This document shows, one piece after another, positions 1 through 64,000 of a stretch of 64,000 nt of DNA; positions within the stretch are counted from its first letter, which is position 1; each line of letters begins with the position of its first letter. This stretch comes from a virus (taxonomy: Duplodnaviria; Heunggongvirae; Uroviricota; Caudoviricetes), in the IMG/VR virus record IMGVR_UViG_3300043399_000596; one strand, 5' to 3'. Under the pieces are notes generated by a model. That model was not told where the DNA came from. It was given only the letters and a program-made list of their open reading frames with translations, and ran no database searches. The position numbers were made by a program, and so were the translations under genes.

Positions 1-5
1 TCAAT

Positions 6-206
6 TTGAATGAAAATGCTATCAGTATACTCAAGTGGGCAGAAAAGAAAATGCAGGAAGAAGCGGACCTAAATAGATTAGCTGAGTCTAGTCCTGCTAT
101 CAAAGACTTAGTTAACCAAATGAATAGTAGTATTGCATCATATAAGCATAAAATTGATATGGTTAAAACGCTAATTAGAGAAGAAGAAAAAGTTGGAACA
201 AGTTAA
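6..206 (+). CDS. hypothetical protein (may be 5'-truncated at window edge)
   Basis: ORF track; charged, coiled-coil-like sequence; no recognisable motif. Confidence 0.3.
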   Translation: MNENAISILKWAEKKMQEEADLNRLAESSPAIKDLVNQMNSSIASYKHKIDMVKTLIREEEKVGTS

Positions 207-1779
207 TCTATCTAAAGCACATGATCCTGAATGGGCACTGTTTTTACCGGCAGTGTCTAGTTTCTATATTGCTGGCCTGGGTAAACAACGATCAGGCGAA
301 CAATACTTTGATGCAAATCGCATACCTCAGAGTTTTAATGGTGATGTAGAAAAGTTAAATTTTCTAAACGAAAAGGAAGGTCTGTACACTTATAAATGGG
401 GTCTGTATTCTGCAGGACATGCTAACTTAGATGTAACTGTCACAGATCCTGCAGAAAGTATTATTCGTGATCGTGACCGTCAAAATACATTTTTGTTAGG
501 TGACTCTGGTGGATTTCAGATTCTCAAGTGTCAGTGGCCTGCTGATTGGAAGGATCCTAATTGTCCACGAGCCATGAAGAAACGTAAAGAAGTTTTGACA
601 TGGATGGATACTTACATGGATTATGGTATGTGTCTAGATATCCCTTCACAATCTCTAACTACATATCATATCAAAGATCCAAAGACTGGCAAATCTGCCC
701 ACGGTATTAGCACTATTGAAGAAGCTATTAGTGCTACGCATATTAATAATGAATATTTCATTAAACATCGAAATGGTAATTGCAAATTTTTGAATGTGTT
801 GCAAGGTAGAAATCATGACCAATCTGATAGTTGGTATGATGAAATGAAAAAATATTGCGATCCTAACATCTATCCTGAGACCCACTTTAACGGATGGGCA
901 TTCGGGGGTCAAAATAAAATTGACATGCATTTGATGTTGCGCCGTCTTGTTAATATCATACATGATGGATTGTTGCAACCCGGCAAGCATGATTTGATTC
1001 ACTGCTTGGGTGTAAGTATTTTGGAATATGCTGTTCTCTTTTCTGATATTCAACGTGCTATTCGTAAATATCATAATCCAAATCTAAGAATCACGTATGA
1101 CTGTGCTAGCCCATTCTTTAGTGCGGCTAAGGGATTGATCTATTTCAACAACAGTTTTGAACATAGAAAGAAATGGTCATACAGTATGGAAAAGACCGCT
1201 GAGAGTAAGAACTACGGAGTTAGCGCAAATGGTGCTCCGGGCGGTGATCAACGCAAATTTAGTGATGCATGTCTACAAGACGGTGTACACAAAATCTTTA
1301 CTGATAGTCCAGTTACTGATATGCTAAAAATGAAAGATGTATGTTACCGAGGTCAAGGATTTATTAACCAACAAGGTAAAGAGACAAAAACATCTTGGGA
1401 TACGTTGAGTTACACACTAGTTCAAAGCCATAATGTATATCAACACATTGTTGCAGTGCAGGAAGCGAATCGCAAATATGAACAAGGTGTGAGACCTAAA
1501 ATGGTTATGCACAAACTGGATGACTGTCATTTTGGTGATATTATCGATGAGATTTTTAGCCTAAATGATAGACAAAGAAGTCTAGATTTAATAGACTCAC
1601 ATAGTTCCTTGTGGATGCAAATGCAATCCGGAAGTCAAGGAATTAGTGGTAAGAAAACAATTAATGTTATGACTACCTGGGATAAACTTTTCGTTGAAAA
1701 AGACACTTATGAAGATTCTTCACCAGAAGAAGAACTGGAAGACAGTGACGATGCAATGAAAGACGTATTAGGAGAATGA
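193..1779 (+). CDS. dpdA: tRNA-guanine transglycosylase (TGT)-family protein, DpdA-like 7-deazaguanine DNA transglycosylase
   Basis: 528-aa ORF carrying the TGT catalytic loop 'LLGDSGGFQILK' (DSGGFQ Asp nucleophile motif); lies in a cluster with folE/queD/queE. Confidence 0.6.
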   Translation: MEQVNLSKAHDPEWALFLPAVSSFYIAGLGKQRSGEQYFDANRIPQSFNGDVEKLNFLNEKEGLYTYKWGLYSAGHANLDVTVTDPAESIIRDRDRQNTFLLGDSGGFQILKCQWPADWKDPNCPRAMKKRKEVLTWMDTYMDYGMCLDIPSQSLTTYHIKDPKTGKSAHGISTIEEAISATHINNEYFIKHRNGNCKFLNVLQGRNHDQSDSWYDEMKKYCDPNIYPETHFNGWAFGGQNKIDMHLMLRRLVNIIHDGLLQPGKHDLIHCLGVSILEYAVLFSDIQRAIRKYHNPNLRITYDCASPFFSAAKGLIYFNNSFEHRKKWSYSMEKTAESKNYGVSANGAPGGDQRKFSDACLQDGVHKIFTDSPVTDMLKMKDVCYRGQGFINQQGKETKTSWDTLSYTLVQSHNVYQHIVAVQEANRKYEQGVRPKMVMHKLDDCHFGDIIDEIFSLNDRQRSLDLIDSHSSLWMQMQSGSQGISGKKTINVMTTWDKLFVEKDTYEDSSPEEELEDSDDAMKDVLGE

Positions 1780-1780
1780 T

Positions 1781-1993
1781 ATGCCATATAAAAGTAGAAT
1801 CAAGACTTTGGAAGAATCTCATAGATTAGTAGATAATCAATTGTTCCAATTAGAGAAGTCAGGAGTAGGAGATTCTGATAAAATACAAAAACTACGAGAG
1901 ACAAAACAAAAGTATCTCAGTGAATTACAACAACTACGCCGCGCACAATGGGACTATGACCATGAGCGTGTAGACTTTGATGATGATCGCTAA
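1781..1993 (+). CDS. hypothetical small protein
   Basis: ORF track; ATGA-type coupling with neighbours; coiled-coil-like. Confidence 0.35.
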   Translation: MPYKSRIKTLEESHRLVDNQLFQLEKSGVGDSDKIQKLRETKQKYLSELQQLRRAQWDYDHERVDFDDDR

Positions 1994-2186
1994 TACTGCT
2001 GTAATGACTTTGGATCAAGAATCCAATATCACGTTGAATACTAATACTACTGAAATGCTACGGATTAGCAAAGATGGGTTTTATGTTCGCGGAGTTAGGG
2101 TAAATCAAGATGAAAAAGAAGCGGAAATAGTGTACAATACATTTCATCAGTGGTTAACATGGGCAACACTTAATAGGAATTACTAA
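1977..2186 (+). CDS. hypothetical small protein
   Basis: ORF track, co-directional tight packing. Confidence 0.3.
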   Translation: MMMIANTAVMTLDQESNITLNTNTTEMLRISKDGFYVRGVRVNQDEKEAEIVYNTFHQWLTWATLNRNY

Positions 2187-2638
2187 TGGAACAACGTGAA
2201 CAAGCACTTGCAGAACAACGTGCAAGAATCAAAGACAAAGCCAAACGAATGATTTGGGTAACCTTCAACAAAGAAGGTATCCATCGCTACCCAGCAGCAT
2301 CTACTGACCCGAAACTTGCAACGGGTGATGAGTATGATGTTAGCTTTTTGGGTATGCCACACAGACATATTTTCCACTTCACTGTGGGGATTCAAGTATT
2401 TCATAATGACCGTGATATTGAGTTCATCCAGTTCAAACGCTGGCTTGAGAACCTTTACAAAGAAGGTACTCTGGAACTTAATTTCAAGTCATGTGAAATG
2501 ATTAGTGATGATCTTTACGAACAAATCGCTAGTCGCTATACAGGGCGTGACGTTGAAATCAGTGTTTCCGAAGACAATGAGAACGGCGCCACAATCTGTT
2601 ATAATACAACTCAACCTTATCAACAACTCGCTATTTAA
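2186..2638 (+). CDS. hypothetical protein
   Basis: 150-aa ORF, start overlaps upstream stop; no motif recognised. Confidence 0.4.
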   Translation: MEQREQALAEQRARIKDKAKRMIWVTFNKEGIHRYPAASTDPKLATGDEYDVSFLGMPHRHIFHFTVGIQVFHNDRDIEFIQFKRWLENLYKEGTLELNFKSCEMISDDLYEQIASRYTGRDVEISVSEDNENGATICYNTTQPYQQLAI

Positions 2639-2652
2639 AGGAAATATTAAAA

Positions 2653-2865
2653 ATGGCAAAACCTAAACTTACTGGCACTTTTAGTACCGAACATCAAATC
2701 TTCACTGATTTGGAAAATTACAAAGAATTTTGTGTAGATTTCGGTTATAAGTGGGACGAATCAACTTTGTATGACATGCGAAGTTTCTCATATCGTCAAT
2801 TCCAGAAAAAGACTTCAGGTAAAGAAGCAAAAAACAATTGGGATGATTTAGTCAAGGAAGTATGA
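2653..2865 (+). CDS. hypothetical small protein
   Basis: ORF track; ATGA overlap with next gene. Confidence 0.35.
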   Translation: MAKPKLTGTFSTEHQIFTDLENYKEFCVDFGYKWDESTLYDMRSFSYRQFQKKTSGKEAKNNWDDLVKEV

Positions 2866-3629
2866 AAATAGTATTGGTCACTGGTGGATTCGATCCAATT
2901 CATAGCGGTCACATTGAATATTTTCGTGCTGCTAGAAATTTAGGTGATCAACTAATCGTCGGCTTAAATAGTGACGAATGGTTGGCTCGTAAGAAGGGCC
3001 AACCTTTTATGCCATTATCTGAGCGCAGAACGATAGTTGGTAATCTAAAAGACGTTACTGCAACAATGGTATATAATGATGATGACAACTCAAGCTGTAA
3101 TGCAATTGAAGAATTGCTAAATCATTGTGGACCAAATGATGAAGTAATCTTTGCTAATGGTGGTGATCGCACAAAGGAAAACATTCCTGAAATGCGTATA
3201 TCTGATCCTAGAGTTAAGTTTGTTTTCAGTGTCGGTGGTGACAATAAAATGAATTCTAGTAGTTGGATCTTGCGTGAATGGAAGAATCCAAAAACTGAAA
3301 GACAATGGGGTTACTATCGTGTATTGCATGATGTACCTGGATGCAAAGTAAAAGAACTTACAGTAGAGCCGGGTAAAAAACTGAGTATGCAAAAACACTT
3401 CAAACGAAATGAATACTGGTTAGTTAGTGAAGGTAAATGTGAAGTATTATCTATGATGAACAATGGATACAGACTTCCAACTAAGATGCTAGAACAACAT
3501 AATTCTTATAATATTTCAGCAGGTGATTGGCATCAGCTAAGTAATCCATATACAGAACCTTGTCGTATTGTAGAGATTCAATACGGTGAAGCATGTATTG
3601 AAGAAGATATTGAAAGAAAAGATGCGTAA
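2862..3629 (+). CDS. sugar-phosphate nucleotidyltransferase (cytidylyltransferase-like, RfaE-II/TagD type) fused to a C-terminal cupin domain
   Basis: N-terminus 'VLVTGGFDPIHSGHIEYFRAARNLGDQLIVGLNSD' is the HxGH nucleotidyltransferase signature; C-terminal 'G..S.Q.H..R.E.W.V..G' cupin-like beta-barrel pattern. Confidence 0.6.
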   Translation: MKIVLVTGGFDPIHSGHIEYFRAARNLGDQLIVGLNSDEWLARKKGQPFMPLSERRTIVGNLKDVTATMVYNDDDNSSCNAIEELLNHCGPNDEVIFANGGDRTKENIPEMRISDPRVKFVFSVGGDNKMNSSSWILREWKNPKTERQWGYYRVLHDVPGCKVKELTVEPGKKLSMQKHFKRNEYWLVSEGKCEVLSMMNNGYRLPTKMLEQHNSYNISAGDWHQLSNPYTEPCRIVEIQYGEACIEEDIERKDA

Positions 3630-4809
3630 ACTATATTACATGGGTCTTGAGCCCTATAAAGCACGTTACACACTGCAACTAACAGAGTGGAATGAACGTG
3701 TGTTTAAACGCCGCGGCATTGATTATGTAGTTGTGCCCGGAGATACACTTTCAACTGACCAACAAATCGTAACAGGTCAAGTGCTTGACGCACATGGTCG
3801 TAGTTACTTTGGTATGAGTCAGTTGATGAATCTTGTTAAATTGATGAAGGAAGGACAGGTAACCAGTGAAGATGTTATCTATTTTGAAGACATGTTCCAA
3901 CCGGGCTTTGAAAGTTTGCCTTATATTCTTAATCAAGTGCCTGAGTCACATCGTCCGAGAATTTATGTACGTTGTTTGGCACAATCAATTGATCCTGACG
4001 ATTTTGTTCACGTTTGGGGAATGTCACGTTGGATGGGGTCGTATGAACAGATGGTATGTGAAGCAGTACAGCAATCTAATGGCGGTATTCTCGCAACTAA
4101 CGAAGAAATGGTCATGCACATGAAGATTGCAGGTTGGGAAGCTCCGATCTACAATATCAGTGGTCTAGCATTTAGTAAAGATGAAGTACGTGAACGTGTA
4201 GGACAAATAATTCCGTTTGGTGAACGCAAGCATCGAGTTGTGTTCAGTGCTCGTTGGGATCAAGAAAAACAACCTGATTTCTATATGGATCTAATAGAAG
4301 AATTTTACAAACGTCATCCAAATCGTTATGTAGAATTTGCTATTTGCAGTGGTGCGAAATTGCGTAGTAACAACGATAGTTATATGCAACGTACTAGGAA
4401 AATGATTGATGAAGGTAAAATTAAACTATACGAGGATCTAGGAAAAAATGATTACTACAGTATCGTTAACGATAGCCGTGTAGTTTTTAATTGTGCATTG
4501 CAAGACTGGGTATCTAATACAGTATCAGAAGCTGACGCCCTGGGTTGCAACGTGCTATATCCTGCTTATCGTAGCTTTCCAGAATCTTTTGCTAATGATG
4601 CAGAAAGGTTGTATATCCCCTGGTCTATAAACGATGCAATCGATAAGTTAGAAAAACTACTTGAGAAACCACATCACAATATTGGGAAAATAAGTGACTG
4701 GACTAATTTGACAGTAGACAGGATCTGTGATATAATCGAGGGGCGAGGCGAGCAATATTTGCGTATGTCTACCGATTATCGCAAACACACTAGAGAAGCA
4801 AAATATTAA
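3586..4809 (+). CDS. putative GT-B glycosyltransferase (GT4-like), paralog of 10161..11495
   Basis: Shared block 'VVFSARWDQEKQPDFYMDLIEEF' vs 'VLFVGRWEEGKNPELFIDLIEQT' matches the GT4 'GRl..eKg...li.a' C-terminal motif. Confidence 0.4.
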   Translation: MKHVLKKILKEKMRKLYYMGLEPYKARYTLQLTEWNERVFKRRGIDYVVVPGDTLSTDQQIVTGQVLDAHGRSYFGMSQLMNLVKLMKEGQVTSEDVIYFEDMFQPGFESLPYILNQVPESHRPRIYVRCLAQSIDPDDFVHVWGMSRWMGSYEQMVCEAVQQSNGGILATNEEMVMHMKIAGWEAPIYNISGLAFSKDEVRERVGQIIPFGERKHRVVFSARWDQEKQPDFYMDLIEEFYKRHPNRYVEFAICSGAKLRSNNDSYMQRTRKMIDEGKIKLYEDLGKNDYYSIVNDSRVVFNCALQDWVSNTVSEADALGCNVLYPAYRSFPESFANDAERLYIPWSINDAIDKLEKLLEKPHHNIGKISDWTNLTVDRICDIIEGRGEQYLRMSTDYRKHTREAKY

Positions 4810-4819
4810 GGAGAAAACT

Positions 4820-5014
4820 ATGTCAGCACATGACGATATTAAAACACACTTGGCAGCATACGAAGCCGAAAATGAAAAGTTCAACAAAGGTAATGCAGCA
4901 GCAGGCACCCGTGCCCGTAAAGCACTAGCAGAGTTGGCAAAGGCTGTTAAAGCACGCCGTAATGAAATTACAGCAGAAAAAGCTGCAAGAGCAGAAGCAA
5001 AAGCAAAGGCCTAA
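4820..5014 (+). CDS. small Ala/Lys-rich basic (histone H1-like) protein
   Basis: 64 aa; 'ARKALAELAKAVKARR...AEKAARAEAKAKA'; strong SD 'aaggagaaaactATG'. Confidence 0.45.
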   Translation: MSAHDDIKTHLAAYEAENEKFNKGNAAAGTRARKALAELAKAVKARRNEITAEKAARAEAKAKA

Positions 5015-5016
5015 TC

Positions 5017-5289
5017 ATGGCAACTCGCAAAAAGAAAGAATCAGTGAAACTGACTATTCCTAATGCGATCGGTGCGGCAAAAATCGAAGTAGGTACACAC
5101 TTAACTGTTTATACCTACGATGATGGTCGCACCGAATTACTTTGGGACGATGAACAACTTCTTAAAGAGGTTCGTGAAGCGATTGCTAGTGTCGAAACAA
5201 ACAAAAAAACAGTAGCTAAAAAGGCTCCTGAAAAGAAAGTAGCTGCAAAAACACCAGCAGAAAAGACAACTAAAAAAGCAAAAGCATAA
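5017..5289 (+). CDS. small protein with Lys/Ala/Pro-rich basic C-terminal tail
   Basis: C-terminus 'KKTVAKKAPEKKVAAKTPAEKTTKKAKA' resembles H1/AlgP-type tails. Confidence 0.45.
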   Translation: MATRKKKESVKLTIPNAIGAAKIEVGTHLTVYTYDDGRTELLWDDEQLLKEVREAIASVETNKKTVAKKAPEKKVAAKTPAEKTTKKAKA

Positions 5290-5308
5290 ATAAGTATGTC
5301 ACACAACG

Positions 5309-6037
5309 GTGACAACAACTCAATTTTCATATCCGCGTAAGGAAGGATTCTATATGTCTTATAACAAAACAAAAACCGATCCCGAATTGGGTCAAAAAGT
5401 ACACGAACATCTAGTTAAGATGGGTGTTGAAACTCCGATCAAAGAACATAAAATGGTTCCAGATAGGAAAGCAAAGATTGAAGTAATTGAAAAACTCTTT
5501 GCTGATATCATGAAAACCCTTGATTTAGACTTGACTGATGATAGTCTAATTGAAACACCTAAGCGTGTTGCTAAGATGTATGTTAACGAAATTTTCTGGG
5601 GTTTAGATTATGAAGCATTCCCAAAATGCACGACTGTGGATAATAAGATGCAGTATAATGAAATGGTCGTGGAGCGTAACGTGTCCGTCCAAAGCAATTG
5701 CGAACATCATTTTGTCGTTATTGACGGTTTGGCAACTGTTGCTTATGTTCCTAAGCAAAGAGTACTCGGTCTGTCAAAGATCAACCGAATCGTGGAATAC
5801 TTCTCTAAGCGACCTCAAATACAAGAGCGACTTACTGAACAAATCTTCCACACGTTACAGTACATTCTAGACACCGAAGATGTAGCAGTTATGATTGACG
5901 CACAACACTATTGTGTGAAATCAAGGGGCGTGGAAGATACAGGTAGTTCTACTGTAACAGTTCGTTTGGGTGGCGGATTCAAAAACGATCCAGCAGCACG
6001 AAATGAATTCTTGTCTATCGCTAGGATGGGCAAATGA
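5309..6037 (+). CDS. folE: GTP cyclohydrolase I
   Basis: Conserved FolE core 'CEHHFVVIDGLATVAYVPKQRVLGLSKINRIVEYFSKRPQIQERLTEQI'. Confidence 0.85.
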   Translation: MTTTQFSYPRKEGFYMSYNKTKTDPELGQKVHEHLVKMGVETPIKEHKMVPDRKAKIEVIEKLFADIMKTLDLDLTDDSLIETPKRVAKMYVNEIFWGLDYEAFPKCTTVDNKMQYNEMVVERNVSVQSNCEHHFVVIDGLATVAYVPKQRVLGLSKINRIVEYFSKRPQIQERLTEQIFHTLQYILDTEDVAVMIDAQHYCVKSRGVEDTGSSTVTVRLGGGFKNDPAARNEFLSIARMGK

Positions 6038-6155
6038 CCTTATTTATTATTTTAATATCAGTAGCAATCGCTATATCAATTGTTCGTAGATTGCCCGGTG
6101 GTTGCACTGGTGATTGTAATCAAGGTCGTAGACCATGTAACTGCAATAAAAAATA

Positions 6156-6416
6156 ATGAATAGAAGTCCCTTCAGAACCAAAGAAGAAGCAATCGAATTC
6201 TTGCAACGAATCGGTATGAAGAAACGCAGGGTACTTGAAGGTGAAGAGCGTGACCAAATACTAACAGTATTAGCTTTAATAGGACCCACAGATGTTAGTA
6301 ATAATCAACGAACATTTACTGAAACATACCATCACGCAGGCAAAGAATATGAAGTAACATATGGGTTCAGCGATGTAGGTCCTACCCCGTATGTAGAGGA
6401 AATTACAGAGTTATGA
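6156..6416 (+). CDS. hypothetical small protein
   Basis: ORF track; ATGA overlap with next gene. Confidence 0.35.
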   Translation: MNRSPFRTKEEAIEFLQRIGMKKRRVLEGEERDQILTVLALIGPTDVSNNQRTFTETYHHAGKEYEVTYGFSDVGPTPYVEEITEL

Positions 6417-6886
6417 TTTTCAACCATGTTAAAAAACTTAAACAAGAAGGTAAAAGAATTGGTATCACGTTTAGCACATTTGATTTGCTACATGCGGGAC
6501 ACATTGCGATGCTTAGTGAAGCGAAAAACCACTGTGACTACCTCATATGCGGGCTACAAACAGACCCCACTATCGATAGGCCAGACACTAAAAACAAACC
6601 TATACAAAGTATTGTTGAACGTCAGATACAGTTGGCTGCTTGTAGATATGTTGATGAAGTTGTTGTTTACTCTACCGAACAAGACCTCGTGGACCTACTC
6701 CTTATACTGCCTGTGGATACAAGGATACTCGGTGTCGAGTATGCTGACAAAGAGTTCACTGGAAAAAATGAATGCACCCTTCGGGGGATAGAAATCGTGT
6801 ATAACGGCAGAGATCACTCCTTTAGTTCCAGTAGCCTCCGTAAACGTGTCTATGATAGTGAGTCCAACAAAAGGGGAAACCAATGA
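6413..6886 (+). CDS. cytidylyltransferase-family nucleotidyltransferase (TagD-like)
   Basis: 'IGITFSTFDLLHAGHIAMLSEAKNHCDYLICGLQTD' HxGH motif; 'RYVDEVVVY' matches glycerol-3-phosphate cytidylyltransferase. Confidence 0.55.
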   Translation: MIFNHVKKLKQEGKRIGITFSTFDLLHAGHIAMLSEAKNHCDYLICGLQTDPTIDRPDTKNKPIQSIVERQIQLAACRYVDEVVVYSTEQDLVDLLLILPVDTRILGVEYADKEFTGKNECTLRGIEIVYNGRDHSFSSSSLRKRVYDSESNKRGNQ

Positions 6887-7182
6887 ATGATTACAATCAT
6901 TTTGTCCAAAGATTCAGTGTCAAACATATTCAGGTAGTTCGTGACCGTAAGTTTGATACTATTAATTACAATTACAATCAACCTGCAAGTTATTACGCTG
7001 ACCGCGAAGAACTAATTGAAATAGAACTTACACGTAGTGGGTTTGAAAATTTGGTCAAGATAGATAGTGAATACACTAGATTATGGCAAGACCAAAGTGA
7101 TGAAAAATGGTTACACAAACAATATCCAGCGTTGAAAGATGCATATGATAAGTACCAAACATTATTGGCACTTTACAAATAA
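6883..7182 (+). CDS. hypothetical protein
   Basis: ORF track; ATGA overlap with upstream gene. Confidence 0.35.
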   Translation: MNDYNHFVQRFSVKHIQVVRDRKFDTINYNYNQPASYYADREELIEIELTRSGFENLVKIDSEYTRLWQDQSDEKWLHKQYPALKDAYDKYQTLLALYK

Positions 7183-7267
7183 AAATGGTAAATAAAGATA
7201 GCGGCCTCGGTCATCATCCCGCTTTACAAATTCTGCTGCCTATGTTAAACTAATATAGGAGAAAATT

Positions 7268-7756
7268 ATGACATATCGTGAAAAGAAATATCGCTCTACG
7301 AAAACTTATAGACAAATTGCGCCGTGCGCCTATCGTCAATGGCGTGCCGACTCGCATTGTAATCAGATCCATGGTTACGCATTCTCGTTCCATTTTGAAT
7401 TTGAGACAGATGATCTGGATGCTCGTAACTGGGCGTTTGACTATGGTGGACTCAGACCACTTAAAGATAAGCTCGAAGAATGGTTTGATCACACTTTATT
7501 GGTTGCTCAAGATGATCCTCATCGTGCAGAACTATTGCGTTTGGGTGAACTCGGTCTTGCTAAAATTACTGAGGTCGAAAAGACCGGATGTGAAGGACTT
7601 GCTGATTTTCTATACGAATATATCAATACGATATTCCTCCCCTCATGTGGAAAGACAGAGGCTGATAGACTTTGGTGCTGTAGAGTTGAAGTTCGTGAAA
7701 CTGACTCCAACATGGCAATGAGAGTTGGCCACAGAGAAGATAATGAATTCAATTGA
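7268..7756 (+). CDS. queD: 6-carboxy-5,6,7,8-tetrahydropterin synthase (QueD/PTPS family)
   Basis: 'CAYRQWRADSHCNQIHGYAFSFHFEFE' carries the CxxxHGH-type PTPS zinc motif; good SD 'taggagaaaattATG'. Confidence 0.7.
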   Translation: MTYREKKYRSTKTYRQIAPCAYRQWRADSHCNQIHGYAFSFHFEFETDDLDARNWAFDYGGLRPLKDKLEEWFDHTLLVAQDDPHRAELLRLGELGLAKITEVEKTGCEGLADFLYEYINTIFLPSCGKTEADRLWCCRVEVRETDSNMAMRVGHREDNEFN

Positions 7757-7927
7757 AAAAATTTGGGCTAGAGCCACCGGTCATCTAATGGGTAATACCG
7801 ACGATGACCGTCCGGATGTACCAATACTAACTTTGCGTGAAGCAAGAATCTCATTGTTCCTAAAAACTTTCTGGGTTGTTATACATGTGATAACATGCTT
7901 CTTTATTATTGCAAACACTATTAGGCA

Positions 7928-8215
7928 TTGGTAAATATGGATAGCCGAATTCAAGAAACGTTAGACATTTTACAAGAAGAATGTGCTGAGGTTATCGTTG
8001 AGGTTAGCAAGTGCCGAAGATTCGGGCTTGCTAGCAAACATTATAAAACCGGATTAGAACATTCTATAATGTTGGAAAATGAAATAGGTGATGTACTTGC
8101 TATGGTTGACATTCTACTAGAACAGGGTGTAATATCACAATCAAACTTAGACATTGCTAAGCAAAATAAAAAAGAAAAACTGAAGAAGTGGTCAAACATC
8201 TATGTCACAAATTAA
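7928..8215 (+). CDS. possible MazG-like all-alpha NTP pyrophosphohydrolase
   Basis: 'LQEECAEVIVEVSKCRRFG...ENEIGDVLAMVDILLEQ' resembles MazG EExxE/D helices; weak. Confidence 0.3.
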   Translation: MVNMDSRIQETLDILQEECAEVIVEVSKCRRFGLASKHYKTGLEHSIMLENEIGDVLAMVDILLEQGVISQSNLDIAKQNKKEKLKKWSNIYVTN

Positions 8216-9068
8216 AGTAGCAGAATTATTTTATAGTATCCAGGGTGAAGGTCGTTACATGGGCGTACCAAGCGTGTTCTTACGCACGTTTGGTTGCAAC
8301 TTTACATGCGGCGGTTTTGGAATGCCCGCGGGAACTATTAGTGAAGAAAGAAACAAGATTGACGCAGACAATATTAAAAATTATAAAGATTTGCCCCTCG
8401 TATCTACAGGATGCGATTCATATGCTAGTTGGGATGTTAGGTTTAAGCATCTTTCTCCTGTACTCAGTACTGATAGTCTTGCCGAAAGCATTACTGATAT
8501 TCTTCCTTTCAAAACTTGGCGTGAAGAACACTTGGTAATTACAGGCGGTGAACCATTACTGGGTTGGCAACGTGCTTATCCTGATTTGCTGAATCACGAA
8601 AAAATGCAGGATTTGAAAGAGTTGACGTTTGAAACAAACGGTACACAAGATTTGAGTAAAGAGTTCAGACACTATTTGTTGAACTGGACTTTGAATCCCC
8701 GCGGTACTCCTGGTGGTCGCCGAGGTCGTGATAGCTTGACATTCAGCGTAAGTCCTAAACTAAGTAACAGCGGTGAAAAATGGGAAGATGCAATTCGTCC
8801 TGATGTTATCATGCAGTATGAGGATGTTGGTTACACTTACTTAAAGTTCGTAGTAGCTATACATGATGATGTTGACGAAGCATTAGAAGCAACTAATGAG
8901 TATCGCAACGCAGGATTTAAAGGTCCTGTATATTTGATGCCAGTTGGTGGTGTAGAAAATGTCTATAGTCTTAATAATCGCAGAGTTGCAGATTTAGCAA
9001 TGAAGCATGGATTGCGTTATAGTGACAGACTTCAAGTTCCATTGTTTAAGAACGAGTGGGGTACATGA
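8202..9068 (+). CDS. queE: 7-carboxy-7-deazaguanine synthase (radical SAM)
   Basis: N-terminus 'FYSIQGEGRYMGVPSVFLRTFGCNFTCGGFG' is the QueE Cx14CxxC-type radical-SAM signature. Confidence 0.8.
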   Translation: MSQIKVAELFYSIQGEGRYMGVPSVFLRTFGCNFTCGGFGMPAGTISEERNKIDADNIKNYKDLPLVSTGCDSYASWDVRFKHLSPVLSTDSLAESITDILPFKTWREEHLVITGGEPLLGWQRAYPDLLNHEKMQDLKELTFETNGTQDLSKEFRHYLLNWTLNPRGTPGGRRGRDSLTFSVSPKLSNSGEKWEDAIRPDVIMQYEDVGYTYLKFVVAIHDDVDEALEATNEYRNAGFKGPVYLMPVGGVENVYSLNNRRVADLAMKHGLRYSDRLQVPLFKNEWGT

Positions 9069-9304
9069 TGCTTGATGGAGAAGTATCAGGAGCTCCGCGT
9101 GAAGAAGATTGGGGCTTAAACAAAGTACAAAACTGGAAGTACAAACTATGCTGGCGCCCTAATACTTGTTTTCTAACAGGAAAGCAACTATGGGGAAAGA
9201 AAGCCTATCACGGTGTTCGTATGATTACCGGTCCCGGAGATCCAGTATATGAAGATTACTGGATTGATAGAAACAAATTCATGTTATGGAAACTTACAAA
9301 ATGA
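9056..9304 (+). CDS. hypothetical small protein
   Basis: ORF track; overlaps queE stop. Confidence 0.3.
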   Translation: MGYMMLDGEVSGAPREEDWGLNKVQNWKYKLCWRPNTCFLTGKQLWGKKAYHGVRMITGPGDPVYEDYWIDRNKFMLWKLTK

Positions 9305-9528
9305 AACAAAAATTTAAAGAAATAGCACTAGAAGTGGGCGGTAGTCATTACCCAGATGTGGGTGGAGCATTACTAGAAAAATTCGGCGAAATGGTTGTAG
9401 AAGAATGTGTTAAAGTATTAGAGAACGGTGACTATAGAAAGGTTACCTATACTACTTTTGATGCTTGCTTTAATCCTAGAATTGTGCAAGAATGCATTAG
9501 ATTAATTAACGATACTTTTAAGGAGTAA
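9286..9528 (+). CDS. hypothetical small protein
   Basis: ORF track. Confidence 0.35.
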   Translation: METYKMKQKFKEIALEVGGSHYPDVGGALLEKFGEMVVEECVKVLENGDYRKVTYTTFDACFNPRIVQECIRLINDTFKE

Positions 9529-9531
9529 ATC

Positions 9532-10164
9532 ATGGCAGAGTGGAGTGTAAAACCATCATGGAAAAAATCTATCATTGAACGTAACTATCTTGTTAAAGAT
9601 GGTCAAACTTTTATGGTAGAAACGGGATGGCGTTGGGGTGAATTTTTAGTATATACTGACGATGACAATCCACCAAAAATCGAAGCAGGTGTGGATATCT
9701 ACAATTGTGACTACGAAACTGAGTTAATTGAAACAACCGATGGTTGTTGGGAAGAGTATGATTACGATGATGTAGATGACGAAACCCGCGAATGGTTAGA
9801 AGAATTTTTTGATGAAGGTAATAGTTGGCTTGACCTTGAAGAACATGGTTGGAGTCAAGATGAGTGTGAAATGATTATTGACTGTGACCTTGAAATTAGA
9901 AAATTAAACGAAGATGGCACATGTGGCGAACTTGTCGAAACAAATCAGGAAGAAGACGCAGATACTGAGCAAGCACTACCTAAAACAGGTGCTGTATGGC
10001 CCTTTACAAATGCTAGTAGTGAAGAAACTGAATTAGCAGAATTTACTTGCGAAGATTGTGGATATAGTACTGAGGATATCAACGACTTAGTAGACAATCC
10101 AAACGATGATGACAAGGGTGCATATGTTTGCCCTGAGTGCGGTGGTAGAGTCAACCTAGGATGA
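9532..10164 (+). CDS. highly acidic protein with C-terminal double-CxxC zinc ribbon
   Basis: Asp/Glu-rich ('YDYDDVDDETREWLEEFFDEG'); 'CEDCGYS...YVCPECGG' at C-terminus. Confidence 0.4.
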   Translation: MAEWSVKPSWKKSIIERNYLVKDGQTFMVETGWRWGEFLVYTDDDNPPKIEAGVDIYNCDYETELIETTDGCWEEYDYDDVDDETREWLEEFFDEGNSWLDLEEHGWSQDECEMIIDCDLEIRKLNEDGTCGELVETNQEEDADTEQALPKTGAVWPFTNASSEETELAEFTCEDCGYSTEDINDLVDNPNDDDKGAYVCPECGGRVNLG

Positions 10165-11495
10165 GAACATACGATAAGCGTATTGGTTTTTTAGTGAGTT
10201 ATCAAACATTGATACCTCACGGTGGTATTGGGCAATTCGCAAAAAGTTTTTGTGAGTTGATGGACGAACATAATATCAAAGTAGATATTATCACGGATAA
10301 AGAACCTAAGGATAATGATTTTGTAAAATCTCTAAAAGCTAATATTATTTCTCCGGTAAACTCATTGTCCTACACGGATCACAGCAACATCTTTATGTAT
10401 GGTGATACATTTTGTTATGAGCGCATGGCTAACTTCCGCAATGCGATTGTTAATGCGTTAGAACATAATTTGTATGATGCACTTATCTGTAACACATACG
10501 AAACGGTTCAAGTAGCAAGCACAATGGGTCTAGAAGATGTGATTCAAGTTATTGCGTATACTCATTTAGAAAGTCAAATTTTTAAAGACACAAAGAATCC
10601 TTTCTTACACAATACTAACGAATTGATGCGACACCAGCTAAGCATTCCTAATATTGATGTAGGTACACAAAGCAAATTCAACCAACTTAACTTAGATGAA
10701 TCTGCATTTCATCTTCCTATACCCATTACTGAACGTTCATTATTGGAAGAATATCACGGTGAGCGTGAGGGTGTATTATTTGTAGGACGATGGGAAGAAG
10801 GTAAAAATCCTGAGTTGTTTATTGATTTGATTGAACAAACTGGATTGCCTGCTAAAGTAATGACAAGCCCAAACGGTGTTAAAAAGTTTGAAGAACGCTT
10901 AAAAAAGATTGGTGCAACATATGATGTTCGTGCTAGTATTGTTGGACAAGAGAAAGTCGATTTCATTAAGAGTTCACGAATTGCTTTTAACCCAAGTGTT
11001 GTCGAGAGTTACGGGATGGCATTCTATGAACAACATATTCAACTACCGACATTAGTTTTAACAGAACAACGTTGGACTAAAAACTTTAATGACGATTTCT
11101 TTTATAGTTGCACAAAGAAGGACATGGCTAAACGTGCTAAAGATTTATATGACAGTTTTGAAAACGCAAGCACCTGGTATTTACTGGGTTCATTAGCCCA
11201 TGCTAGACAACAAGAATCAACAGTATTTCATAAATGGAATGAATGTTTCAATACGTTTAAGCCAAAAGAATCTAATAATAACACCGCAAAGATTTGCAGT
11301 GAGACCACAGTAAAATTAGAAGATTATGTTAAAGATTTGGATCGTAAGATTATTTGTATAGACGATATACGAAGCGTGTTAACGAACAAACATAAATTCA
11401 GAGTTATATATACTGATACCGATACTTATTTGACTAAAGACCCTTCATTTGAACCAACTGAAGAAAAATCAAATTCATTATTTGAGGGACTATGA
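10161..11495 (+). CDS. putative GT-B glycosyltransferase (GT4-like)
   Basis: 'GVLFVGRWEEGKNPELFIDLIEQ...SRIAFNPSVVESYGMAFYE' fits the GT4 C-terminal domain; paralog of 3586..4809. Confidence 0.45.
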   Translation: MRTYDKRIGFLVSYQTLIPHGGIGQFAKSFCELMDEHNIKVDIITDKEPKDNDFVKSLKANIISPVNSLSYTDHSNIFMYGDTFCYERMANFRNAIVNALEHNLYDALICNTYETVQVASTMGLEDVIQVIAYTHLESQIFKDTKNPFLHNTNELMRHQLSIPNIDVGTQSKFNQLNLDESAFHLPIPITERSLLEEYHGEREGVLFVGRWEEGKNPELFIDLIEQTGLPAKVMTSPNGVKKFEERLKKIGATYDVRASIVGQEKVDFIKSSRIAFNPSVVESYGMAFYEQHIQLPTLVLTEQRWTKNFNDDFFYSCTKKDMAKRAKDLYDSFENASTWYLLGSLAHARQQESTVFHKWNECFNTFKPKESNNNTAKICSETTVKLEDYVKDLDRKIICIDDIRSVLTNKHKFRVIYTDTDTYLTKDPSFEPTEEKSNSLFEGL

Positions 11496-12352
11496 CACAC
11501 AAAGTTTTAATTACAGGAAATTCTGGATATATAGGATCTTATCTTTCACAACTATTAATGAAAGATGACGAATTTCATGTAACAGGTTTAGATAAAGTAA
11601 AGCCACAAGTTCCCGTGCATACTCAGTACATTATGGATATCACGCAACCTTTTGTGATTCAACCTGAGTTTGATACAGTAATTCATTTAGCTGCCTTAGT
11701 AAATGTAGGTGAAAGTGAAAAAGTTCCCGTTGACTATTACACTACAAACTTGATTGGTACAATGAACGTACTAAATTTTATCGATGCAAAGAACTTTGTA
11801 TTTGCTAGTACTGGTGCTGCTGAAGGATGTAGTTCTGCATACGGTGTCAGCAAAAGAGCCGCAGAAGATGTTGTTTGGGAATTATGTAAGAAGCGCGGCA
11901 TTGACTATACAACATTTAGGTTCTATAACGTAGTAGGATTTGAAGGAATATTCCCTACTAACCCAGATGGACTTATGTTCAATCTCATGAAAGCCATGAA
12001 GACTGGCTCATTCACTATCTTTGGGAAAGACTACGAACAATCTTGGGATGGTACATGTGTGCGTGATTACGTGCATGTTAATGAAATTTGCGAAGCACTA
12101 AAATTAGCAATCAAAAATCCTAGTAACAAGATTGAATGTTTGGGTCACGGAGTAGGTCACACTGTCAGAGAAATGGTTAATATTTTCCAAGAAGTAAATA
12201 ACTGTGACTTTGATGTTAACTATGGACCTAGAAGAAAAGGTGACCTGCCATGTAGTGTTTTGGAAGAAGTGAGTCCATACATGATACAAAAGTATTCGAT
12301 TCAGGACCTAATGCGTGTTGACATTAAACAAAGACAAAAGTATACTGCATAG
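11492..12352 (+). CDS. NAD-dependent sugar epimerase/dehydratase (extended SDR)
   Basis: 'VLITGNSGYIGSYL' Rossmann GxxGxxG plus 'YGVSKRAAE' YxxxK catalytic motif. Confidence 0.7.
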   Translation: MTHKVLITGNSGYIGSYLSQLLMKDDEFHVTGLDKVKPQVPVHTQYIMDITQPFVIQPEFDTVIHLAALVNVGESEKVPVDYYTTNLIGTMNVLNFIDAKNFVFASTGAAEGCSSAYGVSKRAAEDVVWELCKKRGIDYTTFRFYNVVGFEGIFPTNPDGLMFNLMKAMKTGSFTIFGKDYEQSWDGTCVRDYVHVNEICEALKLAIKNPSNKIECLGHGVGHTVREMVNIFQEVNNCDFDVNYGPRRKGDLPCSVLEEVSPYMIQKYSIQDLMRVDIKQRQKYTA

Positions 12353-12353
12353 T

Positions 12354-13373
12354 ATGAATACACCTATTAAACGCATTGGTTTTGCCTGCAAGTGGGCAGA
12401 GATTAACAAAAAAGGCGAGATCGCCAGTACTGAAGGTTTGAATACTGGCGGTACTACTATGGCATGGGCAAAGCGCAACAGTCGTGCTACTGTCGAACAA
12501 AAAATCATTGATGTTGCTAAGACCAACATTATGAATACACATGCACTGATTAAGAAGGTAGCTACACTACCTGAACCACTGCGTATGTTACGCATCACTA
12601 GTGACATGCTTAGTTTCTATACACACGAAGACTGGCAAGGATTCTGGCAATCTACAAATACGCAAGACCAACTTGCACGTTGGTTCGCACCACTGGGCGA
12701 GACTGCACGTGCCAATAATGTTCGTGTTTCTTTTCATCCCGATCAGTTTGTAGTTCTTGCTAGTGAAAACGAAAATATTGTAAATAAGAGTATCGAGGAG
12801 TTTGAGTATCACACTGATATGGCTCGCTGGATGGGTTATGGCAAGACATTTCAGGATATGAAAATTAATGTTCATATCAGTGGTCGACAAGGTCCTGCAG
12901 GCATTCGCAAAGCGTATCAACGACTAACTCCTGAAGCACGTAACTGTATTACTATTGAGAACGAAGAAAATGCCTGGGGACTTGATGATTGCCTTACTCT
13001 ATCTGATTTGCTTCCAATTGTGTTGGACATTCATCATCATTGGGTGCGAGAAGGAGAATACTTGGAGGCATCCTCAGAGCGTGTTCAGCGGGTTATTGAT
13101 TCTTGGCGCGGCGTTCGCCCTACTCTACATTATTCTGTTTCACGTGAAGATATCCTTGTTGGTCATTGCACTAATACTCTTCCATGCCGCGAGAGCCTAA
13201 TCGCCGGTGGTACTAATAAACAAAAACTCCGCGCACATAGCGACTATTATTGGAATAATGCAGTAAATAATTGGGCAATGACATTTCATGATAAATTCGA
13301 TATGATGTGCGAAAGCAAGGCTAAGAATCTTGCAAGCCATAAACTATACGAGCAATACTATGGGAATATTTGA
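12354..13373 (+). CDS. uvsE: UV DNA damage endonuclease (UvdE/UvsE family)
   Basis: Aligns with Bacillus UvsE: 'IKRIGFACKW', 'VRVSFHPDQFVVLAS', 'INVHISGRQG', 'HSDYYWNNAV'; start moved to ATG right after the epimerase stop. Confidence 0.8.
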   Translation: MNTPIKRIGFACKWAEINKKGEIASTEGLNTGGTTMAWAKRNSRATVEQKIIDVAKTNIMNTHALIKKVATLPEPLRMLRITSDMLSFYTHEDWQGFWQSTNTQDQLARWFAPLGETARANNVRVSFHPDQFVVLASENENIVNKSIEEFEYHTDMARWMGYGKTFQDMKINVHISGRQGPAGIRKAYQRLTPEARNCITIENEENAWGLDDCLTLSDLLPIVLDIHHHWVREGEYLEASSERVQRVIDSWRGVRPTLHYSVSREDILVGHCTNTLPCRESLIAGGTNKQKLRAHSDYYWNNAVNNWAMTFHDKFDMMCESKAKNLASHKLYEQYYGNI

Positions 13374-13809
13374 TAAACTATTCGGTGGAAAACAAGATAC
13401 TGTTAAACCAGTAGAAGCACCTAAGCAAAAAGAAGAAACTGTTAAACCTAAAAAACCACGCAAGCCGCGAAAACCTAAACAAGAAAAAATTCTTTCAGAA
13501 AAAGAAAAAGCAACACAAGCTGGTGAACCATATGTTAATATTTTGCGTATGGAAGTAGACCCCAACGACATAAATGCCGGGGCATTCGAACTGGACTGGA
13601 ATGACAAGTTCGTTGTTAACTTGATTAAATCGGGTTACAAGTTTAACGAAAAAGATACCGACCAAGAAATTGTAGACCGTTGGTTTCAGAATATTTGCAG
13701 AAACGTTGCCCTCGAAATGTATGAACAAGTAGAGGCAGACCCCACAAACCGTGATATGCGTACGATTAAGACTAAAGACATTGGAAACAATCGAACAGAG
13801 GTAAGTTAA
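13360..13809 (+). CDS. hypothetical protein with basic 'KPKKPRKPRKPKQEK' segment
   Basis: ORF track; internal Met start chosen. Confidence 0.35.
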   Translation: MGIFDKLFGGKQDTVKPVEAPKQKEETVKPKKPRKPRKPKQEKILSEKEKATQAGEPYVNILRMEVDPNDINAGAFELDWNDKFVVNLIKSGYKFNEKDTDQEIVDRWFQNICRNVALEMYEQVEADPTNRDMRTIKTKDIGNNRTEVS

Positions 13810-14322
13810 ATGGAATTGGTATCTGAATTACTCGATAGCCCAGCCAAAACAAAATTTAATCCGAAATTCTTGCATGAGTTGGTTGATTATCTTTATGAAG
13901 ATGAATCACAAGAGGTAAGAAACTTTGCATTAAAACAAATGTTGAAGGATGACCAACTTAAAGGTAGATTTTGGGAACAGGTGTTGGCTAAAGGAATGCT
14001 GCATACTGTAATCCTAGAAAGAAATGCACATTATAGAGACTACGCAGATAACAGTGATGCAAAATTTGCTATGGTTTGTAGGTATGCAGACGGAAGAATG
14101 CAAGCTACTATTTCAGGTATAGAAAAGAAAATAGGCGATCTACGAATCTGTATGGGTATGCCCGGAGCAAACCTACATCGCATATATTTTATGCGTATAC
14201 CTTATAGTTATTATTCTAAACGTAGTAAGCATCCTCTTAAGATTACATTTCAAAACTTTGTACCTGTAGGTGACATATGGGATAGATTCCAGTGCTCTTT
14301 TCAGGAAGTTATCGCACCCTAA
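13810..14322 (+). CDS. hypothetical protein
   Basis: 170-aa ORF immediately following the upstream stop. Confidence 0.4.
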   Translation: MELVSELLDSPAKTKFNPKFLHELVDYLYEDESQEVRNFALKQMLKDDQLKGRFWEQVLAKGMLHTVILERNAHYRDYADNSDAKFAMVCRYADGRMQATISGIEKKIGDLRICMGMPGANLHRIYFMRIPYSYYSKRSKHPLKITFQNFVPVGDIWDRFQCSFQEVIAP

Positions 14323-14343
14323 AAAGAGTACTTTAGTGTACGG

Positions 14344-14381
14344 TTGACAAATATTAAAAACGGGTTTACAATACAAGTATT
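14344..14381 (+). promoter_or_regulatory. sigma70-type promoter of the reiterated family (TTGACA-17-TACAAT, then CAATACAAGTATTG near-palindrome)
   Basis: 'TTGACAaatattaaaaacgggttTACAATacaagtattg', 26 nt upstream of the 14408 ATG. Confidence 0.6.
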
Positions 14382-14407
14382 GTTAAACAACCTGATAAAG
14401 TATTCAC

Positions 14408-15676
14408 ATGTCTACTGTAAAACTGGCAAAATCAATGAAACTTGCAAAAGAACCGTCAAAATCAACACGTACTACTTTCCCATTCACTTATAAAAAGCCT
14501 GCGGCTGTTAAGATGCTGCGAAAGATTGTACACCGGTTGAAGCGTAAAAAAGGCCAGTATACTGAAATTAGTGTTCAGGATCGCCTTACTGAATTGTTCG
14601 ATCCAGTTAACGTAAAGTGGCATAAACATTTGGCTCTCTTGCAAAAGAAGGGCTTAAAATTTAAGCGCGGTATGCGAATCAAATTCGCAATGGTTAAACT
14701 CAAGGATATTTTTATTGATGACGATATCCAACGTGATATGGATCCTGACCATATAGTAAAGATTGCTAACATCGAAAACTTCCGTGTCCCGTTCATGTCC
14801 GCAATTCAAGGAACCAAAGAAGTTGGCAAATGGCGCTTTCACTCAACTAATGCACAACACACTGTTGTACTTGAAGCTGCCTATGCATTCCATGGACTTT
14901 GGGAAGATTACACCGGTGATTGGAAAGATTTAGAAGTTCCCTTCTTGTACATTGAAACTGATGATCGTTCAATGGCTCGTCAAGCATTCCGTGTTCTTAA
15001 TGGAAAATTCTCTAAACCAATCGGTCCATACGATCACCACAAGATTGAAGTTCTGTCTTACCGTGTTGACGGTAATATGGAAACAGAGAATAAGCAATCT
15101 GCTACTCTGCAACAAATTTGTGAAGATAATGGTTTCGAACCTATTTCTGAGGACGATGACGATAATGCGGGTCATCCAAAATCTATCACTCACATCAGTG
15201 CAATGCGTAAGTATAAAGAAAAACCACAGCACTGGGAGTTTATTTTGAAAACTCATGCTAAGTATTGGCCTAACATCAAACTTCACGGTATGGAGATTGA
15301 CTTGTATGGTTTTATGTATGACTATTTCAAAGTCAAAATGAAAGTAGATGTTTACTCTAAAAAGTTTCAGTCTGAATTTTTGGATTCGTTTCACGCAATC
15401 ATCCAAACTCTGTTCAGCACACCTGAAAATCTAAGTAGTGAAAGTGCTAACACTTTCAAACGCTGGTATGCCAAGACTTGGGATGTGTCCGTTGACGAGG
15501 CTGAAAAGAAAGTTGAAGCGCAAGCGTCCTTTGTGTTATTGATGAAAATGTACCGTCAACTCGGCGGCTCCCAACAGTTGCCTGATATTGTTGATCTGTA
15601 TGATAACAGTAAAGCAGGTGACTTGACCAAATACTTGTCAGCACCTGTTAAGAAAGCCATGAAAGTAAACCCATGA
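14408..15676 (+). CDS. ParB/Srx-like N-terminal domain protein (possible DGQHR/DndB-like DNA-modification accessory)
   Basis: 'IDDDIQRDMDPDHIVKIANI...FHSTNAQHTVVLEAAYAF' resembles the ParB-N fold. Confidence 0.4.
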   Translation: MSTVKLAKSMKLAKEPSKSTRTTFPFTYKKPAAVKMLRKIVHRLKRKKGQYTEISVQDRLTELFDPVNVKWHKHLALLQKKGLKFKRGMRIKFAMVKLKDIFIDDDIQRDMDPDHIVKIANIENFRVPFMSAIQGTKEVGKWRFHSTNAQHTVVLEAAYAFHGLWEDYTGDWKDLEVPFLYIETDDRSMARQAFRVLNGKFSKPIGPYDHHKIEVLSYRVDGNMETENKQSATLQQICEDNGFEPISEDDDDNAGHPKSITHISAMRKYKEKPQHWEFILKTHAKYWPNIKLHGMEIDLYGFMYDYFKVKMKVDVYSKKFQSEFLDSFHAIIQTLFSTPENLSSESANTFKRWYAKTWDVSVDEAEKKVEAQASFVLLMKMYRQLGGSQQLPDIVDLYDNSKAGDLTKYLSAPVKKAMKVNP

Positions 15677-16149
15677 CCGGGTGCTTCTTCTATGTGATTG
15701 AGACAGCTCATTACATTAAGTACAGTGATGAGTTCGTACAACTTTTGGGGTATGGGATAACTATCAATCCCAAAAAAAGATCAAAGCAATACAGTGACCA
15801 TTCTGGGACCGAACAAGAATTTTCTAATTTATACTTCGGCACGACAACACAAATTAAGGCACTAGAATCAATCATCAAACAGCGGGTCGCAAGTAACACA
15901 CATAAAATTTACGGGGAACCTGTTGAATGGATCAGTCCAAAAGCTAAAATGACTCAATCTCAAATGATTAAGTTGATAAATGACACCATTAGGCAAGAAG
16001 GGTTTAAAGTATATCCAATTAAGGACGATTATCTTCCATTTAGTAATTTGGATCACCATCGTAAGATTACAGTCAAAGAGTTGATTTCTAATCCAGAAAT
16101 GTATTTGGATATCAAAAGTGTTGACAAAAAACGCAAAATAGTCGTATAA
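15673..16149 (+). CDS. hypothetical protein (possible degenerate GIY-YIG-like N-terminus)
   Basis: ORF track; 'FFYVIETAHYIKYSDEFVQLLGYGIT'. Confidence 0.35.
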   Translation: MTGCFFYVIETAHYIKYSDEFVQLLGYGITINPKKRSKQYSDHSGTEQEFSNLYFGTTTQIKALESIIKQRVASNTHKIYGEPVEWISPKAKMTQSQMIKLINDTIRQEGFKVYPIKDDYLPFSNLDHHRKITVKELISNPEMYLDIKSVDKKRKIVV

Positions 16150-16183
16150 TTTACGTATATTATTCAACTACATACTATCCCCG

Positions 16184-17185
16184 ATGAATTACGCACTCAT
16201 AGACACTGCAAACACTTTCTTCCGCGCCCGTCATATTGCTAGTCGCAATACTGACACTTGGGCTAAGATAGGTATGGCACTACACCTGACACTTGCGTCA
16301 GTGAATCAAGTAGTTCGTAATCATAAAATTGACCACGTTGTCTTTTGTCTGGAAGGCAGAAGCTGGCGTAAGGATGTTTACGAGCCTTACAAAAAGAATC
16401 GTGTGGTTGATGCAATGTCAGTCACCGAAGCAGAAAAAGAAGAAAACGAAATGTTCTGGCAGACATACGATGCCTTCACAACCTATCTCAAAGAAAAGAC
16501 AAACGTAAGTGTCCTTAGGCATGAAAATGCTGAGGCAGACGACCTAATTGCTCGATTCATTCATCTTCATCCAAATGACACGCATTACATTATTAGCACT
16601 GATTCCGATTATGTTCAGCTTATTGCTCCAAACGTGCTCCAATACAATGGTGTCACGAATGAACTCATTACACTCAACGGGTATTTCAAGGACAGCGGCA
16701 AGCCTGTGCTAGACAAGGAAAAGAAACCTAAGCTACTTGAAGGTAGTCCCGAATATCTGTTGTTCAAGAAAATTGTTCGAGGTGATGCAGGTGACAATGT
16801 GTTCACTGCATACCCTGGTGTACGTGAGAAAGGTTCTAAGAACAAAGTCGGTATCATGGAAGCATTTGAAGACCGTGATAAGCAAGGCTTTAATTGGAAC
16901 ACTTTCATGTTGCAACGTTGGGTGGATCATAATGGCATCGAACATCGGGTGCGTGATTGTTATGAACGTAACAAAATGCTAATTGACCTCACCGCCCAAC
17001 CCGATGATATTAAACAAAAGGTTGATCAGCGTATTCGTGAATCTGTTAGAGTAAAAACTACTCCTCAGGTTGGTGTTCACTTTATGAAATTCTGTGGTAA
17101 GTATGAACTTGAAAAAATTTCTCAAAATGCTGAGTCTTATGCTAAGTGGCTTAATTCTCCGTACGAAGGTAAGGTACATGAGTAA
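16184..17185 (+). CDS. 5'-3' exonuclease / flap endonuclease (T4 RNase H / T5 D15 family)
   Basis: 'YALIDTANTFFRARH', 'NAEADDLIARF', 'IISTDSDYVQL' match PIN-like FEN motifs. Confidence 0.75.
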   Translation: MNYALIDTANTFFRARHIASRNTDTWAKIGMALHLTLASVNQVVRNHKIDHVVFCLEGRSWRKDVYEPYKKNRVVDAMSVTEAEKEENEMFWQTYDAFTTYLKEKTNVSVLRHENAEADDLIARFIHLHPNDTHYIISTDSDYVQLIAPNVLQYNGVTNELITLNGYFKDSGKPVLDKEKKPKLLEGSPEYLLFKKIVRGDAGDNVFTAYPGVREKGSKNKVGIMEAFEDRDKQGFNWNTFMLQRWVDHNGIEHRVRDCYERNKMLIDLTAQPDDIKQKVDQRIRESVRVKTTPQVGVHFMKFCGKYELEKISQNAESYAKWLNSPYEGKVHE

Positions 17186-17414
17186 AGTCTTGGAAAAGCA
17201 ATTATATGCGGCTGTGTTAGCTGTGCTGAATGACAGAGATTCATATTACCAATCTAGCGTGGGCAAAAAAGGTGAGTACAATCATTTCAATGACGGAGGT
17301 AAAGAAGCTATTATGGAGTTTATTGAAACGTTTGCCCCATTGATGCTTAGACAGCAAGAAATTGAATTGGATGCACGAGCAAAACGTATTGTATTGGATG
17401 AGCTAAAGAAATGA
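17178..17414 (+). CDS. hypothetical small protein
   Basis: In-frame Met at the upstream stop ('ggtacATGagtaa'); the longer track ORF overlaps the FEN gene. Confidence 0.4.
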   Translation: MSKVLEKQLYAAVLAVLNDRDSYYQSSVGKKGEYNHFNDGGKEAIMEFIETFAPLMLRQQEIELDARAKRIVLDELKK

Positions 17415-17638
17415 ATATTACTACGTCTAAGGTTACTTTCAAGCGCCTTGAGCCAGGCGACAAAAAATTTACTATGACAGACGGAGTAAAAATAGCGCAC
17501 AGGGCAGCTATTGAATTTGGTAATGATTGTCCTGCATCTATAATTTTTGAAATATCTAATGCTATATCAAGAGGTTGGATTACGCCCGTGGCATATATTC
17601 GTGAAGAAGAATATGTTTGGGAAACATTGAAGGATTGA
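17411..17638 (+). CDS. hypothetical small protein
   Basis: ORF track; ATGA overlap. Confidence 0.4.
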   Translation: MNITTSKVTFKRLEPGDKKFTMTDGVKIAHRAAIEFGNDCPASIIFEISNAISRGWITPVAYIREEEYVWETLKD

Positions 17639-17901
17639 TTATGGAACCACGTGATTATGAAAATATTAAATTTATTTTGTCAAAAACTCCATCAGAATTG
17701 TTTGACTGGTGGGAATCACTAGATGATGAAGACAGAATGTACGCAGTTGAAATTGTAAAAATGTATAATAGAGAATTGCTTAATGACTTGTCTAATGTTG
17801 CCAAAGTATTAGATGAAGAATTTCCAGTTCAAGATTTTGAACAAGATATTGACACCACAGAAGCAAAAGAGTATCTTAAAAAATTTCAATTAATCAAATG
17901 A
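17617..17901 (+). CDS. hypothetical acidic small protein
   Basis: ORF track. Confidence 0.4.
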   Translation: MGNIEGLIMEPRDYENIKFILSKTPSELFDWWESLDDEDRMYAVEIVKMYNRELLNDLSNVAKVLDEEFPVQDFEQDIDTTEAKEYLKKFQLIK

Positions 17902-18368
17902 AAAAGATTTTTTACGAAAAGATTGGCCGTAGGTATGTACCAGTAAGTGAGTATGACAGTGACTTACTGGACGCCTTGCCTAAGGGTACTCATATCATTA
18001 TGAGTTATCCCGGTGGTAAGTCTACTCGATATAACATTGACCCGAACTATGCTGCCATGATTGCTGCCGGTCGAGTTGCAGAAGATGCTATCAGTAAACG
18101 CATTATGGATATCAGTGCTATGCGTCCTCGTAGTGATAGAAAACTTACACCCGAACAACACAAAGCATGGCAACACCTTTCCGACGTAATGGGCGATGAA
18201 CGATATGCATTAGAATATTGCAGTTATCGTGAAGCCGCAGAAGAAGGCATTAAAGCCATGATGGAAGAGGCAAACAAGCTGTTGGCTAACCCAGCAGTTA
18301 AAAATGCATATGAACATTTTATGCTTGTATGCGAGTTAACAAAGGAGAACCATGAACTTAAAAGCTAA
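17898..18368 (+). CDS. hypothetical protein
   Basis: ORF track; ATGA overlap. Confidence 0.4.
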   Translation: MKKIFYEKIGRRYVPVSEYDSDLLDALPKGTHIIMSYPGGKSTRYNIDPNYAAMIAAGRVAEDAISKRIMDISAMRPRSDRKLTPEQHKAWQHLSDVMGDERYALEYCSYREAAEEGIKAMMEEANKLLANPAVKNAYEHFMLVCELTKENHELKS

Positions 18369-18810
18369 ACCTATAATTAAAAATCAATATTGGGTAGTCA
18401 CTGACGGTGAGAGAAAAGTAGGTAACGTTATCGCTGAAGGTACTGAATTTGCAGTTAAATTAGATAACAAGATTCAGTTATACGATTCTACAAAAGAAAT
18501 CGAAAAACATACCCAAATTGAATTCTTAAAAACAATTAAACCCGCAAAAGTAGAGAAACCGGTGTTTGCGGTTTTTCCGACGCCTGCAGGTAAAATCTAC
18601 AATAGTTTTTATGACGTAAAGCGTAAATTACATATCTTTACAAAGACTCCTAAAAGCAAATGCTATTATGCCGCAGGGTGGTTCGCACTAAAGCAATGTG
18701 AAGAATTTGAGACTATTTTTTGCCCAAAGTACATATTTGTACAGCGTTACGACTATCTTGGTCCTTTTATGACGGAAGAAGAGGCTAAAAGTAGCATAAA
18801 TATAAAATGA
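18352..18810 (+). CDS. hypothetical protein
   Basis: ORF track. Confidence 0.4.
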   Translation: MNLKAKPIIKNQYWVVTDGERKVGNVIAEGTEFAVKLDNKIQLYDSTKEIEKHTQIEFLKTIKPAKVEKPVFAVFPTPAGKIYNSFYDVKRKLHIFTKTPKSKCYYAAGWFALKQCEEFETIFCPKYIFVQRYDYLGPFMTEEEAKSSINIK

Positions 18811-18992
18811 GTAGTATTAAAAAATTTATTGATAAAATTGCCATGGCTGAAGCTAGGCAAGTTAGGGACGTATTAATCCCGATCAATGACGCCAAAGAAC
18901 TACGTGATGAAATCATGAAGTTGTTACTAGATAAAGTTGAAAATAACAAAAATGAAGTGATTGATGTTGTAGTGAAGGGCGGAAAATGGTGA
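18807..18992 (+). CDS. hypothetical small protein
   Basis: ORF track; ATGA overlap. Confidence 0.35.
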   Translation: MSSIKKFIDKIAMAEARQVRDVLIPINDAKELRDEIMKLLLDKVENNKNEVIDVVVKGGKW

Positions 18993-18996
18993 GTAC

Positions 18997-19290
18997 ATGA
19001 GCAGAACACAACCCAAAGTTTTACTAGAAATAGTAGACAAGTCAACATATAAATGCGACCAGATTGTCGAAGCGGCAGGTATCTGGGCGGTGTTTTATGA
19101 CGGGCAACCTATTAACCTAAAGAGTCAGCATTACTTGGATAGCGAAGCTGTACCCAAATATAAAAAGACTAGTTTTAGCAATCCCGGACATGCTAGAAAT
19201 TTGTGCCGTAAATTAAACAAGCAATTTAAAACTGATAAGTTTAGTGTTGTGTTTATGAATAACGGCACCAAAGTCTATCCGGATGACTAA
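18997..19290 (+). CDS. hypothetical protein
   Basis: ORF track. Confidence 0.4.
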   Translation: MSRTQPKVLLEIVDKSTYKCDQIVEAAGIWAVFYDGQPINLKSQHYLDSEAVPKYKKTSFSNPGHARNLCRKLNKQFKTDKFSVVFMNNGTKVYPDD

Positions 19291-19672
19291 GCTAACTTAC
19301 AAAGAGCAAATAACCCAAACTGTATTAGACCAGCTTGAAGATAGTTATTGGACCTTTGACAACGCAATGAAAAAATGGTGGCAAAACCCGAGGCGGGACG
19401 TTGGTCTTCGCCTCAAACCTATGGGTGATCACGAATTCAGAAATGCAGGTATAGAATATTCAGACCACGAGATAAAGAAAATAGGTAAAAATTTTTACGG
19501 ATTTGTAATAGATTTAAGCAAAAAAATTAAATGCCCCTATTATATTGATGTAAGTAAGAGTGAGACAGGAAATATCCCCTACATTAGACTCTACGATAGC
19601 AGGATAGCAATGATGCTAACTCTATACGGGGATTTAGAATCATATTTAGAATCAATAAAGGTAAAGAAATGA
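19283..19672 (+). CDS. hypothetical protein
   Basis: ORF track. Confidence 0.4.
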   Translation: MTKLTYKEQITQTVLDQLEDSYWTFDNAMKKWWQNPRRDVGLRLKPMGDHEFRNAGIEYSDHEIKKIGKNFYGFVIDLSKKIKCPYYIDVSKSETGNIPYIRLYDSRIAMMLTLYGDLESYLESIKVKK

Positions 19673-19839
19673 CAGAAAAGAAAAGCCCTAATCCATTTAT
19701 TAATATGGCACGTGAAGCTAAAGAACGTAATCTAAAAGTTGCTCCTGAAAAGGCTGCACAAGTTCAAAAAGCAAAAGCACCCAAACCCACCAAAGGATTT
19801 GGATCATCTGTAATGAGAAAAACTGGTCGTGGGGGCTAA
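19669..19839 (+). CDS. small basic protein (56 aa, below ORF-track cutoff)
   Basis: ATGA-coupled to upstream gene; 'MTEKKSPNPFINMAREAKERNLKVAPEKAAQVQKAKAPKPTKGFGSSVMRKTGRGG'. Confidence 0.35.
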   Translation: MTEKKSPNPFINMAREAKERNLKVAPEKAAQVQKAKAPKPTKGFGSSVMRKTGRGG

Positions 19840-19858
19840 ATACTTAAAGGAGAACATT

Positions 19859-20029
19859 ATGAAATTTTTAATCACAACTTTATTATCTATGGGGTTGCTT
19901 GCACCTGCATTTGCTACAGAACCTGCAGAAAAGCCAAAAACAGAAATGAAATTGGCTAAAAAGAAAGCTGATAAGGACAAAGAAGCCAAAGAAAAGAAGG
20001 ATAAAAAGTCTGAAGAAGCTAAGAAATAA
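19859..20029 (+). CDS. secreted Lys-rich small protein
   Basis: SD 'aaggagaacattATG'; signal peptide 'MKFLITTLLSMGLLAPAFA' then a KEKKDKK-rich tail. Confidence 0.45.
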   Translation: MKFLITTLLSMGLLAPAFATEPAEKPKTEMKLAKKKADKDKEAKEKKDKKSEEAKK

Positions 20030-20124
20030 TATATTTTACGCTATCATATTAGTGTAAATACTAATATGCAGTTAGAGTTCTGCCTATAAAAACTCAATTA
20101 AACACACTTACACAGGAGAAAATT

Positions 20125-20403
20125 ATGTTTAATCAATTCGCATTCCAAGCCGTCGACGGCATTCAATCTGCTAAAAAGCAATTCGTAAACACTTTCGTTC
20201 AACACGACGGATTCCAAAAAGTTCTAAATGGTTTTGTTGATGCTCAAACTGAGTATACAAAAGCTGCCATCACAGCTGGTTCTGACGCAATGACAAAGAC
20301 CAGTGAGATTCTTATGGATCGTACACCGTATGTCAAATTCGTTGACAAAGTTTCTGAGTATTTCCCCACAGCCGCTTGCGCTAAGAGCAAGAAAGTCAAA
20401 TAA
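20125..20403 (+). CDS. hypothetical protein
   Basis: SD 'acaggagaaaattATG'. Confidence 0.4.
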   Translation: MFNQFAFQAVDGIQSAKKQFVNTFVQHDGFQKVLNGFVDAQTEYTKAAITAGSDAMTKTSEILMDRTPYVKFVDKVSEYFPTAACAKSKKVK

Positions 20404-20405
20404 TC

Positions 20406-20594
20406 ATGTTAGGCGTCATCTTAGCATTTGTTGTTTTAGCCGTTGTGGGCGCTGTTGCACCTGCAATAGCTAAAGGTGATAACTATGGTTCTCGCCTAGA
20501 AAACTACATCGTCAATAATCATCCTAAAGATGCCGCTGACGTTGAACGTTTAACTAGAGAGTACCAGGAAAGAGAACAAAGGACTTTTCTATGA
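20406..20594 (+). CDS. small membrane protein
   Basis: N-terminal TM helix 'MLGVILAFVVLAVVGAVAPAIA'. Confidence 0.35.
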   Translation: MLGVILAFVVLAVVGAVAPAIAKGDNYGSRLENYIVNNHPKDAADVERLTREYQEREQRTFL

Positions 20595-20679
20595 AAATGT
20601 TAAAGAAAATTTTGATTTCTATTTTAGAGGCTATACAAGAAGCTAAAGCCTATAAAGCTAAGAAATACAAAAACATATT

Positions 20680-21267
20680 ATGACCGTATATATCCAACAC
20701 ACGACCATATACAAAATTCCTGAATACAGTAGGCATTTAAAGAATCTCACCGAAGAAGATAGATATTCACGCTTCGGTTATAGAATCAGTGACTACAATA
20801 TCGACCAGTTAATTTTGAATATGTGTTACAACCACAAAGACCATGAGTTATGGTATGCAAAGGTTGATGACAAGCGTGTTGGATGGGGTCATATGGCTAA
20901 GAACGATGATGGTTCTTGGGAACTTGCTGTTAGTGTTGATCACGAATATCAACGACAAGGCATAGGAGATCAATTAATTTCTGAAATGTTGACATGGGCT
21001 AAGTTCCATCACATTCCAGAAGTCTATATGCACTGTATTGAAGATAACAAAGTGATTCAGCACTTGGCAGTCAAGCATGAGTTAAAAACAAAATCTAGAG
21101 GTGATGGTGAACGTACTGCTGCACTATCTGTACCTGAGGCTACTGTTTTTGAAGCTAATGCTCAGCTATGGAAAGAACATAATGAAATCATGGTTGAGTT
21201 TGCAAAGTTGCGTAAGCGTTACAAAGAATTGTGGTCGAACGCAATTATGCCAAAACCCTTGCTATAA
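20680..21267 (+). CDS. GNAT-family N-acetyltransferase
   Basis: 'WELAVSVDHEYQRQGIGDQLISEMLTWA' is the GNAT motif A (Q/RxxGxG). Confidence 0.55.
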   Translation: MTVYIQHTTIYKIPEYSRHLKNLTEEDRYSRFGYRISDYNIDQLILNMCYNHKDHELWYAKVDDKRVGWGHMAKNDDGSWELAVSVDHEYQRQGIGDQLISEMLTWAKFHHIPEVYMHCIEDNKVIQHLAVKHELKTKSRGDGERTAALSVPEATVFEANAQLWKEHNEIMVEFAKLRKRYKELWSNAIMPKPLL

Positions 21268-21286
21268 CAAAATAGGTTTGTTATAG

Positions 21287-21592
21287 TTGCACACTAACAC
21301 ACAAAAGGAGACAACAATGTCTGAATTCAACACACCAAAACTACCCGAAGTTAAATTTAATAAAAATGGTTACGAGATTCGCACTGAAATCTTGGCAATG
21401 GCAAAAGACCTCGTGGGTCAAGATTTTCACGTTAAGTTCCAAGGTTGGGAAATGACCGCAGAACGTGACGAAAAAACTGGACAGATTGTTAACAAAGTTA
21501 ACATGCCGGAGTTTCCAGGACTTGATAAAATCCTAGAAACTGCTGAAAAGATGTATGCTTTTGTAAATCAAGCTACACAAATTAAGAAGTAA
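21287..21592 (+). CDS. hypothetical protein
   Basis: SD 'aaaaggagacaacaATG'. Confidence 0.4.
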   Translation: MHTNTQKETTMSEFNTPKLPEVKFNKNGYEIRTEILAMAKDLVGQDFHVKFQGWEMTAERDEKTGQIVNKVNMPEFPGLDKILETAEKMYAFVNQATQIKK

Positions 21593-22349
21593 TCATAGTG
21601 GGGGTTGCTATATCAAAGATCCATTGCTCAAAGCATTGTGTCTGGATATAATCAAATGGTATATGACAATATCCATTTAACCCCCATTCTGTACCGAAGC
21701 TGTTCTTTGCAATGACATGCTTCATATCTAAATCATATCCCACAATAGCCATCGCATGACTGCCGATGGTTTTTTCATTATATGATGGATTTTTAACAAT
21801 ATAATCATCCTTGTCAAGGTACAAGAAACTCTCATAAAGATACATACCTGCGACAACTGGATAATTAGCATTGACAGCATCTAGCATATCTGATAGTGTA
21901 TATAGTCTCTCATACTTAGGGACGACTCTATAACTAGCATCACGATAGCATTCAGGTGTTGGCTTCACGTTGAACATGCCAATACTGTATGGCCATAATT
22001 CTTCTGTACAAATACCGAAATGTGCAACACCTTTGATTGCGCTGCGAATTTCAACTCCTTCGTCATATTCTGTTGTCCCCTCCAACAGTCTGCCGTTATA
22101 ATAAACAAACAGTCTGCTAAGTTGTTTAAAGGTGTCTGGGTATAGGCGGTTAGTTTCTAGTTCATAACAATTTGTAATTGCATTACCTACACAACTTCCC
22201 AAGTCAAGTTGATTTTCAACCACACTATCCCATTCACGCAAATCGACACTGTTTCTTAACTCAGTATTTTTAGGAGAATATTTGTAATCACGTTTGTCAG
22301 GTGAACTGGGTTTTAACGTGAAAAAACCTAATTTTATATTAATCGCCAT
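21582..22349 (-). CDS. papain-like (C1 family) cysteine peptidase
   Basis: Catalytic Cys 'QLDLGSCVGNAI', His 'GSHAMAIVGYD', Asn/Trp 'KNSFGTEWGLNGY'. Confidence 0.65.
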   Translation of the reverse strand: MAINIKLGFFTLKPSSPDKRDYKYSPKNTELRNSVDLREWDSVVENQLDLGSCVGNAITNCYELETNRLYPDTFKQLSRLFVYYNGRLLEGTTEYDEGVEIRSAIKGVAHFGICTEELWPYSIGMFNVKPTPECYRDASYRVVPKYERLYTLSDMLDAVNANYPVVAGMYLYESFLYLDKDDYIVKNPSYNEKTIGSHAMAIVGYDLDMKHVIAKNSFGTEWGLNGYCHIPFDYIQTQCFEQWIFDIATPTMITS

Positions 22350-22960
22350 GAGCCTGCCCTAAAAACCATACTAGCGCACTGATTAGGAACGCTTATAACA
22401 TAACTAGGTTTACCGTCAATTAATTCATTAGTATAAGGGTGAATTGTAATTTTACCAGAACCCTGTCCATATTCATCTTTGATGTAGTACACACGACCAT
22501 CTACACCTTGAGGTAGTGTAATAGTAACTGCGCTTGCACTATATACACCAATGTATTCATCCTCAAGTGTTGCTGTGTAGCTAGTTGTAGTGCCATATAC
22601 TTGAATCAAGTCCGCGCCTGTGGCACTAATTACAATGTCACCGGTACTTGAACTAATTAAAATGCCCGGGCCTGCAGTTAGGCTTAGAACACCTGTATTA
22701 GTTACAGTAAAACTAGCGTAATAACCACTAGACTGAAGATTGCTAATTTGAATGCCGTTTCCTGAAGTGGGCGTGACTTCAGTGACCACAAGATTTCCAT
22801 TAGCATATAAATCGTCAAAGCTCCCACTATTAAATGTAACATTAGCATTTGGTGATAGATCCTGTTCTAAAGAGATGACTCCATCAAGTACGTTGATGAA
22901 GTCACCTACCGTTACAACACCGTATTCTGTTTTACTTGTTGGATTAGATAGGTAACTCAT
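22334..22960 (-). CDS. fibre/structural protein sharing a C-terminal domain with 23828..24490
   Basis: Thr/Ser/Gly-rich; C-terminus 'YIGVYSASAVTITLPQGVDGRVYYIKDEYGQGSGKITIHP...IDG..SYVISVP' parallels the collagen-like protein's C-terminus. Confidence 0.5.
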   Translation of the reverse strand: MSYLSNPTSKTEYGVVTVGDFINVLDGVISLEQDLSPNANVTFNSGSFDDLYANGNLVVTEVTPTSGNGIQISNLQSSGYYASFTVTNTGVLSLTAGPGILISSSTGDIVISATGADLIQVYGTTTSYTATLEDEYIGVYSASAVTITLPQGVDGRVYYIKDEYGQGSGKITIHPYTNELIDGKPSYVISVPNQCASMVFRAGSWRLI

Positions 22961-22964
22961 TTAA

Positions 22965-23351
22965 TTACTCCGTTATCGGTGGCGTCGGAGCTGGTCCAGG
23001 TGGCATTGGCTCAGGTGTTGGCTCGGGTTTTGGCCAGTTCTTTTCTTTAACTGATCTAACTCCGTCAGCGAATCCTTTCTTATACGCCTGCTTCATCATT
23101 TGCTTTGTTGAATCCGGAGATTGAGAAGTTTGGGGCATTTGTGGTTTTGCCATGTAATCCCAATCCCAATCATAATAATAATCATCGTAGTACCAGTCAT
23201 CGTAATCCCAGTACCAATCATGGTAATACCAATCATCATAGTACCAATCATCATAGTACCAATAATGATGATATGGATAGTAATGTCCTGGTTTGTTAGG
23301 TTTGTTTTGCGGGCCTTGTGGTCTTCTAGGCATTCTTGGTTTGCGTGTCAT
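22965..23351 (-). CDS. Tyr/Trp/Asp repeat protein with basic N-terminus and Pro-rich C-terminus
   Basis: 'HYYPYHHYWYYDDWYYDDWYYHDWYWDYDDWYYDDYYYDWDWDY' encoded by a DNA-level tandem repeat; SD 'aaaggagaataaaATG'. Confidence 0.5.
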   Translation of the reverse strand: MTRKPRMPRRPQGPQNKPNKPGHYYPYHHYWYYDDWYYDDWYYHDWYWDYDDWYYDDYYYDWDWDYMAKPQMPQTSQSPDSTKQMMKQAYKKGFADGVRSVKEKNWPKPEPTPEPMPPGPAPTPPITE

Positions 23352-23369
23352 TTTATTCTCCTTTATAAA

Positions 23370-23840
23370 TTAACGCCATACATTTTTTATTTTCTCAATC
23401 ACCGATGTTTTTTCAGTAGTTTCAGTAGTGAGTTCAGGGGACGGATTTAGTTCATCCTGATTAACTGGTTCACTTATAGTTGTTTGTGTAGGGGTGGGCT
23501 GTTCTTCTACAACAATTACTTTGCCGATTTCTTGACTTACATCCTGAATGAGTTCTTTCACTTCTTCGTGAAGTTTCTGTTTTTCTAAATCAGGTCTAGG
23601 TTGGTTTAGAAAATCGATAAGCCTTTTGGCTCGTTGTATGATTTCTTCTTCATCTGGATACGGTGGTATTGCCGGGTAAGGAACACTTACTCTGCGAGTT
23701 CTTAGCATAGTTTCGTTATCTGCTAACCATTGATTATGAATATTAGCTCTGCGATTATTATAATCAGAGTAAGCTAACTCTTTTGCTAATTGCAATAATT
23801 CAAGATTAGTTGGATTTCGTGCTATGCTCATATTATCCAC
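23370..23840 (-). CDS. hypothetical protein
   Basis: ORF track, co-oriented in the minus-strand block. Confidence 0.4.
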
Positions 23841-24490
23841 CAGTTGTCCCCGTTACAAATAAGATTCACTGATTGATATGGTACCTCAATTACGTATTCG
23901 CTAGCACCATCAATTGTTTGCCAGTCTTCGGCCGGCACAATTGTGATTTTGCGAGTGCCCAATGGTGGACCCATCTCTGCCTTCACAACAATTTCGCAAC
24001 TAGAGTCGCAATCTGAGGGAAGTGTGATAGTAACCGGTCCAGTACTATTAACACCAATATAATAATCATCCACCGTAGCAGTGTAGTCTTGTGATACCAG
24101 AATTCTTTGGCATTCACAAGTACACTCTCCAGGCGGACCAGGAGGTCCTGCAGGGCCTGGTTCTCCTTGAGGGCCCGGTTCTCCAGACGGTCCAGGCGGT
24201 CCTTGAGGGCCTGGAGGTCCTGGTGGACCTGGTGGACAGTCACATGGCTCATTATTAACTCCTTGATTTATAATAACAGTATCATTGCCGGGCCCCGTGT
24301 TAATAGGAGATCCGCCAGCTAATACTTGTCTTGCTTGCTCAAATATTTTAGGATCTATTGGTTCACCTGAGTTTAATTTAAGCAATGCTTGATTAAGTTC
24401 TACTAATCTACGCTCTAAGCTATTCATAATATAATCCTTATTGAAAAATAGGCGAACCTTTGTGGGTCCGCCTATTACACTACTAAACAA
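23828..24490 (-). CDS. collagen-like triple-helix repeat fibre protein
   Basis: '[36 protein letters not shown]' G-X-Y repeats; globular C-terminus shared with 22334..22960. Confidence 0.6.
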
Positions 24491-24500
24491 TAAGATTAGA

Positions 24501-25256
24501 TTATCTTACGTTGTTGCTTGTAGAGGATTGACCAACGCCAGCCATTGTGCCGAAGTTAACCATTCCTTGACGAGTTTCTTGTAGTTGACTCTGGAAAGCC
24601 TGAATCTGAGATTGTAGTTGTGCCCACTGACCTTGGAAGCCTGCTTGAATCTGGTTGAAACGAGCATCGTCCCAACGATCACGATAGTGACGGCGATCTT
24701 GTTCACTATTGACCAACTCTGTATTACGCTCAACTAAGCCACGGTTTAGATCGTGATACTTGAGATCATTGATTAGGTCACGAGTCTTTTCGTTCTCGTG
24801 ACTAATCTTGTCAGACAAGTATGTTGTCTGCTTGGCTAGTTCTGCTTGATTCTTGAGAGCTTGAATTTCTGTATCCTTAGTTACACCTAAGAATCCAGTA
24901 ACCATTGCCTGTTGTGCTGAAATGATTTGAGCACGGATGTCCTGTGTATCACGACCAATGTCGAAGAAACGAGCAGCAACTTTTGCGTCATGCTCAACCA
25001 GTCTGTCTGTTACACGATCGCCTTGATTGCCAACACGCTCACCGATATCGTATCGAGCGTCTTTGACATCACCACGAATGTTGAAAGATTCTTTTAAACC
25101 TTCCTTAACGATTTCGTTAGTTCCTCTTAGAACATCTGCATTAACACGGTCAAAACCTTTCATGTTTTCCAACTGAATTGTTGCGCGGTGCTCTGCTGCC
25201 TCACGGCGAATATCTGCATGTTGACCTGCTAAGTAATTTGTATCTACGTCTGCCAT
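24501..25256 (-). CDS. hypothetical protein (Q-rich C-terminus, coiled-coil-like)
   Basis: ORF track. Confidence 0.45.
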
Positions 25257-25389
25257 TTTATTTTTCCTTGTAATAGAGAACTGTTACAATAGTGAACCAC
25301 TCACTGAGTAAGATTCTCTAATATTACTTAAATGACTTTACGTAACACTTTTATGTACTCTATGATAGCCTATACTTCATAACACAATC

Positions 25390-25415
25390 AAAAAAATAGC
25401 ACACCGAAGTGTGCT
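25390..25415 (-). terminator. rho-independent terminator (minus strand) downstream of the LuxR-type gene
   Basis: Hairpin 'agcacac-cgaa-gtgtgct' followed on the minus strand by a T7 run. Confidence 0.5.
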
Positions 25416-25436
25416 AATGAGATAGGCAGGAGACTT

Positions 25437-26312
25437 TTATTTTTTACTAAACAGTGCCAATTGTGTTCTGTTCTTTACATTAAATTTTTTAAGTACGATT
25501 CCAACGTGAAGTTTAACTGTACTTTCGCTAATATTCAATGTCTTGGCGATGACTTTGTTACTAGCTCCTCTTTCTCTTATCAGGTCTAGAATTTGTTGTT
25601 GTCTTTGAGTTAACTTAATTTGTCCAGGCTTAGCAATATCAGTGGTTCTTTTTGAACCAGATAACTTATCAAGAATCTGTTTAGGCCAATATGGTATATT
25701 TGCCCATTGTGCTGCACAGCCTTTTGTAGCCTCGTCTAAACCAAAATCAGTATGAACTGGTATGATACCGAAAATATTACTTTTTTGTAGCAACTTTATG
25801 GTTTCATATCGAGTATCTTTAGTAATAGCCATTGTCACAGTGACTGTGTGCATGAGATTGACTAATTTAGACATAGTGTTAACCATGTTAACGATTTCTA
25901 CAGCCGAACTATATTTCAATTCAGATTCGGCGAAACATATAGAATAAACACTATTGTCTAGTAGTGAGGGTAAGTCACTCCATTTTTTACAAATAACAAT
26001 TTTTCTAGGTTGTGCATCTAAATGTTTTTGAATTTCTGGAGTAATTTTCAATTTACACGGATCTCTATCGAAATACAAGTGAGTTGGTCTATCATCTATA
26101 GTCATTTGAACATCCTTCTTAATGTTTATAGACTTACTTACTGTGTTACCCCTTTTTAGATTGCCTTCGATAGTATAGGATGTACTTCCGTCATTTGTTG
26201 TAAAGGCTGTACTAGTACTACCTGTACTGTTGTACAGATGATACCAAACTAAACTTCCAGCATCACGTATAGGATACTGATCTTCGTTGAAATTTTCAGT
26301 GTGTGTGTTCAT
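25437..26312 (-). CDS. LuxR/FixJ-family HTH transcriptional regulator with unrecognised N-terminal domain
   Basis: C-terminus 'LTQRQQQILDLIRERGASNKVIAKTLNISESTVKLHVGIVLKKFNVKNRTQLA' is a GerE/LuxR HTH. Confidence 0.6.
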   Translation of the reverse strand: MNTHTENFNEDQYPIRDAGSLVWYHLYNSTGSTSTAFTTNDGSTSYTIEGNLKRGNTVSKSINIKKDVQMTIDDRPTHLYFDRDPCKLKITPEIQKHLDAQPRKIVICKKWSDLPSLLDNSVYSICFAESELKYSSAVEIVNMVNTMSKLVNLMHTVTVTMAITKDTRYETIKLLQKSNIFGIIPVHTDFGLDEATKGCAAQWANIPYWPKQILDKLSGSKRTTDIAKPGQIKLTQRQQQILDLIRERGASNKVIAKTLNISESTVKLHVGIVLKKFNVKNRTQLALFSKK

Positions 26313-26457
26313 AAATTTTTATAGATGGTTCATGTGTACTACTCTTTTTACTGCAAACAGAGATTGTATGCTCATTATTATAAAATTCATATAGATGCGG
26401 GTTTGTAAGTTTCATAAAGGTAATACTCTTGTTTGTTAAAAAGTTCACTTTTCTAGG

Positions 26458-26495
26458 TTGACAATAAATTAGTTTGGGCATACAATACATGTATC
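26458..26495 (+). promoter_or_regulatory. reiterated early-type promoter (TTGACA-17-TACAAT, then CAATACATGTATCG)
   Basis: 'TTGACAataaattagtttgggcaTACAATacatgtatcgattgattaaaggat' followed by the ATG at 26517. Confidence 0.65.
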
Positions 26496-26516
26496 GATTG
26501 ATTAAAGGATCATGTA

Positions 26517-26714
26517 ATGATTGACGAAGCAAAAGTTCTGGAAGTTGTTAAGTCTGTCACTAACACCGACGCATACTTTTTCAATGGTACATTGTTTCTC
26601 AACACCGGCGACAGCAAAACCGCAGTTGAAGTTTTTAGTGCAATCTACAATGGTGTTACTCCTGCAATCACCTTCTGTAAGTCCGGTAATGAAACTGTCT
26701 ACGATTTTATCTGA
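26517..26714 (+). CDS. hypothetical small protein
   Basis: Directly downstream of the conserved promoter and leader. Confidence 0.4.
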   Translation: MIDEAKVLEVVKSVTNTDAYFFNGTLFLNTGDSKTAVEVFSAIYNGVTPAITFCKSGNETVYDFI

Positions 26715-26722
26715 GGTCAATT

Positions 26723-27403
26723 ATGTCTAATTTTGTCAGTTTACAAGTTAAACATAATAAGCCGATTAAGAGGATACCTGCAGTCCCGATAAATTACAAT
26801 GCGGATGATATTTGGGCCGCGGCTGTCCAAGCACAATCTATCAATGGTGCTTACATTAAAGCCCTTGAGCCTGGTGTAATTGGCTCCGAAACTAACAAGC
26901 AAATCGTTATGCGTTTGCTTGTTGACCCTACACAAATCACACAGGAAAGCCGTGACAAGGCAGTTCTGGTTCGTCAGTACTTTAAGGGTCTTACATTCAA
27001 AGTTCTACAAGGCAAGCAGTTAAATGAATTCAATAACACGGCAATGCTGATTGCCGAGCGTGATATTATAACCACCAATTATGATATTGCTGTGATTATC
27101 AGTCTACCTGCTACCTACGAAAAGGCTATAAAGCGTGACGATGTGGATCGCCGCATAAATTTTGCAACCGGTGGCTATTTGGGCACGGTAGGTGACAAAG
27201 TAGTAATTGAATTTGAAGTGGTTAAGCAACTTTGGTCACAGAAATGGAATACCTGGTACATAACTGGGATAACTGACGCTGACCAAGTGTTGTTTTTCGC
27301 ATACAAAAAGCAAATGAATATTGGAGATCGTGTTACAATACAAGGAACTGTCAAGGGTACCCGTGACAAATCAACTCAACTCAACCGTGTAAAGGTAATT
27401 TAA
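26723..27403 (+). CDS. hypothetical protein
   Basis: 226-aa ORF. Confidence 0.45.
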   Translation: MSNFVSLQVKHNKPIKRIPAVPINYNADDIWAAAVQAQSINGAYIKALEPGVIGSETNKQIVMRLLVDPTQITQESRDKAVLVRQYFKGLTFKVLQGKQLNEFNNTAMLIAERDIITTNYDIAVIISLPATYEKAIKRDDVDRRINFATGGYLGTVGDKVVIEFEVVKQLWSQKWNTWYITGITDADQVLFFAYKKQMNIGDRVTIQGTVKGTRDKSTQLNRVKVI

Positions 27404-27531
27404 TGAGAAACTTTATTCTTGGAACTATTTTTGGAATTGTCGTGTCTACTGTAGGCTTTACAGGCATCGCACGTATGCTTGACAAAGGCATTGAAAAGAC
27501 TAAAGATATTGCAACAGAAACCATCAAGTGA
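27403..27531 (+). CDS. small single-TM membrane protein (42 aa, below track cutoff)
   Basis: TAATG overlap with upstream gene; 'MRNFILGTIFGIVVSTVGFTGIARMLDKG...'. Confidence 0.3.
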   Translation: MRNFILGTIFGIVVSTVGFTGIARMLDKGIEKTKDIATETIK

Positions 27532-27538
27532 GTTAATT

Positions 27539-28000
27539 ATGGGATTGGATCAATACGCATACATTGCAAATAAGCAAGGGCATCGCGCCGAATGGTATGA
27601 CGGTGCTGAATTTAATAAAGAAACTAATGAGTTTGAAAATCCCAACATTACCAAGCCGCAAGAAATTGCTTATTGGCGCAAGCATCCTAATCTGCAGGGT
27701 TGGATGGAGAAACTTTGGTTGCGTAAGAATGGTTATCCCACCGACAATCGAGACCAATTTATTCAGAATAAACAACCACTGGATGATTTCAATGGTGTTG
27801 AACTTGAATTGACTTGGGACGATGTTGATAAACTTGAGAAAGATATCAAAGCTGGTAGTGTCGCTAAACTAGGTACTAAGGGATTCTTTTTCGGTGATCC
27901 TAGCGATGATTATTACAGAAAACAAGACCTCCAATTCTGTATTGATGCTAAGGCAGAACTGTTCCTTGGTCGTAAAGTATTCTATAACTCAAGTTGGTAA
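27539..28000 (+). CDS. hypothetical protein
   Basis: Internal Met chosen just after the small TM ORF stop. Confidence 0.4.
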   Translation: MGLDQYAYIANKQGHRAEWYDGAEFNKETNEFENPNITKPQEIAYWRKHPNLQGWMEKLWLRKNGYPTDNRDQFIQNKQPLDDFNGVELELTWDDVDKLEKDIKAGSVAKLGTKGFFFGDPSDDYYRKQDLQFCIDAKAELFLGRKVFYNSSW

Positions 28001-28188
28001 TGAAAGTTTTTCAACAAAGGGGTTACCCCAACAATTATTACTTTGTTAAGACTTGGGAAGAGTTTACAGAAGTAATGAATTGGATGAATAAAAATGATGT
28101 AAAATTTTTACATGAATCTAGTACCCCAATGGCTATAGGTTTTAGTATCAGAAAAAATTTCGAATGGTTTAGTTTGAGGTGGTTATGA
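27994..28188 (+). CDS. hypothetical small protein
   Basis: ORF track. Confidence 0.3.
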   Translation: MVMKVFQQRGYPNNYYFVKTWEEFTEVMNWMNKNDVKFLHESSTPMAIGFSIRKNFEWFSLRWL

Positions 28189-28532
28189 GCGGGTATCACA
28201 TGATTTTGAAGTGCGAACGCATTAGAGAACGAGCAGACAAACTCGGCTTTATGCTTTGCTACCCCAAGTTCGGCAATCGTGATGTTGACATGGTTGGGAT
28301 CAAGCCTAAGGATAAAGATGCATTTCCCATCTATGCCCGTGATGCTGAATTCTTTTATGGTACGATTGATGAACTAGAATCATTTCTAGCAGGCATTGAG
28401 TGGGCACGAAACTATGATGAATATCTCAAAGTGTCCGATAATAAAAAGCGTGAGCGTAAAGAGCAAGATGAACGCAACCGTCAACTTGTTAGAATGTTAA
28501 AGGGCGCAAAAGTACCGGAGGTTCAAACATGA
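28179..28532 (+). CDS. hypothetical protein
   Basis: ORF track. Confidence 0.4.
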   Translation: MVMSGYHMILKCERIRERADKLGFMLCYPKFGNRDVDMVGIKPKDKDAFPIYARDAEFFYGTIDELESFLAGIEWARNYDEYLKVSDNKKRERKEQDERNRQLVRMLKGAKVPEVQT

Positions 28533-28849
28533 AAATTATCGCTAAAGTAGATAGTAGCCGCGTATTGTGCGAAGTTACAATGGAAGAACTTGCTTTCCTA
28601 AACGGGTATCGTAGTTCATATGAATCAGGTTTCAACAAAGAACAAATGTCTACAGTGGGCACAGAATGTAACCTCAAAAAGATGGTTGCTACCAGCCAAT
28701 TCGTTCGTAGTATTCGTAAGGATACACTACAGAAAACTAAAGACAATCTAGAAGAAATTATTTCAAAACTTGACGAGACTATGGAGACAGTTGCAGGTCT
28801 TGAACTATTCAATATCCTAAATGAGGAGAAGCAAATTGGCGACAACTGA
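28529..28849 (+). CDS. hypothetical protein
   Basis: ORF track; ATGA overlap. Confidence 0.4.
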   Translation: MKIIAKVDSSRVLCEVTMEELAFLNGYRSSYESGFNKEQMSTVGTECNLKKMVATSQFVRSIRKDTLQKTKDNLEEIISKLDETMETVAGLELFNILNEEKQIGDN

Positions 28850-29345
28850 AATTTTATATCGCATCAAGCCAGTAGATAAAAAATCTATTGAGGTATTTTA
28901 TGATGTTTACAAAGAAAAAGAAGACGGGTCTACTGTTGGTTGGCAAGTCACTGAACTTTATCGCTGGGGTCAAGGATTTGTTGAAGGCGAAGATGATATT
29001 CCGTACCTAGAAGATAAAACCGTTAGTGTAGATCCTAACATTGGTTTAGGATGTGAACTTGACGATGGTATCAGCATTGACTTTGATTATGATGACGACC
29101 TTACTGAATCAGAAAGGGAAGAAATCGAACGATGCTATTGTGAAGGTGACCAGGATGGTATGAGTAATGCTGCCTGGCTTTATGACGGAGACCATGACTG
29201 GCAAGTTGACTACGAAAGTATTACAATTTACGGTCCCTTTGTGGTTGACAAATTAACCATTGTAGATTATAATATTGTTTCAGAAGAACGAGTTGAACTG
29301 AAACCCCGGCCACCTATTGACAAGAATAGTGCATGGCCCTTCTAA
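28821..29345 (+). CDS. acidic protein
   Basis: Asp/Glu-rich ('DFDYDDDLTESEREEIERCYCEGDQDG'). Confidence 0.4.
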   Translation: MRRSKLATTEILYRIKPVDKKSIEVFYDVYKEKEDGSTVGWQVTELYRWGQGFVEGEDDIPYLEDKTVSVDPNIGLGCELDDGISIDFDYDDDLTESEREEIERCYCEGDQDGMSNAAWLYDGDHDWQVDYESITIYGPFVVDKLTIVDYNIVSEERVELKPRPPIDKNSAWPF

Positions 29346-29354
29346 GGAATATAC

Positions 29355-30692
29355 ATGTCCGCAAGCTGGATTAATAAACTTAACGAGTCCGATAGCCGTC
29401 TTCATAAAGAGGACGTACTCAAACAAGCACTTGAGGCATGTGTGCTTGGTTCAACCAATGCTCAAATCTTTCTGGGTTTAGTCAAAGCCTGTTATAATCC
29501 CTTTATTACATTCGGTGTACGAAAAGTACCAGACACAATTGGTATCACCGGTGCAGAAAATCCTTGGCATGAATATAATGACTTGTTGATTAAACTCAGT
29601 AAGCGAGAACTTACTGGTAATGCCGCATTGACTGCCATTGATAATATTTCCGAGCGTTTTGACAGCGAAGAATGGAATAAATTCTGTGCTCCTGTCATTC
29701 GCCGAGACCTTCGTGCGGGCATTTCTGACAAAACTATCAACAAAATCTGTAAGAAAACTGAATACGAGATTCCAATCTTTGGTTGTCAACTTGCGACTAA
29801 TAGCGAAGGTCGTCCCGAAATGAAGGGCATTAAACGACTTGAACCCAAGTTGGATGGTGTACGTGTATTGTTGATGGTTATTCACAGTGATGACGGTGAG
29901 GTCATTACTACATGCTACAGCCGTAATGGTAAAGTATTTGAGAACTTTACCCACATTGAAAAACAAATCCAAGACAACTTTGTTAAGTTGGTTCGCAAAG
30001 CCGCAACCAGTAATCTTAGTATGGGGTTTGTCCTCGACGGAGAAGTGATCGGTAATACTTTCCAAGAACTTATGCGACAAGCACGCCGCAAAGAAAACGT
30101 ACAAGCTGAGGATAGTGTGTTCAATATCTTTGACATTATCCCACTAGCTGACTTCCGTCGAGGATACTGGAATGCACAACTTGATAAACGTATCAAAATC
30201 CTAGAAGATATGCGTAGTGTAATTGACACTATGCCCAACGTTGAACTGTTGCCCCACATCATGGTTGACCTCGACACTGCCGCAGGCCGTGACCAACTAA
30301 ATCGATATGCCAAAGATCAAGTGAACGCAGGGTTCGAGGGCATTATGATTAAGGATACTGGCGCTCCTTATGAGTGCAAGCGTAATACGTTTTGGATGAA
30401 ATGGAAGCCTACTATTACTGTTGACTTGACTGTTGTAGGTCTTGAAGAAGGTACTGGTCGCAATCAAGGTCGTCTTGGTGCTCTTGTGTGTGAAGGTACC
30501 GATGACGGTAAATTCATTCAAGTAAATGTTGGTAGTGGTTATAGTGACGAGGATCGTGACAGTTACTGGGCTAACAGCAACCTGATTGTTGGTCGCACTG
30601 CTGAGGTGTTGTGTGATGTGATTACACAGAACCAAGATGGTAGTTACAGCCTCAGATTCCCTCGCTTTGTTCGATTCCGTGATGACAAATAA
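29355..30692 (+). CDS. ATP-dependent DNA ligase
   Basis: Motif I 'KLDGVRVLL' (adenylation Lys), motif IV 'EGIMIKD', motif V 'WMKWKP'. Confidence 0.8.
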   Translation: MSASWINKLNESDSRLHKEDVLKQALEACVLGSTNAQIFLGLVKACYNPFITFGVRKVPDTIGITGAENPWHEYNDLLIKLSKRELTGNAALTAIDNISERFDSEEWNKFCAPVIRRDLRAGISDKTINKICKKTEYEIPIFGCQLATNSEGRPEMKGIKRLEPKLDGVRVLLMVIHSDDGEVITTCYSRNGKVFENFTHIEKQIQDNFVKLVRKAATSNLSMGFVLDGEVIGNTFQELMRQARRKENVQAEDSVFNIFDIIPLADFRRGYWNAQLDKRIKILEDMRSVIDTMPNVELLPHIMVDLDTAAGRDQLNRYAKDQVNAGFEGIMIKDTGAPYECKRNTFWMKWKPTITVDLTVVGLEEGTGRNQGRLGALVCEGTDDGKFIQVNVGSGYSDEDRDSYWANSNLIVGRTAEVLCDVITQNQDGSYSLRFPRFVRFRDDK

Positions 30693-30888
30693 ATGTAACC
30701 ATCAACGAAGTGTCAGTATCTGGCATGATGAATTTGAGAATGACTGGGGTTATACTGAACCGGGTCACTGGGAGTATACCACAGTACAAACGACTGAGGA
30801 CATTGATATTGGAAGATATCGTTGTACTCAATGCGGAGAAGTAATGTACTATACTGGAACTTGGCGTAAACATTGGGAGGGCACATGA
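30637..30888 (+). CDS. small protein with CxxC zinc ribbon
   Basis: 'RCTQCGEVMYY'. Confidence 0.35.
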   Translation: MVVTASDSLALFDSVMTNKCNHQRSVSIWHDEFENDWGYTEPGHWEYTTVQTTEDIDIGRYRCTQCGEVMYYTGTWRKHWEGT

Positions 30889-31052
30889 TTCCATATACTG
30901 ATACTGAAAAACTACTCCTTCTAAAAGAAATTGAAGAAGGTGAAAAGGTGGTCATTCCTATTAGTTTGGAACATGCTGAATTCATGTTGAAAGTCGCACA
31001 GAATTACATTGATAATCACAAACAACAAATGATGGAGATTCTGAAAAAATGA
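30885..31052 (+). CDS. small protein (55 aa, below track cutoff)
   Basis: ATGA-coupled at both ends; 'MIPYTDTEKLLLLKEIEEGEKVVIPISLEHAEFMLKVAQNYIDNHKQQMMEILKK'. Confidence 0.3.
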   Translation: MIPYTDTEKLLLLKEIEEGEKVVIPISLEHAEFMLKVAQNYIDNHKQQMMEILKK

Positions 31053-31237
31053 AAGAACGAATCAAAGAACTTATGAATCAAGCTGGTACAGATACCAGTG
31101 GCAAATGGATGAATATTGACAACGCTGAAAAATTCGCCGAGTTGATTGTTCAGGAATGTCGTGATATGTTTGTAGTTGGTAGCGTCAGTTGGAATCTCTT
31201 AAATGAGAAACTAGAACATTTCGGAGTTGAAGAATGA
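31049..31237 (+). CDS. hypothetical small protein
   Basis: ORF track. Confidence 0.35.
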   Translation: MKERIKELMNQAGTDTSGKWMNIDNAEKFAELIVQECRDMFVVGSVSWNLLNEKLEHFGVEE

Positions 31238-31437
31238 ACAAGTTTGAAGAATGGTTTATGAATCGAATCATCCAGCGTGAGGTTCGTCAGAGTTCTGCAC
31301 ATCGTCAGAACATCATTGATCTTTACAAGATGATTAGGATAGCATGTGAACGGGAATTCTATGAGGACAATACGGTCACGATGAATTCTAACTTGACTGA
31401 ATGGTTTGAAAAGAGTTTAAGGAATCCAACCAAATGA
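31234..31437 (+). CDS. hypothetical small protein
   Basis: ORF track; ATGA overlap. Confidence 0.35.
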   Translation: MNKFEEWFMNRIIQREVRQSSAHRQNIIDLYKMIRIACEREFYEDNTVTMNSNLTEWFEKSLRNPTK

Positions 31438-31580
31438 ACTACACTATTTCCTGGCGGCAGTCATACACAAATTGGGTAAGTCCTCTAGACAAAACTATTG
31501 AGGACATGCTACAATATAGCGACTTCAAGGAAGCACTTGAGGTCATTTCTAAAATCAAATCAACCCTTTAAGGATAAGTT

Positions 31581-32426
31581 ATGTTTATGTTAATCGTTGC
31601 CGCTCTGCTTGCTATCGTCATTGCAGTGGGCGTTTATGTTCTCTTTGAGAAAAGTAAATTGGGTATTCTCGGTGGCGCACTGTTGTTTATTGTTGTGCTA
31701 TTGTTCGAATCCTTCACTGTTGTGCCAGGTGGTCATGTAGGCGTGCAAGTTACGCTAGGTAAAATTAATCCTGAGGCACTACAAGAAGGTGCTCAACTTG
31801 TGAACCCTATCTCAAGTGTCCGTAACGTTGATGTTCGACTACAACGTGCTGAATTGAAAAACGCAAGTGCAGGTACCAAAGACTTGCAACAAGTTCACAC
31901 TGATATTGTAGTTAACTTCCGTCTTAGTGGTAACAAGGTCCCTCACATCTACAAAGAATTCGGCTTGAATGTGGATGACAAGGTTCTTGGCCCTGCACTG
32001 AATGAATCATTCAAGGCAGTGACTGCAAAGTATACCAGCGAAGAATTGATTACTAAACGTGACGAGGTTCGACAAGCAATTACTACACAAATTGCTAACA
32101 AAGTCGCACCCTTCGACATTGATATCAGTAACGTCAGTTTGGTAAACTTTGGTTTCAGTGTTGAATATCAGAAGGCTATTGAAGCGAAAGTTACTGCTAC
32201 TCAGGCTAAGCTGAAGGCTGAGCAAGACTTAGAACGTATTAAAGTTGAGGCCGCAAGTCGTATTGCACAAGCTGAAGGTGAAGCTAAAGCTATTGCGATT
32301 CAAGCGCAGGCTATTCAAAGTAATGGGGGTCAAGCGTATGTTCAACTGCAAGCAATTGAAAAGTGGGACGGTAAACTTCCAAACACTATGCTTGGTAACT
32401 CTACTCCGTTTGTAAACATTAAGTAA
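31581..32426 (+). CDS. SPFH/Band-7 (prohibitin/HflC-like) membrane protein
   Basis: N-terminal TM, then 'VVPGGHVGVQVTLGKINPEALQEGAQLVNPISSVRNVDVRLQRAE' PHB domain and a coiled-coil C-terminus. Confidence 0.75.
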   Translation: MFMLIVAALLAIVIAVGVYVLFEKSKLGILGGALLFIVVLLFESFTVVPGGHVGVQVTLGKINPEALQEGAQLVNPISSVRNVDVRLQRAELKNASAGTKDLQQVHTDIVVNFRLSGNKVPHIYKEFGLNVDDKVLGPALNESFKAVTAKYTSEELITKRDEVRQAITTQIANKVAPFDIDISNVSLVNFGFSVEYQKAIEAKVTATQAKLKAEQDLERIKVEAASRIAQAEGEAKAIAIQAQAIQSNGGQAYVQLQAIEKWDGKLPNTMLGNSTPFVNIK

Positions 32427-32435
32427 GGAACTATT

Positions 32436-32963
32436 ATGGTAACGATTGTAAAACATGAATGGCATTCACATGATAGACAATATGCTATCGAAATGGATTT
32501 AGATTTGTTGGGTGAAATTTATCCCGACATGAAGAAAAAAGAACTAAAAACTCTTTTGAAACAAATCGAAGAAGGCGAAGTTGATGTAAATGATGTTATC
32601 AATGATGCTTGGGACAACGATGTAGAAATCGAATGGGGTTTCCAATACGATGATTGCTGGACTGACCGAAAAGGCGGATACGATATCACTTATGAGTTAG
32701 GCGATGAATCTAGTTGGCACAGTGAGCCTCCTCCACCAGAGCCTACACATAAGTGTACCAAATGTAGGTGGAAGGGTCAGAGTTACGATGCAGAGTGGGT
32801 CTGGGAAGACAGTAATGGCAATAGCCTCGATGAAGCTAAGAAAATTTGCCCTATGTGCGATAGTGACGTTGAACTAACGCCCGAGGGCCTTGCCAAAGAA
32901 GAAGAAAGTAAAAAGCGCATAGAAGAAATTAATGCGATGTTTGATGATGTGGATGAAGAATAA
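32436..32963 (+). CDS. highly acidic protein with two CxxC zinc-ribbon motifs
   Basis: 'CTKCRWKG...CPMCDS'; Asp/Glu/Trp-rich like 9532..10164. Confidence 0.4.
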   Translation: MVTIVKHEWHSHDRQYAIEMDLDLLGEIYPDMKKKELKTLLKQIEEGEVDVNDVINDAWDNDVEIEWGFQYDDCWTDRKGGYDITYELGDESSWHSEPPPPEPTHKCTKCRWKGQSYDAEWVWEDSNGNSLDEAKKICPMCDSDVELTPEGLAKEEESKKRIEEINAMFDDVDEE

Positions 32964-33178
32964 TGCAAAATTTAGTTGGCAAGTCATACCATTTTGAAGA
33001 CGGTAACGCTATTAAAATCATACAAATAAGAGATAAAGAAGTTGACGGTGAGGTACAACCCTTTATCACTTATGAAATTTTTCAAGGTAACAGTCTTCCT
33101 AGACGTTTGGTTATGACACTTACGCAATTTACGGATAGTTTTGGGCATTTGTTTGGACTAAACAATGAACATACTTAA
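32963..33178 (+). CDS. hypothetical small protein
   Basis: ORF track; stop/start coupling. Confidence 0.35.
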   Translation: MQNLVGKSYHFEDGNAIKIIQIRDKEVDGEVQPFITYEIFQGNSLPRRLVMTLTQFTDSFGHLFGLNNEHT

Positions 33179-33204
33179 CAGAGTTATATCTGATAAATAT
33201 TAGG

Positions 33205-34713
33205 ATGTTTAAAAAATATATCAGTTTCTCTAACGTAACACTGTTAGTAGCACTATCATTAAGTACAGTAGCAGCCTATTACAGTATTATAGGTTTAACC
33301 GCAATCTTTGCAGGTGCGGTTATTCCTATTATTGTTATGGGTTCTATACTAGAAATAGGTAAAATTACCACTACAGTTTGGTTGAGAAAGTACTGGCATC
33401 GTGCAAGTATTACTCTGAAACTATATCTGGTGCCCGCAGTGGTACTTCTTGCCTTCTTGACCAGCATGGGTATCTTTGGTTTCTTATCCAAGGCTCATAG
33501 TGACCAAAGTTTAGTCAGCGGAGATGTTCTATCAAAGTTGGAAATATACGAACAAAAGATTAGTACTGCAAAAGAAAATATTCAAAGCCTTAGAAACGAA
33601 CTCAAACAAATGGATGCCGCCGTGGATCAAGTCATGGCACGTAGTACCACAGAACAAGGCGCCGACAAATCAAACACGATTCGTAAAAGCCAGCAACGTG
33701 ATAGAAATAGAATTAACAAAGAGATTGAAGCCAATCAAAAACTAATTGCTTCGTTGAATGACCAAGCTGCACCTATTCGTGCAGAAGTCAGAAAAGTTGA
33801 AGCCGAAGTGGGTCCAATCAAATACATTGCGGCATTTATATACGGTGACAATCCTGACACCAATTTACTAGAGGCTGCAGTTAGATGGGTTATTATTCTT
33901 ATTGTTATAGTGTTCGACCCGTTGGCTATTGCACTAGTTTTGGCTGCTAACGCTAGCAAAGAATGGGACAAAGAAGAATCTGACAGTGATAAGCCCGATC
34001 CCTGGATAGCTGACGTAGGTGAAAAACCAACAGCCGAAGAAATAAAAAGCTATGAACAAGATGACGGTCCATTAACAACTGAACAGTTAACTCAACTTAA
34101 GGATTCAGTAATTGAACCGGATAACTCATCTCCATCTAAGGATCCTGCACCCATAGGATGGATGTTTGGTTCCTTAATACCAACAAAGAAAAAGAATAAG
34201 AAAACCAAAAAATCAAAACCCACAAAGCAACCAGTACAAGAACAAGTTGAAGAAATCAAGTCAGATCCAGAGCCAATCCTAGCAGAATCTTCTAGTCCAG
34301 AAAGACCCGGAGATTATATTGAAACTAATATTGAAACTAAAGTGCCTGTTATCATTAACACAGGTGATGGCTATGTGACATACAACGGTAAGCAAATGAA
34401 AGAAAGTGTTGCCCGTTCAATTGACCCAAAATTATTTCAAAACTACGATAAACAAATAGGCGACGGATTCGGTACGACTTTTCCTTTAATAGCAGAATCT
34501 GGTAACATTTTTGTAAAAACAGACTCGATACCCAATAAAGTATTCAAATTCAACGGAAGAAAATGGATTGAAATCCAAAAAGATACTACTTCTTCTTACT
34601 TAACCGAAAAATACGTAGAATTTTTAATTAATAAGATTTCTTCGGGTGAATATGATATTGAATTGTTAACAGATGTTGAACAAGATACTATCCAAAATTA
34701 CATGAAAAAATAA
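33205..34713 (+). CDS. multi-TM membrane protein with coiled-coil and Lys-rich linker
   Basis: Three N-terminal hydrophobic helices, coiled coil, a fourth TM, 'KKKNKKTKKSKPTKQP'. Confidence 0.4.
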   Translation: MFKKYISFSNVTLLVALSLSTVAAYYSIIGLTAIFAGAVIPIIVMGSILEIGKITTTVWLRKYWHRASITLKLYLVPAVVLLAFLTSMGIFGFLSKAHSDQSLVSGDVLSKLEIYEQKISTAKENIQSLRNELKQMDAAVDQVMARSTTEQGADKSNTIRKSQQRDRNRINKEIEANQKLIASLNDQAAPIRAEVRKVEAEVGPIKYIAAFIYGDNPDTNLLEAAVRWVIILIVIVFDPLAIALVLAANASKEWDKEESDSDKPDPWIADVGEKPTAEEIKSYEQDDGPLTTEQLTQLKDSVIEPDNSSPSKDPAPIGWMFGSLIPTKKKNKKTKKSKPTKQPVQEQVEEIKSDPEPILAESSSPERPGDYIETNIETKVPVIINTGDGYVTYNGKQMKESVARSIDPKLFQNYDKQIGDGFGTTFPLIAESGNIFVKTDSIPNKVFKFNGRKWIEIQKDTTSSYLTEKYVEFLINKISSGEYDIELLTDVEQDTIQNYMKK

Positions 34714-34791
34714 CGCTGCCCAAAACTATTGTCTAAAAATAGACCTTATCATACAATCATTACATCAACAACTCTACCTATTAAGGTTTTT

Positions 34792-35415
34792 ATGAAAACT
34801 GCTCTTTCAATTGTTTTTTGTTCAATTGTATTAACTGCATGCGGGTCCGCACCAGTTGCTAATATTGATGAACCGATCCGAAATCAAAAATTGTCTACTA
34901 ATTTTACGGAAGACGGAGTTAAGATCGAGACCGACTGTGCTTGGTATAAGTTTTGGAAATCTAAGTGTGAGATTGTAGCTATCGAATCAGTTGGCACGAC
35001 ATGGACTAACGGTGCATCGATTGTTCAAGTCAATGAAGCACGTAAGGTAGCTAGAATGGAAGCAGGTGCAAACGTAGCACACTTTCTAAATGAAAAAATT
35101 ACTAGTACACGTGTCACTAATGTTGTCGCAAAGCACATTGAAAAGGCCAGAGACTCTTATGAAACTTCTGGTCAAGGCGAAAGCTACATGACTGACAAAG
35201 AAGCAACACAAACCAATAAAGGTTTGCGTGAAAATTCTAACGATACTGCTAGAACTATCACCCGTACCATCAAAGCGGAAGCCGAAACTATTCTGCGAGG
35301 CTTTAGAACAGTTAGTGAACAACGTACAGGTAATCAAGAAATTTCTGTAACTATTCGTTGGGAACGTAACAGCGATACTTCTATTCGTCAACTTTACAAA
35401 ACGCTGAACCGATGA
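34792..35415 (+). CDS. lipoprotein
   Basis: Internal start 'MKTALSIVFCSIVLTACGS' with LTAC lipobox. Confidence 0.45.
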   Translation: MKTALSIVFCSIVLTACGSAPVANIDEPIRNQKLSTNFTEDGVKIETDCAWYKFWKSKCEIVAIESVGTTWTNGASIVQVNEARKVARMEAGANVAHFLNEKITSTRVTNVVAKHIEKARDSYETSGQGESYMTDKEATQTNKGLRENSNDTARTITRTIKAEAETILRGFRTVSEQRTGNQEISVTIRWERNSDTSIRQLYKTLNR

Positions 35416-36392
35416 AGTGGGTTGCCGTACTCATCGCTATAGTTGCAACATCTTTTTCTACACCCAGTTACTCAACAACTTCAAATGAATATGTTCGGGT
35501 AACTGGTAAAGGTGTTACTAGCAGACAAGCCAAAGAAGAAGGCTTCCAAACAGCAATCGAACTTGCTGTAGGTACATTGATTGTCTCTGACAAAAAAGTT
35601 GTAAATAATAAGCTAATTCGCCAAGATATCGGGGCTCATAGTGCTGGCTATATTTTAGACTTCGTTATTATAACTGAATCGCAGACTCATACCGGTGAGT
35701 TTATCATAGTGATGGACGTCAAAGTTCATACCAGTAAAATACACCAGCGGTTGCTAAGTACTGGTAATAATAGTAGTTCAGTAAACGGAGACAAGTTATT
35801 TGAACAATACAGAACCTACAACGAAAGTAAAGATAGCGCACATAAGATTTTCGACCAAATAATGATGGAATACCCTAGCAAAGCCTTTGTTGTTACGAAT
35901 CCGAAAATTAATTGCGGTGATCCAACCCGAGGAAGTTTTTGCTTTAAGCTAACTAATACCGGTAACGCAGTTTTGCAAATTCCCTACACTGTTCGATGGA
36001 ACTACAATTTCCTACTTGCACTACATGAAGTATTACAACATGTAAGTGACCAAGGTAATCAGGGCGAGAAGTTTACTATCATTAGTAAAGCTCCTGGAAG
36101 TATATTCGGTAGTACTGTACATTATAATTTCAATGATACCCAAAGACTACGACAGATTAAGTCTAAGTTTTTAGGTGATGTGTATGTACACGCAAAGGTA
36201 CTAGACCATCAAGGAACAACTTTATATAATACATGTGCTGTTGCATATTCAGTGCCGCATATAGATTATCGTGGGTTTATTATACAAGGTAACGCCCAAG
36301 ATTCAGAATCTATGTTCATAGAAATAGACAGAAGTGATAAAATTTCTAGGGCGCATCAAATTGATTTGTCGGTAAGCCGCACTAGATGCTAA
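35412..36392 (+). CDS. secreted protein
   Basis: Signal peptide 'MKWVAVLIAIVATSFSTPSYS'. Confidence 0.4.
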   Translation: MKWVAVLIAIVATSFSTPSYSTTSNEYVRVTGKGVTSRQAKEEGFQTAIELAVGTLIVSDKKVVNNKLIRQDIGAHSAGYILDFVIITESQTHTGEFIIVMDVKVHTSKIHQRLLSTGNNSSSVNGDKLFEQYRTYNESKDSAHKIFDQIMMEYPSKAFVVTNPKINCGDPTRGSFCFKLTNTGNAVLQIPYTVRWNYNFLLALHEVLQHVSDQGNQGEKFTIISKAPGSIFGSTVHYNFNDTQRLRQIKSKFLGDVYVHAKVLDHQGTTLYNTCAVAYSVPHIDYRGFIIQGNAQDSESMFIEIDRSDKISRAHQIDLSVSRTRC

Positions 36393-36443
36393 TTTAATAG
36401 CATATGTATTTTGTGATAAGTAACATAATAAAAATATAAAACA

Positions 36444-37640
36444 ATGTCCGAAGAACTAAAACCAATCAATCATTGCAGTTTTTGCGGTAACAGCAAAGAT
36501 GTAGTTAAAAAATTAATTGTGGGTGATAACGTTGCCATTTGTAGCGACTGTGTTTCATTGTGTGAGGATCTTATACAAGATGATCAATCCATAAAAGAAG
36601 ATACATTGCCAGAGTATTACCCAGACAAAATTAAAAGTTATTTAGATACTCACATCATAGGGCAAGATGATGCCAAAATGGTGCTAAGTGTTGCTATAGC
36701 TAACCACTATAAGAGAATTACTAACCCACCCAAAAATCTTGAAATGCAAAAGGGCAATGTATTAATATTAGGGCCAACTGGTTCCGGTAAAACGTTGTTG
36801 GCGAAAACTGCGGCAAAATATCTACAAGTACCATTTGTAATTGCTGATGCTACTAGTTTAACCGAAGCAGGATATGTAGGTGATGATGTAGAATCCATGA
36901 TTAATATGCTACTAAATGCTGCAGGTGGTGATAAGGCCCTTGCAGAACGCGGTATTGTTTTCATCGATGAGATTGACAAAATTGCCCGCAAAGGAGAATC
37001 GACTAGTATTACCCGTGATGTATCAGGTGAGGGAGTACAACAAGCATTACTTAAACTTGTTGAGGGAACTATTTGTAGAGTTTCTGGTCAAGGTGGGAGA
37101 AAACACCCAGGAGCAGATATGTTAGAAATTGATACTAAAAACATTCTGTTTATTGCCGGTGGTGCTTTTGTAGGATTGAAAGAACTGGTGCAAAAACGTA
37201 AAGACGGTGGAAGTATCGGTTTCAGTGCTACTGTTAAAGACGTTAAACTAGAAGGTTCGTTGAAGGAAGTTACTCCCGATGATCTTACTAAATTTGGCAT
37301 GATTCCAGAATTCATCGGTAGATTTACTACAACAGTGAGTATTGATGAATTGTCGAAGGAACAATTAGTCAAAATTCTCACTGACGTTAAAAACAATTAT
37401 ATCAGTCAATATTCGTACTTGTTTGAACTAGACGGAATTGAGTTGACATTCACCCCTGATGCTTTAGAACAAATTGCAGAAAATACGCTAAGTTTAAAAA
37501 CAGGTGCACGTGGATTACATACAGAAATCGAACGAGTATTAATGTGTCATATGTATAATACTAGAATATATAAAGAAAATAACATAAAAACACTAAATAT
37601 TACAAAGGAGCAGGTTATTAACCCTACAATATTAATATGA
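36444..37640 (+). CDS. clpX: ATP-dependent Clp protease ATP-binding subunit ClpX
   Basis: N-terminal C4 zinc finger 'CSFCGNS...CSDCVSLC', Walker A '[13 protein letters not shown]', '[10 protein letters not shown]' Walker B. Confidence 0.9.
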
Positions 37641-37855
37641 CAAAAGGAAGACGAGTACAAGTGCATGACGGAAACTGGGAAAAGGCACTAAGAAAATTAA
37701 AAAAGAAAATCACTGACACGGGTTTACTACAGGAACTAAAAGATAGACAAGAATTTGTTAAACCCGCAGTAAAAAGAAAAATTGCAAAAAACCAAGCAGT
37801 CCGTCGTTGGAAAAAACACTTGCGTGACCAGCAGCTTCCTCCCAAACTATTCTAA
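37637..37855 (+). CDS. rpsU: 30S ribosomal protein S21
   Basis: 72 aa basic; '[20 protein letters not shown]...[26 protein letters not shown]' matches S21. Confidence 0.7.
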
Positions 37856-37963
37856 CCTAAATAGTTGTATATTTTACACAATCAAATAAAATAGATATAA
37901 TTATATAGATGCTAAACAGGTCTATATCTTTATAAAATTCTTGCTTAATTAAAGGAGAACACA

Positions 37964-39850
37964 ATGAGCAAAGTCATCGGTATCGATTTGGGTACCACAA
38001 ATTCATGCGTAGCCGTTATTGAAAACGGCGTTTCAAAAATCATCGAAAACAGCGAAGGTGCACGTACTACCCCTAGTATCGTTGCATATACTAGTGACGA
38101 AGTTTTAGTCGGTGCTAGTGCTAAACGTCAAGCTGTGACAAATCCTAAAAATACAATCTATGCGGCTAAGCGTTTGATAGGTCGTAAGTTTAAAGAAGAA
38201 GCAGTTCAAAAAGATATTGACTTAATGCCATACACTATTGTTGAAAATAGCAACGGTGATGCATGGATCAAGGCACAAGACAAAAAACTTGCACCTCCTC
38301 AAGTATCTGCTGAGGTTCTTCGCAAGATGAAAAAGACTGCGGAAGATTATTTGGGGCATGAAGTAACTCAAGCAGTTATTACAGTTCCCGCATACTTTAA
38401 CGACAGTCAACGTCAAGCTACTAAAGATGCAGGTCGTATAGCAGGTCTAGAGGTTCTACGTATTATTAATGAACCAACTGCGGCTGCTCTAGCATACGGT
38501 GTAGACAAACAAGATACAAAAGACCGAAAAATTGCAGTGTATGATTTAGGTGGCGGTACTTTTGACGTTTCCATTATCGAGATTGCAAACGTTGATGGCG
38601 ATAAACAAATTGAAGTTCTTTCAACAAACGGTGACACATTCCTTGGCGGTGAAGACTTTGACCAACGCATTATGGACTTCTTGGTTGATACCTTTAAACA
38701 AGAACAAGGTATTGACTTGACTAAAGATGTATTGGCACTACAGCGTTTAAAAGAGGCTGCAGAAAAGGCAAAGATTGAATTGTCTAGTTCTGCACAGACA
38801 GACGTTAACTTGCCCTACATTACTGCTGATGCAACAGGACCTAAACATTTAAACATTAAAATCACTCGTGCTAAGTTGGAAAGTTTAGTTGACGAGTTGA
38901 TTCAACGTAGTATTAAACCTTGTAAACAAGCACTTCAGGATGCTGGTGTTACTGTCAGTGAAATCGATGAAGTTATTCTCGTCGGTGGTATGACACGTAT
39001 GCCTAAGGTACAAGAAGTTGTAGAACAGTTGTTTGGTAAAGCACCTCGTAAGGATGTTAACCCAGACGAAGCTGTAGCCGCAGGCGCCGCTATTCAAGGT
39101 AGTGTTTTATCCGGAGACAGAAAAGACGTTCTATTACTTGATGTTACACCACTAAGTTTGGGTATCGAAACAATGGGCGGTGTGTTTACTAAGTTAATTC
39201 AAAAGAACACAACTATTCCAACTAAAGCTAGTCAGACATTCTCTACTGCTGACGACAATCAACCTGCAGTAGATATTAAAGTCGGTCAAGGTGAGCGTGA
39301 ATTGTTTAAGTACAACAAACTATTAGGTGAGTTTAAACTTGACGGTATTGCGCCCGCGCCACGCGGAATGCCCCAGATTGAAGTTACCTTTGATATTGAT
39401 GCTAACGGTATCATGCATATTTCTGCAAGAGACAAAGGTACAGGTAAAGAAAACAAAATCACTATTAAGAGTGACAGCGGACTTCATGAAGCAGAAATTC
39501 AACGAATGGTCCGTGAAGCGGAAGAAAATGCAGAAGCTGATAAAAAGATGGTTGAACTCATTCAAGCACGTAATCATGCAGAATCAGTGTTGAATAATTA
39601 CAGCAATGATTATAAGAAGTTCAAGGATCAAATCACATCTGAAGAAAGTGAAAAGATTCAAACTGCAATCGATGCATGTGAAGTTGCTATTGCGGGAGAC
39701 AATACTGAAGCTATTCAGCAATCAGTAAACGATCTACATCAGGCAATCGGACCTGTGCTTGTTAAGAAGCAAGAGTCTGAGGGTTCTGGAAAGAATACAC
39801 AGTCAGTAGATGAGACTGTAGTAGATGCAGAAGTAAAAGAATCTGCGTAA
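37964..39850 (+). CDS. dnaK: molecular chaperone DnaK (Hsp70)
   Basis: '[16 protein letters not shown]', '[12 protein letters not shown]', '[14 protein letters not shown]'; 628 aa full length; SD 'aaaggagaacacaATG'. Confidence 0.95.
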
Positions 39851-39912
39851 TTTGTATCGGGTGCTGCATGGGGCAGGCCCGATATTCATTCTTGCTTTTT
39901 AAGGAGAAAACA

Positions 39913-40359
39913 ATGACAAGAGAATTATCACTACGTTCTACAGATATTCCAAATATCCACAAATTCGGTATAGGATTTGATTCAATGTTCGATGAACTGC
40001 TACGTGCAGCATCAGCACAAACACAGGGAAACTATCCACCCTATAATGTAATCAAAACAGGGGAAGAAACTGTATTGATTGAGGTTGCTGTGGCAGGCTT
40101 CAATGAAGGGGAAATAAGTATCACTGTGGAAAATAGTGTACTGAATATTTCAGGAGAACATGTACACACTGAAGGTGCAAATTGGGAGTATTTTCATCGA
40201 GGATTGAGCCGAAGAAACTTTAAGCAAAAATTTACTCTTGCGGAGCACGTAGAAGTAATCAATGCAGAAATTCTTAACGGCATTTTGAACATTTCGCTGG
40301 AAAGAAAGATTCCGGAAGAAAAGAAACCGAAAAACATTGCAATTAAGTACAATAAATAA
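39913..40359 (+). CDS. Hsp20/alpha-crystallin small heat-shock protein (IbpA-like)
   Basis: SD 'aaggagaaaacaATG'; 'GNYPPYNVIKTGEETVLIEVAVAGFNEGEISITVENSVLNISGEH' alpha-crystallin domain. Confidence 0.8.
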   Translation: MTRELSLRSTDIPNIHKFGIGFDSMFDELLRAASAQTQGNYPPYNVIKTGEETVLIEVAVAGFNEGEISITVENSVLNISGEHVHTEGANWEYFHRGLSRRNFKQKFTLAEHVEVINAEILNGILNISLERKIPEEKKPKNIAIKYNK

Positions 40360-40424
40360 TATAATCAATCTATATTAAATACGTGTGCAAGTGACCCTTG
40401 CACACATTCTTGAGATTAAATATC

Positions 40425-40730
40425 ATGCCACAAACTGATTCTAAAGTAACAATTAAACCAAACTTAAAAGTCAACGAACCGCCTATGTTTAAAGTAATCT
40501 ATATGAATGATGACTTTACCACTATGGAGTTTGTTGTCTCTAGTCTTATCGATCACTTCAATTATACCATAGATACCGCATCGCATATCACTAGCGGTAT
40601 TCACGAATCAGGAAGTGCAGTAGTTGCTGTATTACCCTTTGAAATCGCAGAACAAAAAGGCATGGAAGTAACATTAGAGGCGAGAGATCAAGGATTCCCA
40701 CTTCAAGTTAAAATTGAAGCAGAATCTTAA
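40425..40730 (+). CDS. clpS: ATP-dependent Clp protease adaptor ClpS
   Basis: 'PPMFKVIYMNDDFTTMEFVVSSL' aligns with E. coli ClpS '[23 protein letters not shown]'. Confidence 0.75.
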   Translation: MPQTDSKVTIKPNLKVNEPPMFKVIYMNDDFTTMEFVVSSLIDHFNYTIDTASHITSGIHESGSAVVAVLPFEIAEQKGMEVTLEARDQGFPLQVKIEAES

Positions 40731-41422
40731 ATCTTTATCTCTATACGCTTGGGATAATAGGGATCTCTGTCAAATTTAGAATTATTTACATACTTGACAC
40801 CGTTAATCACGGTGTCAACCATTTTATTATCAGAACCGTATACCCATATTGTAACTTTTTTCTCAGTGTCTTTATCTAAAACACTACCTGCATAGAAATC
40901 GTCAGTATTTGGTTCTTTCTCCTTAAAGAACAGTTCTTTAAGAGGAATACAATTGCTTATTAAGACAATCTTTCTCACATCATTGTGTAATTGAAGTTTT
41001 TCCAGAGTCTTTTCTAGATAGTTTATATCTTCATACTTGAACAGTTTCTGTTGGAAATCAATCATTTCACTAAAGTCAAAATATTTTTCTTGCCAACCGT
41101 TTATACCTACTATAGCAATACCATCAATAACTACCACGTTGTTATGTAAATAAATTACGTTTCTATAGTTTGAACAAATACTCTGTATTTCTTTTATCTT
41201 GGTATCCCTAGATATAGAATATTCATTCTCTAATGTACCATCAATAAAAAACACCCCATGGTATAAACCGCTGAGGTGTCTTAAAGTCCTGTGTAAAACA
41301 CCTATATCATTAGATATATTACCGGATAACACACAAAACAAACTTGTGGGTTTACCAGTCCAATTGAACTCGGATTCGGACGTTAACTGTAGGTCGCTAA
41401 GTAAATCAAACCCGAAGATCAT
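40727..41422 (-). CDS. hypothetical protein (possible calcineurin-like metallophosphoesterase)
   Basis: Weak resemblance only ('VLSGNISND', 'FIDGTLENEYS'). Confidence 0.3.
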   Translation of the reverse strand: MIFGFDLLSDLQLTSESEFNWTGKPTSLFCVLSGNISNDIGVLHRTLRHLSGLYHGVFFIDGTLENEYSISRDTKIKEIQSICSNYRNVIYLHNNVVVIDGIAIVGINGWQEKYFDFSEMIDFQQKLFKYEDINYLEKTLEKLQLHNDVRKIVLISNCIPLKELFFKEKEPNTDDFYAGSVLDKDTEKKVTIWVYGSDNKMVDTVINGVKYVNNSKFDRDPYYPKRIEIKI

Positions 41423-41437
41423 TGGTTAATTGAAAAA

Positions 41438-41770
41438 TTACTCTTTAGGTTTGCTAGCTTTTGGCTTTGCCGTTCTTGCTGCAGGCTTTTTAGCTCCACC
41501 GGTGGCTTTTGGCTTAGCTGCCTTTTTAGCAGGTTTTTTAGCTTTTTCTGCTACTTCTGCTACAGGTGCTGCTGCAACCTTATTTGGATTGTCAGCATGT
41601 GTCGCCCACTCAGTTTCAGATAACTTATGCAACCCAACACAGTATCCTGTAGGACTACGGCCGCAGCCACATTTCACAGGTTCAGGCTGCTTTGGTGTTT
41701 CCACCTTATATGGTGCCTGCGGGGCAGCAGTATCTGCAATTCCGAATAGTTTCTTTAAAAAATTAAACAT
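41438..41770 (-). CDS. histone H1-like basic protein with N-terminal Cys/His knuckle
   Basis: Strong SD on the minus strand ('aaggagaacattATG'); 'CGCGRSPTGYCVGLH'; C-terminus 'AEKAKKPAKKAAKPKATGGAKKPAARTAKPKASKPKE'. Confidence 0.55.
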   Translation of the reverse strand: MFNFLKKLFGIADTAAPQAPYKVETPKQPEPVKCGCGRSPTGYCVGLHKLSETEWATHADNPNKVAAAPVAEVAEKAKKPAKKAAKPKATGGAKKPAARTAKPKASKPKE

Positions 41771-41842
41771 AATGTTCTCCTTATCATACTATTTAGATAT
41801 TTTATACAGAATGGTATTTTTTATATTGTACTAAATAATAGT

Positions 41843-42334
41843 ATGGCATACACCGATCTAACTTTGCGAGAGTTAATGGAGTTACCGTTACCCTCTTATA
41901 CTGAGCAAAAAAGATTGTATTTTAGGCCATCACCTCGACAAATTCATCATGTTTATGAGTTAATTAACTATCACGTTTTTAACAATAAACTCAGAAAACC
42001 AAGACTAATAATTGCCCCTAGAAGACAAAAATATTGGGGGATGTGCATCGGCAATATAGAGATGCAAAAAACAGGAAGTTACTGTGATATAGAGTTAATG
42101 GATAAGTGGATAAGTGTTCAATGGATGGTAGCCACACTAGCGCACGAAATGGTTCATCAATATCAATGGGATATTCTAGGCCCGCAACGATATGATGAAG
42201 GTAAACCATTTTTAATGAGTCATGGGCCTTCATTCTTCAGTTTTAAAGACAAATTAGAAGATCATTTTATACCATTAAAGACTGCACACAGTCAGCGTAA
42301 ATGGTACAAACATCAAGATTTATTTAAAACCTAA
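41843..42334 (+). CDS. SprT/Wss1-like zinc metalloprotease
   Basis: HExxH in 'MVATLAHEMVHQYQWD'. Confidence 0.5.
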   Translation: MAYTDLTLRELMELPLPSYTEQKRLYFRPSPRQIHHVYELINYHVFNNKLRKPRLIIAPRRQKYWGMCIGNIEMQKTGSYCDIELMDKWISVQWMVATLAHEMVHQYQWDILGPQRYDEGKPFLMSHGPSFFSFKDKLEDHFIPLKTAHSQRKWYKHQDLFKT

Positions 42335-42353
42335 TATGTCATAAATACATATT

Positions 42354-43910
42354 ATGCGTGATATTTTAGATAAACTTACCCTATTAATTGAAGCTACTGG
42401 GCTAGCAGGAAGAAAACCCGGAGACCCCTTTCAAAACGATGCTGGGGAAACCATTACATTTAACAATATTCAATTCTTTCCTGAAGGTGGCGGGAGATAT
42501 GAACCCGAAGAACTCGACCAAGCAATCGCACAAGTATCTAAACAGATACCCAACATTCAATGGCAAAACGCAAAAACTACTAGGGCAGGTGGTTTTGCTC
42601 TAATCACATTTGATACTAAAAGTGGTCCTACAACAATAGGTCGTTATCTAAACGATGTAAAAGCTGATCCTGTACAGAATACAATTGATAACAAATTTGT
42701 AATGAACGGTCAGAATTGGAAGTTTGCTAGTAAATCAGCTAAGAAAGAACAATCAGGATTATCACCGTTAGACTTATTGACTGACAGAGATTTGCAAACC
42801 ATACCCGGCATCATGAATCAACTTGCCAAAAGTTTAGGAACAAGTCATCCATTGTACGCAGTCGCACACAAAGTTGCTATAGGTGAGCCGTTACCTATGT
42901 CATTCAAAGCACCTAAAGACATACCATTTGCTGCTTTCCGTGATTATTTCTGTGAGATATTACAGCCCATTGCATTGCAAAAAGGACAATTCAATGGTAA
43001 TGCTATGGATGCGGCCGAAAGATTTTTAGATGGATCCTTTGAAGATACGTTGATTACATTCGGTGCAACAAAAACAGGTGGTTTGACTGACAGTGTTATA
43101 AGCACTAAAGACGGAAAAACTTTGCTTATTAGTAGCAAAGGTGGTAAAGGTGCAGAAGCAAGTGCTAAAAACTTGTATGATGAGGTTCAGAAATTAAAAA
43201 CTAATCCTACTGGACAAAAGTTTTTAAAGAAGTATGCTAAAGAAGTTCAACTATTAGATGACATGATTGGTGCTGGTATGCACGGAGCTCCATTGAAACT
43301 AGCAGTAGATGAGGGTCTGATTGATGCAGAAGAAGCTGAACAAGTTAAAGCATTGCGAAACTTACCTAAAATAGATTTAGAGAATGTAGGTGGACTAAAA
43401 TTGTCTGCTAAATTAAAGAACCTAGCAAAATCTAGAAAGACAAAAAATCCCACTTCAGTTAACATCTACATGCACTTAATCGCTGCGATTGCACATAAAG
43501 TAGCTGAACACGTAAATGCAACAACTAATTTCCCTAAAGCTGCTGCTGACATTTTAAACAACGGAGCACTAGTTCAGGTCTACACAAAAGCGAATGAGGG
43601 AAAAGATCAATGGACTTTAAACGAATTCAAAACAGTTTATCCAAGTGATGCAATTAAAGGTGTGTTTTTGAGTGCTGGTAAAAATTACTCCAGTACTGAA
43701 ATCAAGGGTAACTTCACTTTCTTAATTGACCAAGGACAAGGTAAACCCAAAGCTAGTTCGGGTGATGATGCTCCAGAATCTACAGTAGAACCAAGCAAGA
43801 CACAGGATACTGATGATTTGGCAAAAGCTGCATCTGATATTACGGAACCTAGATCCAAACGAAAGCCACAAGCAACTTCTGGAATAGGTAGAGAAAAACG
43901 AGCCAAATAA
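42354..43910 (+). CDS. hypothetical protein (518 aa)
   Basis: ORF track; no motif recognised. Confidence 0.45.
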   Translation: MRDILDKLTLLIEATGLAGRKPGDPFQNDAGETITFNNIQFFPEGGGRYEPEELDQAIAQVSKQIPNIQWQNAKTTRAGGFALITFDTKSGPTTIGRYLNDVKADPVQNTIDNKFVMNGQNWKFASKSAKKEQSGLSPLDLLTDRDLQTIPGIMNQLAKSLGTSHPLYAVAHKVAIGEPLPMSFKAPKDIPFAAFRDYFCEILQPIALQKGQFNGNAMDAAERFLDGSFEDTLITFGATKTGGLTDSVISTKDGKTLLISSKGGKGAEASAKNLYDEVQKLKTNPTGQKFLKKYAKEVQLLDDMIGAGMHGAPLKLAVDEGLIDAEEAEQVKALRNLPKIDLENVGGLKLSAKLKNLAKSRKTKNPTSVNIYMHLIAAIAHKVAEHVNATTNFPKAAADILNNGALVQVYTKANEGKDQWTLNEFKTVYPSDAIKGVFLSAGKNYSSTEIKGNFTFLIDQGQGKPKASSGDDAPESTVEPSKTQDTDDLAKAASDITEPRSKRKPQATSGIGREKRAK

Positions 43911-43964
43911 GTTGACTTCCTACATAAAAACTGTATAATAGTTTTTATTTTACAAAGGAAGTTT

Positions 43965-44585
43965 ATGAGTCTAGTTCCAATCGTTGTCGAACAAACTGCA
44001 AAGGGTGAGCGTAGTTATGACATTTACAGCCGCCTATTGCGTGACCGTGTTGTCATGCTTGAAGGTGAAGTTCATGACCAAATGGCAAATTTGATTGTTG
44101 CCCAATTGCTTTTCCTAGAATCAGAAAACCCCGACAAAGATATTAGCATGTATATCAACAGCCCAGGTGGTCAAGTAACTGCTGGTCTAGCAATCTATGA
44201 TACGATGCAATTTATTAAGTGTGATGTTCAAACTATCGTATTGGGTCAGGCTTGTAGCATGGGTTCGTTCCTAGCACAAGCAGGTGCTAAGGGCAAACGA
44301 TTTGTTCTCCCAGAAGCACGTACTATGATTCACCGTGTTAGTTCTGGTACTCCTAGTACACGAGGTAGTGTTCATGTACAAGAACTTCAATTTGAAGATG
44401 CCAAGCGCACATTTGAAGAAAGTCAACGTATTAACAAACGTTTGACCGAACTCTATGTGAAGCACAACTCCGCAGGTAAGTCTTACGAAGAATTGTTTGA
44501 AACCATGAAGTTTGATACATTCTTGTCAGCACAGGAAGCGGTTGATTGGGGTCTCGCAGACAAAGTGGTCGAGAAGCGAGAGTAA
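43965..44585 (+). CDS. clpP: ATP-dependent Clp protease proteolytic subunit ClpP
   Basis: '[21 protein letters not shown]', active-site Ser in '[10 protein letters not shown]', His in '[10 protein letters not shown]'. Confidence 0.9.
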
Positions 44586-44603
44586 CACTCTAGTATTCAA
44601 AAT

Positions 44604-44628
44604 GCTCCGCGAGTCGGGGCTTTTTTTT
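44604..44628 (+). terminator. rho-independent terminator after clpP
   Basis: 'gctccgcgagtcggggc' hairpin followed by T8. Confidence 0.6.
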
Positions 44629-44630
44629 GG

Positions 44631-44659
44631 TTGACAAAAAATGAATTTGGGCGCATAAT
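44631..44659 (+). promoter_or_regulatory. sigma70-type promoter (TTGACA-17-CATAAT)
   Basis: 'TTGACAaaaaatgaatttgggcgCATAAT'. Confidence 0.6.
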
Positions 44660-44689
44660 TAGTAGTATCAAAAATGATAAATACTTATT

Positions 44690-44872
44690 ATGCGACTCAA
44701 TGAAATCAACCAACCTAGCAAAAAAGCAATTTTTGAAAGTCTCAAGTCTGATAAAGACCACACTTTCAACGATGACACCTTGCAGGAGATCACGGAATCC
44801 GTGAGCAACTTTAACCACAATCAGGAAAGCATGACCGTGGAAGAAGCACTTGAGTGGCTCGATAAGGTTTAA
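44690..44872 (+). CDS. hypothetical small acidic protein
   Basis: ORF track; downstream of the promoter. Confidence 0.4.
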   Translation: MRLNEINQPSKKAIFESLKSDKDHTFNDDTLQEITESVSNFNHNQESMTVEEALEWLDKV

Positions 44873-44877
44873 GGTTA

Positions 44878-45615
44878 ATGCTCAGGGTTTTAGGTACACA
44901 AACAGGCGGAGAATTAGAACGAACACTAAACAAATTTAGTGACCAAAAAGAGCGCCTAAAAAAAGAATTATCCTCTTTTATTAAATGGAAAAATAATATT
45001 CCATTTAATGGTTCTGCACCCGGATTTCAAGGTTTCGGTGATAGTGATAAGAGATTTAATACTAGAGGTAATTTAACAAAGGGCGGTAGTAATCTAAGTC
45101 ATGCACATTTAACACATAATCTAAGTATAGTATACAGCGTTAATCAAGCTGATAATACATTAACATTATACGGTATATATAGTCACGATGATTTAGGTAC
45201 TGGTAATCCACCTAATATGCAAAGGCAACAGCAAATGGCTACACGCTGGGCCAATATGAAATTTGCAGGTGATAGTGATTCTTCATTATTGAATGTAACT
45301 AAAAAAGATATTGTTCAAAAATCACCAACTAATAAACCTGATTATACACCTAAAGAAAAACCTTCCCAAGTAGCTCCACAAAAATCCGTAGAGAATCCTT
45401 TAATTAAATTAGCTAAAACTACTGATAATCAATGGCCACAAAGAAATTTATATAATCAATTAATTAATGCTAAAACAAAACAAGAACAATTAATGTTAAT
45501 TAATAAAGAAGCGCAATATCTCAACTTAATAAGACAGCGAAATAAATTATATCCAAATCAAATGGAATATATGCGTGGTTTACAATCAATTTTTAATCAG
45601 TTAACACAAAAGTAA
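44878..45615 (+). CDS. hypothetical protein (possible RelE/YafQ-like N-terminal fold, Q/N-rich C-terminus)
   Basis: 'HLTHNLSIVYSVNQADNTLTLYGIYSHDDLG' weakly resembles the RelE/YafQ core beta-strands. Confidence 0.4.
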   Translation: MLRVLGTQTGGELERTLNKFSDQKERLKKELSSFIKWKNNIPFNGSAPGFQGFGDSDKRFNTRGNLTKGGSNLSHAHLTHNLSIVYSVNQADNTLTLYGIYSHDDLGTGNPPNMQRQQQMATRWANMKFAGDSDSSLLNVTKKDIVQKSPTNKPDYTPKEKPSQVAPQKSVENPLIKLAKTTDNQWPQRNLYNQLINAKTKQEQLMLINKEAQYLNLIRQRNKLYPNQMEYMRGLQSIFNQLTQK

Positions 45616-45623
45616 ACAAAAAA

Positions 45624-45646
45624 CAGCCCCCGAGGCTGTTTTTTTT
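45624..45646 (+). terminator. rho-independent terminator
   Basis: 'cagcccccgaggctg' hairpin followed by T8. Confidence 0.65.
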
Positions 45647-45648
45647 GG

Positions 45649-45690
45649 TTGACAATAAATCAGTTTGGGCATACAATACATGTATTGATT
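45649..45690 (+). promoter_or_regulatory. reiterated early promoter: TTGACA-17-TACAAT plus 14-bp palindrome CAATACATGTATTG
   Basis: 'TTGACAataaatcagtttgggcaTACAATacatgtattgattgattaaaggag'. Confidence 0.7.
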
Positions 45691-45707
45691 GATTAAAGGA
45701 GTCTGAC

Positions 45708-45947
45708 ATGACTATCAAGCGTTTCAAACAAACCCAACGTTTTCGTATTTGTATCGGTGCTGTGTCGTTTTACGCAACCGCTAAACAGATTCGTAATGGT
45801 GTCGGTGACTTTGGTGTTTGCAATGCCGCAACACAAAAGGCTCTGGAATCTTTGGAATACACCCGCTCTTGCGGTGGTGTTCTGTCCAACACTGTTGGAC
45901 AATCTGGCACTTGGGAAGGTATGCAAGTTCAACTGAATATGGCTTGA
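45708..45947 (+). CDS. hypothetical small protein
   Basis: SD 'aaaggag'; the stop TGA lies inside the next promoter's -35 hexamer. Confidence 0.45.
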   Translation: MTIKRFKQTQRFRICIGAVSFYATAKQIRNGVGDFGVCNAATQKALESLEYTRSCGGVLSNTVGQSGTWEGMQVQLNMA

Positions 45948-45985
45948 CAATAAATCATTTCGGGCATATAATACATGTATTGATT
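45944..45985 (+). promoter_or_regulatory. reiterated early promoter copy (TTGACA-17-TATAAT, ATACATGTAT palindrome)
   Basis: 'TTGACAataaatcatttcgggcaTATAATacatgtattgattg'. Confidence 0.65.
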
Positions 45986-45998
45986 GAAAAAGACCGAA

Positions 45999-46163
45999 AT
46001 GAATACTGTTTTGTACTACTTAAATCTTGCATTTATGCCCCTGTTGTTCTTGGTCATTCTGGTCAAAAATGTATACATTCTGACTATTCAAGCATATCAC
46101 TGGACTGTCAGTGAAACAAAAAGTGCTTATCGTTCTAACCGTCGTGCGTTCAAAATGGACTGA
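45999..46163 (+). CDS. small hydrophobic membrane protein (54 aa, below track cutoff)
   Basis: 'MNTVLYYLNLAFMPLLFLVILVKNVYILTIQAYHW...' immediately downstream of the promoter copy. Confidence 0.35.
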   Translation: MNTVLYYLNLAFMPLLFLVILVKNVYILTIQAYHWTVSETKSAYRSNRRAFKMD

Positions 46164-46174
46164 AAGGTAATACT

Positions 46175-46384
46175 ATGGGTTACAAAATTCTGCGTGAGCG
46201 TGATGCTAAGTATCAACCCCGTGACGGTCTGGAAGGTCCTTTCTTCTACCCGAACGGTCAGGTTCTGTACTACGATCCGAAAGAAGGAAAGTACTACGAT
46301 CCTACTACCGACTTCTATGTCGAATATGAGGACGTGCAGGAACTGCAAAATCAAATCTTGAGCCTGCTTGTGGGTAAAAACTAA
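46175..46384 (+). CDS. hypothetical small protein
   Basis: SD 'aaaggtaatactATG'. Confidence 0.45.
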   Translation: MGYKILRERDAKYQPRDGLEGPFFYPNGQVLYYDPKEGKYYDPTTDFYVEYEDVQELQNQILSLLVGKN

Positions 46385-46402
46385 TACGAAAGCTAACAAA
46401 AA

Positions 46403-46606
46403 ATGTATACTTTAGTATTCATTTTATCTACCCCGGTCTTCTTAGGGGAATATTATAACCTAGCCTCGTGTCAGAATGCGATCCGTGAAATTTACGCATT
46501 TCAAATCAACCCTGCTGGACAGCGCCTGCCTGAGTTAAACGAAAGTATTAATATTCGGGCCAATACACAAAAGTCTTACCTCTGTATACCGAAGAAAAAG
46601 GATTGA
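46403..46606 (+). CDS. hypothetical small protein
   Basis: ORF track; stop TGA inside the next -35. Confidence 0.4.
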   Translation: MYTLVFILSTPVFLGEYYNLASCQNAIREIYAFQINPAGQRLPELNESINIRANTQKSYLCIPKKKD

Positions 46607-46644
46607 CAATAAATCGTTTTGGGCATACAATACATGTATTGATT
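46603..46644 (+). promoter_or_regulatory. reiterated early promoter copy
   Basis: 'TTGACAataaatcgttttgggcaTACAATacatgtattgattgattaacggag'. Confidence 0.7.
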
Positions 46645-46662
46645 GATTAACGGAGCACTGAA

Positions 46663-46992
46663 ATGTTTGAAAAAGAAACCGAACACAAAAACGCAGGTCA
46701 ATGGGCTTGGTTTGCTGAGCGTGATGCCCGTATGCGTAGTGCAGTCAATAGTACTACTTTTTCTGATACTCAAAAACTGAAAGCCGAGCGTGTCAAATTG
46801 GCTCTGGAAATGGTTTACAGTGCTGAAAAAGTATTCATTGAATACCGCAAAAAATTCATTAGTGTAAAAGTACACAAAGCACAGGTAAAGGATAACAAAG
46901 GTCTGATCCTTCTGGACATGTGCTACAAAAACGAAGGTCTTGAGAAGGTCAAGACTGCACAAGGTGTAACATATCGTATTCTGAAAGTCTAA
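46663..46992 (+). CDS. hypothetical protein
   Basis: ORF track. Confidence 0.45.
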   Translation: MFEKETEHKNAGQWAWFAERDARMRSAVNSTTFSDTQKLKAERVKLALEMVYSAEKVFIEYRKKFISVKVHKAQVKDNKGLILLDMCYKNEGLEKVKTAQGVTYRILKV

Positions 46993-46994
46993 TC

Positions 46995-47183
46995 ATGCGT
47001 AACAAAAAAGTACTCAAATTGGAACAAGCTATCAATACTCTGGAATATGCAAAATTCCAGATCAAAGAGGCTCTGGGTGACACTGACTCCTACCAAATGT
47101 CTGCCAATCAAATTGATGCTCTGATTGAGGATATCAATGTTGACCTTGAATACCTTGCTCAATCTCGCTACCAGCGCGGTTGA
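46995..47183 (+). CDS. hypothetical small protein
   Basis: ORF track; stop inside the next -35. Confidence 0.4.
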   Translation: MRNKKVLKLEQAINTLEYAKFQIKEALGDTDSYQMSANQIDALIEDINVDLEYLAQSRYQRG

Positions 47184-47220
47184 CAATAAATGGTTTTGGG
47201 CATATAATACTTGTATTGAG
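47180..47220 (+). promoter_or_regulatory. reiterated early promoter copy (TTGACA-17-TATAAT, degenerate palindrome)
   Basis: 'TTGACAataaatggttttgggcaTATAATacttgtattgag'. Confidence 0.6.
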
Positions 47221-47234
47221 TTTGAAAGCAACAC

Positions 47235-47378
47235 ATGTCCGTCTATATTGTCATTCGCAACGATAAAATTGATTCGGTGTTTCTAACACAAGAAAAGGCT
47301 CAGGAACACATTGACAGCATCAAAGGTTGGAATCTTTGGAAAATAGTTGAAAAAGAAATTGAAGGAACATTAGTATGA
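47235..47378 (+). CDS. small protein (47 aa, below track cutoff)
   Basis: '[47 protein letters not shown]'; ATGA-coupled to the next gene. Confidence 0.35.
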   Translation: MSVYIVIRNDKIDSVFLTQEKAQEHIDSIKGWNLWKIVEKEIEGTLV

Positions 47379-47638
47379 ACCAACGAATTTATGAACTTCG
47401 GTGCAAGGCTCAAGAGGCCGCGGCTGAGGCTTTTCCTGGCGATGTGCCATTTGACCCAAATCCCGATCCAATACTGTGGGACAGGATTCATTCAAGTTAT
47501 GAATTGTTCGCCCAGTTGATTGTCCAACGGACATTGGATATCATTGAAGCACACACTGAAATTTTTCAAAGTGCCGAAGCAAAAGCCATGGTTGAACATA
47601 TTAAACAATCTGTAAAAACTGATTTTGGGATTGATTAA
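47375..47638 (+). CDS. hypothetical small protein
   Basis: ORF track. Confidence 0.4.
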
Positions 47639-48144
47639 AGATAGGACCAACCATCTTTATTGACAGAGCACCTGTATCGGATGCCTTCACTGGTTATATG
47701 ATACGCATTTGCGGCATCTATTAACTTATTGAATATCGTACCGTCAGGTGCTACACATCCTTTAACTCTCCAAGTTTGAGTACGACCTAGCATTTTGTCT
47801 CTGATTTTCTTTTTATGATCCTCAGACCTTTTTGCTCCAGTGGCACCATCCCCTCCATCAGATTTATTGCGTAATATACCGGTATTAATATCTTTTCTTC
47901 CATACCATTTAATTAATCTACGCTCAATTGCTAATGCACCAATATCAGTTAAATTGGACTCTATTATTATAATTTTATTAATATTAACCGGCGGATAAAC
48001 CTCACCTTTTCCTTTAATCCAGGCTCTTTTACCTAAACCTTTTCCGATATAATATGGGGTATTATCTTGTCTCAGATATGCGTAAACATAGAATCCGTTG
48101 GGCGGATTTGATTTTGAATAAATATTCATGCTGATGCTCCTCAA
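47635..48144 (-). mobile_element. GIY-YIG homing endonuclease gene (free-standing HEG), antisense to the surrounding early genes
   Basis: '[26 protein letters not shown]' GIY-YIG core plus a basic C-terminal DNA-binding region; the only minus-strand gene in a plus-strand array. Confidence 0.75.
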
Positions 48145-48227
48145 TAGCGTTAGAGTAGTTGGGGTTTCCGACGCCCGCGAACTACACTTTTATTTATCAT
48201 TGTTGCGCCAAAACAACACCCAAAAAT

Positions 48228-48268
48228 TTGACAAATATTCCCAAATCTGCTACAATACTTGTATTGAA
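48228..48268 (+). promoter_or_regulatory. reiterated early promoter copy
   Basis: 'TTGACAaatattcccaaatctgcTACAATacttgtattgaaac'. Confidence 0.6.
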
Positions 48269-48290
48269 ACTGATAAACAGGAGTTAACAA

Positions 48291-48716
48291 ATGGCGTATG
48301 TTAGTCAAGACCTGAAAAAGCAACTGGTCCCTGCTATCAAAGCAGTGCTGAAAAAGTACGGTGTCAAGGGTACTATCGCTGTTCGCAATCATTCTACCCT
48401 GGTTGTCAACATCAAGTCGGGTCCTATTGACTTTATTGAAAATTTCATCCAAACCGATGCCGACAGCAATATCGGTCGCAAAATGGATCAATCTCAAATT
48501 GACTACATTCGGAAGAACCAATCTCTGGATGTGAATCCTTACTGGTACAAGGAACACTTCTCTGGTAAGGCTAAGGCTTTCTTGTCTGAACTTTTGCCCG
48601 TAATGAACAATGGCAACCACGATAATTCCGATATCCAAACTGACTACTTTGACGTAGGTTGGTACGTGGATGTGAACATTGGTAAGTGGAACAAACCCTA
48701 CATTTTCTCTAATTAA
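48291..48716 (+). CDS. hypothetical protein
   Basis: SD 'caggagttaacaaATG'; preferred over the antisense ORF 48150..48638. Confidence 0.5.
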   Translation: MAYVSQDLKKQLVPAIKAVLKKYGVKGTIAVRNHSTLVVNIKSGPIDFIENFIQTDADSNIGRKMDQSQIDYIRKNQSLDVNPYWYKEHFSGKAKAFLSELLPVMNNGNHDNSDIQTDYFDVGWYVDVNIGKWNKPYIFSN

Positions 48717-48725
48717 GGACTAATC

Positions 48726-48863
48726 ATGCAACAATTCCGTATTCGAATCTTCCTGACTGAATCTCAATTTACCGATACTGTGATTATGGCTGAAAACTGG
48801 TTTACTGCCCAGGCGATTGGTCAAGGTCAAAGCCCGGTCGGTAAGGCATTGCTTCTTAACTGA
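48726..48863 (+). CDS. small protein (45 aa, below track cutoff)
   Basis: SD 'taaggactaatcATG'. Confidence 0.3.
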   Translation: MQQFRIRIFLTESQFTDTVIMAENWFTAQAIGQGQSPVGKALLLN

Positions 48864-48882
48864 ATTTTGGTAACATCTATGG

Positions 48883-48918
48883 TTGACAAAAATAACTGTA
48901 GGTGTTATCATTATAACT
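48883..48918 (+). promoter_or_regulatory. sigma70-type promoter (TTGACA-17-TATCAT)
   Basis: 'TTGACAaaaataactgtaggtgtTATCAT'. Confidence 0.5.
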
Positions 48919-48966
48919 ATGTCGTAAGACATATTTTTCATCAACCTAGCTATTAAAGGAAACATC

Positions 48967-49362
48967 ATGGCTAATCAAACTTTCAAAGTTGCAGGTATTA
49001 CTACTCATAACGGTAATTCTAAAGTTCGTTTCACTGACGACCTCATCCGTCGGGTGAAGCAATTCACAAAAGGTGGTGCGACACGCATCGACCTTATGGA
49101 ACTTCCCAGTGAGATGACAAAGGTAGAGGCATTGCAATATATGCAATCTCATGCTGATTTTTCTAGCGCAGAAGATCAGGCACTTATTGCTGACGCACTG
49201 GAAGATCGTCAGAAAACCGCAAATAAGGGCGTAGTTAAAGTCAAGGCTACCAAAACAGCTAAGCCCAGCATTGAAGCTATCAAGGCTCGTGGTAAAAAGA
49301 AAGAAGTCACCGCAGAAGAAATCGTTGCGGCAGCTGATCTCCATAATGTAGATCCTGCATGA
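48967..49362 (+). CDS. hypothetical protein with Lys-rich C-terminus
   Basis: SD 'aaaggaaacatcATG'. Confidence 0.45.
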   Translation: MANQTFKVAGITTHNGNSKVRFTDDLIRRVKQFTKGGATRIDLMELPSEMTKVEALQYMQSHADFSSAEDQALIADALEDRQKTANKGVVKVKATKTAKPSIEAIKARGKKKEVTAEEIVAAADLHNVDPA

Positions 49363-49556
49363 TGAAAGTGTCCGACAAACTCTCTAAAGTCAGCGACAGC
49401 CTGACTGTCAACATGTACGACAACGGTTACATGGTTGAGGTGTCAGGCCGCAATGACGACGGTGATTGGGCTACTGCAAAAGTACTTTGTTCTACTTTAG
49501 ATGAAGTCAATGCAGTTATCAAAGAGGTCGCAACTGAAATTACTCGGGATAGTTGA
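49359..49556 (+). CDS. hypothetical small protein
   Basis: ATGA overlap. Confidence 0.4.
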   Translation: MMKVSDKLSKVSDSLTVNMYDNGYMVEVSGRNDDGDWATAKVLCSTLDEVNAVIKEVATEITRDS

Positions 49557-49557
49557 T

Positions 49558-49776
49558 ATGCTACTTACTACTTTTCGTCGGAAATTAGTTCAGCGCAGAG
49601 ACTTTGATCCTTCTAACCCCGAAGATTTGAAAGAACTTAAGTATTTCAAAGATAACGGTAAATGGAGAGCGTCATGCCCTTTTTATCTAGAGGATCCGTA
49701 TGTTGAAGTGCCCGCGATGTGCGAGGGTAAGTTTACAACTTACATGCTTGACAAGTTAGTGAAAAGTAAGAAATAA
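49558..49776 (+). CDS. hypothetical small protein
   Basis: Internal Met right after the upstream stop. Confidence 0.4.
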   Translation: MLLTTFRRKLVQRRDFDPSNPEDLKELKYFKDNGKWRASCPFYLEDPYVEVPAMCEGKFTTYMLDKLVKSKK

Positions 49777-49801
49777 AAAAGCCCCTTAAGGGGCTTTTTT
49801 T
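49775..49801. terminator. bidirectional rho-independent terminator between the convergent early (+) and late (-) blocks
   Basis: 'aaaaaagccccttaaggggcttttttt': perfect GC hairpin flanked by A-run and T-run. Confidence 0.75.
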
Positions 49802-50636
49802 ACCACGTTGAAAGTGCCGCTCGTTTCCATGTATTGGTTGCAATACATATATAAACATAGGTACTGTCATATGCAATTTGTCCAGCAGTTCCGGTGTCTG
49901 ATGCTGTTGTAGGTACTGTGCTACTAATAGTCACATTCCCCCAATTCATTATACCATTACCGTCTTGTGTTAAGAATTGACCTACTGAACCTGCAGTATT
50001 GGGTAATTGCCAAAGTATGTAGGACGACCCGATGCTATTGGGACCCTGAAATGCAACAAATTTAGAGTTATCTGTTACTGTGTTTAATTTCAAGTAACCA
50101 GTATTTGCAATTACAGCAGAATTTGAGAAAGTGCCGTCTTTCATTGCTGTCGTACCCAGAGTTGCCGAAATGTTACCGGCAGTAAGGTTACCTACACTTG
50201 TGATTGTTCCAGTGGAATAAACGTTTCCTACGTTAGCTGTTCCAGTAACATTTGCGTTACCGGTAGCACTAATGCTGCCAGTAACAATAATATTACCTGT
50301 TAAAGTAAGATTAGAAGTTGTTTTATTGAATGTTAGGTTAGAGTTTCCAGCAAGACTTCCACCATCGTTAAATTGAACTTGTGTGTTTGCCCCGCCCGCA
50401 CTTGCTGAGTCAGCTCCCCAACTTAGCACACCTGAACCGTTTGTTTTTAACACTTGACCAGCACTTCCTCCGGTAATTGTAATATTACCTACGGCACCTA
50501 AATTTGCGCTAACGGTTACGTTTATGTTACCGACATTACTTATGTCTGAACCACCTAATTCTAAACTATCAGCAGACGGAAGTTCCTTAATCACGGATGA
50601 ACTTGAATCTACTACTAATGGGTATCTATTTGCCAT
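49800..50636 (-). CDS. tail fibre-like repeat protein
   Basis: Gly/Asn/Thr/Ser-rich quasi-repeats 'GNANVTGTANVGNVYSTGTITSVGNLTAGNISATLG'. Confidence 0.55.
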   Translation of the reverse strand: MANRYPLVVDSSSSVIKELPSADSLELGGSDISNVGNINVTVSANLGAVGNITITGGSAGQVLKTNGSGVLSWGADSASAGGANTQVQFNDGGSLAGNSNLTFNKTTSNLTLTGNIIVTGSISATGNANVTGTANVGNVYSTGTITSVGNLTAGNISATLGTTAMKDGTFSNSAVIANTGYLKLNTVTDNSKFVAFQGPNSIGSSYILWQLPNTAGSVGQFLTQDGNGIMNWGNVTISSTVPTTASDTGTAGQIAYDSTYVYICIATNTWKRAALSTW

Positions 50637-50659
50637 TTTTTTATCCTTTTATATATTTA

Positions 50660-52000
50660 TCAACTCAATGAAATCTGAACAAGGGCACCGGTACGAGTTT
50701 CCAAAGTATACTTTCTTAGGACTACATCAGGTGGTGCAGAGACTGTACTTACTCCATCACGCAATGTGATAGTAAGATATTGGACTGGGATAGTTTTCCA
50801 TCCTAATGTCTGGGTACTAGCGTCCGCCGTAACTCCCAAAACTTGATAAATTGTTCCTGGTGAATCGGGAACATAAAAACTACTATCTTCTATCACTGAA
50901 GGTGTTACAAATGAGACAGAATTACCAGAAGAATTTAAAAATCTTACAGCACTGTCATCACCTACAATATTCAAAGTGTCCGATACATTTACGTTTGATG
51001 TAATATTCGCATTTCCCGAGATTTCAATATCAGTAAATGATGCGGCGTTGGGTGTATTATCACCTATGATACCGTCAAAATAACCACCTATATTTGCATT
51101 TAGTGTAGTAATATTGGCAGCATTAATTGTTGCTGTTCCGGTGACTTCAAAATCTACAGTCTCAATATATGAATTTGCAGTAAACGTATTGGCTACAATA
51201 TTACCTGCAACTTCAACATCATCGGGGATATCAATCGTAATATCACCTTCAGTTGTAACTGGTGATCCAGTAATAGTCAACGTGTTACTAGTTACATCAA
51301 TTCTAGTAACAGTGCCCAAATCACCGAAATTAGCATCGATGGTTACATTTCCAGTACTATTACTGATAGAGATATTGTTTCCTGCAGTAATAGCAGTAAC
51401 ACCAGTATTTTCAATCTCTATTGTACCACTACTTGTTATGGGACTATTTGTGATTTGTAAACCGTCACCTGTTGCTGTGATCGCCACACTAGTAACTGTG
51501 CCTATGCTCACGGTGTTTGCTATTTCAGTGATTCTACCGTAATTATCAACGGTTAGTGTTGGTGCAACATATTCCCCAGCAGCAAAAGCCGGGCCTGTTG
51601 GTATATACGGTAATTCTACATTAATCGTACCACTACTTACAATAGGAGAATCAGAAATTGTCAAAGTTTCGGAAGATAAAGCTACACTGGTTACAGTGCC
51701 GCCGGCGTTGCTTCCTCCACTAGAAGAAATTACTACATTACCATTAGAACTAGAAAGCGATATCCCAGTACCAGCAATAATGCTTACCACTCCAGTGTTT
51801 TCTATTTCTACGTTTCCAGTAGATGGATTTGTTGATATACCTATACCGGGGCTGCCGATAAAAGTGTCGTATGAACTAGCCCCATCAAATAATGTAGTGA
51901 AATTTTGTTGTATTTTAGTGAATGCTTCATAGAGAGTATCACTACCCGCAGCTTGATTTTCACCACCTATGTCGATGTTATTTTGTCCTGAAATAGCCAT
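50660..52000 (-). CDS. tail fibre protein
   Basis: 'IENTGVxxIxAGxxISxS' repeats; C-terminus 'TSDTGTAGQIAYDSTYVYICIATNTWKRAAL'. Confidence 0.6.
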   Translation of the reverse strand: MAISGQNNIDIGGENQAAGSDTLYEAFTKIQQNFTTLFDGASSYDTFIGSPGIGISTNPSTGNVEIENTGVVSIIAGTGISLSSSNGNVVISSSGGSNAGGTVTSVALSSETLTISDSPIVSSGTINVELPYIPTGPAFAAGEYVAPTLTVDNYGRITEIANTVSIGTVTSVAITATGDGLQITNSPITSSGTIEIENTGVTAITAGNNISISNSTGNVTIDANFGDLGTVTRIDVTSNTLTITGSPVTTEGDITIDIPDDVEVAGNIVANTFTANSYIETVDFEVTGTATINAANITTLNANIGGYFDGIIGDNTPNAASFTDIEISGNANITSNVNVSDTLNIVGDDSAVRFLNSSGNSVSFVTPSVIEDSSFYVPDSPGTIYQVLGVTADASTQTLGWKTIPVQYLTITLRDGVSTVSAPPDVVLRKYTLETRTGALVQISLS

Positions 52001-52026
52001 ATTCTAGTACCTTAATATAGTATTTA

Positions 52027-52578
52027 TCACAAATGTCTACCCCAACGGGTGTTGATGTGAGACCAATTCATTATCTTCCAGGTATTTTCTAGATATTCTT
52101 TTTTATCAGCTAGGTAATCAAGTGTCCAGGCATGTTCCCACCAGTCAACTAAAATTAATATGTCGTCACGAACTTCATGGTTTACGATTGTCTTTATTTC
52201 ACCGGTAAACGACATATATATCCAAGCAGAACCCTGAAGTTTCAATGCTTCTTCTTTGAATACTTCTTTGAAGTCACGCCACCATCCGTACTTTCTTTTT
52301 ATAAGATTCAGTACGGGTCCGTTAGGGGTATTATTTTCTTGTGGCTTACGAAACTGTGAAAAGTAGATATTATGTAGGAAAGCGCCAGCGTAATTAAAAT
52401 CGCTGTCGCCTTCTTTGTTCTTGTAACGTTTAACATACCCCTTTGCTAGGGTATCGTAATGTAATTCTAAAGTGGCTTTAGAAAGTACCGGACTTAGATC
52501 GGTGTAGGAATATTGGAGTGGTTCTAACTCTATCTGTTTCCTTCGGGATTCTTCTAATTTCTCTACAACGTCATACAT
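52027..52578 (-). CDS. Fe/Mn superoxide dismutase
   Basis: 'LEPLQYSYTDLSPVLSKATLELHYDTLAKGYV' and 'DWWEHAWTLDY' Fe/Mn-SOD signatures. Confidence 0.8.
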   Translation of the reverse strand: MYDVVEKLEESRRKQIELEPLQYSYTDLSPVLSKATLELHYDTLAKGYVKRYKNKEGDSDFNYAGAFLHNIYFSQFRKPQENNTPNGPVLNLIKRKYGWWRDFKEVFKEEALKLQGSAWIYMSFTGEIKTIVNHEVRDDILILVDWWEHAWTLDYLADKKEYLENTWKIMNWSHINTRWGRHL

Positions 52579-52592
52579 CGTAGAGTATTTAG

Positions 52593-52808
52593 TCAGCGAC
52601 GGCGCGTGATACGACCTTTTGTCAAGTCATATGGACTAAATTCAATTTCTACCGTGTCTCCTAGTAGAATCTTAATATCATGTTGCCGCATTTTGCCAGA
52701 GATATACCCCATAATAACGTTATCTCCGGGCATCTTGACCCTGAACATTGCATTGGGTAAAACTTCAGTTACTACCCCGTCCATTTTAAAACCTTCTTCT
52801 TTTGCCAT
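52593..52808 (-). CDS. infA: translation initiation factor IF-1
   Basis: 'DGVVTEVLPNAMFRVKMPGDNVIMGYISGKMRQHDIKILLGDTVEIEFSPYDLTKGRI' nearly collinear with E. coli InfA. Confidence 0.8.
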   Translation of the reverse strand: MAKEEGFKMDGVVTEVLPNAMFRVKMPGDNVIMGYISGKMRQHDIKILLGDTVEIEFSPYDLTKGRITRRR

Positions 52809-52826
52809 TTTAAGTTTGCTTTCTCC

Positions 52827-53126
52827 TTAAGTATAATTTGCTAATGGTTGGGCCTGAAGTTTGACCCACATAAACTGTTTCATTGCTTCTTCATTTTTGG
52901 TTACATAACCGTATAAGTTTTTTGCATCCATTCTATTTTTGACTATCCTGACGCCACCACGTGAACCTTGTGCCCATACTCTCTGACTGTATGACATACA
53001 GCGTCGGATCTTAGTGAAATATTCTACACGATAGGGAATAGAGATTACACCCTTAGGGAATTCAGGAGTGTAGTCACCTTCTATCTCACAATAATAAACA
53101 GTGTTACCCATGAACTGTCTCCGCAC
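52827..53126 (-). CDS. hypothetical protein, tandem paralog of 53104..53355
   Basis: Shared C-terminus 'MKQFMWVKLQAQ' / 'MKEFMWVKLSAE'. Confidence 0.4.
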   Translation of the reverse strand: MRRQFMGNTVYYCEIEGDYTPEFPKGVISIPYRVEYFTKIRRCMSYSQRVWAQGSRGGVRIVKNRMDAKNLYGYVTKNEEAMKQFMWVKLQAQPLANYT

Positions 53127-53355
53127 TGAGTTTGACCCACATGAATTCTTTCATGTCAACTGTTGCATTGGTTATATAGCGATGTTTGATAAACCAAACT
53201 GTACCTTCGTGTTCCATCCATGCTCGGTCACTGTGTTGTAGGTATAAAATTCGGTGTCTCGGAATAGGGGAGTTATCTACCCCATGCGAAACAAAATACT
53301 TTCTCCCGAATTTCGGGATAGCACAACCAGCGATTTCAAAGTATACATCAGCCAC
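53104..53355 (-). CDS. hypothetical protein, tandem paralog
   Basis: See 52827..53126. Confidence 0.4.
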   Translation of the reverse strand: MADVYFEIAGCAIPKFGRKYFVSHGVDNSPIPRHRILYLQHSDRAWMEHEGTVWFIKHRYITNATVDMKEFMWVKLSAETVHG

Positions 53356-53749
53356 GGCGCATCCTAGAGATATCTACAGCTTGCTCGGGGGAGAATACGG
53401 GTACAGCATTACCTTTGTGCATAGTAGCAATGCCTAGAACTTTGTCGCCGGTGTAGACTTTATGAACGGCAGCAGTAGAACCGCCCTCAGTTACACGGCT
53501 AGGAATGTGATTGGTTGTAGAACGACCTGCAGGCGCAGATAGTTTGTAGGTCAGTGGCTCAGCAGCCATAGCACGTTTGCGTTTCTTTTCGTCAGCTTCA
53601 ACGCCCCACTTTTTCTGTAGTTCGGCCCATGATGCATCAAGTTCACGTGCCTTACGTGCCTCGTCAGCATTGCGAAACTTTTGTTTACCTTTACGCTTGC
53701 CGCCCAGAGTTAGGGCAGGGTGTGCGAGGTGCATGGTCATAGATAGCAA
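53348..53749 (-). CDS. hypothetical basic protein
   Basis: ORF track; candidate TTGACA-17-TATACT promoter just upstream on the minus strand (~53770-53801). Confidence 0.4.
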   Translation of the reverse strand: MLSMTMHLAHPALTLGGKRKGKQKFRNADEARKARELDASWAELQKKWGVEADEKKRKRAMAAEPLTYKLSAPAGRSTTNHIPSRVTEGGSTAAVHKVYTGDKVLGIATMHKGNAVPVFSPEQAVDISRMRRG

Positions 53750-53815
53750 TCCATAGTTAGAAACATATTGATAGTATATACGCCATTACTTTATTTGTCA
53801 AGTACTACTCAAGTA

Positions 53816-54178
53816 TTACTTTTTGAGTATGCCCCAAACCTTCTCTTTTTCAATTAATTCAGCTTCAAGCTCCATGTAGGCTTTGCGTAGACCACGCAAG
53901 TTCTCCCACTTTTCTTCTAGCTCCTCGTTGGGTCTGAGAATTGCCAGTCGTTCTTCGATTCGTTCTAGTGATTCTGCTATGTCTTTGCCGCCGACTTTGA
54001 GATTGCCGGAAATGTCGGCATTTCCATTAACTTGCAATGTGTTACTTATTTGAGTTAGTGAGGTTGCAGTATTCATTACCCCAATATCATACGCATATGA
54101 AGATCCAGTAGCACCTGCGGAAATAGTATATGTATCAAAACCGTTAGCAGTATTTGTATAATCTATGTAGCTACTCAC
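53816..54178 (-). CDS. hypothetical protein (fibre-like N-terminus, coiled-coil C-terminus)
   Basis: ORF track. Confidence 0.4.
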   Translation of the reverse strand: MSSYIDYTNTANGFDTYTISAGATGSSYAYDIGVMNTATSLTQISNTLQVNGNADISGNLKVGGKDIAESLERIEERLAILRPNEELEEKWENLRGLRKAYMELEAELIEKEKVWGILKK

Positions 54179-54360
54179 TTGTTAGCCTTTCTAATGACAT
54201 AATTACCCTTATCATCTAAGTCAAATTCTACTTCATCACCCTCTTTCCAATCTAGTGCAGCAAGTAGTGCAGGTGGTATTGGTAACAATAAATCACCAGA
54301 ATCCTCGTCTTCTTGTACGGTAACTTCGTAGCTGATGTATTCGGTATTGTGCTTAGTCAT
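54175..54360 (-). CDS. AbrB/MazE/SpoVT-family swapped-hairpin domain protein
   Basis: 'LLLPIPPALLAALDWKEGDEVEFDLDDKGNYVIRK'. Confidence 0.5.
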   Translation of the reverse strand: MTKHNTEYISYEVTVQEDEDSGDLLLPIPPALLAALDWKEGDEVEFDLDDKGNYVIRKANK

Positions 54361-54364
54361 AATT

Positions 54365-54919
54365 TTAAATATTTATGTACGGACTATATATTCGTTCTAA
54401 TTCTTTTATAGTCAATTCTGCGGAATTAGGCACTTCAGATTCATCTTCATGTTTAACAGGAATACCGCCGGCGTCTGTCCATTTCTGAATATAAGGCCCG
54501 AAATCATCTACTAAAACGTTAGGTTTATCGTCAGTGATTGCGTACTGAAATTTTTTGCTAGTAAAAATGGCTTTATTGCTTGTTCCGGGAACATGAATGT
54601 CTAACCAATCTTTCTTGGCTTTCTTACTGTATTCAGCGTAAGGTCCGCGCAGAGGTGCAGATAAAATTGTGAAGGGGATATGATGTTGGTTCAACCACTC
54701 AACTATTTTTTTACCACCGGGTAAAGGCTTCAAGTTTAGGAAGAATTTGTATACTTCATCGGGGCTGCTGTGAGCTAATTCTTCGATTTCTTTTTCCTTA
54801 TCAGCGATTGCTCTCCAATGCGTGACGTTATGTTTTTCTGCCCAAGCTCCGAAGAAATCTGCTTGGACCCCATCCATATCTAGATATAAATGCGGAATTT
54901 TGTCGTGTGCGTTTTTCAT
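54365..54919 (-). CDS. HAD-superfamily 5'(3')-deoxyribonucleotidase
   Basis: 'LYLDMDGVQADF' DxDGV nucleophile motif of the NT5C family. Confidence 0.6.
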   Translation of the reverse strand: MKNAHDKIPHLYLDMDGVQADFFGAWAEKHNVTHWRAIADKEKEIEELAHSSPDEVYKFFLNLKPLPGGKKIVEWLNQHHIPFTILSAPLRGPYAEYSKKAKKDWLDIHVPGTSNKAIFTSKKFQYAITDDKPNVLVDDFGPYIQKWTDAGGIPVKHEDESEVPNSAELTIKELERIYSPYINI

Positions 54920-55279
54920 TTATCCTTCACCAGCTGCTGCTGTTTTTTCATCATCAGGGTCAACTTTTTTGTGAGTCATTGCTTTTTCGAATTTGTCTTT
55001 GGCTTCTGTCTCAACTTTTACTTGTTCCATAACTCGGTCAGATTCAATAATCTTACCACGTAAATGCAAGACTGTGTTGACTTTTTGGTTTAGTCTAATC
55101 AAGTCATTATCTAGCATTCGTATACGGTCTATAAGGGCAATAAGCACAGTGTTTGCTTCACTAATAACAGGCTTGACTTCTTTCGTACTCCACTCCCATA
55201 CATACTTGATAATATAGCCCATGCCCACTGACATAACTATAGGGAAACCATATTTGTTAATTAGTTCTACTACATCCAT
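54920..55279 (-). CDS. small membrane protein (holin-like), paralog of 55460..55786
   Basis: 'GFPIVMSVGMGYII...LDNDLIRL' vs 'GFPIAVALAGGYFV...MNHDVIRI'. Confidence 0.4.
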   Translation of the reverse strand: MDVVELINKYGFPIVMSVGMGYIIKYVWEWSTKEVKPVISEANTVLIALIDRIRMLDNDLIRLNQKVNTVLHLRGKIIESDRVMEQVKVETEAKDKFEKAMTHKKVDPDDEKTAAAGEG

Positions 55280-55463
55280 CTTCTACTCCCTTTAATATAA
55301 ATTCTTCTAGTTTGTCTACTTTTTTAAGATACCGCTTACCATCAATTATTACAAATTTAAAATAATCTCCGTCTTCCCAACCGAATTTTGCAAGATTCAA
55401 TTCGTCATCAAATGTGATACCCCAATCTTCTATATCCCAATCAAAATCTAAATGTTTCATCAA
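55257..55463 (-). CDS. hypothetical small acidic protein
   Basis: ORF track. Confidence 0.35.
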   Translation of the reverse strand: MMKHLDFDWDIEDWGITFDDELNLAKFGWEDGDYFKFVIIDGKRYLKKVDKLEEFILKGVEDGCSRTN

Positions 55464-55786
55464 TCACGCCTTGCATCGTTCTTACCATCTGAGCGGGCAA
55501 TACGATCTACGTCGGGCTTCAAACCTAAAGCGTTACTTACGATTGTGTCGATTCGGATAACATCGTGGTTCATTGTTTTTACTCGGTTATCTAAAGCAAC
55601 AATAATGCCCTTCATTCCATTGATACTACCCAAAACTCCTTGTAGAAGTAACTTTATAGTTAAGTATACAAAATAACCACCCGCCAATGCAACTGCTATG
55701 GGGAAACCCAAATCACCTATTAGTTTAAAAACATCACTCATAATACACCTCGTATGTAGACTGCTATATACTTTGATATAGGTCAA
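55460..55786 (-). CDS. small membrane protein (holin-like)
   Basis: TM segment 'LIGDLGFPIAVALAGGYFVYLTIKLLL'. Confidence 0.4.
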   Translation of the reverse strand: MTYIKVYSSLHTRCIMSDVFKLIGDLGFPIAVALAGGYFVYLTIKLLLQGVLGSINGMKGIIVALDNRVKTMNHDVIRIDTIVSNALGLKPDVDRIARSDGKNDARRD

Positions 55787-55823
55787 TTAAATATATATTG
55801 ATATATTTATCAGAGGCGCCTCA

Positions 55824-56369
55824 ATGAAACCAAGAATTATAATAGGCTTTCTTATGATGATGATTACGGCAGCTATTGCTGCACCATTGGGTGATTATCA
55901 GTTCAAAAGCCCATCATTTAACGGACAGGGATACAGTTCCCACACCCTAACGATTTATAACCTAGAACAACAAGCCGAAAAAGCTCGTGCTGACGCCGTA
56001 CAGGCTGCAATAGATAAAGCAGCATCAGCGCAAAATAGCACCAATTTACTGAAGTTCATAAACAACTTAGAAAGTCGTATATACGCACAAATTTCCCAAA
56101 ACGTAGCGACTGCTATGTTTGCTAACAATCAATGCAATACGTCAGATGCTACTACTAATTGTTCCGGGCAGATAAATTTCCAAGGAAATTATATTGGTTG
56201 GAGCAGAGTCAGTGACGCTAGTAACTGTGTAGGATCTCCAAATGGAACTTGCATTTTAATGAAAATCGGTGATAATACCGCTACTAACCCAGCAAGTGCA
56301 TTATGCACAGATATAGGAATGAGTTGTATATACATTCCTTTGTCTAGTTTTCAAATACCGGGGAACTAA
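55824..56369 (+). CDS. csgF: CsgF-like curli assembly protein (secreted)
   Basis: Signal peptide then 'DYQFKSPSFNGQG', matching the CsgF N-terminal 'TFQFRNPNFGGNP' CsgG-plugging motif; 'LLKFINNLESRIYAQISQ' ~ 'LDNFTQAIQSQILGG'. Confidence 0.5.
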   Translation: MKPRIIIGFLMMMITAAIAAPLGDYQFKSPSFNGQGYSSHTLTIYNLEQQAEKARADAVQAAIDKAASAQNSTNLLKFINNLESRIYAQISQNVATAMFANNQCNTSDATTNCSGQINFQGNYIGWSRVSDASNCVGSPNGTCILMKIGDNTATNPASALCTDIGMSCIYIPLSSFQIPGN

Positions 56370-56372
56370 TGT

Positions 56373-57170
56373 ATGAAGAACATGATATTAGTCCTAGTGG
56401 CAATTACTCTAAGTGGGTGTGCAATTACTCAGTTTAATCCTTTGACTCCGGAGATAAAACCTGAAGTATCTAAAGTAATGATGCAGAAGGAATTCGACAC
56501 TATTCCGGGCCCAAGTAATGGGAAGAAAATTAGTGTGGCTGTTTATAACTTTAGAGATTTAACTGGGCAGCGTAGACCTACTGCCAACATCGCTAGTTTA
56601 TCAACTGCGGTAACACAAGGTGCCGAAACATTTTTGATTAAAGCATTACAAGATGTTGGTCAAGGAAAATGGTTTGATGTTGTAGAACGTGTTGGCTTAG
56701 ATAACATAACAAAAGAACGTTTAATTATTCGCCAAATGCGTGAATCATACGAAGGTAAAGATGCCAAACCTTTGATGCCTATGCAATTTGCTGGTATCAT
56801 AGTAGAAGGCGGTATTGTAGGATATGACAGCAGCACGAAGTCAGGTGGAGTCGCAATGCGTTGGTTAGGCATTGGACCGCAAAGTCAATACTCTGAGGAT
56901 ATAGTAACTGTAAGTGTTCGTGCAATTTCAGTAAACACTGGAAAAGTGTTAACTTCAGTGACAGTACAAAAAACAATACTCAGTTCAGCAGATAGTGTTT
57001 CAGCATTAAGATTTTTTGATGCAGGTACAAGATCGTTTGAAGCAGAAATGGGTATGACAATAAACGAACCAGGGACCTACGCTGTTAAATCAGCTATTGA
57101 AGCAGCCGTTGTTGAGTTAATCAAAGACGGCGAAAGAAAAGGTTTATGGGGGTACATAAAAGAAGAATAA
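56373..57170 (+). CDS. csgG: curli production assembly/transport lipoprotein CsgG
   Basis: Lipobox 'LSGC'; 'ISVAVYNFRDLTGQRRP', 'FAGIIVEGGIVGYDSSTKSGGVAMRWLGIGPQSQYSEDIVTVSVRAISVNTGKVL' collinear with E. coli CsgG. Confidence 0.8.
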   Translation: MKNMILVLVAITLSGCAITQFNPLTPEIKPEVSKVMMQKEFDTIPGPSNGKKISVAVYNFRDLTGQRRPTANIASLSTAVTQGAETFLIKALQDVGQGKWFDVVERVGLDNITKERLIIRQMRESYEGKDAKPLMPMQFAGIIVEGGIVGYDSSTKSGGVAMRWLGIGPQSQYSEDIVTVSVRAISVNTGKVLTSVTVQKTILSSADSVSALRFFDAGTRSFEAEMGMTINEPGTYAVKSAIEAAVVELIKDGERKGLWGYIKEE

Positions 57171-57206
57171 TAACAAAAAGATGCATAAGCATCCGGGAGA
57201 ACTAAA

Positions 57207-58157
57207 ATGGTTAAACCATATAAAAATATAATAGCATTACTAATAAGTGCAATGGTTTCTTTCAACGGCATTGCCGCTGACAACAGTGTGTATATAGACC
57301 AAGCAGGGGATAATAGTACAATAACTATTACTCAAGATGGTTCTAGTAATAAAGTAAAGGGAATTCTGATCAACGGAACGCCCGGAGGCACTACAGATTC
57401 TGCTAAGTTAGCAGGTGATGCCCAAACAGTTAACATTCAACAAACGGGTACTAATAACGTATTGTCTTTGGGGATTACTTCTACGCAAGGTGGCACAGTA
57501 CCAAATTATACTAACATCGGTGCTAATTTGAATTATGAAGTAACTGGTAGCAACAACACAGGTTACATTAACGTTAACAACAACGGGTTAGGTACTTCAG
57601 CAGGCAACGTGATTGGAATTACGCAAGACGGTGGGGGTAATGTTGATTTACGTATGACAGGTACAAGCAATCAACTATCATACACTTCAGCAGGCGGAAG
57701 TGGTAACAAGCTAACAGCAAATATCAATGCAAGCGAAACAGTAACAACTATTAATCAGACTGGTGGTGGCGGAAATGAAACTACAGTAAGTATGACAGGT
57801 AACAAAGGTCAAGTATTAATTGCTAGTATCGGTGCTGCTAACTTGATTGACATTAATCAGAGCGGTGGTGGAGTTAATGGTGCTACAGTGAATATAAATC
57901 TTACTGGTAGTGGTAACGACACTACAGTTACTCAAAGTGGTTTATACGATAACATATTTAACTATACCGGCACTGGCAGCAACAACGTAATTGTTTTGGC
58001 TCAGAGCGGTGGCGCTAGTGCAGGACAAAATACTCAACTACTAATTAACGGATCAAGCAATAATTTGTCAATTACCCAACAGGGATCAGTTGATAATTTG
58101 TCAAATGTTAAAATAACAGGAAATAATAATAGCTATACCATACTACAGAAAAACTAA
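57207..58157 (+). CDS. curlin-repeat (CsgA/CsgB-like) secreted protein
   Basis: Signal peptide; repeated 'x-I-x-Q-x-G-x-x-N' units ('VYIDQAGDNS', 'VNIQQTGTNN', 'TINQTGGGGN', 'IDINQSGGGVN', 'LSITQQGSVDN'). Confidence 0.55.
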   Translation: MVKPYKNIIALLISAMVSFNGIAADNSVYIDQAGDNSTITITQDGSSNKVKGILINGTPGGTTDSAKLAGDAQTVNIQQTGTNNVLSLGITSTQGGTVPNYTNIGANLNYEVTGSNNTGYINVNNNGLGTSAGNVIGITQDGGGNVDLRMTGTSNQLSYTSAGGSGNKLTANINASETVTTINQTGGGGNETTVSMTGNKGQVLIASIGAANLIDINQSGGGVNGATVNINLTGSGNDTTVTQSGLYDNIFNYTGTGSNNVIVLAQSGGASAGQNTQLLINGSSNNLSITQQGSVDNLSNVKITGNNNSYTILQKN

Positions 58158-58158
58158 C

Positions 58159-59268
58159 ATGAAATTATGTAACGTATTAATTTTTCTTTGTTTCTCAGCA
58201 GCGGCATCAATTTGTAATGCCGCTATTGGCACAGTAACAGAACAAGTTAATGCAGTGGCTACTATTCAAAGAGACAAAGCATCATTACAGGGGACAAAAG
58301 GGTTTAGTGTTGAAATGAATGATGCCATAAAAACCCAACAAGGTAAAGTAGGTATCACATTTGAAGATAGTACACGTGTTCAAGTTAATGAAAATTCTAA
58401 ACTAGTAATTGATGATTTTGTTTATGATCCAAAAAATAAAGCAGGTAAACTTGGTGCTAAAGTCGCTCTTGGCACAGTTAGGTACGCTAGTGGAGCCATT
58501 GCTCACAACAACCCTAGATCCGTTTCACTTAATACTCCTAGTGCTACTATTGCTGTCCGCGGTACAGATTTTACTGCCACTGTAGAAGAACTTGGTGAAT
58601 CAACTATAATTTTATTACCTAGTTGTCCAAATGATCGTCCTACTAGAACAGTAAAAGATATTGAGGCTGCTTGTAAGACAGGAGAAATTGAAGTTATAAC
58701 TGATGTTGGATCTGTTATATTAAACCAACCATTTCAAGTGACTAAAGTAAATAGCAGGAGCGATCAACCCACCAAGCCTGTTATATTAAATTTGTCTGAG
58801 ATGGCAATTAGTAATTTATTGATATTGAGTCCCCCGAAAGAGATCAAAAATTCACAAGCAGCAGAGACAAAAATTTGGAATCCGCTAGACTTTAATGCAC
58901 TAGACAAAGATGAATTAAAGAATGCACTAGACGAACAAAACAAACAATTCTTCTACGCTCAATTAGAAAGAAACTTTTTATCCAATAGCTTTTTAGCAAG
59001 CCTATTTGACATTATAGGTAATGCGTTGAATGAAAATTTGTTAGCACAGATTGATTCCGTAATACCGGATTACAGAAAAAGTAGTGGAATCGTAGTAGTA
59101 AAAGAAGATCCAACTATACAATTATGTAGAGACAGTGGCGCTGATATACAGTGCATAACTACACCATTAACTCAAAACTCAACATTGTACCAAACACAAG
59201 GTACGTTAGAGTTTAAGAACCGCATCAATAATGGTGGCAATACAATTATTACAGTGGTACAAAGATGA
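58159..59268 (+). CDS. FecR-domain secreted protein
   Basis: Signal peptide; 'GTVRYASGAIAH...SATIAVRGTDFTATV' FecR-type beta-sandwich motif. Confidence 0.45.
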   Translation: MKLCNVLIFLCFSAAASICNAAIGTVTEQVNAVATIQRDKASLQGTKGFSVEMNDAIKTQQGKVGITFEDSTRVQVNENSKLVIDDFVYDPKNKAGKLGAKVALGTVRYASGAIAHNNPRSVSLNTPSATIAVRGTDFTATVEELGESTIILLPSCPNDRPTRTVKDIEAACKTGEIEVITDVGSVILNQPFQVTKVNSRSDQPTKPVILNLSEMAISNLLILSPPKEIKNSQAAETKIWNPLDFNALDKDELKNALDEQNKQFFYAQLERNFLSNSFLASLFDIIGNALNENLLAQIDSVIPDYRKSSGIVVVKEDPTIQLCRDSGADIQCITTPLTQNSTLYQTQGTLEFKNRINNGGNTIITVVQR

Positions 59269-60527
59269 AGAAATTTCTTCTTGGATTAGTGTTATCTTTG
59301 TGCAGTATCGCATCTTGGGCTGTAAGTTTCACGGATTTAAAATTTGGTCAGTATCAAATTGCAGATTCTCAATGGGATGTTGGTGCTTGCTTATATACTT
59401 CCACTTGTAACATATATTACACTCAGCCCGGAACAATGTATACTATTCCTTGGTATAACGGGCAATGGAGCTGGCAAGCCGGGCAATACGTTAAATTTTC
59501 CCTAAGCGGCAATTCTTCTTATCCTTACACAGCTAATGTTTATAACAGCAACGGAACGTTAGCAGGAACAGTGGGGACTGGTAAAATTATAAACATGGGT
59601 GTTGACTCAAATGGATACGCTCTATTCTTCTTTGTCGGTAATGATGATAATACAGGACAATTGTTTAGTGCTAACTACGGTATGACAGGAAATAGCGGAT
59701 ATTCTTGGACTGGTACTTTAAACCCTACATTATCACAAGTTGATTCGTTTGCTAACAGTTATGGTAGTACATCTCCACTTGCATCCGGACAAACATACAC
59801 GGCTACTCCAACACCATCAGGACCCACTATCACCGGTGGAACAATCACACAAACGAACAGTCCTGGTACAGAAGTCATAACAAGCGGTAGTTCTAGTACA
59901 GCAGGTCCATCCAATGCACAGACTACATCTCAAACAAATTGGAGTACTAATGCTAATCCAAGCAATGTGAATAATTATCTTTACATAGACCAAGTTAGCG
60001 GGAACTATAATTCTGTTACGATTACTCAGTCTGGATCAAAAAACACAATGTATTTAGGACTCAACGGTAGTAGCAATACAGTGTCCGCAGACCAAACAGG
60101 GACTAATTATTTGAATGGTCTAGTGCAAGGAACGCAAAATCAATTAACATCTTCGCAATCCAACACCGCAGGATCGAATTACCAAGAAACTAAAATAATG
60201 AGCAATACTTATACGGGTAATACTATCAATGCCACACAGATAGGAAATGGTAATAACTTAATGTTTAACACTATTAACGGTAGTAACAATACTATTACTG
60301 CTAGTCAATCAGGTTCCGGCAATCATTATTTAGAAAACAAGTTAACAGGCAACGGAAATACAGTTCTATCTTCTCAAACAGGTTCTACAGGGAACAATGC
60401 TAACGTTGATTTAACTAATGCGGGTGGTCCTGCAAGTCTGGACCTTCAACAATCAGGTGGGAAGAACTTTACTATTATACAAAGTTGCACTAATCCCGCA
60501 GGATGCACTACTGTGATAAGACAATAA
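59265..60527 (+). CDS. second curlin-repeat secreted protein with non-repeat N-terminal domain
   Basis: Signal peptide; C-terminal half has 'YIDQVSGNYN', 'VTITQSGSKN', 'VSADQTGTNY', 'INATQIGNGNN', 'ITASQSGSGNH', 'LDLQQSGGKN'. Confidence 0.5.
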   Translation: MKKFLLGLVLSLCSIASWAVSFTDLKFGQYQIADSQWDVGACLYTSTCNIYYTQPGTMYTIPWYNGQWSWQAGQYVKFSLSGNSSYPYTANVYNSNGTLAGTVGTGKIINMGVDSNGYALFFFVGNDDNTGQLFSANYGMTGNSGYSWTGTLNPTLSQVDSFANSYGSTSPLASGQTYTATPTPSGPTITGGTITQTNSPGTEVITSGSSSTAGPSNAQTTSQTNWSTNANPSNVNNYLYIDQVSGNYNSVTITQSGSKNTMYLGLNGSSNTVSADQTGTNYLNGLVQGTQNQLTSSQSNTAGSNYQETKIMSNTYTGNTINATQIGNGNNLMFNTINGSNNTITASQSGSGNHYLENKLTGNGNTVLSSQTGSTGNNANVDLTNAGGPASLDLQQSGGKNFTIIQSCTNPAGCTTVIRQ

Positions 60528-60570
60528 AACTAGATTTATATATTACACTAAATATAGTAAAGGAGAAATT

Positions 60571-61104
60571 ATGTCAGAGAAAAAACCATTATCTAGAAGC
60601 GAGAGAGAAGCAAAAATAAAAGATAAAGCAGGGTGGGTAATCACCGTAATTGCTGCACTACTTGCGGTAAATACTTATATTTCTAACGGTAACTCTAGTA
60701 AAGTATTAAACAACACAATTAAAGCCAATGATACTTGGAGTTTCTACCAAGCTAAATCAATCAAACAAACACTAGCTGAGCAAAGTTTAGATGATGCGAT
60801 AGCCCGCGGTGATAAAGAAAAAGCTGAAAAACTAAAAGCCAAGATTGCACGTTATGAATCTGAACCTGAAACTGGTGAAGGAAAGAAAGAACTAATGGCA
60901 AAAGCACGTGCTTTAGAAGCTGAGAGAGATCATATCCGTAAGTCAGGTCCATGGATGACGTTTAGCGGTATGTCATATCAATTGGGTATTGTTTTATTGT
61001 CAGCTAGTATTCTAGCTGTTAGTATGCCACTATTCTGGGGGAGTATTGCTGTTAGTGGAATAGGTGCGATTTTAATGAGCCAAGGTATTTGGCTTTGGAT
61101 GTAA
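60571..61104 (+). CDS. membrane protein (N-terminal TM, charged coiled-coil core, two C-terminal TM)
   Basis: 'GWVITVIAALLAV...' and 'LGIVLLSASILAVSMPLFWGSIAVSGIGAILM'. Confidence 0.4.
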   Translation: MSEKKPLSRSEREAKIKDKAGWVITVIAALLAVNTYISNGNSSKVLNNTIKANDTWSFYQAKSIKQTLAEQSLDDAIARGDKEKAEKLKAKIARYESEPETGEGKKELMAKARALEAERDHIRKSGPWMTFSGMSYQLGIVLLSASILAVSMPLFWGSIAVSGIGAILMSQGIWLWM

Positions 61105-61108
61105 AATT

Positions 61109-61315
61109 ATGAGTACGTATAATCAACAAGCAATTATAGACAAATTTAACAGAATGCGTGAATTTACTATTGAAGTTGAGGTACCCGAAGGTAAGCAACT
61201 CAGCGGTGTAATACCTTATGAGCCACTTGTCTCACAAAACAAGGGTAGATTCAAAATATACGCAACAAGTTACGATGAGGCACACGAAATAGTTTCTAAA
61301 TATCTTAATGCATAA
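61109..61315 (+). CDS. hypothetical small protein
   Basis: ORF track. Confidence 0.4.
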   Translation: MSTYNQQAIIDKFNRMREFTIEVEVPEGKQLSGVIPYEPLVSQNKGRFKIYATSYDEAHEIVSKYLNA

Positions 61316-61318
61316 TAT

Positions 61319-61340
61319 GGCCCCGAAAGGGGCCTTTTTT
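61319..61340 (+). terminator. rho-independent terminator
   Basis: 'ggccccgaaaggggcc' hairpin followed by T6. Confidence 0.7.
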
Positions 61341-61353
61341 ATAGGAGAAAGTT

Positions 61354-61500
61354 ATGAGCTGGTATAGAAAAAGTCCAAGAGTCAAAGAACCACCTAAGCA
61401 TTTACCCCATCATAGGACAAGTCCTGCTACTGAAAAAATGCTAGAAGCAGCTAAGAAAACAGTTAAAGAAACAGGTAAGGTTCCAAAAAATCATAAATAA
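61354..61500 (+). CDS. small basic protein (48 aa, below track cutoff)
   Basis: SD 'ataggagaaagttATG'; 'MSWYRKSPRVKEPPKHLPHHRTSPATEKMLEAAKKTVKETGKVPKNHK'. Confidence 0.35.
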   Translation: MSWYRKSPRVKEPPKHLPHHRTSPATEKMLEAAKKTVKETGKVPKNHK

Positions 61501-61553
61501 TAGATTATAGTGAAATTACCTTATATGGTGGTGGCACTACAAGAGAACACCAC

Positions 61554-63617
61554 ATGAAAAAAATAATTAAAAAACTTCTACTAAGTCCGTGGACTGCTTT
61601 AGCAACATTGGCCTTAATTATCGGAGTAAGAGCAACAGATCCTACATTTGTTGAAAGTGTACGATTAAGATATTTTGATACTCTTATTGTTAGTAAAGAA
61701 ATTACCCAAAATAATATTATCACTGTTAACATTGACGAAGATAGTTTATCAAAATACGGTCAATGGCCATTACCCAGAGGTGAATATGGAAAAATCATCG
61801 AAGAATTATATAAAAAGAACGCCGGTCTTGTTGTGTTTAATGTGCTTATGCCTAATCCTGATAGAAGTGGCCAAGACGATAGGTTTGCACAGTATCTAAA
61901 CAAATATCCTGTTATACTACCTAGTAGTCCTGCCGAACAAACAAAAAACAAACCAAGAAATCCTGGAAGTGCAGTAGTTGGTAGCCAACACACTGACATG
62001 ATTGTTCAGTATCCGGGGCTAATTGCAAATACTCCCATAGTAGAAAATGCGGCAGCTGGTATAGGCATCACAAATACGTTACCTGAAATAGACGGTGTTA
62101 ATCGCAGAATTCCATTAGTGATAACAGTAGACGGAAAAATCTATCCTAGCTTGAGTATAGAGACATTACGAGTAGCTGCTGGTGATAGTACTGTTCAAGT
62201 TAAACTTAATGAACTTGGCGTAGAAAAGATGCGTATACCAAAATTTGGTCCTATTGCAACAGATAGTTTAGGTCGTATTTGGATTGATTACAGCCAGAAA
62301 AGTCAAAGCTACAGTTTGACAAACTTACCAAAAGATTTGAATGGCGCAATAGTAATTGTCGGTACCACTGCTGCTGGATTAAGTAATCCTGTACCAACGA
62401 GCATTGGTGCAGTATTCCCACATGAATTACAAGCAAGTGTCATAGGCACTATGATGAATGGTGTTGTAATTCAAAGACCTGATTACGCTGACGGTTTAGA
62501 AATAATCGCAATAGCAGTAATGGGTATAATTTTATTATTCTTAACGAGGTATATATATGTCGGGTTGGCGTCGGTTATTATTATATGTGTTGGCGTGGTT
62601 GTTGGTAGCCAGTATATGTTCAGCAACTATCTATTTTTATTTGATGCAACTGCCGTTCTTAGTGGCACAGTCTTGGTCTCTTTGCATGCCTATGGTGTCA
62701 AGTTTATAAGCGAATTTTTACAGAAACAACAAATAAAGAAACAATTTGGAACATATTTGAGTCCTGCACTTGTAGAGAAGTTACAGAAGAATCCTGAACT
62801 ACTGACATTGGGCGGCGAGTCACGTGAACTTTCAATTATGTTTACAGACGTTAGAGGCTTCACCGGTATTAGTGAGCATTACGGTAAAGATGTACAAGGC
62901 TTAACATCAATAATGAACAGATACATGACCGCAATGACTGCTAAGATATTGGAGAACGAAGGTACACTAGATAAGTATATAGGGGATGCACAAATGGCTT
63001 TCTGGAACGCGCCATTGGATGATCCAAGACACGCACACAATGCGGTGAGGACTGCAATCTCTATGTTAGGGAGTTTAGATGCGTTCAATATGGAAATTGC
63101 TAAAGAAGGTGTACCGGCATTTGGTATGGGTTTGGGAATTAACACCGATACTGTTGTTGTTGGAAATATGGGGTCTAGTCAGAGGTTTGACTATACTTGT
63201 CTCGGTGACGGCGTTAATCTTGCTAGCCGTTTGGAGGGACAGTCTAAGCCCTATGGTGTCAGAATTGTTATCGGTGCTCTAACCGCTGAAAAAATTAAAG
63301 ATGAATATTTTGTATTAGAACTAGATTGCATCGCAGTTAAAGGTAAAACACAAGGGGTCAATATATTCACAGTCCTAGAAACAGATAGTAACTCTATGGT
63401 CGAATATCTACAGACACGAGAATTGCATGACTTGATGTTAGCCCATTATCGTGAACAAAAATGGAGTAGTGCGTTAAATCTTCTAGAAAAACTCAAAGGT
63501 GAGTTTGATAGTAATATGGACCACTACTATGATATGATGATTGAAAGAATAGGAGAACTTCGTGAAGCTAATTTACCTAATGATTGGGATGGTGTCTATC
63601 GCGCCACTAGTAAGTAA
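61554..63617 (+). CDS. CHASE2 sensor domain-containing class III adenylate/guanylate cyclase
   Basis: N-terminal TM plus periplasmic CHASE2-like region, 3-4 TM helices, then the cyclase core 'SIMFTDVRGFTGISE', 'KYIGDAQMAFWNAP', 'GVNLASRLEG'. Confidence 0.75.
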   Translation: MKKIIKKLLLSPWTALATLALIIGVRATDPTFVESVRLRYFDTLIVSKEITQNNIITVNIDEDSLSKYGQWPLPRGEYGKIIEELYKKNAGLVVFNVLMPNPDRSGQDDRFAQYLNKYPVILPSSPAEQTKNKPRNPGSAVVGSQHTDMIVQYPGLIANTPIVENAAAGIGITNTLPEIDGVNRRIPLVITVDGKIYPSLSIETLRVAAGDSTVQVKLNELGVEKMRIPKFGPIATDSLGRIWIDYSQKSQSYSLTNLPKDLNGAIVIVGTTAAGLSNPVPTSIGAVFPHELQASVIGTMMNGVVIQRPDYADGLEIIAIAVMGIILLFLTRYIYVGLASVIIICVGVVVGSQYMFSNYLFLFDATAVLSGTVLVSLHAYGVKFISEFLQKQQIKKQFGTYLSPALVEKLQKNPELLTLGGESRELSIMFTDVRGFTGISEHYGKDVQGLTSIMNRYMTAMTAKILENEGTLDKYIGDAQMAFWNAPLDDPRHAHNAVRTAISMLGSLDAFNMEIAKEGVPAFGMGLGINTDTVVVGNMGSSQRFDYTCLGDGVNLASRLEGQSKPYGVRIVIGALTAEKIKDEYFVLELDCIAVKGKTQGVNIFTVLETDSNSMVEYLQTRELHDLMLAHYREQKWSSALNLLEKLKGEFDSNMDHYYDMMIERIGELREANLPNDWDGVYRATSK

Positions 63618-63876
63618 CGCAGAGATAATAGAACACAATATCAAAATATCCTGTGATGATACTTCTATTATCTTCAATACCTTGAAGAAAGATTACAAAG
63701 AAATACCATTTGTGTTGGGGAAAACAAGTGACATTGCAAATACAGTAATGTCACTATGGGTTAATCCCGCTTCAAAAACTTGGACTATACTGTCTACAAA
63801 AAATGATATAACTTGCGTTATTGGTGTGGGTGATAAGTTAGAATTGATAGTACCAAAGGCTGGTTCAACTCATTAA
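63562..63876 (+). CDS. secreted small protein
   Basis: Signal peptide 'MIGMVSIAPLVSNA'; the true start is probably an internal Met. Confidence 0.4.
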   Translation: MKLIYLMIGMVSIAPLVSNAEIIEHNIKISCDDTSIIFNTLKKDYKEIPFVLGKTSDIANTVMSLWVNPASKTWTILSTKNDITCVIGVGDKLELIVPKAGSTH

Positions 63877-64000
63877 AAATGCTAGCAGCAAATAGACTAA
63901 TTGGTGCGCCATTTGGTCTAGTCCTAAATGGTTCCAAAATTGGGGTGTGCTGATATCACGATTACCATAGTTCATTTTAGTCCAATCGATATGATAATGT

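Follow-up and report, generated by a model that had tools for sequence, protein, structure and literature searches.

Gene content of the locus

A tightly packed block of genes, all on the + strand, occupies one end of the window, the window being the whole 64 kb stretch of viral DNA analysed, which is itself part of the larger genome of a big, uncultured phage. All of the ORFs listed in the first-pass annotation exist at the coordinates assigned there, and its description of a co-directional, translationally coupled block is upheld by five 4-nt start/stop overlaps (2862/2865, 6413/6416, 6883/6886, 10161/10164 and 11492/11495). The DpdL ORF was overlooked in that first reading. The features identified, with the evidence for each, are:

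193..1779, +, long DpdA-like guanine transglycosylase of the PA5oct type, 528 aa (fold model and motifs)
2186..2638, +, DpdL, QueD-like T-fold, proposed 7-carboxy-7-deazaguanine decarboxylase (signature and homology)
2653..2865, +, conserved 70-aa ORF 3′ of DpdL (homologues after DpdL in related loci)
2862..3629, +, HIGH-motif sugar-phosphate nucleotidyltransferase fused to a PMI-type cupin (Pfam CTP_transf_like 8e-13, MannoseP_isomer 4e-21)
3622..4809, +, GT1, GT-B/GT4-type glycosyltransferase (model fold, invariant motifs, co-occurrence)
4820..5014, +, Hc1-like small basic, histone-like protein (homologues carry PF07432)
5309..6037, +, FolE, GTP cyclohydrolase I (Pfam 6e-61, NCBIfam 1.5e-96)
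6413..6886, +, NT2, TagD/RfaE-domain-II-like HIGH nucleotidyltransferase (NCBIfam rfaE_dom_II 1.3e-22, g3p_cytidyltrns 5e-17)
7268..7756, +, QueD, 6-carboxytetrahydropterin synthase, motif CxxxHGY (Pfam PTPS 3e-15, NCBIfam QueD 1.5e-8)
7928..8215, +, MazG-like nucleotide pyrophosphohydrolase, weakly assigned (Pfam MazG 2e-4, at the cut-off)
8202..9068, +, QueE, radical-SAM 7-carboxy-7-deazaguanine synthase (PHROG QueE-like 1.5e-52)
10161..11495, +, GT2, second GT-B-like glycosyltransferase, lineage-variable (motif, sub-threshold PDB matches)
11492..12352, +, GalE-like NAD-dependent SDR epimerase/dehydratase (Pfam Epimerase 1e-33, NCBIfam GalE 8e-42)
12315..13373, +, UvdE-type UV damage endonuclease (Pfam UvdE 8e-36)

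For the first glycosyltransferase, the ATG at 3622 is the most likely start, in place of the GTG at 3586; homologues of the protein are 389-398 aa in length. FolE probably starts at the ATG at 5354, and UvdE, which closes the block as first described, probably at the ATG at 12354 rather than at 12315. UvdE also lies 3′ of the SDR in three related loci (L064, L065 and L073). In nearly all related loci, the distant clade L084-L086 among them, DpdL is followed by a homologue of the 70-aa ORF, and the small basic ORF is conserved in the clade, with the PF07432 Hc1 domain recognized in L003 and L005.

A QueC-less deazaguanine module

The product of 193..1779 had no matches in Pfam, PHROGs, NCBIfam or PDB sequences, and its assignment therefore needed a structure model. 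The AlphaFold2 model is confident (pLDDT 88, pTM 0.86), and all six of its Foldseek matches in the PDB at E<=1e-3 are tRNA-guanine transglycosylases, 6yry, 6h42, 6h45, 1iq8 and 7owz among them. Motifs are present in the order found in E. coli Tgt, namely DSGGFQ104 (encoded at nucleotide 502), CLDIP147, VLQGR202, WAFGG235, HCLGV270 and TYDCA301, and the protein is 35% identical to PA5oct EST35_0316. The DpdA-like, TGT-family identity proposed from the DSGGFQ loop is thus borne out by fold and catalytic motifs, not by sequence libraries. Neither hhalign nor jackhmmer connected this 528-aa protein with the 259-aa DpdA3 of phiST.

Profile searches likewise agree with the identities given to FolE (5309), QueD (7268) and QueE (8202). 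QueD is 71% identical to ACP17 QueD; QueE has weak Pfam and NCBIfam matches, with NCBIfam QueE models at ~1e-13. DpdL has the exact LxxxHRHxF signature (LGMPHRHIF), matches phrog_17812 at 1.4e-33 and, by tblastn, is related to ACP17 DpdL (54%, 2e-36) and phiST gp040 (33%, 4e-7). As first reported, there is no QueC-like PP-loop ATPase in the 64 kb window: the SGGxD[ST] motif is absent from all six frames, and Pfam scans of ~60 ORFs in the window identified no QueC. The explanations offered at the time, a base derived from 7-carboxy-7-deazaguanine or QueC supplied by the host, are not called for, as DpdL is the hallmark of a published pathway that reaches 7-deazaguanine without QueC (PMC10516641). 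Since the block encodes DpdL, the absence of QueC fits that route, documented for phage phiST. The evidence supports a module for 7-deazaguanine in DNA that has a DpdA-like transglycosylase but no QueC. Heterologous expression of ACP17 DpdL and DpdA yielded no dDG, and missing components were proposed by the authors (PMC10516641).

GT1 is linked to DpdL and the long DpdA

The GT1 model (pLDDT 76) matches BshA, PimA, MshA, glycogen synthase and WaaG (Foldseek, E ~1e-11); T4 AGT and BGT are absent from its best 50 structural matches. The motifs R-x3-EK-x-P and D/E-x7-E are invariant in the family. Among 79 viral loci fetched by GT1 similarity alone, 78 have at least one deazaguanine gene, as do all 32 of those well flanked (>=5 kb on both sides). 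DpdL is present in 32/32 of the well-flanked loci and a long or ACP17-type DpdA in 30/32. GT1 and DpdL are separated by a median of 143 nt and are on the same strand in 66/66 loci. In the reciprocal fetch, based on the long DpdA, GT1 was found in 40 of 41 loci. In control loci with the short phiST-type DpdA3, GT1 is present in 0/34, though DpdL is present in 20/34, and GT1 therefore tracks the type of DpdA and not DpdL itself. The DpdA-DpdL-GT1 trio persists, despite differing gene orders, in six cultured phage lineages (PA5oct, ACP17, X1, BCSR5, Phosso and BUCT-ZZ01).

GT1 is, then, obligately associated with DpdL and the long DpdA in unrelated phage lineages. The link between sugar genes and the deazaguanine module suggested by the first-pass annotation is, for GT1, much stronger than could have been known from the one sequence, and the sugar genes belong to the conserved block itself rather than neighbouring it by chance. 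This linkage indicates a function shared with the module; we infer that the acceptor is a deazaguanine.

Accessory sugar genes

The nucleotidyltransferases, SDR and GT2 are lineage-variable accessories, missing from many GT1 loci. Motifs (HxGH at 2901 and 6491) and profile matches agree on the two nucleotidyltransferases originally read at 2862 and 6413, the former fused to a cupin, and the SDR at 11492 is GalE-like, as expected of the epimerase predicted there. About half of the clade has the fusion, and NT2 lies between FolE and QueD in 29/41 clade loci; NT2 homologues are also widespread in phages without any deazaguanine genes. In L177 and L179, the SDR is directly 3′ of GT1 with a 4-nt overlap. 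GT1 and GT2 had been described as GT-B/GT4-like paralogs. Both are GT-B-like, GT2 having an invariant E282-x7-E290 motif and best PDB sequence matches that, below threshold, are all GT-B enzymes, but they are remote relatives rather than close paralogs (hhalign probability 58% over 32 columns). A homologue of GT2 (37%) is found in cyanophage BUCT-ZZ01, where it is located between FolE and DpdA.

In three related loci DpdL is fused to a domain weakly assigned to LmbE/PIG-L (Pfam 0.006; PDB profile matches, E 0.2-0.5), and stand-alone copies adjoin GT1 in X1 and BCSR5; there is no LmbE-like gene in the 64 kb window. Enzymes of the LmbE/PIG-L family act downstream of GT4 GlcNAc transferases in the synthesis of mycothiol, bacillithiol and GPI.

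A proposed glycosylated guanine substitute

On balance, we consider it probable that the block is a QueC-less, DpdL-type module for replacing guanine in phage DNA that ends in a glycosylated 7-deazaguanine-type base. Conversion of GTP to 7-carboxy-7-deazaguanine by FolE, QueD and QueE is an established pathway and would supply the precursor, from which DpdL, according to the published prediction, would remove or remodel the carboxyl group. The long TGT-fold DpdA would then exchange guanine in phage DNA for the DpdL product, a step suggested by its fold and catalytic motifs, by the DNA polymerase gene that the module adjoins and by the resistance of PA5oct DNA to restriction enzymes at guanine-containing sites (PMC12191111). 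GT1 may glycosylate the deazaguanine moiety, acting on the free base or a precursor before insertion or on the DNA after insertion. The two HIGH nucleotidyltransferases, one with its fused cupin isomerase, and the GalE-like SDR could produce or modify the NDP-sugar donor, a second sugar could be added by GT2, and the resulting base would shield the DNA from restriction. If correct, this suggests a sugar-decorated guanine substitute of a kind so far undescribed in DNA.

Against glycosylation, 7-deazaguanine offers no obvious acceptor group; to our knowledge, it lacks a hydroxyl or amine handle such as that of 5-hydroxymethylcytosine. A sugar on this base would imply unusual C-, N2- or O6-glycosylation, or a DpdL activity other than decarboxylation. 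phiST and vibriophage VP1 DNA contain plain dDG, and the literature searched contains no mass-spectrometric datum for any GT1-carrying phage.

It is possible, but we think unlikely, that the substrate of GT1 is a small molecule, either a pterin or a pre-base intermediate, or that GT1 is a non-catalytic partner on which base exchange by the long DpdA depends, the deazaguanine in DNA being unglycosylated in both cases. Pteridine glycosyltransferases are GT4/AviGT4-like, have UDP-GlcNAc, UDP-Glc or UDP-Xyl as donors and use products of the same FolE/PTPS/SDR chemistry, such as tetrahydrobiopterin (PMC5683033, PMC4133829), and the best structural matches of GT1 (BshA, MshA, OtsA, SenB, LmbT) act on small molecules. 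A pterin glycoside, however, needs neither QueE nor a DNA transglycosylase. That GT1 follows the type of DpdA rather than DpdL is what would be expected of a protein partner, but no GT1-DpdA fusion was seen in the related loci, and the invariance of the donor-binding residues across the GT1 family argues against a purely structural role.

Rather improbable, in our estimation, is a plain 7-deazaguanine, as in phiST, with the sugar genes placed here by shared early/middle expression and employed in remodelling host envelope polysaccharide against superinfection or in glycosylating virion proteins. Clusters of HIGH nucleotidyltransferase, cupin isomerase and glycosyltransferase genes in cyanophages and jumbo phages have been read as surface-polysaccharide modification (Iyer et al. 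2021, PMC7824862), and the LPS enzyme WaaG is among the structural neighbours of GT1. The variability of NT, SDR and GT2, and the many phages with NT2 but without deazaguanine genes, are also as this explanation predicts. It does not account for the census, in which GT1 stays beside DpdL and DpdA in rearranged gene orders and is missing with DpdA3, and the block encodes no flippase, polymerase, initiating transferase or other membrane component. The explanation stays viable chiefly where NT2 and the NT-cupin fusion are concerned, and possibly for GT2.

That the sugars are on a different base, such as a T-even-like hydroxymethylated pyrimidine, with deazaguanine an independent second modification, is very improbable: glycosylation of 5-hydroxymethylcytosine in DNA by phage GT-B enzymes is well established (PMC13216743) and PA5oct is reported to have several DNA-modification systems (PMC7824862), but the 64 kb window has no thymidylate-synthase-like hydroxymethylase, TET/JBP dioxygenase or cytosine methyltransferase, and the strict GT1-DpdL-DpdA linkage would be left unexplained.

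Comparison with known systems

The phiST-type dDG system consists of FolE, QueD, QueE, DpdL and DpdA3 (Cui et al. 2023, PMC10516641). The block described here has the same precursor enzymes, a DpdL with LxxxHRHxF, no QueC and adjoining replication genes, and a MazG-like gene is nearby, as MazG is next to DpdL in phiST. It differs in the length of its transglycosylase (528 versus 259 aa) and in the obligate GT4 glycosyltransferase, missing from 34/34 DpdA3 loci. In the Pseudomonas jumbo phage PA5oct, whose deazaguanine system was noted by Iyer et al. 2021 (PMC7824862), the gene order is the same, with a long DpdA (35% identity), a GT1 homologue (hhalign 96.9%), DpdL (61% identity), QueE and an SDR-like gene; the SDR homologue is, however, truncated (172 aa), and the nucleotidyltransferases and GT2 are absent.

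As in T-even glucosylation of 5-hydroxymethylcytosine by AGT and BGT, a phage GT-B enzyme is tied to DNA base replacement, and GT1 may likewise add a sugar in the major groove once the base has been inserted. Here, however, the acceptor pathway is purine-based (deazaguanine), without a hydroxymethylase, and GT1 resembles the GT4 enzymes BshA, MshA and PimA. Its closest folds are BshA and MshA, and related loci have LmbE-like domains, either adjoining GT1 or as fusions with DpdL; both features recall the GT4 plus PIG-L/LmbE pairs MshA/MshB, BshA/BshB and PIG-A/PIG-L. Pteridine glycosyltransferases, for their part, use molecules derived from FolE/PTPS/SDR chemistry as acceptors. The setting here, however, is modification of DNA rather than synthesis of thiols or pigments. 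The mannosyl- and galactosyl-queuosines of eukaryotic tRNA have a sugar on a 7-deazaguanine derivative, at the queuosine cyclopentenediol. The base proposed here would similarly be a glycosylated 7-deazaguanine derivative within a nucleic acid, although with no queuine side chain and with DNA, rather than tRNA, as the target.

Gene content of the modification block

Over its first 13.4 kb, the window holds a co-directional, tightly packed run of + strand ORFs, several of which overlap by 4 nt at their start and stop codons. Library scans agree with most of the enzyme assignments made for this region in the first-pass annotation, with two start codons slightly corrected, and the DSGGFQ and HxGH motifs are present at the positions that it gave.

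Genes of the modification block (coordinates, strand, assignment)
193-1779, +, long DpdA, DpdA-like transglycosylase (predicted; PA5oct type, 528 aa)
2186-2638, +, DpdL, QueD-like (150 aa, phrog_17812)
2862-3629, +, NT-cupin, HIGH-type nucleotidyltransferase fused to a PMI-type cupin (library scan)
3622-4809, +, GT1, first glycosyltransferase
5309-6037, +, FolE (Pfam 6e-61, NCBIfam 1.5e-96)
6413-6886, +, NT2, TagD/RfaE-domain-II-like nucleotidyltransferase (library scan)
7268-7756, +, QueD/PTPS (Pfam 3e-15)
7928-8215, +, MazG-like ORF (weak match)
8202-9068, +, QueE (PHROG 'QueE-like radical SAM' 1.5e-52)
10161-11495, +, GT2, second glycosyltransferase
11492-12352, +, GalE-like SDR (NCBIfam 8e-42)
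12315-13373, +, UvdE (Pfam 8e-36)

Relatives fetched on the DpdA-like protein have the gene order polymerase, DpdA, DpdL, a 70-aa ORF, (NT-cupin), GT1, (Hc1-like) and FolE, followed by NT2, QueD, QueE, GT2, SDR and UvdE. The 70-aa ORF (2653-2865) follows DpdL in almost every related locus and is kept even in clades with a DpdA that is only ~52% identical. Directly after UvdE, a 159-aa ORF (13330-13809) with homologues near QueE in PA5oct (EST35_0324) and Phosso, and also in distant metagenomic clades, may likewise belong to the conserved part of the module. The sole family match of a 422-aa ORF (14408-15676) is a sub-threshold match to PTPS over residues 289-367. Within the block there are also two small, strongly basic, Ala/Lys-rich proteins (4820-5289) that may be DNA-coating proteins; the first is recognized in relatives as Pfam Hc1 (histone H1-like). 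The block seems to be a hotspot for additional tailoring enzymes, and in a close relative (L005, 17415-19768) an SHMT/aminotransferase-like gene and a FAD-dependent oxidase gene lie between QueD and QueE. The first 16 kb had no megablast match among 50,697 phage records, and scans for promoter and terminator consensus sequences performed no better than on shuffled sequence.

DpdL and the absence of QueC

The first-pass annotation reported a deazaguanine and sugar gene block that lacks a QueC-like PP-loop protein, and the library scans, the motif positions and the window scans for QueC together confirm this observation. None of the ~60 window ORFs scanned against Pfam is a QueC, and the PP-loop motif SGGxD[ST] is absent from all six frames of the 64-kb window, which rules out a QueC hidden there. 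A TilS-like PP-loop gene upstream of the polymerase in L005 was rejected as a QueC, being a member of PF01171 and not PF06508. The absence had been read as a possible sign of a CDG-derived base (CDG, 7-carboxy-7-deazaguanine), or of a QueC supplied by the host or encoded elsewhere, but it is explained by the ORF at 2186-2638, which the first-pass annotation overlooked. This ORF contains LGMPHRHIF, an exact match to the LxxxHRHxF signature that, in DpdL, takes the place of the QueD motif CxxxHGH (Cui et al. 2023, PMC10516641). By tblastn it is related to the named DpdL proteins of Acidovorax phage ACP17 (54%, 2e-36) and Cellulophaga phage phiST (33%, 4e-7), and the H, R, H, F, R, E, SCE and ED columns of the DpdL alignment are invariant. 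DpdL is a QueD-like protein, proposed to be a CDG decarboxylase, in phages that have FolE, QueD, QueE and DpdA without QueC (PMC10516641). As the window encodes DpdL, the missing QueC is a feature of this known route, and the full set, FolE, QueD, QueE, DpdL and a DpdA, is present with QueC absent within the 64-kb window. The DNA of phiST contains 2'-deoxy-7-deazaguanine (dDG; PMC10516641), and complete replacement by dDG has been reported for one vibriophage. When expressed in E. coli, the ACP17 DpdL and DpdA gave no product, and missing enzymes were suggested by the authors (PMC10516641). In two phages with DpdA3, the short phiST-type transglycosylase, DpdL is preceded at its N-terminus by long additional segments that match no family (L094, 9191-10372, Vibrio phage Bakedbeans gp176; L096, 9437-10321).

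A divergent transglycosylase

The long DpdA has no match to PF01702 (TGT) or PF20314 (DUF6610/DpdA4), and searches of Pfam, NCBIfam, PHROGs and PDB sequences, by phmmer and with a 9-sequence family profile against PDB sequences, returned nothing, consistent with a protein too divergent for sequence models. Its AlphaFold2 model, made from a 76-sequence alignment (pLDDT 88, pTM 0.86), is a TGT-type TIM-barrel. At E<=1e-3, Foldseek matched no PDB entries but six structures of tRNA-guanine transglycosylases, from bacteria, human (QTRT1), mouse and archaea, the best at 6e-7; the TM-scores are modest (0.38/0.51), so that the protein is a divergent member of the TGT fold. Each of the motifs sought (DSGGFQ, xxDE/D, QG, AxGG, LxGxG and FDC) has a counterpart, and DSGGFQ104, CLDIP147, VLQGR202, WAFGG235, HCLGV270 and TYDCA301 occur in the order seen in E. 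coli Tgt and with similar spacing. The register was taken from a weak local hhalign match of the 76-sequence family profile to E. coli Tgt (probability 18%), which served for this only, and the Tgt sequence used was checked against PDB 10fa. D104, D149, Q204, G238-G239, L272-G273 and D303 are invariant in the 76 homologues and, by analogy with other TGTs, presumably provide the catalytic aspartates and the substrate pocket. The CxCxxC motif of the TGT zinc site (CxCxxC...H) is absent from the long DpdA, and C384, H413 and H418 are conserved in the family. Alignment to the phiST DpdA3 has an hhalign probability of 0.3%, and jackhmmer searches from DpdA3 fall short of the long DpdA.

The long DpdA family has 6,416 clusters (90% identity) at E<=1e-3, metagenomic and on contigs of up to 482 kb, and its cultured-phage homologues are in the Pseudomonas jumbo phage PA5oct (35% identity) and phages related to it, in Sinorhizobium phage Phosso and in one Vibrio jumbo phage. 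In relatives, the DpdA gene adjoins a DNA polymerase gene. The restriction resistance pattern of PA5oct DNA points to a modified guanine (PMC12191111), and a system for deazaguanine synthesis and incorporation has already been listed in PA5oct (Iyer et al. 2021, PMC7824862). We accept the assignment of 193-1779 as a DpdA-like transglycosylase, one that probably acts on DNA rather than tRNA.

A glycosyltransferase linked to DpdL and the long DpdA

The GT1 model is usable (pLDDT 76) and has a GT-B fold, with 370 PDB matches at E<=1e-3, of which the top 50 are nearly all GT-B glycosyltransferases, led by the GT4 enzymes BshA, PimA, MshA, glycogen synthase, WaaG and OtsA. Highly divergent members of the GT1 family keep an N-terminal E-P-x3-RYT, R-x3-EK-x-P and the second E of E-x7-E; this donor-binding motif reads D-x7-E in the window and E-x7-E in the members from ACP17 and PA5oct, the second E being constant throughout. 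In GT2, E282-x7-E290 is invariant and the GT-B sequence matches are weak.

With similarity to GT1 as the only criterion (24-38% identity to the protein of ACP17), viral contigs were fetched and then scored with HMMs for the genes of the pathway. One or more deazaguanine genes are present in 78 of these 79 loci. Where the contig extends at least 5 kb on both sides of GT1 (n=32), DpdL is always present (32/32), as is a long or ACP17-type DpdA in 30, QueE in 27 and FolE in 25. GT1 and DpdL are separated by a median gap of 143 nt and are on the same strand in 66/66 loci. In the converse search, on the long DpdA, GT1 is present in 40 of the 41 loci fetched. In a control set of 34 loci fetched on DpdA3 there are no GT1, GT2 or SDR genes, and DpdL is present in 20. 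GT1 is, therefore, an obligate partner of DpdL and the long DpdA. A search with GT1, in which 8,000 candidates were scored, yielded 7,996; with a narrower GT1 alignment, a profile search of genome contigs identified only three MAG contigs. No fusion of GT1 to DpdA or DpdL is present in the loci examined.

The split between GT1 and DpdA3 is repeated in cultured phages, six against six, and there every GT1 homologue lies no more than a few genes away from DpdL.

GT1 homologues in cultured phages (gene order)
ACP17, DpdA-GT1-DpdL-QueE
Xanthomonas phages X1 and BUDD, GT1 homologues near DpdL; order in X1 GT1-DpdA-DpdL-QueE
Burkholderia BCSR5, GT1 homologue near DpdL
Phosso, DpdL-GT1
PA5oct, DpdA-GT1-DpdL (hhalign 96.9%)
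BUCT-ZZ01, a T4-like cyanophage of Synechococcus, FolE-GT2-DpdA-DpdL-GT1

The linkage of GT1 with the long DpdA, and its absence from DpdA3 loci, define two architectures of the QueC-less pathway. The first is DpdA3 with DpdL, for which plain dDG has been documented in phiST; the second is the long DpdA with DpdL and GT1. We found no paper that reports the link of GT1 to DpdL and the long DpdA.

Accessory sugar genes

The sugar genes are part of the deazaguanine module, GT1 as its obligate member and NT2, SDR and GT2 as accessories that vary in occurrence. Among the 79 GT1-fetched loci, 12 have NT2, 7 SDR and one GT2, and the corresponding numbers in the window's own clade (n=41) are 29, 16 and 10. 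NT2-like genes are widespread in phages that have no deazaguanine genes and occur in 2 of the 34 DpdA3 loci without GT1, and NT2 was rejected as specific to the module. In contigs binned with Haliscomenobacter (L177, L179) and Chitinophagales (L178) MAGs, SDR is the next gene after GT1 and overlaps it by 4 nt, the order being DpdA-DpdL-GT1-SDR-(NT2)-FolE; either phage contigs were placed in the wrong bins, or the binning points to the host group. The PA5oct cluster has a truncated SDR, and in BUCT-ZZ01 GT2 lies between FolE and DpdA. BUCT-ZZ01 also has a phosphoribosyltransferase gene between QueE and QueD (L088, 16303-16764, - strand; Pfam Pribosyltran 3e-13), which hints at conversion of base to nucleotide, so that a nucleotide-level step is possible in some lineages.

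In three loci, DpdL carries at its N-terminus a fused domain with the motifs AP-H-x-DDE and H-P-x-H (APHPDDE ... HPHH) of LmbE/PIG-L deacetylases, and stand-alone copies lie beside GT1 in two cultured phages.

LmbE/PIG-L-like domains (tentative assignment)
L134, 221-1048, fused to DpdL, metagenomic
L136, 1457-2287, fused to DpdL, metagenomic
L155, 8633-9544, fused to DpdL, metagenomic
L090, 6384-7031, stand-alone beside GT1, Xanthomonas X1
L091, 11927-12634, stand-alone beside GT1, Burkholderia BCSR5

Judged from these motifs, the DpdL-fused domain might be LmbE/PIG-L-like, although the assignment is weak. Its fusion to DpdL is an argument for a single molecule as the target of both DpdL and the sugar chemistry. 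In X1 and BCSR5, a PAPS-reductase-like PP-loop gene adjoins the LmbE-like gene.

A possible pathway and its alternatives

In the pathway that we propose, FolE, QueD and QueE would convert GTP to CDG, DpdL would remodel the CDG and the long DpdA would exchange guanine in DNA for the resulting product. GT1 would glycosylate the deazaguanine moiety, before or after insertion, with the donor presumably supplied by the nucleotidyltransferases and SDR, and the glycan extended by GT2. The main weakness of this scheme is chemical, namely that 7-deazaguanine lacks a classical acceptor group, and it therefore calls for either an unusual glycosylation or a DpdL product other than the bare base. Two versions are chemically coherent. 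After decarboxylation, the electron-rich pyrrole carbon C7 might be C-glycosylated. Alternatively, DpdL (together, in some lineages, with a reductase-like SDR and an adenylating enzyme) could generate a hydroxylated C7 side chain that would then be O-glycosylated, as is 5-hydroxymethylcytosine in T4. In lineages with the LmbE-like domain, the sugar would be GlcNAc, subsequently deacetylated to glucosamine.

We regard it as a real possibility, if one somewhat short of an even chance, that in phages with the long DpdA, DpdL and GT1 a glycosylated derivative of 7-deazaguanine takes the place of guanine; no purine bearing a sugar would have been known in any DNA before. Such phages include thousands of uncultured large phages as well as PA5oct, ACP17, X1, BCSR5, Phosso and BUCT-ZZ01. 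GT1 might, as a rival, act on a pterin-like small molecule, by analogy with the pteridine glycosyltransferases that do so, or be a partner of the long DpdA. Surface-polysaccharide remodelling is a viable role for the accessory enzymes but a poor fit for GT1. Family scans reveal no membrane-linked components (initiating transferase, flippase, polymerase or acyltransferase) in the block, which sits in the replication module with no linkage seen to lysis or receptor genes.

Genome context

The window appears to be a segment of a large phage genome, with close relatives in Bacteroidota MAGs. Its gene content includes, in addition to the replication genes, a ligase, ClpX, DnaK, Hsp20 and ClpP, together with a set for curli-type secretion and a CHASE2 cyclase. 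The chaperone and protease genes (36444-44585; ClpX 36444-37640, DnaK 37964-39850, Hsp20 39868-40359, ClpP 43965-44585), among which there is a SprT-like protein (41843-42334), resemble the set in the freshwater 'moraphage' lineage (PMC12619734). The curli/type VIII secretion-like set (55824-60527) has CsgF (55824-56369), CsgG (56373-57170), two curlin-repeat proteins (57207-58157 and 59265-60527) and a FecR-like protein (58159-59268). At 61554-63617, a 687-aa protein is a fusion of a CHASE2 sensor and an adenylate/guanylate cyclase domain, and its strong match to phrog_35576 (807 bits) indicates that it recurs in phages. On the - strand there are genes for a Fe/Mn superoxide dismutase (52027-52578) and a NT5C-type 5'-deoxynucleotidase (54365-54919), the latter of which could act on the nucleotide pool.

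Significance and comparison with known systems

The gene combination in this block is real, and is partly explained by known biology, the DpdL route. Beyond that, it is a candidate for an undescribed variant in which a 7-deazaguanine system is coupled to a glycosyltransferase; the arrangement is very common among uncultured phages and occurs in several cultured ones. The 7-deazaguanine modifications of DNA are a main phage counter-defence, with eight derivatives known; to our knowledge, none bears a sugar, nor is any glycosylated purine known in DNA. A second QueC-less architecture emerges from the analysis; it is very common, and in it the dedicated glycosyltransferase is as constant as the transglycosylase. 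GT1 is a concrete candidate for the 'unknown enzyme' invoked after the failure of the ACP17 DpdL and DpdA in E. coli. Cultured phages with the trio make the prediction directly testable. If correct, it bears on escape from restriction enzymes, glycosylases and END nucleases and on sequencing artefacts in viromes, and a sugar-bearing guanine analogue would be a new enzymatic handle for DNA labelling.

In T-even DNA glucosylation, the acceptor is supplied by a hydroxymethyl-pyrimidine enzyme, whereas a Pfam scan of the ~60 window ORFs identified no enzyme that forms a hydroxymethyl-pyrimidine, which argues against the sugars being added to a modified pyrimidine. The glycosylated-deazaguanine pathway that we prefer also differs from the phiST-type system, in which the transglycosylase belongs to the DpdA3 subfamily, as the window enzyme falls outside DpdA3. 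The occurrence of a LmbE-like domain with GT1 recalls the pairs in which a GT4 enzyme is followed by a deacetylase, MshA/MshB, BshA/BshB and PIG-A/PIG-L.

Follow-up and report, generated by a model that had tools for sequence, protein, structure and literature searches.

The 128-amino-acid protein encoded on the minus strand of this 64,000-nucleotide stretch of DNA (here called the window), which we refer to as the YWD protein, is no singleton. Its family, here named aromatic-aspartate repeat proteins, comprises about 40 sequences, which share one four-part architecture and, to judge from the contigs that carry them, are confined to a collagen-like fiber module of uncultured T4-like aquatic phages. 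The family is previously undescribed; its novelty lies at the level of sequence and composition, and no new mechanism is demonstrated. We tentatively propose that the YWD protein serves as a fiber-associated, non-enzymatic adaptor or cement protein.

Composition of the YWD protein and its DNA repeat

The translation of the open reading frame matches the product quoted in the original prediction, and the basic N terminus and Pro/Glu/Thr-rich tail described there are both present (Table 1). Between them, a stretch of about 45 residues made almost entirely of Tyr, Trp, Asp, and His had been predicted; the composition held up and the length was slightly off, since the core comprises 44 residues (Y18, D13, W8, H4, P1), 43 of which are one of these four. 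The background for the same four residues in the long ORFs of the window is 13.3%, and the next-richest 44-residue stretch, among all other window ORFs of at least 60 amino acids, contains 17. Charge is distributed by block, at +7 in the N-terminal arm, -13 in the core, +5 in the middle, and -2 in the tail, and the protein is a block polyampholyte.

The core has a five-residue periodicity, with residue identity of 54% at lag 5 versus 15 to 32% at other lags. The tandem repeats reported for the underlying DNA were recovered as well: Tandem Repeats Finder gives a period of 15 with 5.2 copies (positions 23180 to 23263), and the 20-mer TACCAATCATCATAGTACCA occurs in two exact copies, at 23227 and 23242, where the chance expectation is 0. 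A further repeat search returned six copies at spacings of 15 or 21 nt, and two adjacent repeat units remain identical. The strong Shine-Dalgarno sequence claimed for the gene corresponds to AAGGAG, 6 nt 5′ of the ATG.

Table 1. Positions of the YWD gene, its parts, and the surrounding module within the window
Feature	Position	Strand	Basis
YWD protein gene (aromatic-aspartate repeat protein, 128 aa)	22965-23351, including stop codon	-	ORF list and translation, homologues, dN/dS
N-terminal arm, basic and proline-rich (aa 1-22, net +7, 6 Pro)	23286-23351	-	composition
Aromatic-aspartate core (aa 23-66, net -13), degenerate 15-nt tandem repeat	23154-23285	-	composition, repeat finding
Spacer, basic, Pro/Gln/Ser-rich (aa 67-80), of variable length and weak sequence conservation	23112-23153	-	alignment, composition
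Predicted helix (aa 81-102) with family motif QAYKKGFADGV (aa 88-98)	23046-23111	-	AlphaFold2, low confidence
C-terminal tail, Pro/Glu/Thr-rich (aa 106-128, 11 Pro)	22968-23036	-	composition
Shine-Dalgarno sequence AAGGAG, 6-nt spacer to ATG	23358-23363	-	read from sequence
p156, 156 aa, helical N-terminal half, acidic Thr/Pro-rich C-terminal half	23370-23840	-	no family match
Collagen-like fiber protein, 12 GXY triplets, Cys flanks CDCPP...GECTCEC	23828-24490	-	PF01391, tail-fiber PHROGs
p251, 251-aa coiled-coil-like protein	24501-25256	-	no family match
LuxR/GerE-type HTH regulator, head of module	25437-26312	-	PF00196, 5e-16
Terminator-like hairpin and T-run (8-bp stem, T7 tail) between regulator and fiber operon	25397-25416	-	consensus match only
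p208, 208-aa fiber/adaptor protein, gp9/gp10-like C-terminal domain	22334-22960	-	AlphaFold2, Foldseek
Cysteine peptidase of the papain family (C1), encoded at the end of the operon	21582-22349	-	PF00112 at 2.4e-10, phrog_16701

The minus-strand frame is under selection

Comparison with homologues shows a genuine gene under purifying selection on the sense frame. Among close relatives, dN is 0.23 to 0.36 and dS is above 1 or saturated; where the ratio is computable, dN/dS is 0.20 to 0.27 for the YWD gene, 0.14 for p208, and 0.02 for the peptidase. AAGGAG or AAGGA lies at the matching distance from the start in all 12 family loci examined, the sense frame alone is uninterrupted in these 12, and alignment gaps across the family are whole codons throughout. 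The minus-strand assignment of the original prediction is borne out by these observations.

It is exceedingly improbable that the true product is the Ile/Val/Pro-rich mirror ORF on the plus strand (23121 to 23450) or that the region is a non-coding repeat. In the window, 80 codons of the antisense codon-mirror frame are free of stops, and the frame is mostly open in most homologues; its openness is a matter of composition, since no stop can arise from a reversed Tyr, Asp, Trp, or Pro codon. It nevertheless carries 1 to 6 stops in 10 of the 12 homologues, has no conserved start or ribosome-binding site, and opposes the direction of the operon. The sense frame, by contrast, is under purifying selection, and indels are in frame in every case. 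We regard the plus-strand ORF, which does exist, as a composition artifact. Readthrough or frameshifting from the YWD gene into p208 was also considered and was rejected because the spacing and frame between the two differ among loci and the gene order varies.

A family with four-part architecture

The homologue search suggested along with the original prediction yielded a family of about 40 with no characterized member. A word-indexed search found 3 homologues, and 9 came from searching 1.84 billion representative proteins exhaustively with an HMM; a 12-sequence profile then gave 35 clusters, and with 3 more sequences from fetched loci (numbered L below) the family totals 40. A scan of IMG/VR and JGI metagenomes with a four-sequence alignment returned pattern matches, none of them confirmed by tblastn, probably owing to low-complexity masking, and a 10-sequence alignment contained no conserved block suitable for scanning; the IMG/VR members (L049 and L057/58) were reached indirectly, through p208 loci.

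Members are 106 to 169 amino acids long. In all 40 the N-terminal arm has a net charge of +3 to +11; as the family is defined here, this arm is basic and proline rich and starts with MxR/QxP. The core consists of W/Y/D (with E, H, or C) over 14 to 44 residues with a net charge of -3 to -13, the window's core being both the longest and the most acidic (44 residues, -13). The motif [YF]xx[GL][FY]x[DA]G, typically AYQQGFKDGW, is present in 39 of 40; Y90, G93, D96, and G97 are near invariant, and the consensus AYQxGFxDG has a small-residue pattern of the GxxxG type. The tail holds at least 4 prolines in 32 of the 40. Sequence-charge-decoration z-scores of -1.1 to -5.4 relative to shuffles across the family indicate that charge segregation is conserved. 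The window's protein shows every family feature, from N-terminal arm, core, and helix motif to location in a fiber module.

The YWD protein evolves faster than its neighbors: its identity is 50 to 57% between two genomes whose p208 and peptidase proteins are 81 to 90% identical. P0132 and the L057 protein are identical save for a single 6-residue unit, an in-frame indel, and core length would therefore seem to change through in-frame slippage.

That no characterized phage protein resembles this one, as originally stated, agrees with every search made. Pfam, PHROGs, and NCBIfam gave no match to the YWD protein, and 10 family members had no Pfam match even at E ≤ 1. A PDB profile search returned nothing meaningful, tblastn against 50,697 phage records (INPHARED) gave no match, megablast of 20 to 28 kb against the same records likewise gave none, and the literature on tyrosine-rich phage proteins and on the GCA_902729665 assembly held nothing relevant. 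AlphaFold2 with the family alignment gave a mean pLDDT of 54.7, with the core below 50, and a single helix (residues 81 to 102) with no other fold. The model suggests that the protein is probably largely disordered or unstructured, and low AlphaFold confidence from a 10-sequence alignment is no proof of disorder.

A module of virion fibers

On the minus strand of the window, the block runs regulator, hairpin, p251, collagen-like gene, p156, YWD gene, p208, and peptidase. Co-orientation with a collagen-like fiber gene (PF01391) and a papain-like peptidase (PF00112), to which the original prediction had drawn attention, is seen here and recurs in many independent metagenomic contigs. The window as a whole is phage-like, with many ORFans and no tRNA; it encodes an ATP-dependent ligase, a 5′-3′ exonuclease, UvdE, DnaK, ClpX, and ClpP, and the phage is aquatic. 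The collagen-like protein probably starts at the ATG at 24427 (MNSLERRL), as in its homologues. Homologues of p156 lie within the same module in L002, L006, L010, L016, L018, L029, and L057, and the C-terminal tail of p251 is near invariant in 34 homologues.

The neighboring protein p208 has more than 1,000 metagenome homologues at 65 to 80% identity. No relative was found by tblastn in the 50,697 phage records, and none was found in GTDB species genomes, so p208 gives no prophage or host clue. AlphaFold2 models its C-terminal domain at a pLDDT of about 90, and the model has a virion-type fold by comparison: its Foldseek matches include the N-terminal docking domains of the CBA120 tailspike TSP4, a baseplate protein of the Klebsiella phage KP1, the capsid spike of the Pseudomonas phage Pa223, and T4 gp9. 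Matches in BFVD include "Baseplate structural protein Gp9/Gp10" as well as pectate-lyase and collagen tail-fiber proteins. The C-terminal domain of the collagen-like protein is 42 to 47% identical to p208. Because the p208 domain resembles gp9/gp10-like tailspike and baseplate domains and the collagen-like protein carries the same domain, the module is of the virion type; it encodes virion fibers, and the YWD family is dedicated to it.

We compared modules by tblastn and blastp of the window's module proteins against all fetched loci. The gene set recurs around every family member with its order shuffled. L002 has the order of the window (collagen-like gene, p156, YWD, p208, peptidase). In L008 and L013 the order is collagen-like gene, YWD, p208, peptidase; in L005 and L011 it is collagen-like gene, p208, YWD, peptidase; in L010, collagen-like gene, YWD, p156; and in L014 and L064, collagen-like gene, YWD, peptidase, with an additional 48-aa ORF between the first two in L064. 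In L003 the YWD gene comes last before convergent p101/GNAT genes. Every contig that extends far enough shows the YWD gene next to the collagen-like gene, p208, or both. Wherever flank is sufficient, the collagen-like gene and p251 are constant partners; p208 is usual and the peptidase frequent. Across the clade the collagen-like protein has 6 to 24 GXY triplets, nearly always flanked by CxC(PP)...GxCxCxC, and is therefore a short, Cys-knotted collagen. In L016, a 276-kb contig, the module lies directly 3′ of Portal_T4, a Peptidase_S77 prohead protease, and Gp23, and these T4-type neighbors mark the clade as T4-like. Whatever its function, the family together with its module is a useful marker for this uncharacterized clade.

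The regulator is found 5′ of the module in L002, L013, L016, L018, L044, L064, and others. A module with its own LuxR-type regulator is unusual for core virion genes, which counts against a virion reading.

This linkage bears on whether the YWD protein could be a host-directed effector unrelated to fibers, acting as an acidic DNA mimic, an anti-defense decoy, or an intracellular condensate-forming factor. A small, fast-evolving protein with a highly acidic block, encoded in a module that has its own regulator and sits amid accessory genes in the window, might be expected of such an effector. Strict linkage to fiber genes over at least 15 distinct contexts despite shuffled gene order argues otherwise, and known DNA mimics are folded and not dominated by Trp and Tyr; we consider this role quite improbable.

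The peptidase is not an obligatory partner

The translation of the peptidase shows Gln47, Cys53, and the His and Asn motifs. A homologue occurs in Burkholderia phage FLC9, where the surrounding genes are all hypothetical proteins. One can envision that the YWD protein is a partner of this enzyme, either a substrate cut into aromatic peptides or a decoy or inhibitor held in an aromatic-preferring S2 pocket until lysis. Papain-family enzymes prefer bulky hydrophobic P2 residues, and staphostatin-type inhibitors, with which such a partner could be compared, are co-transcribed with their protease. In L004, L005, L011, L012, L014, and L064 the C1 peptidase gene comes immediately downstream of the YWD gene, and the peptidase has no prodomain, its catalytic Cys53 being only 53 residues from the start. 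The two do not travel together, however. Among family loci, the modules of L057/L058 contain no peptidase and none lies downstream in L003, and it is missing from the Tyr-rich-ORF loci L020, L038, L054, L059, and L062; conversely, L046 to L048, L050, L053, and L055 have the peptidase and no aromatic mini-ORF. The peptidase is thus no obligatory partner of the YWD gene, and since either can be found in a module that lacks the other, we give a partnership between peptidase and aromatic ORF only a slim chance.

A related idea is that the protein is a RiPP-like precursor, its aromatic repeats cross-linked by a maturase and freed by a C1/C39-like peptidase. The short, repetitive aromatic core and basic "leader" are reminiscent of one, and the neighboring peptidase weakly matches Peptidase_C39_2 (3e-4, below threshold). 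Yet no conserved radical-SAM, P450, YcaO, or other maturase lies within 10 kb on either side in the window, L002, L016, or L064; the only Radical_SAM matches are a below-threshold one in the window, at a distance of 14 kb, and one at the outermost end of L064. A leader-core layout does not have a conserved helix and tail after the core, as this protein does, there is no export gene, and a dedicated peptidase is not always adjacent, as the same peptidase-lacking modules (L057/L058 and L003) illustrate. Chiefly because no conserved maturase is present, we rate a RiPP as very improbable.

A slot for ultra-aromatic mini-proteins

The YWD family is one of several kinds of aromatic protein found in this setting. 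A small same-strand ORF with at least 15% Tyr plus Trp is present in 35 of 39 distinct module architectures (IMG/VR and other contigs). These ORFs are members of the YWD family (L049, L057/58), or belong to one of two other kinds. Type A proteins are 60 to 118 amino acids long, with a Tyr/Pro/Arg-rich first half, the conserved motif SQI..NQSI.N.G.M.DV.QNS, and sometimes a Pro-rich tail; Type B proteins, of 41 to 53 amino acids, are 33 to 50% Tyr plus Trp and contain 2 to 4 cysteines. Loci with the YWD family have no second aromatic ORF. It would seem, then, that one place in the module, a slot, is reserved for a mini-protein of ultra-aromatic composition. Homology between the YWD family and the Type A proteins was considered and is unsupported, with an hhalign probability of 0.65%; equivalence of the slot is therefore positional and compositional only.

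A possible adaptor or cement for collagen-like fibers

Metal binding, adhesion, dityrosine cross-linking, and phase separation, the activities first suggested for the YWD protein, are all compatible with what its composition would allow. We imagine that, as an adaptor or cement, the protein would work through two kinds of element. The AYQxGFxDG helix, with its GxxxG-like small-residue face, may be a specific docking or oligomerization element, and the rest of the chain would provide multivalent "sticky" arms. The Tyr/Trp/Asp core could pair with basic and proline-rich segments by cation-pi, pi-pi, and aromatic-proline contacts. Its targets would include the protein's own tail and N-terminal arm (+7), and the collagen stalk, rich in GPP, may be another. 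Such a protein might bundle, anchor, or stiffen the short Cys-knotted collagen fibers or render them adhesive, and its core would lengthen or shorten through in-frame slippage of 15- to 18-nt units.

Neither the charge nor the proline content of the collagen stalk correlated with presence of the YWD family; modules with a GPP-rich stalk may have the family or lack it, and L049 combines the family with a Pro-poor stalk. The collagen stalks lack Lys and Arg, and the acidic core is therefore unlikely to bind them by electrostatics alone.

Should the protein be a cement or adaptor, it would represent a new virion building block, a disordered, charge-segregated, aromatic "sticker" protein, and would provide a handle on a fiber module found in more than 1,000 metagenomic sequences with no cultured representative. 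As a compact natural design of aromatic/acidic and basic blocks, it is also relevant to phase separation and bio-adhesives.

The protein might instead act only in assembly and stay outside the virion, as a chaperone or scaffold that prevents the chains of the collagen-like protein or p208 from aggregating or slipping out of register while they trimerize. Its role would then be comparable to that of phage tail-fiber assembly proteins whose genes adjoin fiber genes. A small, non-enzymatic protein with no predicted fold, encoded immediately beside fiber genes in all loci and evolving faster than its neighbors (dN/dS of 0.2 to 0.27 versus 0.02 to 0.14), would fit this description. There is, however, no similarity to known fiber chaperone families, and extreme aromatic content predicts stickiness, not solubilization. 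Computationally, an assembly-only factor and a cement are indistinguishable; we consider the former unlikely, if by no means negligible.

Another possibility, of low probability, is that Fe(III) or Ca(II) is chelated by the phenolates of Tyr together with the carboxylates of Asp and the imidazoles of His. The consequence, to which we assign a similarly low probability, would be fibers that are iron loaded or metal bridged, in the manner that the "Ferrojan horse" hypothesis envisages for the tails of marine phages. Fe(III) sites of the transferrin and FbpA type draw their ligands from Tyr, Asp, and His, the core consists almost exclusively of Y, D, H, and W, and the phage is aquatic. Against chelation, no residue spacing like that of a known metal site was found, and the cores of several members lack His; moreover, the mini-proteins at the equivalent position in sister modules are Tyr/Pro/Arg-rich and not acidic, so that a shared function would rest on Tyr and not on the chelating set.

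Comparison with known systems

The nearest analogies of the YWD protein that we can draw appear to be functional, not evolutionary. CotC and CotU of Bacillus subtilis are Tyr-rich outer spore-coat proteins (PMC7944565). Like the YWD protein they are very small, with Tyr and charged residues dominant; they are non-enzymatic, form high-mass assemblies, and reside in a proteinaceous surface layer beside Cys-rich proteins. Collagen-like proteins occur in the exosporium, which recalls the YWD gene's position beside a collagen-like gene. Unlike the YWD protein, CotC is Tyr/Lys/Asp-rich, with no Trp, charge segregation, helix motif, or Pro tail. These are bacterial sporulation proteins with no sequence relationship to the phage protein, and the HMM search of 1.84e9 representatives found metagenomic small proteins of the YWD family only.

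A second analogy is with fibromodulin and related small leucine-rich proteoglycans, in which the N-terminal tyrosine(-sulfate)/acidic domain is the relevant part (Tillgren et al. 2016, cited in PMC5618690). As summarized in the citing article, this domain is a disordered stretch with abundant Tyr, Asp/Glu, and Pro that attaches to collagen and favors the formation of fibrils (PMC5618690); on that account there is a precedent for action on a collagen triple helix by a disordered segment of aromatic and acidic residues. The domain differs in being eukaryotic, extracellular, dependent on Tyr sulfation, and joined to an LRR domain, and it has no homology to the YWD protein.

Pentapeptide-repeat proteins (PF00805) have a five-residue period in common with the core; their consensus A(D/N)LXX is absent from the YWD protein, which has no Pfam match to the family, a repeat region of only 44 residues, and no strand in the core or beta-helix predicted by AlphaFold2. 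Nor does the protein itself contain a collagen repeat (PF01391), as there is no GXY run and no Pfam match. T4 gp57A, gp38, and the Tfa family are encoded by small genes beside fiber genes and are needed for fiber maturation, and the YWD protein has no sequence or profile similarity to them in Pfam, PHROGs, or NCBIfam. In composition gp57A, which is not known to contain aromatic residues, is the opposite of the YWD protein. The high-glycine-tyrosine keratin-associated proteins, of 6 to 9 kDa, are Tyr-rich with Cys and fill the space between fibrous proteins as matrix or cement. The 41- to 53-aa Tyr/Cys mini-ORFs of the sister modules are the most similar to them; the keratin-associated proteins differ in being Gly-rich, not acidic, and mammalian, and the likeness is an analogy only.

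Extending the cement idea, one can envision that this abundant clade builds a cross-linked proteinaceous appendage in which Cys-knotted mini-collagens and the coiled-coil protein are combined with ultra-aromatic mini-proteins (YWD proteins and the sister 40 to 50%-Tyr peptides) as cement or matrix, possibly hardened by disulfides or dityrosine. We regard this picture as rather unlikely. The window encodes an Fe/Mn superoxide dismutase, and superoxide dismutase is the type of enzyme that supplies H2O2 for the cross-linking of Tyr in the spore coat. Viruses would then have a counterpart to the spore coat, the hair matrix, or the nematocyst wall, and such an appendage would be an undescribed way to make or tune a phage adhesion organelle.

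Finally, the motif of the Type A mini-proteins resembles the near-invariant tail of p251 and covaries with that tail in L027 and L051, which hints at a docking motif shared by the two proteins.

Tyrosine-rich mini-proteins and a shared motif

Fibre modules related to that of the window, but without the YWD family of aromatic-aspartate repeat proteins, encode tiny ORFs with a tyrosine content of up to 50%, and such a Tyr-rich mini-ORF was present in 35 of 39 module architectures. We distinguish two kinds. Type A proteins (60-118 aa) have one half rich in Tyr, Pro, and Arg, plus the motif SQI..NQSI.N.G.M.DV.QNS; Type B proteins are shorter (41-53 aa), with 2-4 Cys, as in MYYPRYYPYYHRRYYDYYSPYGYGCYPYYDRYCPYDSYYPYYRY. 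The tail of p251, the coiled-coil-like protein of the module, is near-invariant among the 34 homologues compared and resembles the Type A motif. In two metagenomic loci, L027 and L051, tail and motif switch jointly to an "NTG" variant. The two may represent a shared docking motif.

Within the YWD family itself, homologue P0132 and the copy at L057 5630-6004 (another metagenomic locus) have the same sequence except for one 6-residue repeat unit, WDDDRY, which is direct evidence of in-frame repeat slippage. The plus-strand "mirror" ORF opposite the window member was considered and rejected as an artefact, one also found opposite most members of the family; it stays open because Tyr, Asp, Trp, and Pro codons, when reversed, never yield stop codons.

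The collagen-like protein and the flanks of the module

The collagen-like protein has 12 GXY triplets in the window and 6-24 in its relatives, and in most of the latter the collagen-like segment is devoid of Lys and Arg. CxC(PP) and GxCxCxC motifs nearly always bracket the segment in the window protein and its homologues, a short, Cys-bracketed design reminiscent of cnidarian minicollagens. Its listed start, a TTG at 24490, is probably incorrect, since homologues begin at the equivalent of ATG 24427.

A dedicated helix-turn-helix regulator ahead of the fibre genes is kept across the clade. For the window's LuxR/GerE regulator, the best NCBIfam match was CsgD, at 56 bits over residues 161-287, far under the 250-bit cut-off. 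After the module, and on the opposite strand, the 697-kb contig L064 carries genes of the Asp/Asn beta-hydroxylase (PF05118) and fatty-acid desaturase families (11576-13047, minus strand), an arrangement not kept in the other loci.

A curli-like block and other window genes

The window also contains a block resembling curli/type VIII secretion genes. The curli modules published for Melnitz and pelagimyophages reportedly contain neither csgA nor csgB (PMC9004378), whereas the block in the window has candidate amyloid subunits.

The window DnaK is 66% identical to gammaproteobacterial DnaK. Superoxide dismutase-derived H2O2 has been implicated in Tyr cross-linking of the spore coat (PMC7944565); a connection to the Tyr-rich proteins of the fibre modules is only a lead.

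Features of the window and, in the L-numbered metagenomic loci, examples of Tyr-rich mini-ORFs, which many other loci also have
Feature	Position	Strand	Remark
Cytidylyltransferase/mannose-6-phosphate isomerase fusion, glycosyltransferase-like protein, NAD-dependent epimerase/dehydratase	2862-4809 and 11492-12352	+	Sugar-nucleotide/glycosylation
Radical-SAM-like ORF	8202-9068		Weak
Mirror ORF	23121-23450	+	109 aa, Ile/Val/Pro-rich
Collagen-like protein	23828-24490	-	Short triple-helix segment
p251 C-terminal tail	24501-24590		Last ~30 residues
LuxR/GerE regulator	25437-26312	-	Heads fibre module
SPFH/Band-7 protein	31581-32426	+	
ClpX	36444-37640	+	
DnaK	37964-39850	+	
ClpP	43965-44585	+	
Fe/Mn superoxide dismutase	52027-52578	-	
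Curli-like block	55824-63617	+	
CsgF	55824-56369	+	
CsgG lipoprotein	56373-57170	+	PF03783 at 7e-50
Signal-peptide protein	57207-58157	+	Curlin repeats
FecR-domain protein	58159-59268	+	
Second Curlin-repeat protein	59265-60527	+	
DUF4337 protein		+	
CHASE2-cyclase	61554-63617	+	40% identity to Melnitz, 38% to HTVC008M
Mini-ORFs, L016	11285-11434 + 11450-11659		
Mini-ORF, L018	5758-5985		
Mini-ORFs, L024	7642-7776 + 7791-8078		
Mini-ORF, L029	5112-5372		
Mini-ORFs, L045	7633-7782 + 7791-8072

Follow-up and report, generated by a model that had tools for sequence, protein, structure and literature searches.

The interval between clpX and clpP in a 64,000-nucleotide stretch of phage DNA (the window, analysed over its whole length) raises the question of what a virus does with an unfoldase, a protease, an adaptor, two chaperones and a ribosomal protein encoded side by side. 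We put the probability at about three in four that this interval is a vertically inherited protein-quality-control and translation block of a jumbo myovirus distantly related to the cultured phage PA5oct, and that it functions in proteostasis and translation. All ORFs that an earlier note on this DNA had named are present at the coordinates given, and their family matches are well above chance. The features of the interval are as follows.

36,444 to 37,640, plus strand: clpX, AAA+ unfoldase with an N-terminal C4 zinc finger (Pfam, NCBIfam, alignment)
37,637 to 37,855, plus strand: gene for ribosomal protein bS21 (PF01165, TIGR00030)
37,873 to 37,901, plus strand: sigma-70-like promoter candidate upstream of dnaK, TTTACA-17-TATAAT, 11/12, pattern match only
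37,964 to 39,850, plus strand: dnaK, full-length Hsp70 (Pfam HSP70, 862 bits)
39,868 to 40,359, plus strand: small heat-shock protein (sHSP) of the alpha-crystallin/Hsp20 family (PF00011, 62 bits against 20.8)
40,398 to 40,730, plus strand: clpS, N-degron adaptor (PF02617, 84 bits)
40,727 to 41,422, minus strand: putative metallophosphoesterase, 231 aa (PHROG 1649, E 8e-7)
41,438 to 41,770, minus strand: 110-aa protein carrying the motif CxCx7Cx3H and a basic tail rich in Lys, Ala and Pro
41,843 to 42,334, plus strand: SprT-like zinc metalloprotease (PF10263, 25.4 bits against a cut-off of 25.6; HEMVH)
42,354 to 43,910, plus strand: 518-aa ORF (u518), possible PD-(D/E)xK nuclease-like core and disordered basic C-terminus
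43,912 to 43,939, plus strand: sigma-70-like promoter candidate upstream of clpP, TTGACT-16-TATAAT, 11/12, pattern match only
43,965 to 44,585, plus strand: clpP, PA5oct-like 'type A' serine protease subunit (PF00574)
44,604 to 44,628, plus strand: intrinsic-terminator-like hairpin GCTCCGCGAGTCGGGGC followed by T8, pattern match only

Motif and profile checks bear out the idea that a single viral block holds an intact ClpXP together with a ClpS adaptor, an Hsp70, an sHSP and S21. ClpX has the Pfam domains zf-C4_ClpX, AAA_2 and ClpB_D2-small, scores 510 bits on the NCBIfam equivalog NF003745 (cut-off 359) and 484 bits on TIGR00382 (cut-off 371), and aligns with E. coli ClpX at 51% identity. Within its zinc-binding domain (PF06689, 51 bits), C11, C14, C33 and C36 match the cysteines of E. 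coli ClpX in the alignment. The alignment also shows the Walker A and B motifs, the pore-1 GYVG motif, the RKH loop and the sensor-2 arginine (GARGL) to be retained. The ClpP-docking IGF loop, singled out by the earlier note, is kept, with S-I-G-F aligning with E. coli G-I-G-F. Inactivating changes, which would have spoken against a working protease, are absent from the alignments of both clpX and clpP. The start of the S21 gene (54 bits against 27 on PF01165; 46.8 against 28.95 on TIGR00030) overlaps the clpX stop through ATGA, as read directly from the sequence, and the two ORFs overlap in all 71 of 71 related loci and in PA5oct.

ClpP scores 225 bits on PF00574 (cut-off 20.2) and passes the NCBIfam subfamily model NF001368 (263 bits, cut-off 249). 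On the strict equivalog TIGR00493 it reaches 244 bits against a cut-off of 309, a shortfall that is probably due to a 10-aa insertion after the catalytic His, in the handle region. PA5oct ClpP shares this insertion; E. coli ClpP and the type B phage ClpPs lack it. The Ser-His-Asp triad is in place, S98, H123 and D184 aligning with the E. coli triad, and is kept in 146 of 146 related phage ClpPs. The protein has no propeptide, conserves the axial N-terminal loop, and is 56% identical to E. coli ClpP; its closest cultured homologue is that of PA5oct (64% identity). Two types of ClpP, A and B, occupy the same slot among the relatives, type B being bacterial-like (63% identity to E. coli).

ClpP-fold prohead proteases are used by many phages, RefSeq labels the ClpP orthologues of PA5oct, Atu_ph07 and Paride 'head maturation protease', and PA5oct ClpP carries a note of ESI-MS/MS detection from purified particles. 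ClpP, possibly with ClpX, might therefore serve virion morphogenesis, either as a protease that matures heads or removes scaffold, or as a protein packaged in the virion. We consider this unlikely. Compared with its 263 bits on the cellular subfamily model, ClpP scores 81 bits on the head-maturation model (NCBIfam NF045542), under the cut-off of 120. Its identity to E. coli ClpP and its axial loop argue against such a role, as does its position: the genes around it encode ClpX, ClpS and chaperones, and the window holds neither a capsid nor a portal gene. Moreover, PA5oct encodes gp152, a T4-like prohead protease distinct from ClpP, and seven 'virion-unrelated enzymes' are among its proteins listed by MS (PMC7318152). 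Judged from its sequence, the protein appears to be a bona fide ClpP and not a prohead protease.

The chaperones and the adaptor are likewise well preserved. DnaK is full-length, as the earlier note had it, with a complete NBD-linker-SBD-lid architecture; it scores 981 bits on NF001413 (cut-off 648) and 915 on TIGR02350 (cut-off 823) and is 66% identical to E. coli DnaK. At each of the 20 positions checked, which cover catalysis, the linker, substrate binding and DnaJ contact, the residue is the same as in E. coli, among them K70, E171, D194, T199, D201, the linker, M404, F426, A429 and V436. The sHSP scored 120 bits on the IbpA-like model, under the cut-off of 212, and an IbpA/IbpB equivalog identity was rejected. 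ClpS probably starts at the ATG at 40,425, giving a 101-aa product, as called on an identical Logan contig. Although it is 34% identical to E. coli ClpS and misses the NCBIfam equivalog cut-offs (74 against 112), its N-degron pocket is kept: NDDFTTMEF and His69 align with E. coli N34, D35, D36, T38, M40 and H66. Residues aligned to E. coli E79, E82 and K84, which we take from the ClpS-ClpA-N structure literature to be the contacts with the ClpA N-domain, are conserved as well.

Do these proteins lack their usual partners? A search for clpA, dnaJ and grpE found none of them, either across the whole 64-kb window or up to 10 kb from the block in 160 viral loci. A tblastn search with E. coli DnaJ and GrpE and PA5oct DnaJ returned nothing in the window or in the 160 loci, and two ClpA scans recovered no contig bearing ClpA together with the ClpX block. 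The observation that ClpS stands without ClpA, and DnaK without DnaJ and GrpE, is thus correct for the window. It does not necessarily extend to the whole genome: PA5oct has both ClpA and DnaJ just downstream of its block, and ClpA is a conserved gene of Rak2-like jumbo phages (PMC6102473). Use of host co-chaperones by DnaK is plausible, since its DnaJ-contact residues R167, N170 and T173 are conserved.

The ancestry of DnaK can be traced. Twenty-eight phage DnaKs are monophyletic in 50 of 50 neighbour-joining bootstraps and are sister to Burkholderiales DnaK. Over residues 1-500, the other phage DnaKs are 85-91% identical to that of the window, which is 80-81% identical to the best Burkholderiales sequences and about 74% identical to those of gammaproteobacteria. 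The gene is optional (26 of the 80 best related loci) and always lies between S21 and Hsp20, except in one locus (L101). These comparisons point to a single old capture from a Burkholderiales-like donor, optional within the clade. The phage probably infects a betaproteobacterium of freshwater type, from the order Burkholderiales.

The contig is viral. Capsid, portal and terminase genes are missing from the 64-kb window, so the case for a viral origin depends on relatives, synteny and tail-fibre-like genes. The missing hallmark genes, together with bacterial-looking ones (curli CsgF/CsgG, a FecR-domain protein, a CHASE2 cyclase and SOD), would fit a chromosomal island or prophage remnant with ordinary host housekeeping copies. 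This reading is extremely unlikely. The gene order differs from the bacterial tig-clpP-clpX-lon and grpE/dnaK-dnaJ arrangements, and none of 80 bacterial dnaK loci has the neighbour genes of the block. Every close relative is an IMG/VR viral contig, up to 360 kb long, and nine genes of the window have homologues inside one 12.6-kb segment of PA5oct. Tail-fibre-like and homing-endonuclease-like genes flank the block region, GC content stays at about 38% throughout, the window has neither tRNA nor rRNA genes, and the curli and CHASE2 genes recur on a 202-kb viral contig (L318). A bacterial origin, which the earlier note had named as fatal to its claim, is contradicted by the synteny with PA5oct and hundreds of IMG/VR contigs. 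The sequence comparisons place this freshwater-type phage among the environmental jumbo myoviruses, as a distant relative of PA5oct (Arenbergviridae, the 'group 2.2'/Rak2-like assemblage).

Conservation of gene order supports the reading of an inherited block. Relatives of ClpX were found on 345 IMG/VR contigs, and gene order was counted in the best 80 of these. The order ClpX-S21-(DnaK)-Hsp20-ClpS-phosphoesterase (minus strand)-SprT-(variable gene)-ClpP was found in 80 of 80, on contigs of up to about 360 kb. In the same best 80 of 345 loci, the number of loci with each gene is 78 for Hsp20, 76 for ClpS, 75 for the phosphoesterase, 70 for S21, 65 for ClpP, 59 for SprT and 26 for DnaK. The gene order is conserved in hundreds of phage contigs and in PA5oct.

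The optional DnaK of clearly betaproteobacterial ancestry, the bacterial-like type B ClpP and the sporadic 110-aa gene could instead reflect a loose set of 'auxiliary' genes taken recently from hosts, brought together by chance in a hyperplastic region and having no integrated function. It is very unlikely that this is the case. The order ClpX-S21-Hsp20-ClpS-phosphoesterase-(SprT)-ClpP persists to PA5oct despite identities of 42% for ClpX and 26% for Hsp20, and the clpX/S21 overlap is invariant among the loci. The phage DnaKs are monophyletic and identical to no host copy, and ClpX is about 50% identical both to E. coli ClpX and to the ClpX of jumbo phages of other lineages (Atu_ph07, phage G, Phosso).

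Both minus-strand genes had been described as inserts. The 231-aa phosphoesterase is instead a conserved member, its position and orientation kept in 75 of 80 related loci; it has no Pfam or NCBIfam match, and its PHROG metallophosphoesterase match is weak. The 110-aa gene is indeed a sporadic accessory, found in 3 of 80 ClpX-set loci and in two ClpP-set loci. Its description as histone H1-like holds for the composition of its Lys/Ala/Pro-rich C-terminal tail and not for family membership, as Pfam, PHROG and NCBIfam gave no match. The SprT-like ORF has the HExxH motif (HEMVH) in its translation, with a Pfam score marginally under threshold. The 518-aa ORF, omitted by the earlier note, makes up one fifth of the interval. 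Its family evolves fast (24-83% identity) and is fixed next to clpP, and weak evidence suggests a possible restriction-endonuclease-like fold with a PD-(D/E)xK core, defined here as an alpha-beta-beta-beta-alpha core with an E...D...(D/E)xK motif. Because the phosphoesterase and this nuclease-like protein have no obvious role in proteostasis, the label 'module' may overstate the functional unity of the block.

Candidate regulatory elements lie at its internal and distal borders. The dnaK promoter candidate sits in the S21-dnaK spacer, and the clpP candidate resembles the TTGAC and TATAATA motifs of PA5oct promoters (PMC7318152); promoter-like sites in total are not above shuffle expectation. 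A terminator after clpP had been noticed earlier, and pattern matching does find a hairpin at 44,604-44,620, 19 nt after the clpP stop, followed by T8.

How such a block might work is suggested by established knowledge of these protein families. Phage ClpX hexamers would dock through their IGF loops on phage ClpP tetradecamers, or possibly on mixed phage/host ones, and would unfold and degrade proteins bearing degrons; the retained RKH loop suggests ssrA-type tags among the substrates. ClpS would capture proteins with destabilising N-termini and hand them over to a ClpA-ClpP machine, the ClpA being that of the host or one encoded elsewhere in a genome of about 300-360 kb, as in PA5oct. The sHSP would hold aggregation-prone proteins, and DnaK would refold them with host DnaJ and GrpE. 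S21 would be translationally coupled to ClpX and may enter host 30S subunits, to the advantage of phage translation. Taken together, these activities would let the phage control proteolysis, folding and translation while a very large virion proteome is made. Degradation of host proteins is a probable further role. The degradation of defence proteins and the support of giant-virion assembly, both raised by the earlier note, are speculation, and the same ideas are already in the literature.

Counter-defence or host takeover could also be the main purpose of the block, with ClpXP, ClpS-ClpAP and SprT selectively degrading host defence, regulatory and stress proteins and the chaperones being secondary. 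The patchily distributed peptidases of jumbo phages (ClpP, ClpS, SprT-like) have been proposed to target host proteins (PMC7824862), and both the fast-evolving 518-aa family beside clpP and the swaps of ClpP type are compatible with an arms race. We nevertheless find this rather improbable as the primary function. ClpX, ClpS and ClpP are highly conserved (68-85% identity among relatives), as expected of housekeeping-like machines, and the 518-aa protein looks, on weak evidence, nuclease-like rather than adaptor-like. A block for general proteostasis and translation remains our preferred reading.

The block is real but ordinary for its lineage, and of modest interest, since the annotation of cultured PA5oct already includes it and hundreds of environmental phage contigs carry it as well. 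It is not new: its annotation stands in GenBank MK797984, and jumbo-phage Clp, ClpS, SprT and Hsp20 genes have been published and discussed (PMC7824862, PMC6102473), as has phage-encoded DnaK (PMC12619734). The same functional reading is also in the literature (PMC7824862, PMC6102473, PMC12484599). The details that are new here are the clpX/S21 overlap in 71 of 71 loci and the two ClpP types at one slot among relatives.

The closest known system is PA5oct (vB_PaeM_PA5oct, MK797984, Arenbergviridae; relatives MIJ3, Paride and Callisto), compared over gp253-gp298. The block is syntenic with gp255-gp272 and shares ClpX, an overlapping S21, Hsp20, ClpS and finally ClpP in the same order, the 10-aa ClpP insertion, and nearby homologues of FolE, QueD, a SOD-like protein and DNA ligase. 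The annotated PA5oct order is FolE-QueD-ClpX-S21-..-Hsp20-ClpS-..-FtsH-ligase-..-ClpP-..-DnaJ-ClpA. Identities between the window and PA5oct are 42% for ClpX, 37% for S21, 33% for ClpS and 26% for Hsp20 (gp259). PA5oct differs in having no DnaK, in having FtsH, ligase and other genes in place of SprT and the 518-aa ORF between ClpS and ClpP, and in encoding DnaJ and ClpA about 12 kb downstream of ClpP, neither of which is seen in the window. PA5oct ClpX has lost the RKH loop and has MGF for IGF, whereas the window ClpX is canonical.

The 'group 2.2'/Rak2-like jumbo phages (Atu_ph07, GAP32, 121Q, phage G), reviewed by Iyer et al. 2021 (PMC7824862) and Attai et al. 2018 (PMC6102473), also encode ClpP, ClpX, ClpS, ClpA, SprT-like peptidases, Hsp20 and DnaJ, with proposed roles in host-protein degradation, virion assembly and keeping the host alive. 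Their genes are mostly dispersed (in Atu_ph07, ClpX is gp2, ClpP gp676 and ClpS gp708) and DnaK is not reported there, whereas the block of the window is compact, strongly conserved and includes S21. Phage DnaK is known elsewhere, from Bacteroidota 'moraphages' (PMC12619734), Lak megaphages and the huge phages LR7565xx. These, too, are full-length Hsp70s whose ancestry can be followed to the host phylum, in large phages mainly from water or the gut, but they are 48-56% identical to the window DnaK or derived from Flavobacteriales. The window DnaK is embedded in a Clp/S21 block with no DnaJ nearby, and since its clade is sister to Burkholderiales DnaK, its acquisition was independent of theirs. 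Compared with the ClpXP/ClpAPS and DnaK-DnaJ-GrpE systems of E. coli, the window has the same domain architecture and all checked catalytic and interaction motifs. It differs in lacking the tig-clpP-clpX-lon order and the clpS-clpA and dnaK-dnaJ pairs, as well as ClpA, DnaJ and GrpE themselves, and in a ClpP that dispenses with the propeptide and carries the 10-aa handle-region insertion.

Ten open reading frames (ORFs) lie within 36444-44585. An earlier note, made from the sequence alone, had named ClpX, ribosomal protein S21, DnaK, a small heat-shock protein (sHSP, Hsp20), ClpS, a SprT-like protease and ClpP among them. Profile searches back these names, with the SprT-like protein just below the cut-off (25.4 bits versus 25.6) and retaining its HEMVH motif. 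ClpX matches the zf-C4_ClpX, AAA_2 and D2-small domains and scores 510 bits against the NCBIfam equivalog cut-off of 359. S21 passes the TIGR00030 threshold, DnaK scores 862 bits in Pfam and passes its NCBIfam equivalog, the sHSP matches PF00011, ClpS scores 84 bits against PF02617, and ClpP scores 225 bits in Pfam and passes NCBIfam subfamily NF001368. The terminator placed after clpP corresponds to a terminator-like hairpin and T8 directly 3' of the gene. A pattern match gives dnaK its own candidate strong sigma-70-like promoter directly ahead of it. Two minus-strand ORFs apart, the block genes are intact, tightly packed, co-oriented and conserved. The minus-strand ORF of 231 aa is weakly phosphoesterase-like (PHROG 1649, E = 8e-7). 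The other, of 110 aa, had been called histone H1-like; its basic Lys/Ala/Pro tail is there, but family-model searches returned no match, so the name describes that tail alone. The tenth ORF, of 518 aa (u518; 42354-43910, plus strand), was missing from the earlier list.

The window proteins were aligned with their counterparts from E. coli and from PA5oct, a cultured Pseudomonas jumbo phage (GenBank MK797984). In ClpP the Ser98-His123-Asp184 triad is retained, as is the axial loop at the N-terminus; the protein lacks a propeptide and has a 10-residue insertion after the catalytic His. ClpX retains its four zinc cysteines, Walker A/B, GYVG, the RKH and IGF loops and the sensor-2 arginine. ClpS keeps its N-degron pocket (NDDxTxM...H) and, at the positions of E. 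coli E79, E82 and K84, three conserved residues that we take to be ClpA-N contacts. DnaK is 66% identical to that of E. coli and matches it at 20 of 20 checked residues. Since these motifs and residues are conserved, the check for inactivating substitutions, proposed earlier for the ClpP triad and the ClpX IGF loop, does not refute the finding.

Judged from its genes, the contig is that of a jumbo phage to which PA5oct is a distant relative. When the block was compared by megablast with 50,697 phage records, no nucleotide match was found; relatives are detectable at the protein level only. Nine window genes have homologues inside one 12.6-kb segment of PA5oct, and the closest cultured ClpP is that of PA5oct and its relatives (64% identity). 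ClpX relatives are encoded on at least 345 IMG/VR contigs. The best 80 of these are 68-79% identical, lie on contigs of up to about 360 kb, and all share the order ClpX-S21-(DnaK)-Hsp20-ClpS-<phosphoesterase-SprT-(variable gene)-ClpP. Relatives of roughly 350-360 kb include IMGVR_UViG_3300042549_004104 and 3300046787_000200. The block's neighbours were found in 0 of 80 bacterial dnaK loci. These results, among others (PA5oct homologues in one segment, 80 of 80 viral relatives syntenic, bacterial dnaK loci without the block), speak for a virus and against the bacterial contig that the earlier note had allowed for. GC content is uniform near 38%. Proteins encoded in the window include tail-fibre-like and collagen-like ones, one resembling a homing endonuclease, an ATP-dependent DNA ligase and a 5'-3' exonuclease; no tRNA genes were found in it, and no capsid or terminase gene lies inside its 64 kb.

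Occupancy in the best 80 loci is high for Hsp20 (78), ClpS (76), the phosphoesterase (75), S21 (70), ClpP (65) and SprT (59), and lower for DnaK (26), a recognisable u518 (16) and the 110-aa gene (3). Both minus-strand genes had been taken for inserts. The description fits the sporadic 110-aa gene; the phosphoesterase is instead a fixed member of the block, its orientation unchanged. The clpX and S21 genes overlap in 71 of 71 loci and in PA5oct, and in all 71 translation of S21 would be coupled to that of clpX. Conservation extends upstream: the three genes directly ahead of clpX accompany the block in 55-73 of the 80 relatives, and family matches for all three are uninformative. Of 80 ClpP loci, 35 have a DNA ligase gene within 10 kb of clpP, as does PA5oct.

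Genes upstream of the block
29355-30692, plus strand: ATP-dependent DNA ligase
31581-32426, plus strand: SPFH/Band 7 membrane protein
within 33205-36392, plus strand: 502-aa multi-pass membrane and coiled-coil protein
within 33205-36392, plus strand: 228-aa protein with a lipobox-like LTAC signal
within 33205-36392, plus strand: 326-aa protein with a signal peptide

One related record, IMGVR_UViG_3300027749_002876 (524,565 bp), holds two differing copies of the ClpX block (loci L135 and L148) about 400 kb apart, one with DnaK and the other without. Rather than a 524-kb genome, the record probably represents two related phage genomes joined as a chimera.

For the window ClpX, identity is about 50% with its E. 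coli counterpart and with those of other jumbo phages, and 42% with the PA5oct protein. At these identities it is no recent capture. Close relatives carry two non-orthologous ClpP types at the same locus (L082-L161 versus L001-L080 among the compared viral loci). The window, L014, L022, PA5oct and roughly 600 contigs of the ClpP scan have type A, which bears a 10-aa insertion in the handle region and is 56% identical to the E. coli protein. Type B, carried by the majority of ClpX-block contigs, is bacterial-like and without the insertion (63% identity to E. coli, 53% to PA5oct). The catalytic triad is retained in 146 of 146 ClpP copies. Eleven loci hold an additional, very divergent ClpP paralogue (24-30% identity), mostly flanking a u518 homologue. 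In L097 (8565-9087), a type A clpP is in two fragments (residues 1-103 and 156-205), which could reflect an insertion, a frameshift or an assembly error. A role of ClpP as the prohead protease is disfavoured, because the window protein reaches 81 of the 120 bits demanded by the ClpP-related head-maturation model, and PA5oct owns a separate T4-like prohead protease, gp152 (PMC7318152).

DnaK is an optional element; of the 26 loci with a copy, 25 place it between S21 and Hsp20. Over residues 1-500, with the window copy as reference, 27 other phage DnaKs are 85-91% identical. The best bacterial DnaKs reach 80-81% and are all from Burkholderiales (Paracidovorax, Rubrivivax, Polaromonas, Variovorax, Limnohabitans and Polynucleobacter, among others), and gammaproteobacterial copies reach about 74%. 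In a neighbour-joining tree, the 28 phage DnaKs, window included, are monophyletic in 50 of 50 bootstraps, and a Burkholderiales clade is their sister. This topology points to a single old capture, with a betaproteobacterial host lineage as donor, followed by inheritance, loss or recombination among phages. The ancestry also hints at the host, and the DnaK clade provides a host-lineage marker (Burkholderiales) for a phage group otherwise without hosts. Short metagenome-assembled contigs with 76-80% DnaK identity were considered as mis-binned phage; this was rejected, as they match other Burkholderiales over the same 500 residues and lack the block neighbours.

The window, and 160 viral loci searched up to 10 kb from the block, yielded no ClpA, DnaJ or GrpE gene. 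The earlier remark that ClpS stands without ClpA, and DnaK without DnaJ or GrpE, thus holds for the window; it does not extend to PA5oct, in which DnaJ and ClpA lie about 12 kb past clpP. ClpA is conserved through Rak2-like jumbo phages (PMC6102473). PA5oct ClpA and the ClpA of a contig bearing the window-type ClpP served as queries in two viral scans, each of which confirmed at least 592 ClpA relatives in IMG/VR. ClpA and the ClpX block were not found on one contig, the best 80 of these at least 592 sharing none with the ClpX-block contigs. On two contigs ClpA occurs together with a type A ClpP, at a distance of 30-40 kb and in a different architecture.

In at least 37 related loci the gene between SprT and ClpP belongs to the u518 family; in others this slot holds a minus-strand ORF of about 370 aa. 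The 773 homologues of u518 are all unannotated, and an identical copy lies on a 95.8-kb JGI contig. Exact matches to window proteins on Logan contigs were confined to short pieces within the span of the window. A profile search against PDB sequences gave spurious antibody-framework matches alone. The u518 AlphaFold2 model averages a pLDDT of 79.6, and the invariant E201, D246 and S260-x-K262 fit a PD-(D/E)xK nuclease motif. We tentatively regard the predicted protein as nuclease-like, which suggests that the 3' half of the block goes beyond proteostasis.

From family knowledge, ClpX6-ClpP14 would break down degron-tagged proteins, and ClpS would pass substrates with N-degrons to a complex of ClpP with ClpA, the latter from either phage or host. 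The sHSP and DnaK would hold and refold proteins with host DnaJ and GrpE, and phage S21 would be taken up by host 30S subunits. The proteases may mainly hit host proteins, in counter-defence or takeover as proposed in PMC7824862, or they may mainly serve quality control. A text search of the PA5oct papers and supplements returned nothing on the timing of Clp expression.

Several other gene sets accompany the block. An initiation factor 1 (IF-1) homologue, 8 kb from the block with its S21, is a second translation-initiation gene; its homologues adjoin ClpA in 10 other viral loci. Beside it is a superoxide dismutase whose PA5oct counterpart, gp261, is annotated as a hypothetical protein and directly follows ClpS there. 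Homologues (54-57%) of a homing endonuclease-like ORF are scattered across unrelated ClpA loci, consistent with a mobile endonuclease. A cysteine peptidase adjoins collagen-repeat (GPP/GPQ) tail-fibre-like proteins and a Tyr/Trp/Asp-rich repeat protein.

Single genes outside the block
in 21582-25256, minus strand: papain-family (C1) cysteine peptidase
47635-48144, minus strand: GIY-YIG/I-TevI-type homing endonuclease-like ORF, weak I-TevI DNA-binding domain match
52027-52578, minus strand: Fe/Mn superoxide dismutase, 47% identity to PA5oct gp261
52593-52808, minus strand: IF-1 homologue, 71 aa, PF01176 at 76.9 bits (cut-off 30.2)

A 7-deazaguanine-type and sugar-nucleotide gene set occupies 193-12352, in which a 528-aa ORF (193-1779) had no family match. 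The set suggests DNA hypermodification, reported for PA5oct-type phages. At the other end of this phage contig's window, 55824-63617 holds a set of curli-type genes for secretion and fibres. CsgG, CsgF, FecR and CHASE2 homologues (35-49% identity) occur together on a 202-kb IMG/VR contig (L318), and this set may be more unusual than the Clp/chaperone block. A viral scan with the DUF4337 gene was uninformative on the region past the window, since the gene is widespread in unrelated contexts.

Gene sets near the window ends
within 193-12352, plus strand: GTP cyclohydrolase I (205 bits), PTPS/QueD-like protein, weak radical-SAM (QueE-like) match
within 193-12352, plus strand: two cytidylyltransferase-like proteins, mannose-6-P isomerase/cupin, glycosyltransferase-like protein, NAD-dependent epimerase
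within 55824-63617, plus strand: CsgF-like protein (31 bits), CsgG (170 bits)
57207-58157 and 59265-60527, plus strand: curlin-repeat proteins
58159-59268, plus strand: FecR-domain protein
60571-61104, plus strand: DUF4337 protein
61554-63617, plus strand: CHASE2 adenylate/guanylate cyclase

It is conceivable, though we consider it unlikely, that the block and the IF-1 homologue form this lineage's toolkit for setting ribosome function and protein turnover going again in hosts that are starved or dormant. ClpXP and ClpAPS would then free amino acids and remove hibernation or stress factors, and phage S21 and IF-1 would make idle 30S subunits ready again. Replication directly on deep-dormant P. 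aeruginosa has been reported solely for PA5oct relatives such as Paride (PMC10761892), and Paride-type relatives carry orthologous ClpP and ClpA. The clade appears mainly environmental and seems to infect Burkholderiales-type hosts, which would often be nutrient-limited.

The components and proposed roles of such genes in jumbo phages have already been published (PMC7824862, PMC6102473), as has the ClpXP of phage G (PMC12484599). DnaK is also known in Lak and other huge phages, and freshwater 'moraphages' have one that is Flavobacteriales-derived (PMC12619734). The syntenic core is already annotated in GenBank for PA5oct, and the PA5oct and MIJ3 papers are silent on it. The annotated order there is FolE, QueD, ClpX (gp255), S21 (gp256, overlapping ClpX), a heat-shock protein (gp259) and ClpS (gp260), with FtsH, DNA ligase and ClpP (gp272) further along and a GroES-like protein, DnaJ (gp297) and ClpA (gp298) later. 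New here are the PA5oct-type block in its DnaK-bearing form, evidence for its deep conservation as a unit across a very large uncultured clade, the strict overlap of clpX with S21, and the swapping of ClpP types at one locus. These additions are incremental, and conceptually nothing is new for jumbo-phage biology. They show phage-owned proteolysis, chaperone and ribosomal-protein genes as a conserved syntenic unit and not as scattered curiosities. Whether active or hybrid proteases arise from phage ClpX and ClpP, which substrates they have, whether the strict clpX-S21 coupling is of consequence, and whether infection of non-growing hosts depends on the block are questions now open to laboratory test. 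The clade consists mostly of uncultured jumbo phages, and the same core is present in the cultured and genetically tractable PA5oct and Paride.
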